The translations under genes were made by a program, and so were the position numbers. A stretch of DNA of 64,000 nt. Origin: Eledone cirrhosa (taxonomy: Eukaryota). Below the pieces are notes generated by a model that worked only from the letters and a program-made list of their open reading frames with translations, did not search any database and was not told the origin of the DNA. The DNA lies in contig OZ024744.1 in assembly GCA_964016885.1 (NCBI GenBank), positions 67,332,001-67,396,000 on the forward strand. Direction: 5' to 3'. Of this stretch, positions 1-64,000 are shown in pieces (within the stretch, counting starts at the first letter, position 1; every line of letters begins with the position of its first letter).

Positions 1-69
<69 letters not shown>

Positions 70-82
70 CATATATACATAA

Positions 83-145
<63 letters not shown>

Positions 146-549
146 CATATATAAATGAATGCATATGCATGTGCATGTACATATATAAGTGAATGCATAT
201 ATTTATGTAATATATGCATTCATTTATATATATATGTATGCATATTTAAAAGAAAATATGTTTTCTGCAAGTTAACTGATAACACAAGAAACAAACTAGA
301 GTGCTTTTAACGATGTAAGTAAAGAGCTTCACATCTTTACTTCAAATGCTCGTAAACAGTTTTAAGACTTTTTTCCCCATCTTTCTTTGATCTGAAATAT
401 ATAAACATTCTTCATTGATACACACAGGCACATACAAACCCACACACACATGCACACACACACACGTACACACACGTACACATACAGACACACGCATGCA
501 CACACGCACACCCACACACGCACATGCACACGCGCACAGACACACACAT

Positions 550-623
<74 letters not shown>

Positions 624-746
624 TGTAGCTATAGATTTATGGTGGTTCGCTTTGAGCACAATGAAATATTTATGAGTATGTATAATTTATACGTGCAGAT
701 ATTACAATTCTCCATGTGTGTGTTTGTGCATAAGTGCGTGTATATG

Positions 747-842
<96 letters not shown>

Positions 843-855
843 AGTGCGTGCGTGC

Positions 856-926
<71 letters not shown>

Positions 927-935
927 TGTGTGTTT
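1..935. repeat. (TA)n, (CA)n and (TG)n/(TGCG)n microsatellite cluster
   Basis: Direct reading: TA 1-122, TG to about 145, CA about 420-620, TG/TGCG about 748-935. The overlapping CV/HT-repeat ORFs are artefacts of these tracts. Confidence 0.97.
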
Positions 936-1199
936 GTGGACGTGCATGTAAGCGTTCGTATATGCTCAACTGATTGCACGAATATGTTTTTTTAAGACAA
1001 AGCATATGCAGATAAAATCGCTCTGTGGTTCTAATTTACGTAATATGTGTTATAATTGGGTATCGATGAAATAACTTCCCAGTCTATTTTGATGGATTGA
1101 TAGAGCTGTTGGAGCCTCAAAATGCCTTGCGGGGTATTTATTCCCGTGCTTTATCTTCTGAGTTAAAAAAACCACCCGGATCCTTGTTTCCTTTATCCT

Positions 1200-1535
1200 T
1201 CCGAAGACCAACAAAATGAAGTACCAAGGACACATGCAAGAAAGAGACACGAAAGCCTGCATCACCCCTTCTTCCGGCTGGGAAATGTAGGCTGGAGACC
1301 GCGATACCTGGCGTTAGACTGTCCGCAGGGACATTGCAAGTGCAGATGCGAAGAGAGGTCAACTTACAGCTGAAAAGAAGGTCCGAAAACAGCGCATTGC
1401 AGAAATACCAACAACCTTGGATTCCACATGTATCTGCACCAAGTGCAACGAAGTCTGTCACACACGCATCGTTCTGCACAGTCACAGCAGACGATGTCAG
1501 TAACTAGACATGCCTTCAGACGCATGGTCTTCTAT
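1200..1535 (+). mobile_element. RTE-clade (BovB-like) LINE, degenerate 3' fragment
   Basis: Plus-strand translation with stops reads ...GDRDTWR*TVRRDIASADAKRGQLTAEKKVRKQR...CICTKCNEVCHTRIVLHSHSRRCQ* (stop 1501-1503). This matches the C-terminal CxxC...SRIGLxSH zinc finger of RTE/BovB ORFs. Confidence 0.75.
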
Positions 1536-1955
1536 AATATGATATGATATGATATAATATATATATATATATATTAAAAAATTTGCCAAAATTGCTACTA
1601 TACTTCATAGTAATAGCTTGGCTACTGTCTTTTTAACACCCCACTCCTCACTGATTAACCTCGATGTCACGTGATTGATTCTTTTGAATTTGCCACCGAC
1701 CAAGTGGCAGTGATTTTTTCAATGTCTTGGAATTTAGTCCACGCTTGCTTTTTTCCATCCACTGAATTATTTTTGTATAAGTTCCCTGTGTCCACGCATC
1801 GCCAGGTATCTTAGCGGAGAACAGACTTCCTGATGACGAAAGGCTTCTCCATGCTTTCCATTTGGAAACCATGTTTATTCCCTTTCAGAAACTAATTAGT
1901 TGGAGTGAAATTTTAGTAAGTAAGTTAATTTTTATAATTTTCTTATTTTACGTCA

Positions 1956-2296
<341 letters not shown>

Positions 2297-2304
<8 letters not shown>

Positions 2305-2414
2305 AAGGTTTAGTAAATAATGAAAAAGTTTCAAAATAAATTTATAGTAGGTAAAGTCAATTTTTTAAAATTTATTTTGAAACTTTTTCATTATTTACTA
2401 AACCTTGTTTATAT
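2297..2414. repeat. Inverted repeat with about 47-bp arms abutting (TA)n; probable Penelope-like fold-back remnant
   Basis: 2297-2343 (atataaacaaggtttagtaaataatgaaaaagtttcaaaataaattt) is the reverse complement of 2368-2414. Confidence 0.85.
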
Positions 2415-2512
2415 TTGTTCTGGCTCCTTAATTTATTAACCCGCCATTGAACCACACTGGCACTTGGTTGGACAATACATGCGTACCTCGGCGCCTTGTG
2501 CGTGAAAGGACG

Positions 2513-2676
<164 letters not shown>

Positions 2677-2723
2677 TGCATGTGTATGTGTATTCGTGAA
2701 TAAATAATGATAATATTATACTA

Positions 2724-2910
2724 GGCGATGGATTGGCAGTATCAGTAGAGGGTCGGATGCCATGCTTTCCAGCATAGTTACGTCCCTTTACGATCTGAGT
2801 TCAAATCCCGCCGAGGTTGACTTTGCCTTTCATCCTTACGGGGTCGATAAAATAAAGTACCAGTAATGCACTGGGTAATTGCTGGCCTTGTGCCTAAAGT
2901 AGAAACAATT
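2724..2910 (+). mobile_element. tRNA-derived SINE (Nin/Deu-like central domain), family S1
   Basis: A-box-like tggcagtatcagtag, B-box gagttcaaatcc, central gactttgcctttcatccttacggggtcgataaaataaagtaccag, 3' end gtagaaacaatt. At least 8 near-full copies occur in the window. Confidence 0.88.
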
Positions 2911-3030
2911 ATACTAATATCACAAAATTATTAATTTTCGGTTTGTTTGCAAGCAAACACCCTCATTAACACCATGCGTGTTTTCTAGATGAACAAATTC
3001 ATCCTTTGGGTTCAGTGGTAGCTGAGAGAA

Positions 3031-3077
3031 AATAATCGACAATTGTTTCGGAGTGCTTACTCCTTATCAAACACTGT
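3031..3077 (-). ncRNA. Hammerhead-like motif, U3-A8 core variant, degraded stem I
   Basis: Minus strand reads TTGATAA-GGAGT(AAGC)ACTCC-GAAAC-AATT-GTC: perfect stem II, palindromic stem III, weak stem I. Confidence 0.55.
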
Positions 3078-3099
3078 ATTCTCGTCTATATATATGTAT

Positions 3100-3230
3100 A
3101 TTTGGACAAAATATTTTGGAATATGTGTTCAGGCTCTTTACTGTCGTCAACTTTGACTTTCGTCCTTCTGGGGGGTCGATCAAATAAAATACCAATCCAG
3201 AATCATGGATGGTTAGAACTGCCCGGCCTT
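3100..3230 (+). mobile_element. Degenerate S1-related SINE
   Basis: caactttgactttcgtccttctgggggtcgatcaaataaaataccaa resembles the S1 central domain. Confidence 0.55.
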
Positions 3231-3529
3231 CGACAGAGTTTACCTATGACGATATGGGTGCCAAACCTTTTTTTCCTTGGACACATTTGGTAGCCTAAAA
3301 AGGGTGTGGAGGGGGGGGGGGGGGAGACTTGCTGCATTGACATTTACTTGCCGTCCATAAAAAATTAATAACAACTTTTATCTTTATATGGAGAGTTACT
3401 TCTCCTTGTTAAGTGAAGATACATAGCCAATTCTGACTATCAGAAGCCGTATGGGGATAGAGGAAGAAATAATAGTGATGTTATTTGTTTTGTTTTTTTA
3501 TGCACAAGGTCATCCTCCCATTTCCGTCC

Positions 3530-3761
3530 ACTGTGTCGGTGACACAACAAAAAGCACCCAGTCCATACTGTAAAAATGGTCGTGTAGGAGACACGGTAAA
3601 AATGCTCCCAGTCCACCTTGTAAAAGTGGTTGGTGTTAGGAAGAGCATCCAGTCGTAGAAAACCTGCTAGAGACACTTCCGTACGTCCAATCCCGCATCA
3701 AATGGAACAAAACCATCTAACCCATGCTAGCGTCGAAGATGGACTTTTAACGATGATGATA

Positions 3762-3802
<41 letters not shown>

Positions 3803-3826
3803 AATGATGATGATGATGATGATGAT
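3530..3826 (+). mobile_element. SINE 3' portion with (GAT)n tail
   Basis: gtggttggtgttaggaagagcatccagtcgtagaaa...ctaacccatgctagc...ttaac is followed by (GAT)n at 3752-3826. It resembles common cephalopod SINE/RTE-type 3' ends; the 5' boundary is approximate. Confidence 0.6.
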
Positions 3827-4553
3827 GAAGGTCATACATTTGTTTTTGGCTTCGGGATTTTTTTTTTTTTTCTTTTTTTGAGGAAGTGGGCATATGCGTA
3901 GTTGATAATATTAGCCTCAGTACTTAACAGTAATTCATTTTATCTAAACTGGGAAAGTTAAACGTAAAGAGTCATCTTCAACCAATTAATGGTGTAGTTA
4001 AGTAAGGTATTTTATGCGACGCTCAAATATCCGAGAAGAAATCAAATATTATGAATATATAATATAATATAAAAACAAACAAAAAAAGAAATCTAAATAA
4101 GATTTAACAAAGAAAGTTAATGTAAAATTTAAACATCATTTCATGTCCTCTCTCGGTTTCATCCTCCAAAGATTGGAATTTGGTTAGAGCAAAACTCTTT
4201 GATCTCTCTCTCCTTCTCTCTCTCTCACTCTCCATCCTCTCTCTCTCTCTCTCGTTCCATGCCTCTCTTTCGTTCCATCTCCCCCCTCTCTCTCTCTCGT
4301 TCTGTGCTTCTTTTTGTTCCATCTCTCTCCTCTCTCTCTCTCTTTTCCCATACACTCAACCACACAAACACTCACGCACCCACCCCCACCCACACACCCA
4401 CCACCCCACACACACATACGTTACCAGAAAAATCTGCACCCATACACATACAATTAAAGATATAGTTTGAGTCATCACGACCACAACAAACCTGCCATCC
4501 CCAGCGACGCCGCTGCCACCTCCACCACCACCACTACAACTACACCACAATCA

Positions 4554-4740
4554 TAATTGTTTCTACTTTTTGCACAAGGCCAGCAAATACCCAGTACATT
4601 ACTGGTACTTTATTTTAACGACCCCGCAAGGATGAAAGGCAAAGTTAACCACGACGGGATTTGAACTCAGACCGTAAAGGGACGTAACTATGCTAGAAAG
4701 CATGGCGTCCAACCGTCTACCGATACTGCCAATTCACTGC
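4554..4740 (-). mobile_element. SINE family S1
   Basis: Reverse complement of the 2724-2910 consensus. Confidence 0.88.
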
Positions 4741-4917
4741 AATCATAATGTCATTGTGTCTGTATGGAAGACACTCATACTTCAACTGTTGACTCAACAA
4801 CAATCTTAAAAGTCAGTCACTGCAAAGGTTATTGCATACAACCCAGCTATATAAGCAATTTCAACCGTGTAGGATTGTAGGATTGACAAGGATGTACACG
4901 GAAGCTACAGTCTTCTC

Positions 4918-5277
<360 letters not shown>

Positions 5278-5790
5278 TGCAAAAGTTCTATTTAAAATTG
5301 TTGGGATACAACAAGTAAATATTTTTATAACTGATATAAAGCACTCGACAAGTATTTGGAGTAGATATACGATATTAATAAATGGAAACTATATTTATAA
5401 AACCATATTTATTTCATTATACATATTTCAGGGATACCAAATTAAATTATGGTATGCCTTCATCAGACAAAATACAATATATAACAGTTTTACAAATAAG
5501 CTTTGACGTACCCTTTTAAAATGCAACCATTATTTTTGGAGGCCATCTGGATAGTGAGTTGTTTATATTATTTTAATAAGTCATAGTGTTAAGGACAATT
5601 AGAAAAAGACGGAGATGGCCTCCAAAAATAATGGTTGCATTTTAAAAGGGTACGTCAAAGCTTATTTGTAAAACTGTTATATATTGTATTTTGTCTGATG
5701 AAGGCATACCATAATTTAATTTGGTATCCCTGAAATATGTATAATGAAATAAATATGGTTTTATAAATATAGTTTCCATTTATTAATATC

Positions 5791-5796
<6 letters not shown>
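5278..5796 (-). mobile_element. Penelope-like pLTR fold-back insertion with about 184-bp inverted arms
   Basis: 5365-5548 is the reverse complement of 5613-5796, with a 64-bp spacer. Each arm has a hammerhead. The tail at 5278-5364 carries GAGTGCT on the minus strand. TA tracts flank both sides. Confidence 0.8.
5687..5751 (+). ncRNA. Type I hammerhead ribozyme (mirror copy at 5410-5474, minus)
   Basis: TATTTTGT-CTGATGA-AGGcATACC..GGTATcCCT-GAAA-TATGTA-TA-ATGAAATA; stem I pairs with two GU wobbles. Confidence 0.75.
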
Positions 5797-5867
<71 letters not shown>

Positions 5868-5873
5868 TATATA

Positions 5874-5927
<54 letters not shown>

Positions 5928-5950
5928 AACTCTGCTTCGAAAAATCGAGA

Positions 5951-6040
5951 GGTATCTGAGGATCTTGCGATTTCAGAGTCAGGTTCGATCATCGCACCGA
6001 TCGTGCCTCAAGCTGGTCGCTAAAGAAACGATTGTAATAT
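5951..6040 (+). ncRNA. Type I hammerhead-like motif with long stem II
   Basis: GTAT-CTGAGGA-tcttGCGA...TCGCtaaa-GAAAC-GATT-GTA-ATAT inside a TA-flanked island (5923-6090). Confidence 0.55.
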
Positions 6041-6109
6041 GTCTAATAAATTTTAATTCGTCGCACCACTGATTCTCCGTTTCTTATGTGATATATATAT
6101 ATATATATA

Positions 6110-6633
6110 AAATAAAATAAAATAAAATAAATAAGTCAAATGTTTAAAATTTAGCTTCGTTTATTACTGCTATATATATTTCGGTGACAGCCATCTTTGG
6201 CTGTGACCTCTTCAGGCAGTCCGAATTAGTGTGGTATAGACAAGTACATATGTTGTTGAGGTGTATAACTTTGTCAATACTCTGATATGCCCAGTTCCTG
6301 GTTGGGTTGTTATTTCACTGAGGAACTGGAATCATATGAAATAACAACCCAACCAGGAACTGGGCATATCGGAGTATTGACGAAGTTATACACCTCAACA
6401 ACATATGTACTTGTCTGTACCACACCAATTCGGACTGCCTGAAGAGGTCACAGCCAAAGATGGCTGTCACCGAAATATATATACCAGTAATAAACGAAGC
6501 TAAATTTTAAACATTTGACTTATTTATTTTATTTTATTTTACATTACTCCGGAGTAACCAAACCAACCTGCTCACTTCGTCGAGTGCTCCAATCTGCATA
6601 CTGGGGTGTTGGTATACAACCAACATATACTCA
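6110..6633 (+). mobile_element. Penelope-like pLTR fold-back insertion with about 205-bp inverted arms
   Basis: 6110-6317 is the reverse complement of 6337-6540 with a few substitutions and a 19-bp spacer. Each arm has a hammerhead. The tail has TGCTC..GAGTGCT (6582-6588). TA tracts flank both sides. Confidence 0.8.
6166..6220 (-). ncRNA. Type I hammerhead ribozyme (mirror copy at 6434-6488, plus)
   Basis: ACTGC-CTGAAGA-GGTcACAGCCA(AAGA)TGGCTGTcACC-GAAA-TATATA-TA-GCAGT: perfect stem I and palindromic stem III. Confidence 0.85.
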
Positions 6634-6894
6634 ATATATATATATATATATATATCACATATATATCACGATAAATTAACGGAACCATAGACCCTCGTTA
6701 TTCCCTGTAAGATGTGTTCAAAGGAAAAGGAATCCTGAGCTCTTTAAAATGGGTTTTGGGGCTGCCCTTTCTAGCAGCTCATCACTCAGGTGCCACTGGT
6801 TCACTGCCCTACGCACGCTGTCACATCTCTCTGCCGCGTGTAGCTGGACTGTCGCTTTAGATTTTCTTACAGTTGTCTGGAATGTATAGTCTTG

Positions 6895-6975
6895 CACGCG
6901 CTGATGAACCATAGGCTATTCCATTTCAGTCAACAACTTCCTGGCGAAACAGATCTCTTTAGATTTGTACGCGTG
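6895..6975 (+). ncRNA. Canonical type I hammerhead ribozyme
   Basis: CACGCG-CTGATGA-aCCA...TGGc-GAAAC-AGATCT(CTTT)AGATTT-GTA-CGCGTG: 6-bp stem I, 8-bp stem III, GUA triplet. Confidence 0.85.
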
Positions 6976-7258
6976 TGTTATATAGTTATAGAGGTGCGTA
7001 TATACATTTTAATTTATATTTTTAATTATTGTGTGTCTACCCTGCCTTCCATAAATTATAGATTCCATACACTGGTGGCTCCCCTGTTTTATTGATGGCA
7101 CACACACACACACACACACTCTCTCTCTCTCTCTCTCTCTAGTGTGTTACCCTTTCAACATATTGTATATATATATATATATGAATGAAGTAATTCCGTT
7201 AACAGATTTGGTGTTATATTTGCCCTGCAATAGGCATTCATCCGGCTTCCTGCAATGT

Positions 7259-7301
<43 letters not shown>

Positions 7302-7387
7302 CGGAATACAAAAAACAACGTAGGGGTACAGGTTACAACGTAGGGGTACAAGTTTTAATATTTTGTGAGAGTGGGGGTTGTGGGTGC

Positions 7388-7420
7388 GATGTTTCGAGCA
7401 TAAGCCCTTCATCGGGAGAG
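7388..7420 (-). ncRNA. Minimal hammerhead-like motif, degenerate
   Basis: Minus strand reads CCGATGA-aGGGC(TTAT)GCTC-GAAAC-ATC. A related degenerate motif is at 7816-7846 (+): CTGATGA-aGGAC(TAGC)GTCT-aAAAC-GTT. Confidence 0.45.
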
Positions 7421-7928
7421 TAGGGAGTAGGAACTCCTAGAAGGAGTGAGGGTAGAATATAAATATATATATATATAACAAATTATAAAATAAGAAGAAG
7501 TAATAGACACAATATATACCTATTTTTTCATATATGTATACACACACACAAACACACACATATATACACACATACACACACATGTTTACGCACGTGCTCA
7601 AGTATAGTTCTTTTTACAGAACGTTTTTTTTTTTCATTTAAGGTAGACGCGCTCCATTATCCACTTTTCTAAAAAATAAATCAAACACAAAACGCCAGCA
7701 CCAACAGTTTTGCAAGAGATGTCAACATGAATGGACCTGTTATTTTTATCTAAAGACATTTTTTCTAATTCCAACCCGCCCGTCCCCTAATCTATTTTAT
7801 TTCTCATTCTTTCTTCTGATGAAGGACTAGCGTCTAAAACGTTCAGACCCGCTTCCTGGTATATCAAGCGTTAGCCTAATATATCCCTTCCATATACTGT
7901 ACCGATTATGTTGTTATTTCTGTTTACC

Positions 7929-8068
<140 letters not shown>

Positions 8069-8315
8069 GAAAGTATAGAAATTATTGTGAGCGTGAAGCC
8101 AACAGTATTTCATAATATATAAGTGACTATAACGTCAAATTGGAAAAATAATTAACGTAAGATGTGGGAAAATAATTCAAACTCAATTTTAAAAAAAAAT
8201 CAAGACAGATTTATCCACAGAATTTTGTGAAATCCAGGGGAAAAATCAATATAGCCTTAACTCTGAATAAAATAAAGTTTAAATACTCATCCTTCAATTT
8301 GGAAAAACTACAAAT

Positions 8316-8395
8316 GCTCTATATAGTCTTAAAATGACTATTTCACGAAACTTTAAGTGGGGATGGTCACGGTTGTGACCGTTCATCAGTAGAGC
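8316..8395 (-). ncRNA. Canonical type I hammerhead ribozyme
   Basis: GCTCTA-CTGATGA-ACG...CGT-GAAA-TAGTC(ATTTTAA)GACTA-TA-TAGAGC: perfect 6-bp stems I and III. The 3' half is repeated at 10043-10072. Confidence 0.85.
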
Positions 8396-8749
8396 TGAAA
8401 CCCGATAACCCTAAACCACTGCCAGAATATGCCAAAAAGGGAATTTAAAAGCAGGCTAGTTCACCTGATGCGTAATTATGAAAATAAACGCACATGGAGA
8501 GACATGGCTGGTGACGTCAGAATGAGACGAATGTCTGTTTACAGGAAACAGCAGTCAAAAAACATTCCGAAAAAAAAAAACTCTACAAATGTAAGGAGTT
8601 CAGCAAAATAGCAATATTATCGCGGTTTTTTTTTTTAAAAAGACCGGGATTAGTCACAAATAATTTTAAGCACTCTAGGAAAAAATTCCGAGTATAAATA
8701 TAAATGAAAGTATAGAAATTATTGTGAGCGTGAAGCCAACAGTATTTCA

Positions 8750-9838
8750 TCTACTATATAAATTTAAGTGGTCGGACGTTGTATATTTAAGTAAGTAAGT
8801 GTAGTCGGATAAACGTCGAAACGGCTTGGTGGAATGCAGCGACAATTTACACAGTTGTGCAGAATGACCTGAGGAAGCGTTGGGTTGATCTTTAGGGTAC
8901 AAGCTTCCATGGTTACGGAGAAAATCGTCGATGAAACAGGAATTTCCCATTCAAATTGAACTGAGAGTAATCTGTGAACGCAGAAATAAATATTTCGAGA
9001 AACATTCCAACCGAACGAAAACAGGAACAAGATATTTTGGTTCGTGAAGACGTTCCCTGGCAATGAACGGGAAAAAAAGCGAGGATAATACGTCGTTATG
9101 TGGAGCGTGAAGAACAATTTCATGCAAAGACAAGACCAAGTTTATGGTATAAATGGAGTCGTTAGACTAATATTCTATTTAACATAACAGAATAATTTCC
9201 AGCCCCGGAGTTTAAGAATGATGTAAATAAAATTGAAAACGAAAATGACAGAGGTTATTAAAATAGTAAAAGTAAATAGTGAAGATTTAGGCCAGTACAT
9301 ACGTATGCTCCAACGGACATACACATACATACGCACACACAAATACATACCCCCCCCCCCCCCACACACACACAAACACACACACACACACAAGCGCGCG
9401 CGTGTATAAACCTTATGCATTTCTACAGTATTTTCACCAAACTTAAGACATTGGTTAATTATGTACTCCGGATGGCCATGGGCACTTTCATTTTTACAGA
9501 TATTGATTATAGTGCTTCCCGTCAGGTAACCCCCTTTAACCAGTTCCTTGGAGTCGACTGAAGCACTGCAGTGCAATGCAACAAAACGTCATAACCTCTG
9601 GAGTTCGCAACCGATTTTCACAAAACTTGACATATGGGCTACGTTTGTCCTACATATGAATGTGAACTCTCAGAATAGGCAAATGTTGAGTAGGGGACCC
9701 CTGGGGGCAGGAACCCCCTTTTGGAAAAAGCCGATGATTTTGTAAAATTATAGTTTTCGAAGCAGCACTGAAGTATTGACATAAATGGTATACACAACTG
9801 CTATTTAATACCCGAGCAACGCCGGCTACCTCTGTTAG
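8750..9838 (+). mobile_element. Non-autonomous Helitron
   Basis: Starts TCTACTATATA and ends with a GC-rich hairpin (ccgagcaacgccgg) then ctgTTAG, a CTAG variant. It sits between A and T with no TSD. The empty site tttca|taatat is visible at 8112/8113. Confidence 0.85.
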
Positions 9839-10065
9839 TAACATATAAGTGACTATAACGTCAAATTGGAAAAATAATTAACGTAAGATGTGGGAAAATA
9901 ATTCAAACTTAATTCAAAAAAAAATCAAGACATAGATTTATCCACAGAATTTTGTGAAATCCAGGGGAAAAATCAATAGAGCCTTAACTCTGAATAAAAT
10001 AAAGGTTAAATACTCATCCTTCAATTTTGAAAAACTACATATGCTCTATATAGTGTTAAAAAGAC

Positions 10066-10142
<77 letters not shown>

Positions 10143-10146
<4 letters not shown>

Positions 10147-10366
10147 AAGAAAAATAGATGAAATCGAAAATGCAACTGGAGTCTTATTTTAAAATATATA
10201 TATATATTTATTTGGTTCCTTTACCGGTAAAGGAACCAAATAAATATATATATATATTTTTAAATAAGACTCCAGTTGCATTTTCGATTTCATCTTTTTT
10301 TCTTTATACTTTCACTCGTGTAGGACACCGGTATTTTTCATTTTGTAAAAAAAAACCGCACGTTCT
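10143..10366 (+). repeat. Near-perfect 166-bp spacerless palindrome plus tail; Penelope-like fold-back
   Basis: Arms 10143-10225 and 10226-10308 are centred on ttacc|ggtaa. The same family occurs without inversion at about 37500-37640. Confidence 0.85.
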
Positions 10367-10951
10367 AATATATATATATATATTCTGTGGCGGACGTGTT
10401 ATCTCCCCCCCCCCCCCCCCCAAAAAAAAATTAATTCCAATGGTTTACATTTTCTAACACGATATCTTACTTTCTTCTCCTCGCTTTCTTTTCTACTTTT
10501 CCTTTTCTTCCTTTCTTTTCCTTTGTTTCATTCGGGAGCTTTTTGTGTTCTAAGAAACATTGCATTTTTTCCCTGACATCACATAAAATTCTGTGTGTAC
10601 TTGTTATACCTTAATTGCAATAGATTAATGTTTTCTCTGTCATCTCTTATTCCATTGGGCAACGTTTGGCTTATGACATACGCTGTGACCTCGGGTTGAA
10701 CAGCAGTACCGTAGGGCTCAAAACTGCTCAAGTCCATCTCAACGGCCGATTTCTGTGCCTTTCGTTTGTAATTTTATTTCTTTCTTTTTAAATAATTTTT
10801 TAAGGTTTCCTTTAAAAAATTATTTTTCGTTTTACTTTGTTTTCGTTCGTTGTCTTGTACCCCCCTCCCCACACACACACCTAATTTTCCTACGTTTATG
10901 ATATATATATATATATGTCTGTGTGTGTGTGTTTGTACACACACACACACA

Positions 10952-11095
<144 letters not shown>

Positions 11096-11263
11096 ACAGC
11101 CATTATGTAATCAATAACATGAAGTAGATGTTAAACGGATTCTACTTTACTGTTATACCAATATTCTGGAGTACACAGAATCACATATTTACTTCGTCGA
11201 GTGCTTTAGGCTGCGTACACTGGTATCAGTTGATTAACACAAAATATACAAGTATATATATAA

Positions 11264-11294
<31 letters not shown>

Positions 11295-11573
11295 CAAAAA
11301 TACAGGTGGAGAGTTAGGGTGTGTGGGTTACTGAAAATGGAGGGCTAGAAGGTAAACGGGACGTAAACAAGAGAAGAAAAGTATTCCTTCATCAGCTGTT
11401 TACTACAAATCATAGATGTTTCGGCGCTTAAAACAGGACATCGATCTGTAACGCGCCCATGGCCTTTTATCCATCAAAAGGCCACGATGGAAAGAAGTGA
11501 TAGGGAAGAGAGAAGAAGAATAAAAGGAAATGTATATATGTATCTGTGTGAGTGTGTGTGTTTATGTGTGCGT

Positions 11574-11915
11574 GAAGGCACCTGGCTTTATGTTTAGAGC
11601 GTTAGGCTTGCAATTATGAGGTTGTGACTTCGATTCTCGGATTGGATGGTGCGTTGTGTTCTTGAGCAAGACACTTTATTTCACGTTGCTCCAGTTCACT
11701 CAGCTGGAGAAATGTGTTACAGCGTCACTGGTGTTAAGCTGTATCGGTCATTGCCTTTCTCTTGGACAACATTGGTGGCATGGAGAGGGGAGACAGTCTG
11801 GTATACATGCGACTACAGGTCTTCCACAAACAACCTTGCCGGGACTTGTGCCTCGGAGGGGAATTTTCTAGGCGCAAATCCCATGGACGTTCGTGGCCGA
11901 TTGGGGCTTTTACCC
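11574..11915 (+). mobile_element. tRNA-derived SINE with CORE-like domain, family S2
   Basis: tRNA-like head (tggcttta..., cttcgattc) followed by gttgtgttcttgagcaagacactttatttcacgttgctcc. Related copies are at 29651-29770 (+) and about 31045-31200 (-). Confidence 0.75.
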
Positions 11916-11926
11916 TTTATATATAT

Positions 11927-11994
<68 letters not shown>

Positions 11995-11995
<1 letters not shown>

Positions 11996-12917
11996 TTAAA
12001 ACAATGAAATAAAAAATCAAGTCATTAGAGATATACTTCACTGCTTTACGATCGTTTCTAGATGGTGATAATACATTGCATCTATACTCAGTTATTGATC
12101 TATGTAAGTTTACAAACTATCATATAGAGAGAATATTTACTTACATGCATATCACCAGCTGTTTTCAAAAGCAATAATAATTTTATTCAATAATAATTTT
12201 AATTAGAATTAGTATCGTGTCCATATTTGGAGGTAGTTGAAGAACTAACGAATCAAATTGTATTTTTCATATGGTGTTAAGATGAAAAGTAATACACTTT
12301 AGTTGAGGTCATGACCCTTTGAAAGGAATGGTTGAAATGTGTTAGTAGAAATGGCATAAAAATCTATTAGGAAGGGGATTGTCAAAGGGGATACAAACAT
12401 GTATCTTGTATGGTGAATTTAAAAGGAATGTCAAAATAAATGGTGATTAGTGTTGTATGGAATTTTAAGGTGAATATAAATTAGTGCTATCGCTAGGAAA
12501 GATAGTATATTAAAAGATGAAAATGATCATAAGATAATGAGATATAGTAATGCGATAATATACAACTTAACCAACACAATATAATACCGTGTGGTAAATT
12601 GCACTCAGTATAATATAACATATTATACGTTCTAAAATATTACTAAGTATGTTTATGCATAAACAATCAAACTCAGATAAGTACATGTTGGCATAGTTAA
12701 ACACATAAATTTCATAGTCTACAAAGTGCATATATTCACACTACATATAGAGAAAGGTACAGTTATATTGATATCTAACCAAAATATACATACGTGCAGA
12801 TAGATGCAAACCTAAATACACATCCACACGCATGAATATAATCATATATATCCATATCCATACATATCTAAATCCACACATACACATCTATACCCCCATA
12901 TATACATATACACATAC

Positions 12918-13015
<98 letters not shown>

Positions 13016-13267
13016 TTATACATACATACATACATGTACATACATATACACACGCACAAACACACACACACATATATATATATACACATACACATACACA
13101 CAGACATACATATATATATATACACACCCATATATATATATATACATACATATATATATACATATATACATACACATACACATACACACACACATACATA
13201 CACATACATACATACATACATACACAAGCATATACATATATATATACACACATACGCATACATTAAC

Positions 13268-13358
<91 letters not shown>

Positions 13359-13438
13359 AATATATACACATAAACATATTTCCATATCATACATAGATAT
13401 TTATTTTTACTCATGCAATTACGGGTGGCTGTGTATCT
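11995..13438 (-). mobile_element. Inverted 3' UTR/pLTR of the adjacent Penelope-like element
   Basis: 13353-13438 is the reverse complement of about 16303-16385. It contains a hammerhead variant at 12042-12173 and ends in (TA)n. Continuity across the internal microsatellite is inferred. Confidence 0.55.
12042..12173 (-). ncRNA. Type I hammerhead, U3-A8 variant with very long stem II
   Basis: TGCTT-TTGAAAA-cAGcTGGTGATA...TATCACCAtCTa-GAAAC-GATC-GTA-AAGCA. Confidence 0.65.
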
Positions 13439-13449
13439 GGCATAGTACC

Positions 13450-16137
13450 GCTATGGATTCAAAACATACAATAATACTCCTTATAATATTCAACTGGAAA
13501 ATTTTGAGAGCGCCCTACTGAATTTGATTAAAAACATAAAGTTCAGAAAACACAAATCAGAATTCCAAAAGAGATTGGACTCTACCCTTCTACAACTGAA
13601 AAATTCAAAAAAGGTCCATGTCCATTCTGACAAAACTGGTAACTTGTACCATATGGATATCGATAAATATAACCAATTCATATATAGAGAACTTAGAAAG
13701 AACTATAAGAAAGCAAATACCACCGCACTAACATCCTTGAACAACATATCATGTGATATAGTAAAAAAGATCCAGATTGAAGATAGGACTGAGCCTTTCA
13801 CGCCTAAAAGTCCGCACGTCAACCTGAAAGACCATAAATCTGACTTTAACTCGAACCCATCTATTAGACTGATATGCCCATCAAAATCTGATATCGGTAA
13901 TATCAGCAAAAAGATTATTGATCGTATCATTCCGCAAATTAGAAAATTTGTAACGCATCCACTATGGGATAACACTTCCCAAGTTATCGAATGGTTTACT
14001 AGCATTGAGAATAAAAACTCAGCTTCATTCATTCAATTCGACATCGATTCCTACTATTCTTCGATTTCTCCAATTCTTTTAAACAAAGCACTGATCTTTG
14101 CCAGAAATAGATCGGATTTATCTACTGAGGAAATCAACATCATAACTCACGCTAGAAAAACCTTTATAAACTTCCAAGATGAATATTGAACAAGAAACAC
14201 GTATAACAACTTATTCGATATTACGATGGGATCCATGGACTCTGCTCAAGTTACAAACCTCGTTGGACTATTTCTCCTCTATAACATTAATTACTCTTTT
14301 CCCCACCTCAAAGGTGGTTTTTATCGGGATGATTGTCTATTGTTATCTAACAATCTTAGCAATTTCAATATAGAGAAGAACAAAAAGCAAATTAGAAAAT
14401 TCCTCAAGGACTATTACAGCCTTAACATCACTTTTGAAAACACTTCAAAAGTAGCTAATTTCCGTGATGTTACCTTAGATCTCTCTACGAATACTTATCA
14501 ACCATACTACAAACCTAACCAGAATCTACATTATGTACATTCACGATATAACCACCCAGGCTCTATACTCAAGAACTTAGTATATAACATTTCTCTTAGA
14601 CTTTCTAAATTATCTTCCAATGAAGATATATTTTATAATAATGCACCCTTCTACAACGAATCTTTAACTAGAAGTGGATATAAAGAAAAAATCTCATATA
14701 TCCCCAACACTACTAAGGACCAAAACATAAAACCTAACAAAAACTACAAACACCAAAAAATACCATCGAAACAAATACCTAAAGTGGTTATTCCTATTAC
14801 ACCAATCAACCGAAAAACCACAACAACTATTACTACACGATCTATGACCAATGTTATCAACCCACACATGAATACCAAGCACTCAACATCTCATAATCTA
14901 CCCAAAAATAACACCAAATACAACCACGATGATTTACCAAATTCCACAAATAAGGACACTAACCATAGGAACTCTTCTAGAACACAACACAATAATATAA
15001 GGGATAATAAAAACTTAACTAAAAACCGCAAATGAAACATAACATGGTACAACGCACCCTTCAACCTGCAAACTATTGGACAAATCCCCCCAAAATTCTT
15101 TGAAATACTACATAAACATTTTCCACCAAACCACAGATACCACCAAATATTTAACAAATATACTGTTAAATTCTCATACTCTATATCAAACAATCTCAAA
15201 CAAAAAATAAGCAACTACAACATTTATAAATTTAAAAATAATATGACTACACCACCGTAACATAATTTAAATAGGACTGCACCTTTTAAAAAGACAAATA
15301 ATATAATCCTTCAACCTAGAAAACACAACCACCCAAATCACCAACACAAAAACAACAGAACACAAAATTACAATACAACTCTAGCACCAAACCACCCACA
15401 AAGCAACCTTCATTCTCCTGCTATCATTAATTACAATAGGAATTACAATAGGGCGGTGGATTGGTAGTATTGGTAGAGAGTCGGACGCCATGCTTTGACG
15501 CATAGAGTTACGGCCCTTGCTATTCTGAGTTCAAATCCCGCCGAGGTTAACTTTGCCTTTCATCCTTACGGGGTCGATAAAATAAAGTACCAGTAATACA
15601 CTGGGTAATTGCTGGCCTTGTGCCTAACGTAGAAACAATTAATTGCAATAGGAATAGCTCAAGGATAAATGAGAATAGAATAGGCACCCCCCAAAACTAT
15701 CTTACGTATGGCTGTAATTGTAGAAATAGAAGCATTTGCCCCTTAAATGGAAACTGTTTGATTAATAATGTAATATATAAATGCACTGTGTCTACTACAG
15801 ACTCCAACAAAACATATATAGGATCTACATCAAACACATTTAAGTAAAGATTTTACGCACACTTTAGTAGTTTCAACAATACTAAACTAGCTAACACCAC
15901 ATCTTTAGCTGAAGCGGTAAATAATTATAAAAAGAAAAAAATAAATTTTAAGTTATCGTGGAACACCATTCTACAAAAAAATCCATATCTTGGAAACAGG
16001 AGGGAATGCAGATTATGTTCAGGAGAGATCTTGGAAATTACTAAATCTAAGGACGATTTATTAAATAAAAGACAGGAATTGGTCATAGTCTGTAATAACC
16101 GCATACGAAAAACATTTAAATACTATAAACCCAATTA
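13450..16137 (+). pseudogene. Penelope-like (Naiad-type) RT + GIY-YIG ORF, 5'-truncated and decayed (copy P1)
   Basis: ORFs 13524-14189, 14226-15035 and 15620-15847 give SDKTGN, RLICPSKSDIG, FIQFDIDSYYSSI, MGSMDSAQV, FYRDD, NITWYNAPF and CNCRNRSICPLNGNC-NVIYKC..YIGST. There are in-frame stops and a SINE insertion. Confidence 0.92.
15453..15640 (+). mobile_element. SINE family S1 nested in P1
   Basis: S1 consensus with an apparent 12-bp TSD, aattacaatagg / aattgcaatagg. Confidence 0.9.
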
Positions 16138-16443
16138 AATACTATAAACCTAATTAAATATTCTAAATAGCAACTCACTATAATTCCGTATAGAATAACA
16201 TTTATTTGTACCTCTTTACCCTAATTACATGCTTTCATGCTTATTTTTGCCTTTTAATGTTTTAGCTTCCTTAGATTTATGCGTTAATGACTAAAGGCAA
16301 CAAGATACACAGCCAACCGTAATTGCATGAGTAAAAATAAACATCTATGTATATGGAAATATATTTATGTGTATATATTTGTGTATATATGTATATACAT
16401 ATATATAAATATATATATGTATGTATATATGTTTATGTATGTG

Positions 16444-16486
<43 letters not shown>

Positions 16487-16600
16487 ACATTTTTATTTTA
16501 TCATATAATATAACTTCAAACTAATTAATTAATTTATTTATTAAAATAACCAATACACACATAAATATATTTATCATTATCATATATTCACCTTATTATC

Positions 16601-16981
16601 CGGTGGATTGGCAGTGTTGGTAGAGGGTCGGACGCCATGCTCTGACGCATAGAGTTACGGCCCTTGCCATTCTGAGTTCAAATCCCGCCGAGGTTAACTT
16701 TGCCTTTCATCCCTACGGGGTCGATAAAATAAAGTACCAGTAATACACTGGGTAATTGCTGGCCTTGTTCCTAACGTAGAAACAATTATTATTATTTGGT
16801 GGATTGGCAGTGTCGGTAGAGGGTCGGACGCCACGCTTTCCAGCATAGTTACGTCCCTCTACGATCTGAGTTCAAATCCCGCCGAGGTTGACTTTGCCTT
16901 TCATCCTTACGGGGTCGATAAAATAAAGTACCAGTAATGCACTGGTTAATTGCTGGCCTTGTGCCTAAAGTAGAAACAATT
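16601..16981 (+). mobile_element. Two head-to-tail S1 SINEs (16601-16787, 16798-16981) separated by (ATT)n
   Basis: Two direct copies of the S1 consensus. Confidence 0.9.
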
Positions 16982-17897
16982 ATTTCTCCATATATTTCAA
17001 TAATTCTCAAAAACAATTCTCTATAATTTTAATGTTTAAATATTCTTCGAACATTTTTACTCCCTTTACATATTTATTTTTATTCTTCATTTTTCACATT
17101 TTATACCATTTTATATCACATTAGATATAATTTATTTATTTATCAATTATTTATATATTTTTTTATATATTTTTTCATTTATTTTTTATATATCTATTTT
17201 ATTTTTATTTACATTTATTCATTTATTTGTCCCTCTATTCTTCTTTCTATTCTACGTAATTTCTACTTATGTTTGTCTCTCCTCTATCTACCATCATTTT
17301 CTATATATCGTATTCTCTTTATATTTCTATCTATAATAATTTCTCCTTTTTCTTCTTCTTTCTTTTTTTCTTATTCTTTTTCCTTTTTAGTGAATTGGTC
17401 ACAGGGTTATTTACTTTGGTAAACGCCAGTGCAGGCCAACCACTAAATTCGATACAGATGTAATAAGGTTAACAAACTCGCTCGTGAGTGAACTGTCCGA
17501 GAGCCGGTCGCCAAATAAGCTAAGATGTCTCTTTTCTCCCTCCTTTATAATCCCTAGACCGGAAGTTCAAGGAATCTTCTAGAATTCAACGGGAAGTAAC
17601 TCCAATTAGTTTTTTCTCCCCGGGCAAGGTGGCGCTAGTCGCTACAAGGCTCCCCTCCAGACGATAGTTGATAATAACCGTAAGGTCATTGTAGCGAGGA
17701 GCCGTAGAATAAGGAGCAAGCAAAACAAAAGGTACATAAATTACAATGGTTTGTAACAGAAGCAAAGTATGAAAATAAACATGCAGAAAAATATAACTGG
17801 AACAATACAATTCAAAACAGTACAAGGGAGCAAGGAAAATAGTGCTCAAAAATAAGTTCAAAATTGTTCAAAGTCAAATAGTTAATGCTACTAGGGG

Positions 17898-20863
17898 TTA
17901 CACGAATATTGTTTTTGATAGTTTCCGTGGCCATATTACTGTCCTACCACTTCGTGTGACATATGGTCGTGTGGTATGTGGTGTTTGCGGTGGAGGTGAA
18001 GGTGTTTGTGTGGGAGTGTATGTGCGAGGTATGTCAGGCAATGATGTGAGACTTTCAGAGAAAGCCTTCTTTGCTCTGTCAACGGATATTACCTCTTTTC
18101 GACCATTGACAGCCACTGTAAAGTGTTTTGGTGTGTGCAAAAGCAAACGAAAAGGTCCATTGTAGGGTGACGTAAGAGGTCCCTTGACGGAATCATTCCA
18201 TATGAAAATGTATATCCACGTAGAGATGTCCGATTGGACAGCAGAAGAAATAGATTGGTCACGAGGGTTCATTGGTGGAAGATCCGAGAAATACGAACGA
18301 ATCCTGGTGATATATGATGCTGGGTCAAGATGTGATGAATCCACTGGTGCTAACATTTGTCCAGGAAGAGACAATGTGGTACCATAAAGAAGTTCAGCAG
18401 AAGAAAACCCTAAATCTGTCTTAACGGCTGAACGAAAACCAAGAAGAACGCTAGGCAAACATTTGGTCCAACGTTGCGGATCAGGAGTAACGCGAAGTGC
18501 AGCTTTCAACTGTCTATGAAACCTCTCGACCATTCCATTGTATGGTCGTATGAATGCGCTGAGCACCCAAGAGTCGTGATATTTCATGAAATAAGGAAGC
18601 TTCAAATTGGCGTCCACGATCCGTAGTTATTTTAGTAGGAACCCCAAAGCGAGCAATCCAATTGGAAATGAAAGGTGGGGCAACGGACTCTGTTGTTATG
18701 TCCACTAAGGGTATGGCTTCAGGCTACCGAGAGAAACGATCGATACAAGTATGTGAACCCACGATTAACGGGCCATGGACCAACAATATCCTTGTGAATA
18801 TGACGGAAACGTGCGTCTGGTGGGCTGAATTTTCCAAGAGGAGTGTGGACATGCCGATAAATCTTAGAGCGCTGACACATCAAACAAGAACGTCCCCAAC
18901 CGGTGATTAAACGACGCATATTAGGCCAGAAAAATCGAGTCGTAATAAGCTTCACCGTGGCAGCTATGCCGGGATGCGACAAGGAATGAAGTACATGGAA
19001 ATCTGAAACAAGTGGTCTGGGTGAGCCGGTAGAAATATCGCAGAGAATTTTTCCTTCAGAAGATGGAAGAGGTAAATATTCCAATTTGCAGCAGGAGAAC
19101 TGGTCAGAGGAAATGTCCAGCGAATCCAAAGTAGGTTGGTTAGTTGCAATGGCAACTAAATCGATATGTGCAGGAGACGCAAGAGAACACACAGAAAGCC
19201 GAGATAATGCGTCCGCGGGTATGTTGGCAGCTCCAGCTATATGACGAATGTCACTGGTGTACTGTGAGATGAGATCCAGATGTCTGTATGCCCTTGGAGA
19301 GTATCTGTCGGACTTGGTTTGAAGAGCGAATGTGAGTGGTTTATGGTCTGTGAATACCGTGAACTCCCGACCTTCAAGAAGATGGTGGAAGTGTCTCACA
19401 GCAAGATAAACTGCTAAAAGCTCTCTGTCAAAAGTACTGTAACGTTGCTCTGCTGGTTTTAGTTGGCGTGAGAAAAACGCCAGTGGTTAAACCTGGTGGT
19501 CGATCGCATGTTGCAAGACTGCTCCAACAGCATGAACGGATGCGTCATCAGATAAAGAAAGTCTCGCGTTTGCAACAGGATGGGCGAGTAAGGAAACTTC
19601 AGCTATCTCAGACTTGACGGATTCAAAAGACTGCAAAGCATCGGCAGAAAGTGAAATAGGAGCATCTTTCTTTTTCGCAGCCTTTAAAAACTGTGTCAAG
19701 GAGAACAACTTGTCCGCACAGTTAGGAATGAAGCGACAATAAAAGTTAATTAATCCCAAGAAATGACGTAATTGTTTCAGGGAGGTGGGTGGTGCGATAT
19801 GCTGAATCGCTTCTACCTTAGATGGCAAAGGTCGTATGCCTTCTGAATCTATAAGATGTTCAAGGAATTCCAGTGAATCTGTACCAAACACACTGGGTTG
19901 ATTCTGACTTGCTACGATTGGAGACGTTGAAATAACTGAGATAGATGTTGATGATGGTGCTCAGCTGAATCACTGGCTATCAGGAGATCATCAACGTAAG
20001 CAAACACGAAATCCAATCCACGCGTGACTTCATCGATAACACGCTGGAACGTACTAGAAGCATTCCGCAAACCAAAAGGCATGGAGAGGAATTCAAAGGG
20101 GGTGGTCACAGCTGTTTTTGATATATCCTCTGGATTCATGGGTATCTGGTGGTATTAGATCTATTTTGGAAATATCTTGCATCCATGCAGAACGGATGAA
20201 AAATCCTGTAAATTTGGTAGAGGATAACAGTCCGGCGTAGTGATGGCATTAAGTCGTCGATAATCTCCCACAGGCCTAAAATCCGCTTCACCCTTACGAG
20301 CCAAGTGAAGCGGAGATGCCCAAGGGCTGGTGGACGGTCTTATAAGATCGAGCTGGAGAATATGCTCGAACTCGTTTCGTACTTTTTTTAGTCTATCCGG
20401 AGCCAACCTTCGTGGACGAGAGAAAACAGGTGGACCAGTTGTTGTAACGAAGTGTTGAGTCGAGTGGGCTACCAGAGTAGGTTTAAATGAAATATCCGTT
20501 AACTCGGGAAACGAAGTAAGGAGTGCATGAAACTGGTTTCCAGCGGCAGCTACAAAAAATGACGGACTGACAGCAGTAGTGGTAGATTTACGAGTAGGCG
20601 TAGATAAGTTTCTGGTTTCTGACATCTACCAAAAGTGAAAAGTGCTGTAAGAAATCCGCACCGAGAATAGGATGAGGTAGGTCGGCAATGACAAAAATCC
20701 ATTTGAAATCTCGACTTAAAGCTAGGTCCAATGTTAAAGATATTTGTCCATAAGATTTTATAGGAGACTGGTTTACTGCATACAAAGAAATGCCGGAAAT
20801 AGTTGGCTTGGCAGAGTTGAACCGTAAGGGCCAAATACTGCAACTTGATCCTGTGTCGACCAT
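17898..20863 (-). pseudogene. pol: Gypsy pol (protease VDTGS, RT YVDD, RNase H, integrase with GPY/F region), frameshifted
   Basis: ORF fragments 20588-20863, 20161-20625, 19912-20139, 19487-19891, 18719-19399, 18514-18705 and 17898-18617. Confidence 0.93.
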
Positions 20864-20975
20864 GAATGATTTGTTTGAAACTCAGTCTCTAATAAAAATT
20901 AAAAAAAAAAAAAAAAAAAAGCACGATAAGTTGAATTAATGAGGGAGAGATCTGCCGTGCCCAGACTCTCCAATT

Positions 20976-21720
20976 TTAGTTTTCCGAGGTCTCGAAAGGG
21001 CAGGGCTGAATACAATGTTTCGCCTTTTCACGAAAACGCATGTGATACCAATACAAAGACGTGTTGTTGGCGGGAAGGTTGGCGCGACGGTGAAAGGAAG
21101 AAGACCGACTTCGTGAACGCCGTCTAAATGGCGTTCGATCCCTATATAGTTTAGCTAGTTGCCTAGTTAGCGCGTCAATGGCTCTCAACATTGAGTCCTC
21201 ACGAGGTGAAGCAGGCTGGATTTTGAAAGCAGAAGAGGCAATGACTGAATCAGCCGAGGTAGGTTCTCTAGAAAATTCAATAATTCTGTCCGCAGAGGCA
21301 GCAATTTGTTCTATCGAACTGGTGTCAACCGTATTCGCTAATATGGTTTTCACATTAGTTGGCAAATGGGAGAAGAATAACTTTTTTTACGAAGGAACTG
21401 TCTTCGGGTGCAGCATCACTGAGTTCACGGATACGCCGTAAAAACTCTGTAGGAGTTCTGTCCCCCAGATTTTCATCCTCTAATAAGGAACGAAATTTAC
21501 TCTCAGGTGACCTACAGTTCCTACGCAGTACCTCTGTCTTCAGAGACTCGTAGGAAACGCCTTGGGGAGGGTTCTTGATTATGTCTTTTACTGTAATCGC
21601 TAGTGAAGCTGGACTTCTGCTGATTAGCACGTTTAATTTTTGCTGTTTTTCCTGTACTCCATTGACCGAAAAATACGCATCAAGCTGGGCAGTTTGGCAT
21701 CGCCAGAATACGCTGGTAAC
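20976..21720 (-). pseudogene. gag: Gypsy gag, frameshifted
   Basis: LGDRTPTEFLRR, ASADRIIE, RRRSRSRSS and a YH..F...A..C..PC knuckle, typical of Mag-like gag. The start is approximate. Confidence 0.8.
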
Positions 21721-22246
21721 AATGTGTTGCTCATGATGAAATTTGGTCGAGAGAGATGATTTTCTTTTTCAAAACGTCGGTAGAAATTATTTGTTCAAAC
21801 GTCGTAGAAATTATATGTTCAAACGGGGTCACCACTTTAGTGAATTAGTCACAGGCTTATTTACTTTGGTAAACGCCACTGCAGGCCAACCACTAATTAA
21901 ATTCGATACATATATAATAAGGTTAACAAACTCTCTCGTGAGTGAACTGTCCGAGAGCCGGTCGCCAAATAAGCTAAGATGTCTCTTTTCTCCCTCCTTT
22001 ATAATCCCTAAACCGGAAGTTCAAGGAATCTTCTAGAATTCAACGGGAAGTAACTACAATTAGTTTTTTCTCTCCGGGCAAGGTGGCGCTAGTCGCTACA
22101 CCTTCTTCTTTCTCCTTTCTTTCCTTTCTTTACTGTATTTATCTCCCTTTCTTCCTCCTTTTCTCTCTATATCTTTATTATTAATATTATTAGTGATGAT
22201 GTAATTTGAATTTGTAAATTTGCCGGTTACATATATATATTTTTAA

Positions 22247-22356
22247 CAGTTTCCGAAGATCTGATAGAGCTAACATCGTATTTAAAATTGAGTGGCACTG
22301 CTTTTAGTGTTCAGCAATTTTTAGACAACTTTATCAGTGAAACAATTGTTAGACTG
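22247..22356 (+). ncRNA. Type I hammerhead, C4 variant with long stem II, in an orphan Penelope-like pLTR
   Basis: CAGTTT-CCGAAGA-tCTGATA...TATCAGt-GAAAC-AATT-GTT-AGACTG. The downstream gaccatgttattct is shared with the P2 pLTR. Confidence 0.65.
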
Positions 22357-22407
22357 CAAATAAATCCCCCTTTTTGTACTGTTGACCATGTTATTCTCCA
22401 CTTTTTC

Positions 22408-22471
<64 letters not shown>

Positions 22472-22760
22472 TGAACGCTCATGAAATTCACCCGGTTTAT
22501 GCTGACCGGATAACCATGTTGCTTGTTTTTTTTCCTATCTTCGGTTTGCCTTTATCCTTCTATGTTGTTTACTTGTCTCACTCGCTTTAGGCGACTCACT
22601 TGTCCCAATAGCTTTTTTTAGTTATTGCTCGCACCAACCTGAGGTTTATGATTTTTAATGCGATGAAATACCAATGATGGTTGGCAAATCACTGACGAGG
22701 GACAAATTTTATAATATGTAACCCATGTGCAACCACGCAGTATTCCTCTTTCTTCTCATG

Positions 22761-22826
<66 letters not shown>

Positions 22827-23024
22827 GTTAACAAGTTATCGTTATAGGTAATCCAGTTAGAGGTTGTGAGTACTCCGTATTGTGGATAGTTTTATCGTAC
22901 GGCGTTGTTTCACTCAACAAGAGGTAGTGAGTTCGCGAGAATTACTATGCAGCTTATTCTTGGAGTAATAATAGTGAAAGATTGAAGAATAACATGGTCG
23001 GCTGTACAAAAAGGTTTTCTTTCT

Positions 23025-23137
23025 AGTATTGACAATTGTTTCATTGATCAGGTGAGTCTAAAGGCCGCTAATCCCTCGAAGTTGCGTCACTCGACCTTAT
23101 ATACAGTATTTACCTCTGATCAAATCATCGGAATACT
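23025..23137 (-). ncRNA. Type I hammerhead, C4 variant with about 85-nt stem II domain (second copy at 26766-26878)
   Basis: AGTATT-CCGATGA-tTTGATCAG...CTGATCAAt-GAAAC-AATT-GTC-AATACT. Confidence 0.72.
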
Positions 23138-23464
23138 GGAGGTTTTACATATCGCATTGGTATTTATAGATACAACGGAGAATCAAGACAATAACATCAA
23201 TAATAAAAGATAATAATAAAGAAGTAAAGAAGTTAGAATGAAGATGATAAAGACGTAAAAACTAAGTAAAAAAATAATAAGTACAGAATACGATTGCTGA
23301 TGATAGTGGTGGTAGTCGGGGTGGGGTGGAGGAGGTGATTAAAGTTACAGTGGTGAGTAAGTGTATGTGTAAAGAGGTGGTGATGGTAGAGATAATACTA
23401 ACACGAAACGAAACATTAAATACATACATATTGTTCAAATCTCAGATGATTAGAGAAGAAAATA

Positions 23465-23848
23465 ATGATTTCATTTATTAGCCACAAGGGCCAACATGTA
23501 GGGGACAATACAAAGACAGGGACAGTGGGGGTTTACAATAAGGTCGAGTAAAAGTGCACAATGGCAAGACTAATTTAACAATGAAGATATAAAAATATAA
23601 AATAAACTATGCATAAATATAACAAAATAAATTCCCCTATGGGGGTGGACGACCCATGGGTGACTCAGGTACCCCACCAATCCTGAACCACCATGCGCTT
23701 CTAGGGCACCCAGGGAGAGCACCCCTCTCCTCAAGTTAGCTAGCCTATAGGCGCATGGTCAGAGTAAGCCCATTCACACGGGCCATTCTCGCCACATTCA
23801 TCCACCTTTTAGCAAATGTACTGGGGGGGGGGGGGCAGCACTTCTCTG
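23465..23848 (-). mobile_element. Tx1-type LINE 3' fragment nested in the P2 3' UTR
   Basis: Translates REVL..STFAKRWMNVARMARVNGLTLTMRL*, homologous to the ORF2 end at 52545-52641. Its 3' end cccttgtggctaataaa..attatt matches 52861-52890. Confidence 0.8.
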
Positions 23849-24159
23849 AAATAGTAACAAATGACAGATAAAAGATAATAAATTAAAAATTAAGTGAGAG
23901 GGGAAGAGATACAGGACAGGAGACAGAGAGTGGTGTGGCGATACGATATACGTGTGGTAAATGTCTGGCAAGCTGATTGTCTTATTTTAATGGGGGTGAT
24001 GTGGCTTTAGGGAGAGAGAGTGAAAGAAAAGTTAGGAGATTTATGATGTTGATTTAGTAACCAGTTGGTCAGTTGACAGCTAATAACTGTGGGGTGGTAT
24101 GTAGTCAGTACATTAAAATCCGGGTGGTTCTGCTTGAATTCTGAGATTGCTGGATCGAA

Positions 24160-26500
24160 TCATGTTGGTTTGAAATTTGCGAACTTGGTAGCTGCTTTGT
24201 GCCTACAGAAAATTGATCGTTCTATTTTGCTGTTAAGCAGCACTTTATCATACTTTAAAATATAAAACAGCTCCATATTGCAAAGTCCGCAGTGGGACAT
24301 TCCATTATTGTAGGCCCTTGCTCCCGATAATTTCGACCAGATAATCTCATATTCCTGGTTTGTGGCCTTAAGCTCCCAGATTTTATTGGCCAGCGTTGTT
24401 GAGTTCTATAGTCTACGGTTCTTGATAGAGTGTCTGTGGGCGTACCATCTTTTTTTTAATTCCCCAGTGGTAGAACTTATCTAGTGCCATGCTAAGTTGC
24501 CCGAATTGATAGTACGCAGGTACACTATACTTGATTCCAGGCATCTATTTTGTAGTGGGCACTTATCCGGCAGGTGGCTGTTACAGTTGGAGGCCTTCCT
24601 GTGTGCAGGTTCTCCGTTGCGGTTTTGTGTGTTGTTATGGATTGGCTGAGATTTAGGCTTATTGATGTGTTGTTGCGATGCGCCCTGACGTGTGTGTGGT
24701 TGTGATGTTGTTATGTGTTTGCGTTTTGTATTTGGTGCTATGGTGTATGTTGGTAGATTATAGTTGATTTTATGTTTGTGTGATTCTATGTTGGCTGCAG
24801 TAGAGTAAGAGAGTTTGATAGTTTTTCTGTTAAAGATTCTATGGTATTTGTGTAGTTTAGGGAAGCTTAAAGAATGTAGAAAGTAGTTTGGTTTTTATAG
24901 AGGAGTTGAAGATTGGATTGAACCATATGTATTTCCTATCTATGAATTTTTTATAGTTCCTAGGGACCCCTATATTAGTATTCGGTTCAGTTATTTCTGG
25001 TACTCGTTGTCTAATTATATGTTTAGTCCTATATTTGTTATTTCTATAGATGTGGGTAGTGTAGCTGTCGTTAGGTTTGTTGTTGCTGTCTCTATCTGGT
25101 ATGTATTTGAGCCCCTCCTTATGGCCTGCCTTATATAAAGCTATGTAATAGTAGTTTGCGTGTTCTTTAAAAATCTCTAGGTTAGAAGATAGGCGGGATA
25201 TTCTGAGAGATTTACTATGTGCTATGGAGTTAATTATGGATCGGGGGTGGTTTGAGTTATAACTAATGTAGGCAAGATTCTCGTTATTTTTATGGAAGGG
25301 CTCTATTAGTCCTGTGTTTAGGTTGAGTGTTACATCTAAGAAGTTTGCTTTATTAGAGTTAAGTTCGAAAGTGATACCTAGGCCTAGTTTGTTGAAGAAG
25401 ACTCTGATGTTTTTCCGTAATCTTTCCATGTTTTGATTATTTAAGTTTTTAGCTAAAAGGAGTGTGTCGTCTCTATAAATTCCTCCTTCGAGGTTATTAA
25501 ATTCCTTATGTAAGTTATGCGCTATATATATTCCAACTATGTCTGTTACCTGTGCTGAGTCGCTAGATCCCATTGTGATATCGAAGCTATTCTGTCTGTT
25601 TTTTCGTTCCCAGTAACTATTTTCGAATCTAATGATAGTTCTAGCAGTTAGTATTATTCTAATTTCATCAGAGATTAGGGCCGACTTTTTCTGGGCAAAG
25701 GCTAGTGTTTTATCTAGGGTGACTGGGGAGATGGATGAGTAGTAGTCGTTGATGTCAAACTTTACGAAGCTGGCTGTTTCCGTACTGACTATTTTGCTAA
25801 ACCAATCTATTGCCTCGTTAGTGTTACCCTATAGCTTAATTACTAGTTTGTCCTTGATTTTTGATATTACTCTATCTAGTATATACTTGCTAATTCTACC
25901 TATATCCGACTTCGATGGGCATATTAATCTAATTGTGGGGTCTGTTTCGAAATAATTTTTATGATCTTTTAGGTTAAACGTGGGGTTACAAGGGGTTAGA
26001 GGTTCGGTTCTATAAGATATTTTCAGTTTTTTTTACTATGCTAAGTCCTTCCTTATTAATGCTAGTGAGTGTAGATTCTGTAGTTGTCCTGTATTTGTTG
26101 TGTAGTTCACGGTGTATAAAGTTACTGTATGTGTTAAGGCTCATGGTATATACGTTTGATTTTTTGTCCGCTTTTACTATAATACCGTTGGTGTTGCGTA
26201 GTGGTGCATTGATGTCGTTTTGCAGTTTGTTGTAACCTGTACGTTTTTTTTAAATTTGGTTCCACTTATTATGTTCATGAGGTCGAGTTCAAAGGCATTA
26301 AGCTGGGGGTTATTCGGTGGATTTTTGCAGGATTTGAATCCGTATTTTTCCCTAGTAAATTCCTCTGTGTTTTTAGCGTGTCCTTTATCGGATTCGACGG
26401 ATGAAGTCATCAGTACGCTGTATCATGCCGAGTGTATAGTCCCTGTTTGTAGGTATAGGTATGTTTTTTTAAGGCCATACCTATGTGGTGCTTTTCCATG
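24160..26500 (-). pseudogene. Penelope-like RT + GIY-YIG ORF of P2, decayed
   Basis: KYGFKSCKNPP..LNAFELDL, MGSSDSAQVTDIVG, IYRDD, YIWFNPIF, CNSHLPDKCPLQNRC..IVY, LKKRWYAH and CRHK, with multiple stops and frameshifts. Boundaries are approximate. Confidence 0.9.
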
Positions 26501-26903
26501 TTAGTGCCGTGCGTTAAGGTTGTTGCTCAACCTAGTGGGAGCTGGGTATATGGGATAACAAGTTATCGTTATAGGTAATCCAGTTAGAAGTTGTGAGTAC
26601 TCCGTATTGTGGATAGTTTTAACGTACGGCGTTGTTTCACTCAACAAGATGTTTCCATAGTTAGGTAGCGAGTTCGCGAGAATTCCTATGTAGGTAATAC
26701 TTGGAGTAATAATAGTGAAAGATTGAAGAATAACATGGTCGGCTGCAAAAAAAGGTTTTATTTCTAGTATTAACAATTGTTTCATTGATCAAGTGAGTCT
26801 AAAGGCCGTTAATCACCCGAAGTTGCGTCCCTCGACCTTAAATACAGTGTTTACCTCTGATCAAATCATCGGAATACTGGGGTTTTTACATATGACAATG
26901 GTA

Positions 26904-27427
26904 TTGGTTGGTGCATAATTATTGCGAGGTTTTTTTCAACAAATTTTATTTAACAAAAACAATAACAATATTTAACAAAAACATCTTTAAATGACAGTCG
27001 GGTTTTTCTCTTTTCAGAATGCGTATCGAAAATCATATCCACATTCATCATATTATGCTCTACCACTTTGAGAAATGTTGGAATGCAGCACAGTCATTTC
27101 GAGAACTAAATGAACTTTTTGGTGAAGGAACAATCAGCAAAATCAAAGTTGAAAGATGGTTCAGGAAGTTCAAATCGGGTGATACAAACCTCGCAGATGA
27201 AGAAGGAAGAGGTCGACCATCAAATTTCAACGACCAGGCACTTTTGGCAGCCGTGGAAGAGGACGAAAGCTTGACAACGAGAATGTTGGCCGAAGACTTC
27301 AATGTGGACCATTCGACCGTCGTTCGTCGTCTCAAAAAGCTCGGAAAAGTATGGAAATTGGCCACGAACAAATCCGAACGTGTCCGAATTTTTACCGATT
27401 TTCCGCAATAATTATGCACCAAGCCAA
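26904..27427 (+). mobile_element. Internally deleted mariner DNA transposon
   Basis: TIRs ttggttggtgcataattattgcg / cgcaataattatgcaccaagccaa, preceded by TA. The empty site is visible in the other pLTR near 23160. Confidence 0.92.
27019..27411 (+). pseudogene. Mariner transposase N-terminal HTH domains only; catalytic DDD domain deleted
   Basis: IMLYHFE...FGEGT...RWFRKFKSGDTNLADEEGRGRP...TTRMLAEDFNVDHSTVVRRLKKLGKV. Confidence 0.9.
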
Positions 27428-27580
27428 TTTATATAGATACAACGGAGAATCAAAACAATAACATCAATAATAAAAAATAACATCAATAATATGATTATAA
27501 ATATATTATATATGTTTATATACATATACTATATATATTTATACATGTACACACGTACACACACACACACACACACACAC

Positions 27581-27633
<53 letters not shown>

Positions 27634-27774
27634 TGTGTGTGTGTCCATGTGTGACAGTGTGTGTGTATATATATATGCATGTATAAATATATATAGTATA
27701 TGTATATAAACATATAATATATATATAATCATATATATAATATATATCAAGACATATATATATATATATATATA

Positions 27775-27815
<41 letters not shown>

Positions 27816-29437
27816 TGTCTGTGTGTCTGTCTGTGTGTATGTGTGTATGTGTGTAAAGCTTACCAGAGGACCCAACTCCTCCCTCTAGACTGGCGGAACA
27901 CTGAAGATAACAACATTCCCTGTCCACGGATAAGACTTTACGGAATTTAGACTGCAGTTATCGATAGGAATAAGAACACTTATGGGAGGGACCCTCTCCC
28001 CACTCCCTTGCTGCACACAACCTGGCAGACCAGTGGAAGTCTTTCTCCGAACACTTTGGTCTCTATCCCAATCGCTTTCTTAACGCTTTCTATATTTTTC
28101 CCTATCTATCTTCCCAGTCCTCATTCTATATATTTAGAGACATGTGTACCTATGTTAAAATATCCTTGTGGTGATCCTAAACTATGCTATACTATTTCTT
28201 TGCATCTATTTCATTGCCTTTATTATATTATATGTAATTTTCTTCTGCTTTCCATATGTTTTTACCCCGTATTTTTTTTATCTTCTATATTGTTACATAC
28301 CATGCTGTTTGTCTTATACTGTACGAATATAACCATACTCTAATTGACTCAACTTTAAATTTATCCTCATTTTGATATTTCCTTGGCTTCGAACTGGAGA
28401 TATACCTTTGAACTACATTCTATCAAGTACAGGTCGTAGAAATCCACCTCTAATGCTCTTGTAGTGACTCTCCAGAAACTCTTTGGCAGTATTTGTTCCA
28501 ATGTAGAAACTATCAGTCTGAGAGAGAGGTAATCTTTAAAAAACTACCAAAATTGGAAGTTCAGTATATGATTTACTGGGCTACCAAATATAAACAAAAT
28601 CATTGAGTACATGGAAGCTAAGAAAAAATTCAACAAGAGAAACTTCTAGATGTTTTACAGCTTCCCTTGATTCCTGTTTCCCTTTTCTTTTTCATTTTCT
28701 TATAGATATTCTGCTTCCCATTGGACTTCAATATTTGAAATGTTATTTTTCTTCTGTTTTTCCCCTTTTTAATTTTTTTAAAATTATTATTACTTGTATC
28801 ACTAGCTCTTTTTAATTACCAACTGTAAGGAGTACTTGATACTTCATAAGTCTGTCATGGCTTACTAGCTCTATACGGACGTTTAAATTGATTAAATAGA
28901 TAAACAAATAGATAAGTTACTTTAAGTCAGCTTACACCTTTTAACTGTTTACAAAACCACCCAATTTACTGTATTTTAATTTATCTCTAATTCATCTTCA
29001 TGTGTCTTATTTAGACAATCGCTTTAAGTTACCTTAAGTTAGCCTATACTATTTAATTGTTTACGAATCCATCTAATAGTTCCTTACCGGTTAGGCATGT
29101 TGGCCCGAAGACTTTGATCGGTTTCACGGATATTTGAATGCTAGCTTCGGGGAACAATCCTACTGCCCAACCCCTATCCTGGACATTCTCTATATATCGT
29201 AAGATTTCACTCTGACGTCCCACTCATCGAGTGCCTGAGTCTCTTGAAGACGAAAAATCGGACGTCTGGATATAATTCGTAGAGTTTGATTAAGCGGGGA
29301 ACTAGCGAGAAGTAGGGCTCTCATACTTCTAGCAATTTCGAACCAGTCAAACCATAACTATATAACAACTACATTATACACTCTGGTTTATAGTTTAGCT
29401 GTATCGGCATCTATTTTAATTATAATTATCTCTTTTA

Positions 29438-29620
29438 GGGTGGGGGATTGGCAGTATCGGTAAAGCGCCGGACACCATGCTTTGCAGCGTAGACTTACGG
29501 TCCTTTATGGTCTGAGTTCAAATCCCACCGGGGTTAGATTTGCCTTTCATCCTTCCATGGTCAATAAATAAAGCACTAGTAATGCACTAGGGTCGATATA
29601 ATCGACTTTCCCCCTCCCCC
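29438..29620 (+). mobile_element. S1-related SINE, diverged
   Basis: gattggcagtatcggta...gagttcaaatcc...tttgcctttcatccttcc. Confidence 0.8.
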
Positions 29621-29650
29621 AAAATTATCTGTTTTCAATATATTTATAGT

Positions 29651-29770
29651 GAAGGCGTGTGGCTGAGGGGTTAGAGAATTGGATTCACAATCTTGAGGTT
29701 GTGAGTTCGATTCCTGGACCGGGTGATGCGTTATGTCTTTGAACAAGACACTTTATTTCACGTTGCTCCT
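29651..29770 (+). mobile_element. S2 SINE, 3'-truncated
   Basis: Aligns with 11574-11692; B-box gagttcgattcc. Confidence 0.75.
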
Positions 29771-30104
29771 TCTACCTAGAGTCGCGACCGAGAGATAGTA
29801 CTAGCAACTGGAAAGACCAACGGGAACATTATTTTATTATATATTTACTTCTTGGTTATAATATTCACAGTTGTTGCAGACATTCGGACATAGTGAGGTT
29901 TGGATGAGATGGCTATCATTGCTACTATAACAACCTTTGCTTGTCAGGGAGGAGGATTTAACAATAAACGGATATTTCTTTTCACTCACCAGCAAGAGAA
30001 TGAGTTCAACTCTGTAACTGTCAAACGTGTGTTTACAGCACATTTCTATTACATAAATATCTCTCATAATAATTTAAAAAACTTGATTCAGTGGAATGAT
30101 ACGT

Positions 30105-30460
30105 GATGGCCTCCTCTCACCACCACCCCATCCCACACACATCCCCGGCGGACAGAATGGAGAAGGCGTTTCCCCGGAGGACGGCAAGGGAGACGCGCTA
30201 GAAAAGCCATTCCAGCTCGCGGGGCTCACACCTGCGGCTGGCCAGCTCAGCGCCTATGGTGGTGAGTAGGGAGATAGCCCTAGGGCCGAGGACACTAGAA
30301 GTCTCCAATGTCAAGCGTACAACCGCAAACCTGTCGGAGAGCGACCGGTATTTGAAGAGTTTGGCCTCCTCAGCTCGACGTGCAGCAGAACCTGGGTAGC
30401 CCTAGGGCCGAGGACACCAGAAATCTCCACTGCCAGGGGTACGACCGCAAACCTGTCAGG
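30105..30460 (-). mobile_element. CRE-clade non-LTR retrotransposon 3' fragment (restriction-like endonuclease end)
   Basis: Minus-strand translation GSAARRAEEAKLFKYRSLSDRFAVVRLTLETSSVLGP...EWLF*RVSLAVLRGNAFSIL. An internal 60-bp duplication lies at 30276-30335 / 30397-30456. Confidence 0.72.
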
Positions 30461-30669
30461 GAGGAGAGGGGAACGGGTTACTAGTGGATTTCGTTACTAC
30501 AACTATGACTTGCTACTATCAATAACCGGCGATAAAGAAACATCACCCACACAGTCGACCATCCCCTGTATCACGAAAATAATTTTTTTTTTTTTTCGAG
30601 GACATTCTAAATCTTTTTTTTTTTTTTTTATTAGGAATTTTCAATGTTTTCAAGTTTTAATAGGTTTTA

Positions 30670-30727
30670 CCGTCTGAAGAGCTTAAGCTATTATAATTGA
30701 TAGTCCTCAGAGAAATATGTCAAACGG
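30670..30727 (+). ncRNA. Degenerate hammerhead-like motif
   Basis: CCGT-CTGAAGA-...-GAAA-TATGTC-AA-ACGG; stem I is in register but the cleavage triplet is mutated. Confidence 0.4.
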
Positions 30728-31044
30728 AGATTGTTTTAATAAACCTAATTCAGCTGATTATGACCTCCGATCTTTTTAATGATTGACCAAATCTCTTTAC
30801 GGCGGTAATTGCGGCATGCAAAGGATTGAAACCAGTAAAAGAATAGAAGGGGAGAAAATACAAACCAACGAGGAGTCCTCTATGTGGTTATTCAACTTCC
30901 TTAAATCTATACTTAAATTGTCCTCAAGATCGCACATTACTGTCTTAAAAAAAAAACGACAGAATGAATAATATCATATTACATACCAAAATGAAGAAAA
31001 TAAAAAAAACATATGATTGTAAAATACTCCCCCTGAAGAGGACG

Positions 31045-31322
<278 letters not shown>

Positions 31323-31495
31323 CGAATATATATATATATATATATATTTGGAAGTGTTTGGCCCTTATACATACATACACACACACCACACACACACAGA
31401 TACACACATACACACACACACACACACAGAGACATAGACACACACACACACACACACATATTTGTACTCCTGCGTTGTTGTTTTTTGTATATATA

Positions 31496-31571
<76 letters not shown>

Positions 31572-31575
<4 letters not shown>

Positions 31576-34482
31576 GTATCTAGGGATAAGTATAATAAGG
31601 AAGAATTATCGTAAAACTAACCATGACAATTTGGAATCTATAAACTTTGAAGCTTCTGAGATTATGTATAAACTTGGCATTAAAAAAAAAGACCGAACCA
31701 TTCCTCCCAAGAACTCCGAGGATAAATCTCAAGGATCATAAAAGTAATTTTCGAACAGAACTGCCTGTTAGACTAATCGGCCCCTCTAAATCAGATCTGG
31801 GGGTTGTTAGTAAAGCCATCTTGGATAGAATTATCCCACAGGTTCGTTCTAATTGCTCTATTTCTAACTTAAATTTATGGTTTGGTACATCTGAAGTAAT
31901 TGGCTGGTTCAACACCTGAATAAGAAAAACAAACAAAAATTTATTCAATTTGATATTGCCAGCTACTATTCTTCTATTTTGCCTTCACTTCTCAACAACG
32001 CTCTCTATCTTTCGCATTTAAATATTCTGACATCACCACAGATGAACTTTACATCATTCTCACCGCAAGAAAAACTATCTTAGAATTCAACAATGAATAC
32101 TGGACTAGAGCCGATACTTCCAACAATTTTGATATCACAATGGGTGCTTTCGATTCATCGCAATTGACTGATTTGATTGGTATTTTTATTTTGAATTCTT
32201 TAAATCGGAAAATTCCTCAACTTCGCGGTGGAATTTATCGTGACGATGGACTTTTTACTATCTTAAACTGCAACTTAGTTAACATTAATATTATTGAGAA
32301 CAATATACGTAATCTCTTTAAGCACCATAACCTTAAAATTGAATTTGATAACAACGTCAAACTAGCTAACTTCTTGGATATATCCCTTAATCTTGACACT
32401 GGCCTATATTACCCTTACCATAAAAACAATGAGAATCTAAATTATGTTAATTTTAAATCTAACCACCCCACTAACATTAAAAATGCTATAGTCAGTAATA
32501 TTGAAAAAAGAATCTCAAACCTATCCTCTAATAAAGATATCTTCGATGCTAACGCCAATTACTATAATAATGCGCTTTCTAAAGCCGGTTATCCTGATAA
32601 AATTAAATACAGTAAAGAAACCAATCCTAGAAGGTCTTACAGTAAAATAATTAATTATGAACATTTCAATAACTTAAATAAAAGACCTAGATACAAAAAT
32701 ATAATCTGGTATAATGCTCCTTTTTCTATATCTATTAATAATAATATTCCTAAACTATTCTTTAGGGCCTTAGATAAATGCTTCCCTCCCTCACATATCT
32801 ATAGTAAAATCTTTAACAAACATACAATAAAATGTTCTTATTCCACCACTTCCAACATCTCTAACATTATCTCTAAACACAACAATAAAATATTAAATAA
32901 TAAATCACATCCTTCCAACACTGAGCATTATAATAATAGCAGTAGTACACCCGCCGTCATTGTTAACTCTAGGCTAGATTCTGTAAATTTAAATACGACG
33001 TCAAACATAACTTTGTTGAATGTTCATAATACCAATCTAAATCAGGAAACTATTGTTCCTATCGTAAATAACTTCTCCAATCCAATTCCTTCTATAAATA
33101 ACACTAGGTCACTTGTTAATAACTCTGTTAATTTCTCTAATCGTAATTGTAATTGCCCTATTAAAACTAAATGTCCTCTTAATAACCATTGTCTTGATAA
33201 AAACTTAGTCTATGAATGTAATTCTTTTACCTATTTCGGTTTCACTTCCACTTCCTTCAAAGCTAGATTTTATAATCACAATTCGTCTTTTAAATACCAA
33301 CTTAAAAGAACTAACACGGCACTCTCGGAACTCATATGGTCCTTGAAAGACAAAAATATTAACTATAACATCTCTTGGGGGAAGGTTTGTTCCGCCTTTC
33401 CTTACCTGAATTCTTCCCTATCCAGAACGTAATCTCTGCCTAGCCGAGATATTTACCATTATATCTAATTTCAATTCTATAATAAATAGACGCACAGATT
33501 TATTTTCTCTCTGCTTGCATAAATTCCATAGAACATTCCATAAAGTATACAGCTAATATCTCAATACCTCACTAGTTTAAGATCCTTTTTCTCAAAGGCT
33601 TATATATCTTTTACAAATATACCCATCTTTCTACCTTATTTCAATATTATTTATTATATATTATATAATACAATTTACTCATTCTATATCATTCCTCTTT
33701 ATCATTTTCCTTTCTTCCTTTTTTCTTTTTAATTTCTAACCTCTAATCTGTACCTTTTCTTCCCAACTACTTCTCAATTCATATTATTACTCACCACAAC
33801 ATTATCCATTCTTCCATCTTTCCTCATATCATTGGCCATAAAAATTATTTTTTTAATACATTATAATATTACCATTCGTAAACATATAAACTTTTGACGT
33901 TAGATTTTTTTCTTCCTTAAAATTTTCATATCTTTTCCATCCTTTCGTGCTCGTTTTAAACCTACTACTTAATTTGACTTTTACATATTACAATACATAA
34001 AAACAAAGTTAAACCCTAACTAATTTCTTTTAATATATTATATTATTACCATTAGAAAATATTTCGTAAACATATATACTTTTTGATGTTAGATATTGTC
34101 TTCCTTAAACATTCTTTTCTTCTTTCCTTCCGCGCTCATTTTAGACAAACTATTTACGTACACATATTACATTACATAAAAACAAACTTAAACCCTAATT
34201 CCTCTAAATTCATAACTCATTCATTCTTCTCCTTCTTTTCACATTATATCCTTAATATCATTAATATTTTTATTTTAATAATACATATTAATAAATTCTT
34301 TTCTTCGCATATATTATTAAACCCTTCAATATACAAACCTTAATTTAATACTATTCTTAATTCCTTTTTCTTCATGCATAAACCTCATTAAGTTTTAATT
34401 TCAAAATCTTTTAAATCTATTATCTTCCAACGGCTTTTTAATTTTCTCTCTGTGAGACAATATTTTTTCTCAGTTGTAAAGG

Positions 34483-34566
<84 letters not shown>

Positions 34567-34870
34567 CCATCTCTCCTCCTCTCTCACCCTTCCTTCTTAT
34601 ACTCCTCCCCCACCATCCTTTACTCTTATTTCTTCCTCTTCCTTACCTTTTCCAACCCCCCTCACTTTTTCCCAATCTCATACACCAATCTTAATTTATT
34701 TTTCATATGTTGATTTAAAACTTCACTATTCACAAGTGTTTTTTAAGCTTCATATCATGTCTCCCTATTTTATCTGATGAGAACGCAGATGTCATCCCAT
34801 GATGATATTTGTTTTTGAAATGCGCATAATAAAATACTTGGAACTCTTTCAACCATCTTTTGATCTTATA
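31572..34870 (+). mobile_element. Penelope-like (Naiad-type) element, 5'-truncated (copy P3), flanked by (TA)n
   Basis: ORF pieces 31647-31919 and 32140-33432 give MGAFDSSQLTDLIG, IYRDD, NIIWYNAPF and CNCPIKTKCPLNNHC..LVY..YFG, with a frameshifted tail to about 33556. A long 3' UTR carries a hammerhead. Confidence 0.92.
34766..34836 (+). ncRNA. Type I hammerhead ribozyme in the P3 pLTR
   Basis: TATTTTAT-CTGATGA-GAAcGCAGATGTCATC(CCAT)GATGATATTTGTtTTT-GAAA-TGCGCA-TA-ATAAAATA: perfect 8-bp stem I and palindromic stem III. Confidence 0.85.
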
Positions 34871-34874
34871 TTAT

Positions 34875-34974
<100 letters not shown>

Positions 34975-35049
34975 GTTATTCCGGGTTGAATCGGAGGTAA
35001 CCACAGTAAGTAAGGTACTCAATACATAGCAGAGTATAAAAGTTTTAAT

Positions 35050-36560
<1,511 letters not shown>

Positions 36561-37009
36561 GTTGATTTTTGACATTTAGTTGATTAGTTTAAGAGAAGTT
36601 CGAAGATAATTGTAAGATATGCACTCAGTATTTTGAATCTGTCTACAGAATTCTCTAAACCTTTGTCACTTAGTAGAACCTTAATGATTTTAGCTTTTAA
36701 AGAATCTCCCTTTTCTTTAATTCTCTCTACCATGACTGACCCCCCACTGATTTTATAGACATCTGTTAGCTTAAGAGAAACTTAATGACAAGGAATGGTA
36801 TGCCATCCGGAACCTGTTTATAGAATTCTGTCTGCCTTTGTTACTCTAAAAACATAAATAAATAAAAATAAAAATAAACTATAGCTTTGTAGAATTAGCT
36901 TTTAATGAATTCCCTTTTCTATCAACCAATGACCTACACCCATCCTACTCCCCACCCTCTCCTACCACTTGTAGAGACCTATAAATACCATTTTTATTTT
37001 TGGATACCC

Positions 37010-37060
37010 AGATTCCTGATGATTTCTAAAGAATGAAACAGTTCTAGTCCTGTAGAATCT
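37010..37060 (+). ncRNA. Type I hammerhead ribozyme
   Basis: AGATTC-CTGATGA-tTTC(TAAA)GAAt-GAAAC-AG(TTCTAGTC)CT-GTA-GAATCT, just upstream of (TA)n. Same family as 38890-39027. Confidence 0.8.
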
Positions 37061-37074
37061 CATCTATATTAAAA

Positions 37075-37135
<61 letters not shown>

Positions 37136-37392
37136 ACAGGGAGAAAAAGACGATTACTAGGAAGAAAAAAGTATTTTTTTCCTTTTTTATTTCTTTATTC
37201 TCTTTTTTCTGGGTTAGAAAATGATTAAAACGAAATATTTTACTTTGTGTGAACTGTTAAGGTATTAGTATATATATATATATGAATAAAAATGGACAAG
37301 GGGTAATGTCCTCATCAGTAGTCTGCTGATTATCGTTGGTATTTCGACGCATTAAAGACTAGATACCTAAAATCAGTATATATATATATATG

Positions 37393-37475
<83 letters not shown>

Positions 37476-37542
37476 CAGAAGTAACATTCGAACACCAACC
37501 AGATACTAGAAAAACCACAAATTCACTAATCCATCTCAATTC

Positions 37543-37582
37543 TACTTTTGAAAAGCATAAGAATTGTCAAACCGGTAAAGTA
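37543..37582 (+). ncRNA. Minimal hammerhead, U3-A8 variant with G12 mutated
   Basis: TACTT-TTGAAAA-GCA(TAAGAAT)TGT-cAAAC-CG-GTA-AAGTA. Confidence 0.55.
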
Positions 37583-37632
37583 AATAAATAAATATTCTTA
37601 AAAAGACTCCAGTTGCATTTTCGATTTCTTTT

Positions 37633-37838
<206 letters not shown>

Positions 37839-38345
37839 TCAGAAATGCTATAAGTTATTTTTCTAATACGACATGGTAAGGATTTTTAAATTTCTTATCT
37901 TTTCTTTTTGCTTTTTGCTTTTTTTTTTTTTAGCAAAATGAAGAATAGTATGTACTGAGGCTATTCTATATCATATAGTCTAAAAGATTGGTTTCAGGAA
38001 ATCATTATTAGACTGGAGATAAAGAGTTGAAATTGAAAAATGTTCTAAACTGAAGCTAATTTCGAAATGAACCTGTCAGAGAATAGATTTTTGTTAATGT
38101 TATTTTGATGTGCTTTGTTCAATAGAGCGTAAAGGACGAAAAGAGAGATATAGAGAGAGAGGGGGGAGGGGATGGAGAAAGAGAGATGACAGAGAGAGAG
38201 AGAAAAGGCAGAAAGAGATGAGAGGAGAGTAAGAACTGGGAGAGAGAGAGGGAGAGAGAGAAAAAGGAGAAAAAGAGGAGGGAGAAGAGAGAGAGGGGGA
38301 AAAGAGAATAGGGAGAGGAAAGGGGAGGGAGAAGAGAGAGAGAAA

Positions 38346-38376
<31 letters not shown>

Positions 38377-38822
38377 ATATGATAGTGATCGTAATTTGAA
38401 ACATCCTTTTATGAAATATCAGTTTCCATATACAGATTTTCCTTTGTTGGAAATTTTCTGTTATCTAATATCCACAATGAGTGGAGCAATAGTATTCAAA
38501 TAGCAGAATGGTATTTAGATATTAAGCTTCTTTTTAAAGATATTCTAAGTTTCGTTTTTACGTGATATAAATTGATTCATATTAAAACGATAATACAGCA
38601 AGAACCGCGGACATTCCACGTTTTATAAATATTCTTATTTCTATTTTGATATCAGAATTCATATATCTTCATATCATTGCTTCATTTTGTTTAAAATATT
38701 GGTGATAATGAATAACAATCGAGGTCGTGAAGAGGTTATTTCCCCTTTGAGAGTTTGATAGCGTAACATTCAAACACACACCGTAACAAGCAGAATGGTA
38801 TCACACAGAATATGTGTGTGTG

Positions 38823-39027
38823 AATCCCATGTTCAATCAGGGGTAACCACAGTAAATAAGGTACTCAATACATTAGTAGAGTGTATGCAACACAAATTTA
38901 ATATAGAAATGGCTTCTACAGGACTAGAAGTGTTTCATTCGAAGGAAATCAACAGGAAAGCCCTGATGATTTCCTTCGAATAAAATAGTTCTAGTCCTGT
39001 AGAAGCCATTTTTATATTAAATTTGTT
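38823..39027 (-). mobile_element. Penelope-like fold-back mini-insertion with about 60-bp arms
   Basis: 38892-38951 is the reverse complement of 38967-39026, with degenerate hammerheads in both orientations. The tail at 38823-38890 is homologous to 34975-35040. Confidence 0.75.
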
Positions 39028-39060
39028 ATATATATATATATATATATATATAACAAATTT

Positions 39061-39223
39061 ACCAGCAATTACCCAGTACATTAGTGGAACTTTATTTTAT
39101 CGATCCCGTAAGGATGAAAGGAAAAGTTAACCGCGACGGAATTTAAACTCAGACCGTAAAGGGACGTAACTATGCTGGAAAGCATGGCGTCCGACCGTCT
39201 ACCGATACTGCCAATTCACCGCC
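39061..39223 (-). mobile_element. SINE family S1
   Basis: Reverse complement of the S1 consensus. Confidence 0.88.
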
Positions 39224-39705
39224 TTGACACGAAACCATCAATTTGTTGAGGAATATTTGATTGAAAACGACCTCAGAATATATTTGGTACTTATTTTCAT
39301 CGGAGAGATTCGGAGAAATGAAAAGCAAAAATGAAACTGACAGGTTTTTTAACTGAACAAAAGAAACATAGCGAAATACCATAATACAGTTTGTCCGACT
39401 TTTTGCCGTTTCTGTCATTCCATTCTTCTTCTTTAAAGATGATGATATTGGGCCGAAGAGACGTTATTCATTATTGGTTTTATTTATTGATGGAGAAGAG
39501 AATTAATCTTTAATATATTGTTTTAAGTAGTGCAAAAAATGGTTTTCATAAATCTTTAAATCTAATCGTTTTCTAAACCACAAAAGATACTAGGATCAAT
39601 GTTTCTAATTCGTTTCTGTAACATTTGATAACAAAAGACAATCTCCATCTCCCCAAAGATAATGTATTGTTCTATCACGTATGTCCAATGTAGGAGGAAA
39701 CGTAT

Positions 39706-40062
39706 TTCTTCTTCTTCTTCTTCTTCTTCTTCTTCTTCTTCTTCTTCTTCTTCTTCTTCTTCTTCTTCTTCTTCTTCTTCTTCTTCTTCTTCTTCTTCTT
39801 CTTCTTTGCCCACTCATTCCTGAGAAGGTAGTGTGTGCAGAGTCCTCAAACACTGCTTCCAGAGGGTCCTGTCAGAAGCAACCGTCTCTAACAGATCCGG
39901 CTGGACACCCCCAGCGAGACCAGCCAAGCTCATGGATGTTATCCAACCATCTTGTTCGGGGTCCACCCCTGCGTCTCCTACCGTTTGGTTTTGCCCGAAA
40001 ATCCTGTTCAGCAATTCTTTCTTGAGACATTCTAACCACATACCATAGTATCGGAGCTGTGA
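39706..40062 (-). mobile_element. RTE-clade LINE 3' fragment with (GAA)n tail
   Basis: QLRYYG..VVRMSQERIAEQDFRAKPNGRRRRGGPRTRWLDNI and VASDRTLWK; (CTT)n at 39706-39804 is the tail. Confidence 0.8.
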
Positions 40063-40359
40063 TCAAATCGTAAGGGACGAGATTCGAAACAGCATTACCA
40101 AAAGTTGTCCGGGTATCTGATAGTTGTCACAAATTTGGTTTGCATTTATTTCCTTAATATATTCTTTTAAATTGAGTCTGGCAAACCCCATTGTTCATAG
40201 TTAATATTTTTTTCACCCTGGCGAATCTGGTCCCTTACGATTTGAACACATATATGTATATATCTGTGTTTATCTCTCTTTTATATTACACAGTCCGGAA
40301 AAATGTCTTTCCTTGAATTTCTAACTCAATACATACCTTTGATATATATATATATATAT

Positions 40360-40984
<625 letters not shown>

Positions 40985-41091
40985 TTAAACTCGGGACCTG
41001 ACTCTTTATAATATAACCACCAAGTATTGAGTACTCTGTTGATTAATGGTCTAACCAGTTTCAAACTGAATCCATCCTGATTTATATATAC

Positions 41092-41125
<34 letters not shown>

Positions 41126-41558
41126 ATGTGTATGTGTGTGTGTGAAAGAGAGAGAGAGGGAGAAAGAGAGAGCGAGAGAGCGAGAGGGAGAGAGAGAGAG
41201 AGAGAGAGAGAGGGGAGAGAGAGAGAGAGAGAGTCTGTGAATACAAAAATAAATAAAATCCAATTCTAATATATATTTTCATATGTATGAAAGGCATCAG
41301 CTATAGCAAGACTAAGTACAGTACTTTACTTCAATTATATAGTGTTGAATTTTAAAATCGAATACTTTGGCTTAATTTAACAGGAGTCATCGCAGCTTTG
41401 ATCATAGACCTTACCTGAGGCTCAACAACAACAGAGCCACTGCTGCTTACAGCAGAGAGTGATCATCCTGTAGTATTTACTTAGAGCTAGGCCGACTTAG
41501 CTATAAACATGTTACAACGCCTACAATAAGACACGAACTGCCGAACTATCAATTGGTT

Positions 41559-41739
41559 GGTGAATTGGCAGTATCGGTAGAGAGTCGAATATGCTCTCCA
41601 GCATAGTTACGTCCCTTTACAATGTGAGTTCAAATACCGCCGAGGTTAACTTTGCCTTTCATCTTTACGGGCTCGATTAAATAAAGTACCAGTAATGTAC
41701 TGGGTAATTGCTGGCCTTGTGCCAAAAGTAGAAACAATT
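41559..41739 (+). mobile_element. SINE family S1
   Basis: S1 consensus with a small deletion. Confidence 0.88.
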
Positions 41740-41769
41740 ATATTATTAATCTGGCCATAAGCAATCTGT

Positions 41770-42376
41770 CTCTTTCTTTCTTTTACTAGCTCACTCTTTC
41801 ATTCTCTTTCATTTTCTTTCTTTATCTTTCTTTCAGTCTCCTTCTTTCTCTCTTTTCTTCCTCTCTCTCCCTCCTCATCTCTCCCCCCTCTCTCTCTCTT
41901 TACTGTTCCCCTATCTCTAAATATCTCTCCCCCTTCCCATCTCTAAATATCTCTCTCTCCCCATTCCCATCTCTAAATATCTTTCCTTCTACCACTCTCT
42001 CTCTCCCCATCCTAATCTCTAAATATATTTCCCTCTCTCTCTCACCTGTCTTTCACCACTTCTTTTTCTCTCTTTCTTTCAGTCTTCTTCATTTACACCC
42101 TCTCTCCCCCTCCCCCGTCTCTATATATCTCTCCCTCACTCTCTCTCCCTCCTGCCCTCGCTAACTATCTCTCCCTATCCCATCTCTAACTATCCCCCCT
42201 TCCACCACCCTGCCCCCCCATTCCCCCTCTCTCCTCCACCCCTTCCCCATCTCTAAATATCTCTTCCTCCTCTCTCTCCCTCCCTCATATCTAACTATCT
42301 CTCATCTCTAAATATCCCCCTCTCTCTCCTCCACACTTCCCCTTCTCTTCTCCACAAAATCTCCAAATCTCTAAAT
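41770..42376. repeat. Pyrimidine-rich low-complexity tract with recurring catctctaaatatct unit
   Basis: The motif atctctaa(a/c)tat occurs about 8 times at irregular spacing. Confidence 0.75.
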
Positions 42377-43100
42377 TTGACACGCTAAAATGCAGCACGT
42401 TAAAGAGAAAGAGAAAGTAAATCATGATAGCTATCAAAACATATATGTTGTTCAAGAGTATAAATAAACAAGCCAGACTGTAAACATACAATTTAAACTA
42501 TTTGCTTTCTTGATTATTGTGCAATTAAATGCTTTATCGATTGAAACGGTATAACTGTAAACATTGATTAGAGCCATTAGGTAAATCTAGTTATAACAAA
42601 ATATCAGCTCAGGTAGCAGTTTCTCGCCATTTCCTGGCAATGAGCAATGCAATTTCTAAGCAATAAAACATATTCGAACAGAAACCGCACATTCTCTGTA
42701 AAAAAAAAGAAGAAAACAATCTTCATTTATTCAGGAGTCACATTCTGATTAGAAGATAAAATAACGTATTGATTAACAATTAAGTTAGTTGGTTTTAGAA
42801 TATCTTTGAGATCTTTGAAATTATATAATTTCATCGTGAAAGTAATATTGAATACTGATTATCTGGGTTAAAAAAGAAAAAAAAAAGATTAGTCGCTTTT
42901 TGTTGTTGTTGTTGTTTTAAAATATAAATTGCCACTTCAAAGATCAACATGGGGTTCTAATCATTACAGTTTAATTATCTTTACAGGATGTACAAGTGTT
43001 CACTTAGCCGTATTCTAAAATAATTTGAAATTTAAAACTCCCAAAGTGAACATATTGGTCTGCTGACAACAGAATGTTGAGATTATTATTATTATTATTA

Positions 43101-44232
43101 CAGTTGCATTTATCTTGCTTTATGTTCATACGAGTTATTACCAAGTCACAACCAGTGACCTCAAGAGACAACAGGGTCCGCCATGTTCAAGAAAGAACAT
43201 ACACACTCACACATGCATCTTTAGGTGTTTAGACTTGTGATGTACTTATATTGACAGAATCTTCCTTAGTATATAGGCAGTTCCCATTAGTACTATCTTT
43301 TGTATTTCTCCTATACGCGGGTTTCCTGGGATTTGCGATAAGTAATTATTAGACCCCTTAGGTATCATTCCTAGAGCGCCTACAACCACTGGTATTGTTT
43401 TAGTTCTCAACTTCCACATTTTTCCAATTTCTATCTCCAGGTCCTTATACTTGCTCAATTTTTCAAATGTTTTTTATAGATACATTCTTGTCTATTGTAA
43501 CGGACATATCAATTAGCAGGCATACCCTCTTTTTAAAGTCCTTCAGTACTATATCAGGTCTATTTGTATCTATTTTTCGGTCTGTTTGGATGCTAAAGTT
43601 CCACAAGATTGAGATGTGATCTTTTTCAAGTACGGGAGGTGGTTGATGCTCCCACCAATTCTTTTGATGGGGCAGGTCAAAAGGCTTATACATTATCCAA
43701 TGTATGTGTTGTGCAGCTCTGTCGTGCCTGTTTAAGTATTCGGTTGGAGTTATAGGACTGCACATTGAAATTATATGATCAATGGTCTCTGGTTGTTTTT
43801 TACATACACGGCATAATGGGTTGATCCATTTTTTATTATGTTGGCTTGATAATTTTTTGTTGGCAGACACTGATCTTGTGCTGATATAATCAGTCCTTCA
43901 ATCTCCGATTCCAGTCCAGAGGATGCCAACCACTGATGGATTAAAGTTTTGTCAAAATCAGGATTGTTAGCTCTTTCTGGGTATTTTGCATACAGAGGAT
44001 TTTCTTGCCATTTCTTAGCCAGTTTCTGTAGCAGTTCTTTTTTTGCAGTTACTTTTACCTGCTTTGCTTTTTCTGTGTTTTTCATTTCAGCAGTAAATAG
44101 AACTTCTGAAATTTGTAGTTCATTATTGTATCTTTGTGCATCTTGTGTAATGGAGTATGATCTTTTGATGCTTTCATGTTTCAAAACGAGTTTGAATCAT
44201 CCAATCATGTGATTCCCTTAGATATGACAATC
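43101..44232 (-). mobile_element. R4/Dong-type non-LTR element, family A, 5'-truncated (A1)
   Basis: CRVC..ETIDHIISMC..YLNRHD, NRPDIV and KYKDL..IPVVVGALG (RLE domain). (ATT)n on both sides. Confidence 0.92.
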
Positions 44233-44312
<80 letters not shown>

Positions 44313-44316
44313 ATTA

Positions 44317-44730
44317 CAGTTGCATTTATCTTGCTTTATGTTCATACGAGTTATCACCAAGTCACAACCAGTGACCTCAAAAGACAACAAGGTCCGCCAT
44401 GTTCAAGAAAGAACATACATACACACACATGCATCTTTAGGTGTTTAGACTTGTGATGTACTTATATTGACAGAATCTTCCTTAGTATATGGGCAGTTCC
44501 CATTAGTACTATCTTTTGTATTTCTCATACACGCGGGTTTCCTGGGATTTGGGATAAGTAATCATTAGACCCCTTAGGTATCATTCCTAGAGCGCCTACA
44601 ACCACTGGTATTGTTTTAGTTCTCAATTTCTACATTTTTCCAATTTCTATCTCCAGGTCCTTATACTTTCTCAATTTTTAAATGTTTTTTATAGATACAT
44701 TCTTGTCTATTGGAACGGACATATCAATTA
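44317..44730 (-). mobile_element. R4/Dong-type family A, 5'-truncated (A2)
   Basis: Same 3' end (cagttgcatttatcttg); (ATT)n flanks. Confidence 0.92.
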
Positions 44731-44745
44731 TTATTATTATAATTA

Positions 44746-45284
44746 CAGTTGCATTTATCTTGCTTTATGTTCATACGAGTTATCACCAAGTCACAACCAG
44801 TGACCTCAAGAGACAACAAGGTCCGCCATGTTCAAGAAAGAACATACATATTCACACATGCATCTTTAGTGTTTAGACTTGTGATGTACTTATATTGACA
44901 GAAACTTCCTTAGTATATGGGCAGTTCCCATTAATACTATCTTTTGTATTTCTCCTATACGCAGGTTTTCTGGGATTTGCGATATGTAATCATTAGACCC
45001 CTTAGGTATCATTCCCAGAGCGCCTACAACCACTGGTATTGTTTTAGTTCTCAATTTCCACATTTTTCCAATTTCTATCTCCAGGTCCTTATACGTGCTC
45101 AATTTTTCAAATGCTTTTATAGATACATTCTTGTCTATTGGAACAGACATATCAATTAGCAGGCATACCCTCTTTTGAAAGTCCTTCAATATTATATCAG
45201 GTCTGTTTGCATCTATTTTTCGGTCTGTTTGGATGCTAAAGTTCCACAAGATTGAGATGTGATCTTTTTCAAGTATGGGAGGTG
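44746..45284 (-). mobile_element. R4/Dong-type family A, 5'-truncated (A3)
   Basis: ORF 44890-45249 encodes the RLE domain; (ATT)n flanks. Confidence 0.92.
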
Positions 45285-45320
45285 ATTATTATTATTATTA
45301 TTATTATTGTTATTGTTATT

Positions 45321-46928
45321 CCTTGAATCTCAGTCATTGATGTTGGTTAACTGGAAAGTCCGTTGGATTGAATATCAAGCCACTACCTGCAGCCTCAGAT
45401 ATTCAGGACGTATCGGAGGGTTCTTGCCGTTCCAAGCAAGCATGCCTTTTGAAGCGTTCCAAAAAGCGTGGAGGGGCCGATTTTCTTTAACCATCCCTGG
45501 AAACCTTTGGAGATAGTCCCCAGTGCGCCTATGACAATCGGGATCACTTTGACTTCATGGCAGTTCCAAATCCTTTTCACCTCCCACTTTAGGTCCTGGT
45601 ATCGGTTAATTTTCTCCCTCTCCTTCTCTTGCACTCTCGTGTCGAACGGGCAGGCCACATCCACAATCAGGCACGATCTTTTTTCTTTGTCCACAACCAC
45701 CAGGTCAGGTCTATTGTGTTCCAGTTTTTTGTCCGTCTGTATCCTAAAATCCCACAGCACCTTCACCTGACTGTTCTCCATCACCGCCTCTGGCCTATGC
45801 TCATACCATTTCTCAGAATGTGGTAGATTGTTTACTTTGCACAGGTGCCAGTGGATCACCCTGCCCATCACATCGTGTCTCCAGCCCTTATAGTGGGTCT
45901 GGGCTAGGTGTTTACACTCGGACACAATGTGAGCCACAGTCTCCTCTCTCTCTCCACAGATCCTGCACAGTGGGCTAGCCTCCTCCTTGTAGATATGGTG
46001 CTTCAACCACTTCGTTTTGAGGGCCTGCTCCTGCGCAGCCATTAGCATTCCTTCTGTAGCCTTTTTGAGGTCTCCTCTTCTCAACCAGTTCCATGTCTGT
46101 GGATCTCTAAATTCAGTTTTCTCAAAGAAGGTACTATGAAGGGATTTTCCCTTAAGGCTGCTCTTCCTCCTTGATGTTATTTCCTCCTTGGATATCCCCT
46201 GGCCTACTGTCCCCTCCTTCAGTACAGCTCTGAGCATTGGCTCCTTACTATAGGTCACGTATTTGTATAGGTTGTTTTTCTCCATCTGAACACAGTCCTC
46301 TATGCTGATAAGACCTCTTCCACCCTCAGATCTCCTTAGGTAGAGTCTATCGACATCACTCCTCTTGTGGAACATGTTGTAGATAGTCAATAGCTTCCTA
46401 GTCTTCCTATCCATTTCTTTTTGTTCAGCAACATTCCATCTCAGAATTCCCGCACTGTACCTAATAATAGACACAGCTCGGGAATTTACTGCGCTTATGG
46501 CATTTCTGCTGTTCAGATGTGACTTCAATACGCTCCTTACTCTCCGAATGTATTCAGTTCTTAACAATTCCTTCATTTTTTTGTTCTTTATGCCATCAGC
46601 CTCCAGAACGCCCAAATACTTGTATCCTTCCTCAGAGTCAATTTCCTTTATCATCTCACCTGTTGGTATCTGGATCCCGTTACTTCTGCTCAACCTACCC
46701 CTCCTCATCACAATGACTCCACATTTACCAATACCAAACTGCATACATATATCACTGCTGAAAATACGGACAGTGTCAACAAGCACATCCAACTCCTTCT
46801 CACTTTTCCCGAAGAGCTTAAGATCGTCCATGAAGAGGAGGTGATTGATGGTAAGCTCTCCCCTTCCCAACTTGTATCCTGCTCTCACTTTTCGCAGCAT
46901 AATGGTCAAGGGCATCAGGGCAAGGACA

Positions 46929-46929
<1 letters not shown>
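45321..46929 (-). mobile_element. R4/Dong-type family B, 5'-truncated (B1)
   Basis: Uninterrupted 506-aa ORF 45395-46915 with [15 protein letters not shown] finger and NRPDLVV..DVACP RLE; (ATT)n flanks. Confidence 0.93.
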
Positions 46930-46982
<53 letters not shown>

Positions 46983-47190
46983 GGCGACCTACGTAGTAAA
47001 TCGTATCATCGTGAGCTCCGCAAAGGTTTGTTATTTCCGTTTGTTAAAAATTGCCATTTATGGAAAATTTTTATTGTTAACCATATATAAGCGCACATAC
47101 ATTGTTTTCCGAAAAGGACACCCAAAAATATTGGGGCCTTGTGCCCAAAATTTAAACTTTTATTATTATCAAAAAATTTCTTTGAAAAAA

Positions 47191-49187
47191 ATGGCTAATT
47201 AACCTCTGCACCAAGCAGCTGAAAGCCTTCCTCACAAATTAACACCTCACACCGACACCACCATTGTAAATGTTACTACGTTTGCCAACACTACAAAAAA
47301 TATAAGCAGTAGCAATATTTTAAATTTGTCTCAGGCAGACATTCATTTCCCGCCATTACCAATGACTGCAGGTGTTAAAGCCTCCACCACCACCACCAGC
47401 GCGACAACCACCACCCCCACCACCACCGCGACAACAGAAACAAAAGAAGAAAAAAATAAATTAACTCGTGATGTCGAAATGAAATCAAGCAAAATGGACT
47501 CTTCCCCACCAAAGACGACTGACGTCACCACCACCACAACTGAAACTAAAATTAATATTAACACAAGTAACGATAGCAACAACAACAACAATGACATTAT
47601 AAAAACCACCCTCAGTTTTGCCAGAGTAGCAAAACAGTTCGAAGCATTTACGGTAACTCAGGAGGATTTAGAAAATGCCAAACAAATGGTAAAGAAAGAT
47701 GGGTACAGGGTCAGCCTCATCCCCCCCCCACTAATAAAATGAAGCATCGGCGCCTATGCACCGTGTCGTATCGAACAATAAATGTAAAATCGCGCCGAGT
47801 GGAACGGGCATCCGAGTCCCAAATCCAAAAAGCTTTGGGACATGTGTGGGCAAGAAAAACCCACATTAGACGTGGGCAGAAGTATGGAACCGTGGACGTG
47901 TTCTTTGAAACACCAGAGGAGGCTAGAGAACACTCCAAGGCCCCATTAAGAAGTGACGACTTCACACTCGTCCCAAGCTATTGTGGCCAGAGACTCGTAA
48001 AGATCAGGGTGACCCACGTTCCACCGGCCATCGAAATTCCCTGGCTAATAGCGGCCGTCCTCGCCGGCATCGAAGCCAACACAAAAATAATAGCAATAGC
48101 AAAAGAAAAGCAGGAGAACTGGTCCGGATCTGGGATGGAGCTCCTGATCCAAGCGGACCAAAAAAGCATTGAGGAGATCCCAGAGGTAATAGACCTCACT
48201 GACGGCAGCCACCTCACGGTAATTGTCGAGGGCAGAAGACCTAGGTGTGTCGTTTGTGGTGAAGGAACCCACCTAAGGGCTTTCTGCCCTCAGGCTAAAA
48301 GGTTGAGGCCATCTCTCCTACCCACCCCAGTGACACAACCATCAACACCACCAGTAGCAGAGATGGCAGCAACAACTGTAGCAGCAACAACAGAAGCAAC
48401 CATAACAGCAACAATCCCAGCAACAGTAGCAAAACCAACACCACCACCACCACCAGTAAAACCAACACCACCACCACTCAACGCTTCAGAACTAGCACCA
48501 GCGCCTACACCATCCACCACGCCACAACCAAAACTAACGCCTGTGGAGGATTTTCCACTCCCCGGCCTATCACAACCGGAGACAGATTGTGACGACGAGG
48601 AGTGGGAAACGATATCCGGAAAAAAAAAAAGAAACCCAAAAAGAAAAAATTCTCTTCCTTCCCCCTCCAAAAACAAAATACAGAGGGAAACAAATAAATT
48701 AAGAAACAAAAAAGTTAGGACAGATATGCCACCATCCACACCAGCATCACCAACGCCATCAACCCAAACACCAACACCATCACCATCATTAACCCCAACA
48801 CCACCATCACCTACACCACAAAAGTCACCAAAATGCGAAACAGAAACAAACCCACAACAAACGCAAACAAAACAAAACAACCAAAACGATACACACTACA
48901 CAGCATTAAATTTGAACAACAAGCAATTATTACACTACATCCAACACAACACCAGCATCACAGAAAAAGACTACACAACAACCCCAAAATTCACACCACC
49001 TCCACACATACAAATCACTCGCATCACACAAAAAACGAACATGACACTAAAAAGAAAATTCCCCAAACACATCGGAGACTTCCGACAAGCACTCTCCAGG
49101 AGGATTTATAAGGACATCCTTCCTGAGGAGGCCACAAGCAGTGAAAAGGATGGAAAAACCGTCCTTTCCCTACGAGAAGTAAGGTAA
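47191..49187 (+). pseudogene. Tx1 ORF1 (zinc knuckle CVVCGEGTHLRAFC, Pro/Thr-rich), frameshifted
   Basis: ORFs 47326-47742 and 47739-49187. The start is inferred from homology to the ATG at 60290. Confidence 0.8.
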
Positions 49188-49221
49188 GTAGTCTTTCCCA
49201 TCTTTTCCACTCCTTTTCAAC

Positions 49222-52200
49222 ATGACCTCACTCAGAATAGGCAGCATAAATGCGCGTGGCTTGGGGTCGTCATGGAAGCAGGGCCACCTGCTCAACGACC
49301 TCAGGTCACTAAACATAGATGTAGTGGCCATCAGCGAGACCAGAATCTCCGAGGCACAGGCTTTCGCACCGATCTTCGGCGGCTACGATGTGTACGCATC
49401 TCCCAGCCGTCCGGGATCGGGGGGAAGAGTTACTGTGCTTTTTCGGAGAGGTTTGGATCTTGCCATACGGGCCATCTTCCTGGACCCAGAAGGTAAGTTG
49501 GTGGTGCTGGACGTGACCAGCGGAGACGGCCAAGCTTTCAGGTTAGTGGCCGTCTATGCCCCGACAGGAGCAGGGCGGCCTGATTTCTTCCGGCGTCTGG
49601 GGACCTTTCTTGGAACGTCCCGCTCTTTAGTGTTAGTGGGCGACTGGAACGGGATCTTAGATGCACGCTGGGATTGTGTGGGATTAGTGGATAGGGAAGG
49701 AGGGTGCAAGAGTCTCACCAACCTGCTCAGATGTTTTGAACTGTCTGACAGGTACCGAATGGATTTCCCGAATGTACCAATGTGGACTTGGACAAATCGC
49801 ATAGGGTCATCCAGATCATATCTAGATAGAGTATTTTGTAGGGAAATAGATAGCTCTAGCATAGGCTGTCCACAATTCAAGATAGTCAGCTACACGGACC
49901 ACAAATTCGTGATCTGTGTGCTTGACTTAGATAGGCTTCATAGACGAGGACCCGGCTACTGGAAGCTAAACGCGTCCTTACCAGCGCGCAAGGCCTACAG
50001 AGACCGGATTAGCGAACTAGTTAAGTGGGCGTTGACGGGGGCCATCGTCAACAACAAGTGGTGGTTTGCTCTGAAAAGAGCAATTAGAATAGAGTCCATT
50101 AGGTTTAGTAAGACTTTAGCAATAGAGAAAAATAGAGCAGAGGGAGAATTAGTTAGAAAATTAGATGAGGCGCTTAGCAAAGGCATCGCGACCGACGTAC
50201 TTGCGGTGAAATTGGCCCTTGACCAATTCTTCAATGCAAAGCACGAAGGCTGCGTTGTCAGAGGTAGGGTGCGTGCTCTCAGACACGAGGGGACGAAAGC
50301 CGTTCAATGGGCCCGAGTGGCGGAGGCGCGTCGTGGCAACAAAGCCACGATCCGGTCTTTGGTGGACCACGACGGGCGCATGCTACTCGATCCCGGGCAA
50401 ATGTGTGAAGCTTTTCAGCGACACTTCGCTCAACTGTTCGGGGGCAGTGGCGGGCTGGTTCGAGGGATGGACTTTAGTGTCTACCTCGACGGACTGCCGC
50501 GGCTTTCGGCCACTGAGGCGGAGTGTTGCGAAAAGCCGATAAGAACCGCTGAAGTACGGGATGCAATGACTAGTTGCACAAGGGGTAAATCGCCTGGTTT
50601 GGATGGTCTGCCCTATGAACTTTACGTACAAATGCCAAACTTGTTCGGAGGCCTCTTGGCGGACGTCTACTGCAACTGGCAACAGAACGGGAGAATTCCC
50701 AGCTCTGTTAGCCGAGGAGCGGTGGCGCTGCTGAGAAAGGATCCGAACAAGGGGGATAACATAGATAATTTTAGGCCCATAACTCTGCTAAACACAGAGT
50801 TCAATATTTTGGCCAAGGTGCTAGCAAAGAGGTTGGCGCTTGTCGTTGGTGGTCTGGTGGGAGAGGCACAGACATGCGCCATTCCCGACAGATCCATCCA
50901 CGACAACCTCCACCTCATGCGATACATCGTAGAGAGGGTAGCTAGGGAACCTGGCACGGGTGTTTCTTTGATCAATTTAGATCAGTCGAAAGCCTTCGAT
51001 AGGGTCGACCATCGTTACCTAGCGGCAGTCCTGAGAGCGGCTGGCTTTGGGCCTTTCATCAGAGGCTGGATCGCTGCCATGCACAGCGACATCTGCTCTG
51101 TAGTGAGAGTGAACGGTCACCTTTCGGAACCGTTCAACATCATGCGCTCGGTCCGCCAAGGATGTCCCCTCTCGTCCCTATTGTACGTATTGACTCTCGA
51201 GCTATTACTGCACAAACTGGAGACGTTGAGGGGGGTCCCGCGCGAACTAGGATGCGGAAGATCCGTGTCAGCATATGCCGACGATGTCACCGTAGTGGTG
51301 TCGAACGCCAAACACATCGAGGCTATCGGCACTACACTAAGAGAATACGAAGCGGTGACAGGAGCAATGATCAACCAGGAAAAGTCAGTGGGCCTGCAGC
51401 TCGGCACCTGGAGAGGCAGGTCCATGCCGTCCAACAGCGTCGTCGGGCGCTGGACGGACGGACCGGTTAAATTGCTAGGGTTCTGGTTCGGTCCAGACCT
51501 CCAGACGGACAAATACTGGGACGAGGTGACGAGCAGGGTGGCTTCTCTCAACCAGAAATGGGCCGAGAGGCAGCTATCCCTGAAAGGTCGAGCGGAGGTG
51601 GCTAACGCGTACATCGCTTCCGTCATCTACTACCGCCTGACCATCGTACCTTGTCCTAAGCCCCGCCTGACTGCGCTGGAGCGTTTGCTCTTTCGCTTCT
51701 TGTGGAAGGGACGCGCTCCGATGGTCAGGCGGTCCATCTGCTGTCAACACCCGCTACGTGGAGGGCTGGGCATGCCGTGGCTGATGATGCGCAGACACGC
51801 GCTCAGGCTACGACATCTCCACCTCTTCCTCGACGGTGATCAGGTGTGGTCGCCGTTTGCTAGACACGTTTTTCCCCAGCTCGTCTCCTTGACGGAACTG
51901 CAGTCCTGGGTCAAGCGAAGACCGAGAGGGAGCGCTTGGAGACTGGAATGTCTTCAGGCGCATACAGCCCTCGACCAATCGGGCAATGTGATCGGTGGAA
52001 ACTCCACCTTGGCGTTCTATAGGGGATTAGTGGAGGGGAAGAGCGACGACGTACTTGGAGAAACTCTAGGCGTCGACGAAAATCAACTAGCCAATCTCTT
52101 CGGAAGGACTTTCGGGCCGGGGCCTATGGACAACTTCCAGAAATCCCTGGCCTGGCAGTGCTACCGGGGTGCTTTGCCAGTTCGGGATAAACTTTACAGG

Positions 52201-52584
52201 CATGGAGGTGCCGTCAGCCGGGCATGTCCGAGATGCGCACAGGGCGACGAAACCGTCCTGCACGTACTCGTCCAGTGTCCGAGCATTGCTGACTTGTGGG
52301 TTTATGTCGAACACCTGCTGTCACGTGTAGGACGGATCCAGCTATCAGCTGAGTCATTCGTGAGGATTGTCCCGCGTCCTTCCTTTAACCAGGAAGGGCA
52401 GGCCGTTTTTATCTGTCTGGTGGCCATGGCGAAAGAGATAGTATTGTGGACACGTTTGAAAGGGCTGAAGACGAGCACTTACTTCTTCGGTGATGCCCTG
52501 ATTAACTATTTCAAATTTCATCTGAAAAGGAAAATCAGGGTAGAGAGGGAAGTGCTCTCTTCCCAGCATTTTGTTGAAAGATGA
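49222..52584 (+). CDS. Tx1 ORF2: APE endonuclease + reverse transcriptase + zinc finger (1120 aa)
   Basis: SINARG, VYAP, GDWN, LDRVF, TDH; KSPGLDG, RPITLLN, KAFDRV, RQGCPLS, AYADD; CPRC..H...C. TGA at 52582 is probably a mutated Trp codon, with the natural stop at 52641. Confidence 0.93.
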   Translation: MTSLRIGSINARGLGSSWKQGHLLNDLRSLNIDVVAISETRISEAQAFAPIFGGYDVYASPSRPGSGGRVTVLFRRGLDLAIRAIFLDPEGKLVVLDVTSGDGQAFRLVAVYAPTGAGRPDFFRRLGTFLGTSRSLVLVGDWNGILDARWDCVGLVDREGGCKSLTNLLRCFELSDRYRMDFPNVPMWTWTNRIGSSRSYLDRVFCREIDSSSIGCPQFKIVSYTDHKFVICVLDLDRLHRRGPGYWKLNASLPARKAYRDRISELVKWALTGAIVNNKWWFALKRAIRIESIRFSKTLAIEKNRAEGELVRKLDEALSKGIATDVLAVKLALDQFFNAKHEGCVVRGRVRALRHEGTKAVQWARVAEARRGNKATIRSLVDHDGRMLLDPGQMCEAFQRHFAQLFGGSGGLVRGMDFSVYLDGLPRLSATEAECCEKPIRTAEVRDAMTSCTRGKSPGLDGLPYELYVQMPNLFGGLLADVYCNWQQNGRIPSSVSRGAVALLRKDPNKGDNIDNFRPITLLNTEFNILAKVLAKRLALVVGGLVGEAQTCAIPDRSIHDNLHLMRYIVERVAREPGTGVSLINLDQSKAFDRVDHRYLAAVLRAAGFGPFIRGWIAAMHSDICSVVRVNGHLSEPFNIMRSVRQGCPLSSLLYVLTLELLLHKLETLRGVPRELGCGRSVSAYADDVTVVVSNAKHIEAIGTTLREYEAVTGAMINQEKSVGLQLGTWRGRSMPSNSVVGRWTDGPVKLLGFWFGPDLQTDKYWDEVTSRVASLNQKWAERQLSLKGRAEVANAYIASVIYYRLTIVPCPKPRLTALERLLFRFLWKGRAPMVRRSICCQHPLRGGLGMPWLMMRRHALRLRHLHLFLDGDQVWSPFARHVFPQLVSLTELQSWVKRRPRGSAWRLECLQAHTALDQSGNVIGGNSTLAFYRGLVEGKSDDVLGETLGVDENQLANLFGRTFGPGPMDNFQKSLAWQCYRGALPVRDKLYRHGGAVSRACPRCAQGDETVLHVLVQCPSIADLWVYVEHLLSRVGRIQLSAESFVRIVPRPSFNQEGQAVFICLVAMAKEIVLWTRLKGLKTSTYFFGDALINYFKFHLKRKIRVEREVLSSQHFVER

Positions 52585-52914
52585 GTGAGAGAAGCAAGTA
52601 TGGCCCGAATGAATGGGCCTTCTCTGATTATGTGTCTGTAAATTAAAGGTGGAAAACTGGGAGAGGGCATTTGCCCTGGTGGTCAGGGCCACTGTGGTCT
52701 TTTAATGGGCTTTCTCCACAAATGTCGCTCGGAAGTCTCCCCCCTATTGTGGAATTTTTCTTTGTTATTTTATTTCATCCACTGTTTTTTACACGCAGAA
52801 ATGCCCATTTGTACCGTCCTGTATTGTCCTGTACTGTCCTTAATGTCTACTTTATGTAAACCCTTGTGGTTAATAAAGAAAACATTATTATTATTATTAT
52901 TATTATTGTTATTA

Positions 52915-55900
52915 CAGTTGCATTTATCTTGCTTTATGTTCATACTAATTATCACCAAGTCACAACCAGTGACCTCAAGAGACAACAAGGTCCGCCATGT
53001 TCAAGAAAGAACATACATATTCACACATGCATCTTTAGTGTTTAGACTTGTGATGTACTTATATTGACAGAATCTTCCTTAGTATATGGGCAGTTCCCAT
53101 TAGTACTATGTTTTGTATTTCTCCTATACGCGGGTTTCCTGGGATTTGCGATAAGTAGTCATTAGACCCCTTAGGTATCATTCCCAGAGCACCTACAACC
53201 ACTGGTATTGTTTTAGTTCTCAATTTCCACATTTTTCCAATTTCTATCTCCAGGTCCTTATACTTGCTCAATTTTTCAAATGTTTTTATAGATACATTCT
53301 TGTCTATTGGAACAGACATATCAATTAGCCTGGCATACCCTCTTTTGAAAGTCCTTCAATATTATATCAGGTCTATTTGCATCTATTTTTCGGTCTGTTT
53401 GGATGCTAAAGTTCCACAAGATTGAGATGTGATCTTTTTCAAGTATGGGAGGTGGTTGATGCTCCCACCAATTCTTTTGATGGGGCAGGTCAAAATGCTT
53501 ACACATTATCCAATGTATGTATTCTGCAGCTCTGTCATGCCTGTTTAGGTATTCGGTTGGAGCTATAGGACTGCACATTGAAATTATATGGTCAATGGTC
53601 TCTGGTTGTTTTTTGCATACACGGCATAATGCGCTGCACCCATTTTTTATTATGTTGACTTGGTAATTTTTTGTTGGCAGACACTGATTTTGTGCCGATA
53701 TAATCAGTCCTTCAGTCTCCGATTTCAGTCCAGAGGATGCCAACCACTGATGGGTTAAAGTTTTGTCAACATCAGGATTGTTAGCTCGCTCTGGGTATTT
53801 TCCATACAGAGGCTTTTCTTGCCATTTCTTAGCCAGTTTCTGTAGCAGTTCTTTCCTTGCAGTTACTTTTACCTGCTTTGCTTTTTCTGTGTTTTCCATT
53901 TCAGCAGTAAATGGGACTTCTGAAATTTGTAGTCCATTACTGTATCTTTGTGCATCTTTTGTAATGGAATATGATCTTTTGATGCTTTCGTGTTTCAAAA
54001 CGAGTTTGATCATCCAATCATGTGATTCCCTTAGATATGTAGATAATCCAATTGTTGCAGTTTTCAACGCAATGTCTAACTGGATTAACCCACGTCCTCC
54101 TTCTTTCCTGGGGAGATATATTCTATCTATATCTGCCTTAGGGTGATGCATTCTGTGCATGGTTAAGAATTTTCGAATTTTTGTATCGAGCCTACGGATC
54201 TCTGTGCTTGACCAGTTGATGACATTGTAACTGTAGGTTACTACTGGTATGGCAAGCGTGTTTATGGCATCGATCCTATTCCTTGCATTCAATTCCGTTC
54301 TTAAGATTGCTCTTACTCTGCGATAACATTCCTTCCTTATCCTTTCCCTCATTGTCGAGTGCTTGATTCCGTCTCCTTCACAAACACCTAGATATTTGTA
54401 AGTTTGTTCTTGATCAAGTTCTCTTATCACGTTCCCCCGATCAAGATTAATGTCTGAACTCTTTAGCAGCTTTCCTCTGGTGAACGTTGCTTTGGCGCAT
54501 TTATCTAGTCCAAACTCCATTTTAATGTCATCACTGAACTGCTCCACAGTGGATAATAGCCCTTGCAATTGTTCATCATTTTTTGCAAATAGTTTCAGGT
54601 CATCCATGTAGAACAGGTGATTAATGGTTTTGTCATAGACTTTATATCCATGTTTTGTTTCATTGAGCATTTTACTTAATGGTATAAGTGCGATGCAGAA
54701 TAAAAGCGGTGATAAAGAGTCACCCTGAAAAATTCCACAATTAATATTAACTTCTCCAGCTTCCAATGATTTGGTTTCACTATTCAAAAGGAGTGTCGTT
54801 TTCCATGTCTTCATACTGAATGACAAAAACCTCCTGACACCGGGGGATATTTTGAAAATCTCTAAACATTTTTCAATCCAACTGTGTGGCAAACTATCGA
54901 ATGCTTTTTTATAATCTATCCAAGCAATCGATAGATTTTTGTGTCTATTATGACAATCTTCCAGTATCATTTTGTTAACCAGAAGCTGATCCTTACAGCC
55001 ATATGAGCCTCGTTTACACCCTTTCTGCTCAATGGGAAATAGGTCATTTGTTATCAGGTGGTCATATGTGTATTCAGTTAGGACTGATGTTAAAATTTTA
55101 TACATTGTGGTCAAGCAAGTTATCGGTCTGTAATTTTGGGGATTGTTTGTCTCATCATTCTTCGGAAGCAGGAATGTAATGCCGTTAACTAGCCATGATG
55201 GTATCTTTTCTGGCTCCTTAACTATTTCATTGTAACGTTGGGCTGACAGCTCATGAGACTCTGTGAAGGCATTTATCCAAAAGTTTTGTATTTTGTCTTT
55301 GCCTGGGGATTTCCATTTGCTGGTTTTTCTTAGAGCCAAGCGCAACTGTTCAACTGTTATATTTTCCCATATTTGTTCCTCAAGGTGAGCTGTATCTTTC
55401 ATTTGTCTGTCTATCCATGGGGCATGTATGTTATGAACTTTTTCTTCGGCCCAGATCTTTTCCCAGAATTCTTGCACTTCCTCCTTGGGTGGTATTGATT
55501 TAGCAGTTATTGTTGACTTACCAATTTTTCTGTAGAAGTTTCTTTGGTTGTTTTTGAACATATTATTGTCCTTATAGAATCTAGATCGTTTTTCAAAGCG
55601 CCTTATACGAGCAGCTTTGGCCGACACTTTTTGCTTGATTATTTCTATCAGCATGTCTATGTCACATGTTGATTTTATACTGTAATTTTTTTTCAATTTT
55701 CTAAGTTTAGTTTGTTTAACATGTTCACCTACTTTATAGTTTGTTAAAATTTCTATGTCAGATCGGAGAAGGTTTATTTGGCGATTGATGTTCTCTTGCC
55801 AAGTAGATTTCTTGTGGGAATTCCTTTGTTTTTTCATCTTCACTCCACATAAGTGAGTGGTGACTTTAGCCGATGCATAATAGAGATGATTTAAATCAGT

Positions 55901-56880
55901 AATGTTTAGTTTGTTTGTGATGATAATGTTTTTGAGAATTATGTTAGTCTTGTGTATTATCTTTTGGTTCTGTTTGGAGTTCTGGATCTTAGGGAGGGTG
56001 TCTCGTTGCCCCATGTCAGATTCTTTCATTTTCATCCATTCGATCATAATTTCATCCTTCAAGTTGGCAAGTTCATTCTCATTCATTTCTTTATCATTTA
56101 CGATCTCATTATTTTCATTTGGAGTTTCATCCTGAGCATGCACTCCCTCCACTTTTTCGATCCTTTCTTTAATTTGTTCTGTTGCCAGTGATTCCGCCCC
56201 AACCCTGGGATTCGAAGTGTTACAGTTTACCTCGTTTTCACTGACACATGTTTCATTTTCCCTTCGCTGACTTTGTACTAATAGCTTGATCTGATCAATT
56301 TCTATATCAGTTAGTAACTTTTTTTTACAATATTTCTTCGTATATTGGCTAGTTTGTTACTGTCAATATAGCCTCTGTTTTCGAGATGTTTCTTTTTCTA
56401 GTTGATATATGTCTGTTCTGTATTCGATGTATTTGATGGGTAGTACATGGCAGTGTAGAAAGCCTCAAGGACTTCTTTATTATCTTCCCTTGACCATTTT
56501 TCTCTCTTTTTCTTTGGATTTCTTGGTGGTGAGCATTGAGGGCCAACAGTAGGAGTATTCCGGTTATGGGAGGTCTCCAGCTCCAAAGTGATGGGAAGGT
56601 TTGAACCATTAGCTGATTTTTCGACCCCAGTCTGGTTCCTCTCTGAGAGACGCGGCCCTTTTTTACCCGGGTGACGGCCGATCCGGTATGAGATTTTATC
56701 ATTAGACATTTACTTTATTTTGTCGCGTTTTATCCTTATCCGCCAAGGGGTAATCATTTCGTGTTACCACTTCTAGAACGAGTGTCAACCAAGACTAGAG
56801 GGGTCGTTCTCCCCTAGAGACACGGCTATTCCCCGCCGGCCGCCATCCCGGTATTTCTTGGTCACGGGGTTTTCTTTTTG
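52915..56880 (-). mobile_element. R4/Dong-type family A, apparently full length (A4)
   Basis: ORF pieces 56398-56709 (KREKWSREDN motif), 53321-56152 and 53059-53319. The 5' boundary is approximate. Confidence 0.92.
53059..56709 (-). pseudogene. Single-ORF RT-RLE polyprotein of A4 with a few frameshifts
   Basis: [51 protein letters not shown] finger and NRPD. Comparison with A3 shows a 1-bp insertion near 53330. Confidence 0.93.
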
Positions 56881-57638
56881 TTGTTTTTTTAAATTGTTAT
56901 TATCATGAGTGGTTCCTTAATGTGAGCATTGCGTGGCTTAAGAATGAAATTATTAATAATTGTCTCCACTCCAGGCACAAGGCCAGCAATCACCCAGTGC
57001 ATTACAATAATATAATATACTTTTTGCTGAAGTTGCCTGTTATTGTTGTTGGCTATGTCGGTGGTGGTGCCGGGGCTTTTTATATTGTTGGTGAGGAAGG
57101 GGTGAGCCAGCAGTCCCATAGTTGTTGATGTTGACGTTTGGCCGGTGGCCAGGTCACTAAGTCAATCTATTTATATCTTTTGCTAGCCTCTCCCTTGTCT
57201 AGTGATACCGCCACCTTCCCCTTTCTCTCTCAAGTTAACAGGGGAATAGTGGTGGTAGCAATGAAGGAGTGGTGGCGGCGGTGATGGGATAGTGGTAGCA
57301 ATGATGGATGGGGTGGTGGAGGCGGTGGCGTTGTCGTTACTGAGTTTTGTGATATGTAGTATCTATGAGTTTGTGTTCGTATGTTTAATATATATTGTGT
57401 TGACATATTCTCGTAAAATTTGAATTAAACATTTTGTTAAAACTTGAGACAATAATAATAGTAATTATTATTATGATGCTGGGATTGATGGTGGTGGTGG
57501 TGAATTTGCCGTTATCTGGCTGTTATATTTAGTGTGATGGGATAGGTGGTGTATCAAGTTTCTGGTGTTCGTGAAATTGCTGTTATTTGGCTGTTCTATA
57601 TAGTGTAGACAGATTATTATTATTATTATTATTTATTA

Positions 57639-57685
<47 letters not shown>

Positions 57686-57697
57686 GTTATTGTTATT

Positions 57698-59728
57698 CCT
57701 TGAATCTCAGTCATTGATGTTGGTTAACTGGAAAGTCCGTTGGATTGAATATCAAGCCACTACCTGCAGCCTCAGATATTCAGGACGTATCGGAGGGTTC
57801 TTGCCGTTCCAAGCAAGCATGCCTTTTGAAGCGTTCCAAAAAGCGTGAAGGGGCCGATTTTCTTTAACCATCCCTGGAAACCTTTGGAGATAGTCCCCAG
57901 TGCGCCTATGACAATCGGGATCACTTTGACTTCATGGCAGTTCCAAATCCTTTTCACCTCCCACTTTAGGTCCTGGTATCGGTTAATTTTCTCCCTCTCC
58001 TTCTCTTGCACTCTCGTGTCGAACGGGCAGGCCACATCCACAATCAGGCACGATCTTTTTTCTTTGTCCACAACCACCAGGTCAGGTCTATTGTGTTCCA
58101 GTTTTTTGTCCGTCTGTATCCTAAAATCCCACAGCACCTTCACCTGACTGTTCTCCATCACCGCCTCTGGCCTATGCTCATACCATTTCTCAGAATGTGG
58201 TAGATTGTTTACTTTGCACAGGTGCCAGTGGATCACCCTGCCCATCACATCGTGTCTCCAGCCCTTATAGTGGGTCTGGGCTAGGTGTTTACACTCGGAC
58301 ACAATGTGAGCCACAGTCTCCTCTCTCTCTCCACAGATCCTGCACAGTGGGCTAGCCTCCTCCTTGTAGATATGGTGCTTCAACCACTTCGTTTTGAGGA
58401 CCTGCTCCTGCGCAGCCATTAGCATTCCTTCTGTAGCCTTTTTGAGGTCTCCTCTTCTCAACCAGTTCCATGTCTGTGGATCTCTAAATTCAGTTTTCTC
58501 AAAGAAGGTACTATGAAGGGATTTTCCCTTAAGGCTGCTCTTCCTCCTTGATGTTATTTCCTCCTTGGATATCCCCTGGCCTACTGTCCCCTCCTTCAGT
58601 ACAGCTCTGAGCATTGGCTCCTTACTATAGGTCACGTATTTGTATAGGTTGTTTTTCTCCATCTGAACACAGTCCTCTATGCTGATAAGACCTCTTCCAC
58701 CCTCAGATCTCCTTAGGTAGAGTCTATCGACATCACTCCTCTTGTGGAACATGTTGTAGATAGTCAATAGCTTCCTAGTCTTCCTATCCATTTCTTTTTG
58801 TTCAGCAACATTCCATCTCAGAATTCCCGCACTGTACCTAATAATAGACACAGCTCGGGAATTTACTGCGCTTATGGCATTTCTGCTGTTCAGATGTGAC
58901 TTCAATACGCTCCTTACTCTCCGAATGTATTCAGTTCTTAACAATTCCTTCATTTTTTTGTTCTTTATGCCATCAGCCTCCAGAACGCCCAAATACTTGT
59001 ATCCTTCCTCAGAGTCAATTTCCTTTATCATCTCACCTGTTGGTATCTGGATCCTGTTACTTCTGCTCAACCTACCCCTCCTCATCACAATGACTCCACA
59101 TTTACCAATACCAAACTGCATACATATATCACTGCTGAAAATACGGACAGTGTCAACAAGCACATCCAACTCCTTCTCACTTTTCCCGAAGAGCTTAAGA
59201 TCGTCCATGAAGAGGAGGTGATTGATGGTAAGCTCTCCCCTTCCCAACTTGTATCCTGCTCTCACTTTTCGCAGCATAATGGTCAAGGGCATCAGGGCAA
59301 GGACAAACAACAGAGGGGACAGGCTATCTCCCTGGAAGATACCTCTCTTGATCTTCACGCTTCCCAAGGATACTCCAGTTGATGTCAACTCTGTCTCCCA
59401 GGACCCCATACTCCTGCCCAGCAACTGTCTGATGTTATCTGCCACCCTGAAGATCTCCAGGCTTTTGGTGATCCAGGAATGAGGCACCATGTCAAATGCC
59501 TTTCTGTAGTCTATCCATCCCATGGCAAGATCAGTGTGTCTCCTCCTGCAATTCCCCATTACCATCTTATCAATAAGCAACTGGTCCTTTGTACCACGTG
59601 ACTTCTTTCGGCATCCTTTCTATTCGTCCGGCAACAAGTTGTTTGTGTGGAGGTGATGGTAGATTTCCTCAGACACAATGCTCGTCAACAGTTTCCACAT
59701 TACGGGCAGACATGTGATAGGTCTTTAG
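57698..59728 (-). mobile_element. R4/Dong-type family B, 5'-truncated (B2)
   Basis: 602-aa ORF 57772-59580 is nearly identical to B1 but has a different 5' truncation point. Confidence 0.93.
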
Positions 59729-59798
<70 letters not shown>

Positions 59799-59799
<1 letters not shown>

Positions 59800-60052
59800 A
59801 GTTGCATTTATCTTGCTTTATGTTCATACGAGTTATCACCAAGTCACAACCAGTGACCTCAAGAGACAATAAGGTCCGCCATGTTCAAGAAAGAACATAC
59901 ATACTCACACATGCATCTTTAGTGTTTAGACTTGTGATGTACTTATATTGAGAGAATCTTCCTTAGTATATGGGCAGTTTCCATTAGTACTATCTTTTGT
60001 ATTTCTCCTATACGCGGGTTTCCTGGGATTTGCGATAAGTAATCATTAGACC
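59799..60052 (-). mobile_element. R4/Dong-type family A, short 3' fragment (A5)
   Basis: Same 3' end; (ATT)n flanks. Confidence 0.92.
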
Positions 60053-60075
60053 TTATTATTATTATTATTATTATT

Positions 60076-63000
60076 GGCGACCTACGTAGTAAATCGTATT
60101 ATCGTGAGCTCCGCAAAGGTTTGTTATTTTCAGTTGTTTAAAATTGCCATTTATGGAAATTTTTTATTGTTAACTGTATATAAGTGCACATACATTGTTA
60201 TCTGAAAAGGACACCCAAAAAGATTGGGGCCTTGAGCCCAAAATTTAAACTTTTATAATTATTAAACAAAAATTTTTCTTTGAAAAACCATGGACGACTC
60301 AGAGTCACAACTTCCTCACAAACTAACACCTCACACCGACACCACCATTGTAAATATTACTACGTTTGCCAACACTAAAAATATAAGCAGTAGCAATATT
60401 TTAAATTTGTCTCAGGCAGACATTCATTTCCCGCCATTACCAATGACTGCAGGTGTTAAAGCCGCCACCCCCACCACCACCACAGCGATAACAGAAAAAA
60501 AATAAAAAAATAAATTAACTCATGATATCGAAATGAATTCAACCAAAATGAACTCTTCCACAACGAACACCACTGACGCCACCACCAACACAACTGAAAC
60601 AAAAATTAACAATAACAAAAATAACGATAACAGCAACAATGAAATTAAGAAAACCACCCTGAGTTTTGCCAGAGTAGCAAAACAGTGCGAAGCATTCCAA
60701 GTAACTCAGGAGGAATTAGAAGAAGCCAAAAAGATGGTAAAGAAAGATGGGTAGAGGGTCAGCCTCACTCCCCCCCTCCTCACACATACCTAATAAAATG
60801 GAGCATCGGAGCCTATGCACCGTGTCATATCGAACAATAAATGTAAAATCGCGCCGAGTGGAGCGGACATCCGAGTCCCAAATCCAAAAAGCTTTGGGAC
60901 ATGTGTGGGCAAAAAAAACCATATCAGACGTGGGGAGAAATATGGAACCGTGGACGTGTTCTTTGAAACACCACAGGAGGCCAGAGAACACTCCATGGCC
61001 CCATTAAGAAGTGACGACTTCACACTCGTCCCAAGCTACTGTGGCCAGAGACTCGTGAAGATCAGGGTGACCCACGTTCCACCAGCCATCGAAATTCCCT
61101 GGCTAATAGCTGCCGTCCTCGCCGGCATCGCAGCCAACACCAAGATAATCGAAATAGCGAAAGAAAAGCAAGAGAACTGATCCGGATCTGGGATGGACCT
61201 CCTGATACAAGCGGACCAAAAAAGCATTGAGGAGATCCCAGAGGTAATAGATCTCACTGACGGCAGCCACCTCACCGTAATCGTCGAAGGCAGAAGGCCT
61301 AGGTGTGTCGTTTGTGGTGAAGGAACCCACCTAAGGGCTTTCTGCCCTCAGGCTAAAAGGTTGAGGCCACCTCTCTTAACCACCTCAGTGACTCAACCAT
61401 CAACACCACCAGCAGCAGAGATGGCAGCAACAACTGTAGCAGCAACAACAGAAGCAACTGTAACAGCAACAACCACGGCAACAGTAGCAAAACCAACACC
61501 ACCACCACCCTACGCGCCAGAACTAGCACCAGCGCCTACACCATCCACCACGCCACAACCAAAACCAACGCTTGTGGAGGATTTTCCACTCCCCGGCCTA
61601 TCACAACTGGAGAGAGATTGTGACGACGAGGCGTGGGAAACGGTATCAGGAAAAAAGAAAAAAAGAAGCCAAAAAAGAAAAAATTCTCTTCCCTCCCCCT
61701 CCAAAAACAAAATACAGAGAGAAACAAATAAACTATCAAACAAAAAAGTTAGGACAGATATGCCACCATCCATACCAGCATCACTAACCCCATCACCACA
61801 AACACCAACACCATCACCATCATTAGCCCAACACCACCATCACCAACACCACAAAAGTCACCAAAAAGCGAAACAAACAAACCCACAACAAACGCAAACA
61901 AAACAAAACAACCAAAACGATACACACTACACAGCATTAAATTTGAACAACAACCAATTATTACACTACATGCAACACAACACCAGCATCACAGAAAAAG
62001 ACTACACAACAACCCAAAAGTTCACACCACCTCCACACATACAAATCACTCGCATCACACAGAAAACGTACACGACACTAAAACAAAAATTCCCCAAAGA
62101 CATCGGAGACTTCCGACAAACACTCTCCAGGAGGATTTATAAGGACATCCTTCCGGAGGAAGCCACAAGCAGTGAAAAAGATGGAGAAACCATCCTTCCT
62201 CTACCAGAAGTAAGGTAAGTGGTCTTTCCCATCTTTTCCACTCCATTTCAACATTACCTCACTCAGAATAGGCAGCATAAATGCGCTTGGCTTGGGGTCG
62301 TCATGGAAGCAGGGCCACCTGCTCTACGACCTCAGGTCACTAAACATAGATGTAGTGACCATCAGCGAGACCAGAATCTCCGAAGCACGGGCCTTCGCAC
62401 CGATCTTCGGTGGCTACGATGTGTACGCATCTCCCAGCCGCCCTGGATCGGGGGGAGGAGTTGCTGTGCTTTTTCGGACGTGACCAGCGGAGACTGGCAA
62501 GCTTTCAGGTTAGTGGCCGTCTATGCCCCGACAGGAGCAGGGTGGCCTGATTTCTTCCGGCGTCTGGAAACCTTTCTTGGAACGTCCCGCTCTTTAGTGT
62601 TAGTGGGCGACTGGAACGGGATCTTAGATGCACGCTGGGACTATGTGGGATTAGCGGATAGGGGTGGAGGGTGCAAGAGCCTCACCAGACTGCTCAGGCG
62701 TTTTGAACTGTCTGACAGGTGCCGATTGGATTTCCTGAATGTGCCAATTTGGACTTGGACAAATCGCATAGGGTCATCCAGATCATATCTAGATAGAGTA
62801 TTTTGTAGGGAAATAGATAGCTCTAGCATAGGCTGTCCACAATTCAAGATAGTCAGCTACACGGACCACAAATTCGTAATCTGTGTGCTTGACTTAGATA
62901 GGCTTAATAGACGAGGACCCGGCTACTGGAAGCTAAACGCGTCCTTACCAGCACGCAAGGCCTACAGTGACTGGATTAGCGAACTAGTTAGCGGGCGTTG

Positions 63001-64000
63001 ACGGGGGCCATCGTCAGCAACAAGTGGTGGGTTGCTCTGAAAAGAGCGATTAGAATAGAGTCCATTAGGTTTAGTAAGGCTTTAGCAATAGAGAAAAATA
63101 GAGCAGAGGGAGAATTAGTTAGAAAATTAGATGAGGCGCTTAGCAAAGGCATCGCGACCGACGTACTTGCGGCGAAATTGGCCCTTGACCAAAATCTTCA
63201 ATGCAAAGCACGAAGGCTGCGTTGTCAGAGCTAGGGTGCGTGCTCTCAGACACGAGGGGATGAAAGCCGTTCAATGGGCCCGAGTGGCGGAGGCGCGTCG
63301 TGGCAACAAAGCCACGATCCGGTCTTTGGTGGACCACGACGGGCGCATGCTACTCGATCCCGGGCAAATGTGTGAAGCTTTCCAGCGACACTTCGCCCAG
63401 CTGTTCAGGGACAGCGGCGGGCCGAATCGAGGGATGGACTTTAGTGTCTACCTCGAAGGACTGCCGCGGTTCTCGGCCACTGAGGCGGAGTGTTGCGAAA
63501 AGCTGATAACAGCCGCTGAAGTACGGGAGGCAATGACTGGCTGCACAAGGGGTAAATCGCCTGGTTTGGATGGTCTGCCCTATGAACTTTACGTACAGAT
63601 GCCAAACTTGTTCGGAGGCCTCTTGGCGGATGTCTACTGCAACTGGCAACAGAACGGGAGAATTCCCAGCTCTGTGAGCCGAGGAGCTGTGGGGCTGCTG
63701 AGAAAGGATCCGAACAAGGGGGATAACATAGATAATTTCAGGCCCATTACTCTGCTAAACACAGAGTTCAATATTTTGGCCAAGGTGCTAGCAAAGAGAT
63801 TGGCGCTTGTCGTTGGTGGTCTGGTGGGAGAGGCAGAGACGTGCGCTATTCCCGACAGATCCATCCACGACAACCTCCACCTTATGCGATACATCATAGA
63901 GAGGGTAGCTAGGGAACGTGGCACGGGTGGGTCCTACCTAGCGGCAGTCATGAGGGCGGCTGGCTTTGGGCCCGTCTTCAGAGGCTGGATCGCTGCCATG
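60076..64000 (+). mobile_element. Second Tx1-type LINE (T2), decayed, running off the window
   Basis: Homologous to 46983-51080 with stops, frameshifts and small deletions; preceded by (ATT)n. Confidence 0.93.

What the first reader, a model, noticed from the sequence alone, without database searches (positions are those of the whole stretch)
43082..64000. At least 21-kb polarised train of nine LINEs from two endonuclease classes sharing one (TAA)n target
Seen: A1-A2-A3-B1-T1-A4-B2-A5-T2, separated by (ATT)n apart from about 0.7 kb at 56880-57612. No LINE interrupts another. All seven RLE-type copies are minus and both APE-type copies are plus. Different 5' truncations show independent insertions. 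Established: Dong-type R4 elements target TAA repeats and some Tx1 families target microsatellites. Inference: three families converge on one microsatellite using opposite strands, forming a self-extending array reminiscent of TRAS/SART in telomeric repeats. It could serve as a heterochromatic or piRNA-source locus.
Basis: partly seen in the sequence, partly recalled or inferred. Interest (0 to 1): 0.75.

Follow-up and report, generated by a model that had tools for sequence, protein, structure and literature searches.

The report
Polarised LINE trains on ATT microsatellites
Two unrelated kinds of jumping gene sit end to end on ATT repeats here and across this animal genome, facing opposite ways relative to the repeat, likely because their enzymes cut opposite strands and each landing leaves a fresh repeat on both sides; this 33-kb train is real but one of many.

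Summary
Observation confirmed and extended. The nine LINEs, their strands and (ATT)n linkers are as described. The 0.7-kb 'gap' is family A's 5' UTR, so the train is unbroken. It continues past the window through two more Tx1-like families (U, V): 11 elements, five families, about 33 kb, mid-chromosome. Of 296 element ends elsewhere, 278 touch the tract in the family's orientation and 0 in the opposite one, including 68 of 81 5'-truncated ends. On 84 Mb of one chromosome, 84 of 84 neighbouring copies within 10 kb share polarity, with strong clustering. Best reading: Dong-like RLE and Tx1-like APE LINEs independently target (TAA/ATT)n from opposite strands; each insertion likely splits a tract and so adds a target. 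Dong on TAA and TRAS/SART-type opposite polarity are known; I found no paper on an (ATT)n-targeting Tx1-like lineage. Clade labels were not tested by tree. The piRNA/heterochromatin role is untested and unnecessary. The scan reported this same system at eight or more other loci of this genome (AI notes).

The parts
43082..43100 (+). (ATT)n tract, left end of train
43101..44232 (-). A1, 5'-truncated RLE LINE, family A
   Evidence: 94.7% to A4
44233..44316 (+). (ATT)n linker
44317..44727 (-). A2, 5'-truncated
44728..44745 (+). short degenerate ATT linker
44746..45284 (-). A3, 5'-truncated
   Evidence: 94.9% to A2, so not a recent tandem copy of it
45285..45320 (+). ATT/GTT linker (includes B's AAC-variant tail)
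45321..46928 (-). B1, 5'-truncated RLE LINE, family B (young)
46929..46982 (+). (ATT)18, head-to-head junction: faces two 5' ends, so it is neither element's 3' tail
46983..52883 (+). T1, full-length APE LINE (Tx1-like): frameshifted ORF1 with CCHC knuckle; ORF2 49192-52584 with APE, RT and CCHC, stopping 19-20 codons earlier than U's ORF2
52884..52914 (+). ATT linker, tail-to-tail junction
52915..57612 (-). A4, near full-length RLE LINE (RT, CCHC, RHD, RPD; two frameshifts); 56881-57612 is its 5' UTR
57613..57697 (+). ATT linker with poly-T interruption
57698..59728 (-). B2, 5'-truncated; open frame of 615 aa with RT, CCHC, RHD and PD..D
59729..59798 (+). (ATT)23 linker
59799..60052 (-). A5, 5'-truncated
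60053..60075 (+). ATT linker, head-to-head junction
60076..64000 (+). T2, full-length decayed Tx1-like copy, ending at window-equivalent 65806; followed outside the window by U1 (65846-71627) and V1 (71676-75721)

Best explanation
This is a train of eleven LINE copies from five families joined by (ATT)n tracts, with the two RLE families reading (TAA)n and the three APE families reading (ATT)n on their sense strand, and it likely grew by repeated sequence-specific insertion in which the two endonuclease classes nick opposite strands of one microsatellite and each insertion leaves a tract on both sides. Shown: tracts at both ends of copies genome-wide, fixed family-to-tract orientation, clustering, and different truncations. 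From established knowledge: target-primed reverse transcription starts at a nick on the strand opposite the element's sense strand. Inferred: the nicked strands; target gain by splitting; 5' joining by 1-4-nt annealing to the tract; and an extra concentration factor (region or tract quality), because uniform splitting alone under-predicts occupancy. The train is most likely a by-product of selfish targeting, with no host function needed.
For:: 278 of 296 ends in the family's orientation, 0 opposite, 18 neither; 5' ends 124 of 139; truncated 5' ends 68 of 81; background 109 of 20000. U 5' ends 30 of 30 on ATT; all 19 other V copies have ATT units upstream, some only one or two units or degenerate; among 271 exactly tagged 3' ends on C1:1-83.9 Mb, 84 of 84 neighbours under 10 kb share polarity (53 pairs cross-family), versus 7 of 14 at 20-50 kb; 84 close pairs against 8.6-25.9 expected. 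Head-to-head junctions (two here; 16 of 29 T 5' ends) have tracts that no 3' tail explains; microhomology of 2 nt or more at 7 of 12 A and 6 of 18 B truncations versus 12% and 8% in controls; similar mixed trains at most other stretches fetched around clustered hits. Domain classes.
Against: No empty allele was seen (one search had no cover of the flank), so the order and target duplication at this locus are not shown. Neighbour occupancy is higher than a uniform model predicts (92 of 168 vs 9 of 36, p=0.002; the seeded sets are young copies mostly on large chromosomes and include four near-identical tandem A copies). U 5' ends have an A/B neighbour in 1 of 30 but T 5' ends in 16 of 29 (p=8e-6), which equal sharing of tracts does not explain. 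Homogeneous arrays (U x10, A x4) point to a second route. 18 of 296 ends had no tract. No biochemistry.
Confidence: 0.82

Rival explanations
1. Tracts are only 3' tails written by the elements; later elements land in or beside them passively, and polarity is a side effect.
For: 3' ends carry tracts almost without exception (154 of 157); B has its own AAC-variant tail units; about 8 of 18 tracts in 590 kb of random sequence adjoin one of these LINEs.
Against: 5' ends carry tracts in 124 of 139 cases, including head-to-head junctions and copies with no LINE or SINE neighbour detected (6 of 29 T, 14 of 30 U, 7 of 20 A). Tail synthesis may add length but cannot replace targeting.
Confidence: 0.04
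2. Trains grow mainly by DNA-level duplication (unequal exchange between flanking tracts) or are assembly artefacts.
For: C28:114.44 Mb holds four A copies differing by 0-3 nt in 4930. C1:423.36-423.42 Mb holds ten full-length U copies, every linker 15 nt, three neighbours differing by 0-5 substitutions. B1 and B2 are 99.8% identical.
Against: At this locus all truncation points differ, A copies are 94.7-96.8% and T copies 89-92% identical to each other, and B1/B2 share only variants also in dispersed copies. 53 of 84 close pairs on C1 are cross-family. Several copies within the U array differ as much as dispersed copies do.
Confidence: 0.06
3. The train is a host-used heterochromatic or piRNA source, a transposon trap in which read-through on either strand gives antisense RNA to one class.
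For: The geometry permits it (inference). Occupancy exceeds the uniform model. PIWI/piRNA pathways are expressed in molluscs (PMC6128900, search listing and abstract start only).
Against: Over half of tagged copies on C1 (151 of 271) lie in such clusters, so the locus is not singular; polarity is fully explained by targeting; the position is mid-contig.
Confidence: 0.08

Closest known systems
Dong (R4 clade; Bombyx Dong, DongAg, DongBg of the snail Biomphalaria)
   Same: TAA microsatellite target (PMC3812793, passages read); single ORF with RT and C-terminal CCHC-RLE; Dong-R4 is among the recently active LINEs of Octopus vulgaris (PMC13282606, parts 1-2 of 3 read).
   Different: Two families 41% identical in protein share a 75%-identical 5' head; no HDV-like ribozyme was found, whereas B. 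mori Dong has one (PMC3774820, passages read); the target is shared with APE elements; clade not tested by tree.
Microsatellite-targeting Tx1: Kibi (TC)n, Koshi (TTC)n, crocodilian Tx1 on (TTCC)n/(TTTC)n
   Same: L1-group APE LINE with strict microsatellite targeting (PMC4494074, passages and section 15 read; PMC3812793 passages).
   Different: Target is (ATT)n, not listed in those passages; three families use it; antiparallel to RLE elements on the same repeat. The figure and supplements of PMC4494074 and Repbase could not be seen and may list such a target.
TRAS/SART in (TTAGG)n of Bombyx mori
   Same: Two family groups inserted in one repeat in opposite orientation, forming arrays (PMC10088271, passages read).
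   Different: TRAS and SART are both R1-clade and telomeric; here RLE versus APE, dispersed interstitial microsatellites, no telomere link.

Membership tests
Dong / R4 clade (families A, B) | RT followed by CCHC knuckle, RHD and PD..D restriction-like endonuclease; no APE | tested here: met
   (B2 complete; A4 split by a frameshift after RPD); nearest solved structures are R2 proteins, E 1e-26.
Dong / R4 clade (families A, B) | Insertion in (TAA)n, sense strand reading TAA | tested here: met
   3' ends 102 of 102, 5' ends 74 of 87, none opposite.
Dong / R4 clade (families A, B) | 5' HDV-like ribozyme as in B. mori Dong | tested here: inconclusive
   No hit with my own descriptor in the first 1400 nt (no positive control run); Rfam scan of 42000-64000 gave nothing at gathering level, but the window lacks the first 243 nt of A.
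Dong / R4 clade (families A, B) | RT phylogeny within R4 against named references | not testable with these tools
   Homologue searches returned no clade-named reference; filed as Dong-like.
Tx1 clade (families T, U, V) | ORF2 with N-terminal APE, RT of the L1 group and C-terminal CCHC | tested here: met
   PF03372, PF00078, PF13966; human L1 ORF2p E 2e-48 versus R2 E 7e-20; motifs in T1 and U1.
Tx1 clade (families T, U, V) | ORF1 with a CCHC zinc knuckle (feature recalled, not from a call) | tested here: met
   CX2CX4HX4C in T1 and U1 ORF1.
Tx1 clade (families T, U, V) | Sequence-specific insertion (Kojima's criterion: over 20% of flanks) | tested here: met
   T 5' 48 of 50, 3' 50 of 52; U 5' 30 of 30, V 19 of 19.
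Tx1 clade (families T, U, V) | RT phylogeny within Tx1 rather than L1 proper | not testable with these tools
   No named reference among 34 homologues; filed as Tx1-like.
TRAS/SART telomeric system | Two groups inserted antiparallel in one repeat | tested here: met
TRAS/SART telomeric system | Telomeric repeat at chromosome ends; both R1-clade APE | tested here: not met
   67.4 of 136.5 Mb; RLE versus APE.
piRNA cluster | Dense, uniquely mapping 26-31-nt RNAs | not testable with these tools
   No RNA holder on record was listed.

The most novel reading that the evidence does not exclude
A cross-clade retrotransposon guild: RLE and APE families do not merely share (ATT)n but build and prefer each other's junctions (T sits head-to-head with A/B in 16 of 29 cases, its sister U in 1 of 30), so antiparallel trains are self-assembling traps in which read-through on either strand yields antisense RNA against the other class, a dispersed, self-building piRNA source.
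Probability: 0.1. Interest if true: 0.72.

Novelty: new variant of a known kind. Interest (0 to 1): 0.45.

Why it matters
It shows two unrelated endonuclease folds converging on one microsatellite from opposite strands, with thousands of natural insertions (exact tags: A 2372, B 4097, T 2473, U 317). That gives a ready system for asking how APE and RLE enzymes choose a strand on a simple repeat, and a mechanistic candidate for TE hotspots in large, likely octopod, genomes. The ATT target appears new for Tx1-like elements. The individual locus has no special status.

Tried and rejected
Rfam scan of 42000-64000: three chance hits far below gathering scores. DNA search with B's 3' end found nothing because common words are skipped; replaced by an exact pattern. 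HDV-like descriptor: no hit in A, B or T, only AT-rich spurious hits in U. Sequencing runs: no RNA holder listed; the contigs laid say nothing on piRNA or expression. Empty-allele test: the flank 42472-43083 had no cover in four runs. Clade naming by homologue names and Atlas gave nothing. Xiong and Eickbush 1993 is not held; supplements of PMC4494074 are unreadable and may bear on novelty. Rejected: the 0.7-kb gap as host DNA; A2/A3 or B1/B2 as local duplicates; a telomeric role.
Full report
Setting. The window is G000:C28:67332001-67396000 in a 3.0-Gb genome; C28 is 136.5 Mb, so the locus is mid-contig. The organism is likely an octopod; this is my inference from repeat make-up and was not tested.

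Observation. Self-BLAST, tandem-repeat and ORF scans confirm A1-A2-A3-B1-T1-A4-B2-A5-T2 with an ATT tract at each junction. A and B carry RT, CCHC, RHD and a PD..D-type nuclease motif on minus; T carries APE, RT and CCHC on plus. The nearest solved structures are R2 proteins for A and human L1 ORF2p for T. Two corrections. First, 56881-57612 is A's 5' UTR: all 29 other A copies fetched continue into it, and full-length A has ~243 more nt. Second, the train runs on: T2 to 65806, a full-length family-U copy with open ORF1 and ORF2 frames (65846-71627), and an older family-V copy (71676-75721), each after an ATT tract. That makes 11 elements, five families, about 33 kb.

Target or tail. I annotated loci from searches seeded on T 3', T 5', A 5', B 3' and A 3' ends plus 59 arbitrary 10-kb stretches. 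The window's own loci, hits under 100 bp or 85% identity, and 5' ends inside the variable 5' UTRs were left out. Of 296 ends, 278 lie at a tract in the family's orientation (A/B sense AAT; T/U sense ATT), 18 at none and 0 at the opposite one; truncated 5' ends 68 of 81; background 109 of 20000. Duplicates were removed by sequence, not coordinates. U 5' ends are on ATT in 30 of 30; all 19 other V copies have ATT units upstream, some very short. Head-to-head junctions, two of them here, hold tracts that neither neighbour could have written as a tail.

Polarity and clustering. Exact tags count 2372 A, 4097 B, 2473 T and 317 U copies (lower bounds, subfamily-specific). The listed positions are complete for C1:1-83.9 Mb (271 ends). 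Neighbours under 10 kb share tract polarity in 84 of 84 pairs, 18 of 24 at 10-20 kb and 7 of 14 at 20-50 kb. There are 84 close pairs against 8.6 expected at random and 25.9 when density is kept in 250-kb bins; 151 of 271 ends lie in clusters. Stretches fetched around clustered hits show the same mixed trains. At C2:200.24 Mb an AAT tract abuts an ATT tract and two B copies face each other: orientation follows the tract, not the neighbourhood.

Mechanism. By the established target-primed model, an element whose sense strand reads TAA was primed on the ATT strand, and the reverse for T/U/V; opposite-strand nicking is therefore inferred, not shown. Full-length T and U begin after a complete ATT unit in 29 of 29 and 30 of 30 cases; most full-length A begin after TAA. 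Truncated A and B share 2 nt or more with the tract in 7 of 12 and 6 of 18 junctions against 12% and 8% in controls; only 31 junctions with a perfect abutting tract passed this filter. Each insertion leaves a tract on both sides, so targets multiply where elements already are. Across seeded ends 92 of 168 have another LINE across the tract. With about 18 tracts per 590 kb and occupancy 0.5-0.6, a geometric model gives tens to hundreds of trains of ten or more, so this locus is expected. Against the simple model: only 9 of 36 tract sides in arbitrary sequence are occupied (p=0.002), and T and U differ sharply in having an A/B neighbour at the 5' side (16 of 29 vs 1 of 30). Regional density, tract length or family age must add; the samples were also drawn differently (best hits vs exact tags).

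Independent insertion here. Truncations differ; A copies are 94.7-96.8% alike and T1/T2 89-92%; B1 and B2 share a haplotype with dispersed copies and no private variant among the 25 rows compared. Elsewhere a second route is visible: four near-identical A copies and ten U copies with uniform 15-nt linkers suggest DNA-level duplication or assembly effects.

Known systems. Dong on TAA, Kibi on TC and Koshi on TTC (PMC3812793, passages; PMC4494074, passages and section 15), TRAS/SART antiparallel in telomeric repeats (PMC10088271, passages), and a Dong 5' ribozyme (PMC3774820, passages) are published. Dong-R4 and L1-Tx1 are reported as recently active or expanded in octopods without mention of targets in the parts I read (PMC13282606 parts 1-2 of 3; PMC8967140 and PMC9115989, passages); PMC4640811 passages gave background. 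Nine searches showed no (ATT)n-targeting Tx1 and no mixed trains; Repbase and supplements were not seen. Clade names rest on architecture and target, not on a tree.

Scan history. Eight unreviewed notes on other DNA of this genome describe the same system, with trains up to 60-70 kb; none concerns this place. They came after my own tests and are not independent support.

Verdict. Real, genome-wide, a new variant of known target-specific LINE behaviour; the locus is ordinary for this genome, and a piRNA role is untested. Interest 0.45.

Noticed in passing
G000:C1:423361889-423420172 (L285-L291): Ten full-length family-U copies in tandem, every linker 15 nt, several with open ORF1 and ORF2 frames; some neighbours identical, others as distant as dispersed copies. 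24 of the first 100 listed U 5' ends lie in such same-family arrays.
   Followed up: partly
G000:C28:114443349-114463144 (L160-L162): Four tandem full-length A copies differing by 0-3 nt in 4930, with a broken ORF in the copy translated: DNA duplication or assembly artefact.
   Followed up: partly
5' heads of A (L069) and B (L153-L154): A and B share a ~340-nt 5' head at 75% identity although their coding DNA barely aligns and proteins are 41% identical; suggests 5' UTR/promoter exchange. A also has variant 5' UTRs.
   Followed up: partly
window 56945-57005: A's 5' UTR contains the 3' end of a very common ~190-nt SINE; two A copies are truncated at the ATT-like sequence beside it.
   Followed up: partly
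window 2726-2912, 4549-4737, 15454-15641, 16600-16984, 29442-29591, 39062-39221, 41559-41747: Copies of that SINE; it often neighbours the LINEs across ATT tracts and may be mobilised by the Tx1-like families.
   Followed up: partly
L255-L284 versus L032-L060: U 5' ends neighbour Tx1-like tails (12 of 30) but rarely A/B (1 of 30); T 5' ends neighbour A/B in 16 of 29. Unexplained.
   Followed up: partly
L071, L089, L223, L029, L034: Some junction tracts drift to AAG/TTC units, and one U-like copy (87% identical) ends in (TTC)n, hinting at a sister family with another target.
   Followed up: no
window 13446-15035, 24857-25828, 31954-33432: Decayed Penelope-like reading frames (resemblance recalled; no Pfam hit; sequences).
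   Followed up: no
window 17898-20625 (-): Fragmented Gypsy-like LTR retroelement pol (RT-RNaseH, integrase zinc finger).
   Followed up: no
window 5243-5913, 6113-6541, 10143-10308: Long palindromic (self-inverted) elements, MITE-like.
   Followed up: no
window 23467-23847 (-): Old 3' fragment of a U-like element, 76% identical.
   Followed up: no
window-equivalent 77700-83900 (L062-L063): Nest of older, rearranged Tx1-like fragments without ATT linkers just right of the train.
   Followed up: no
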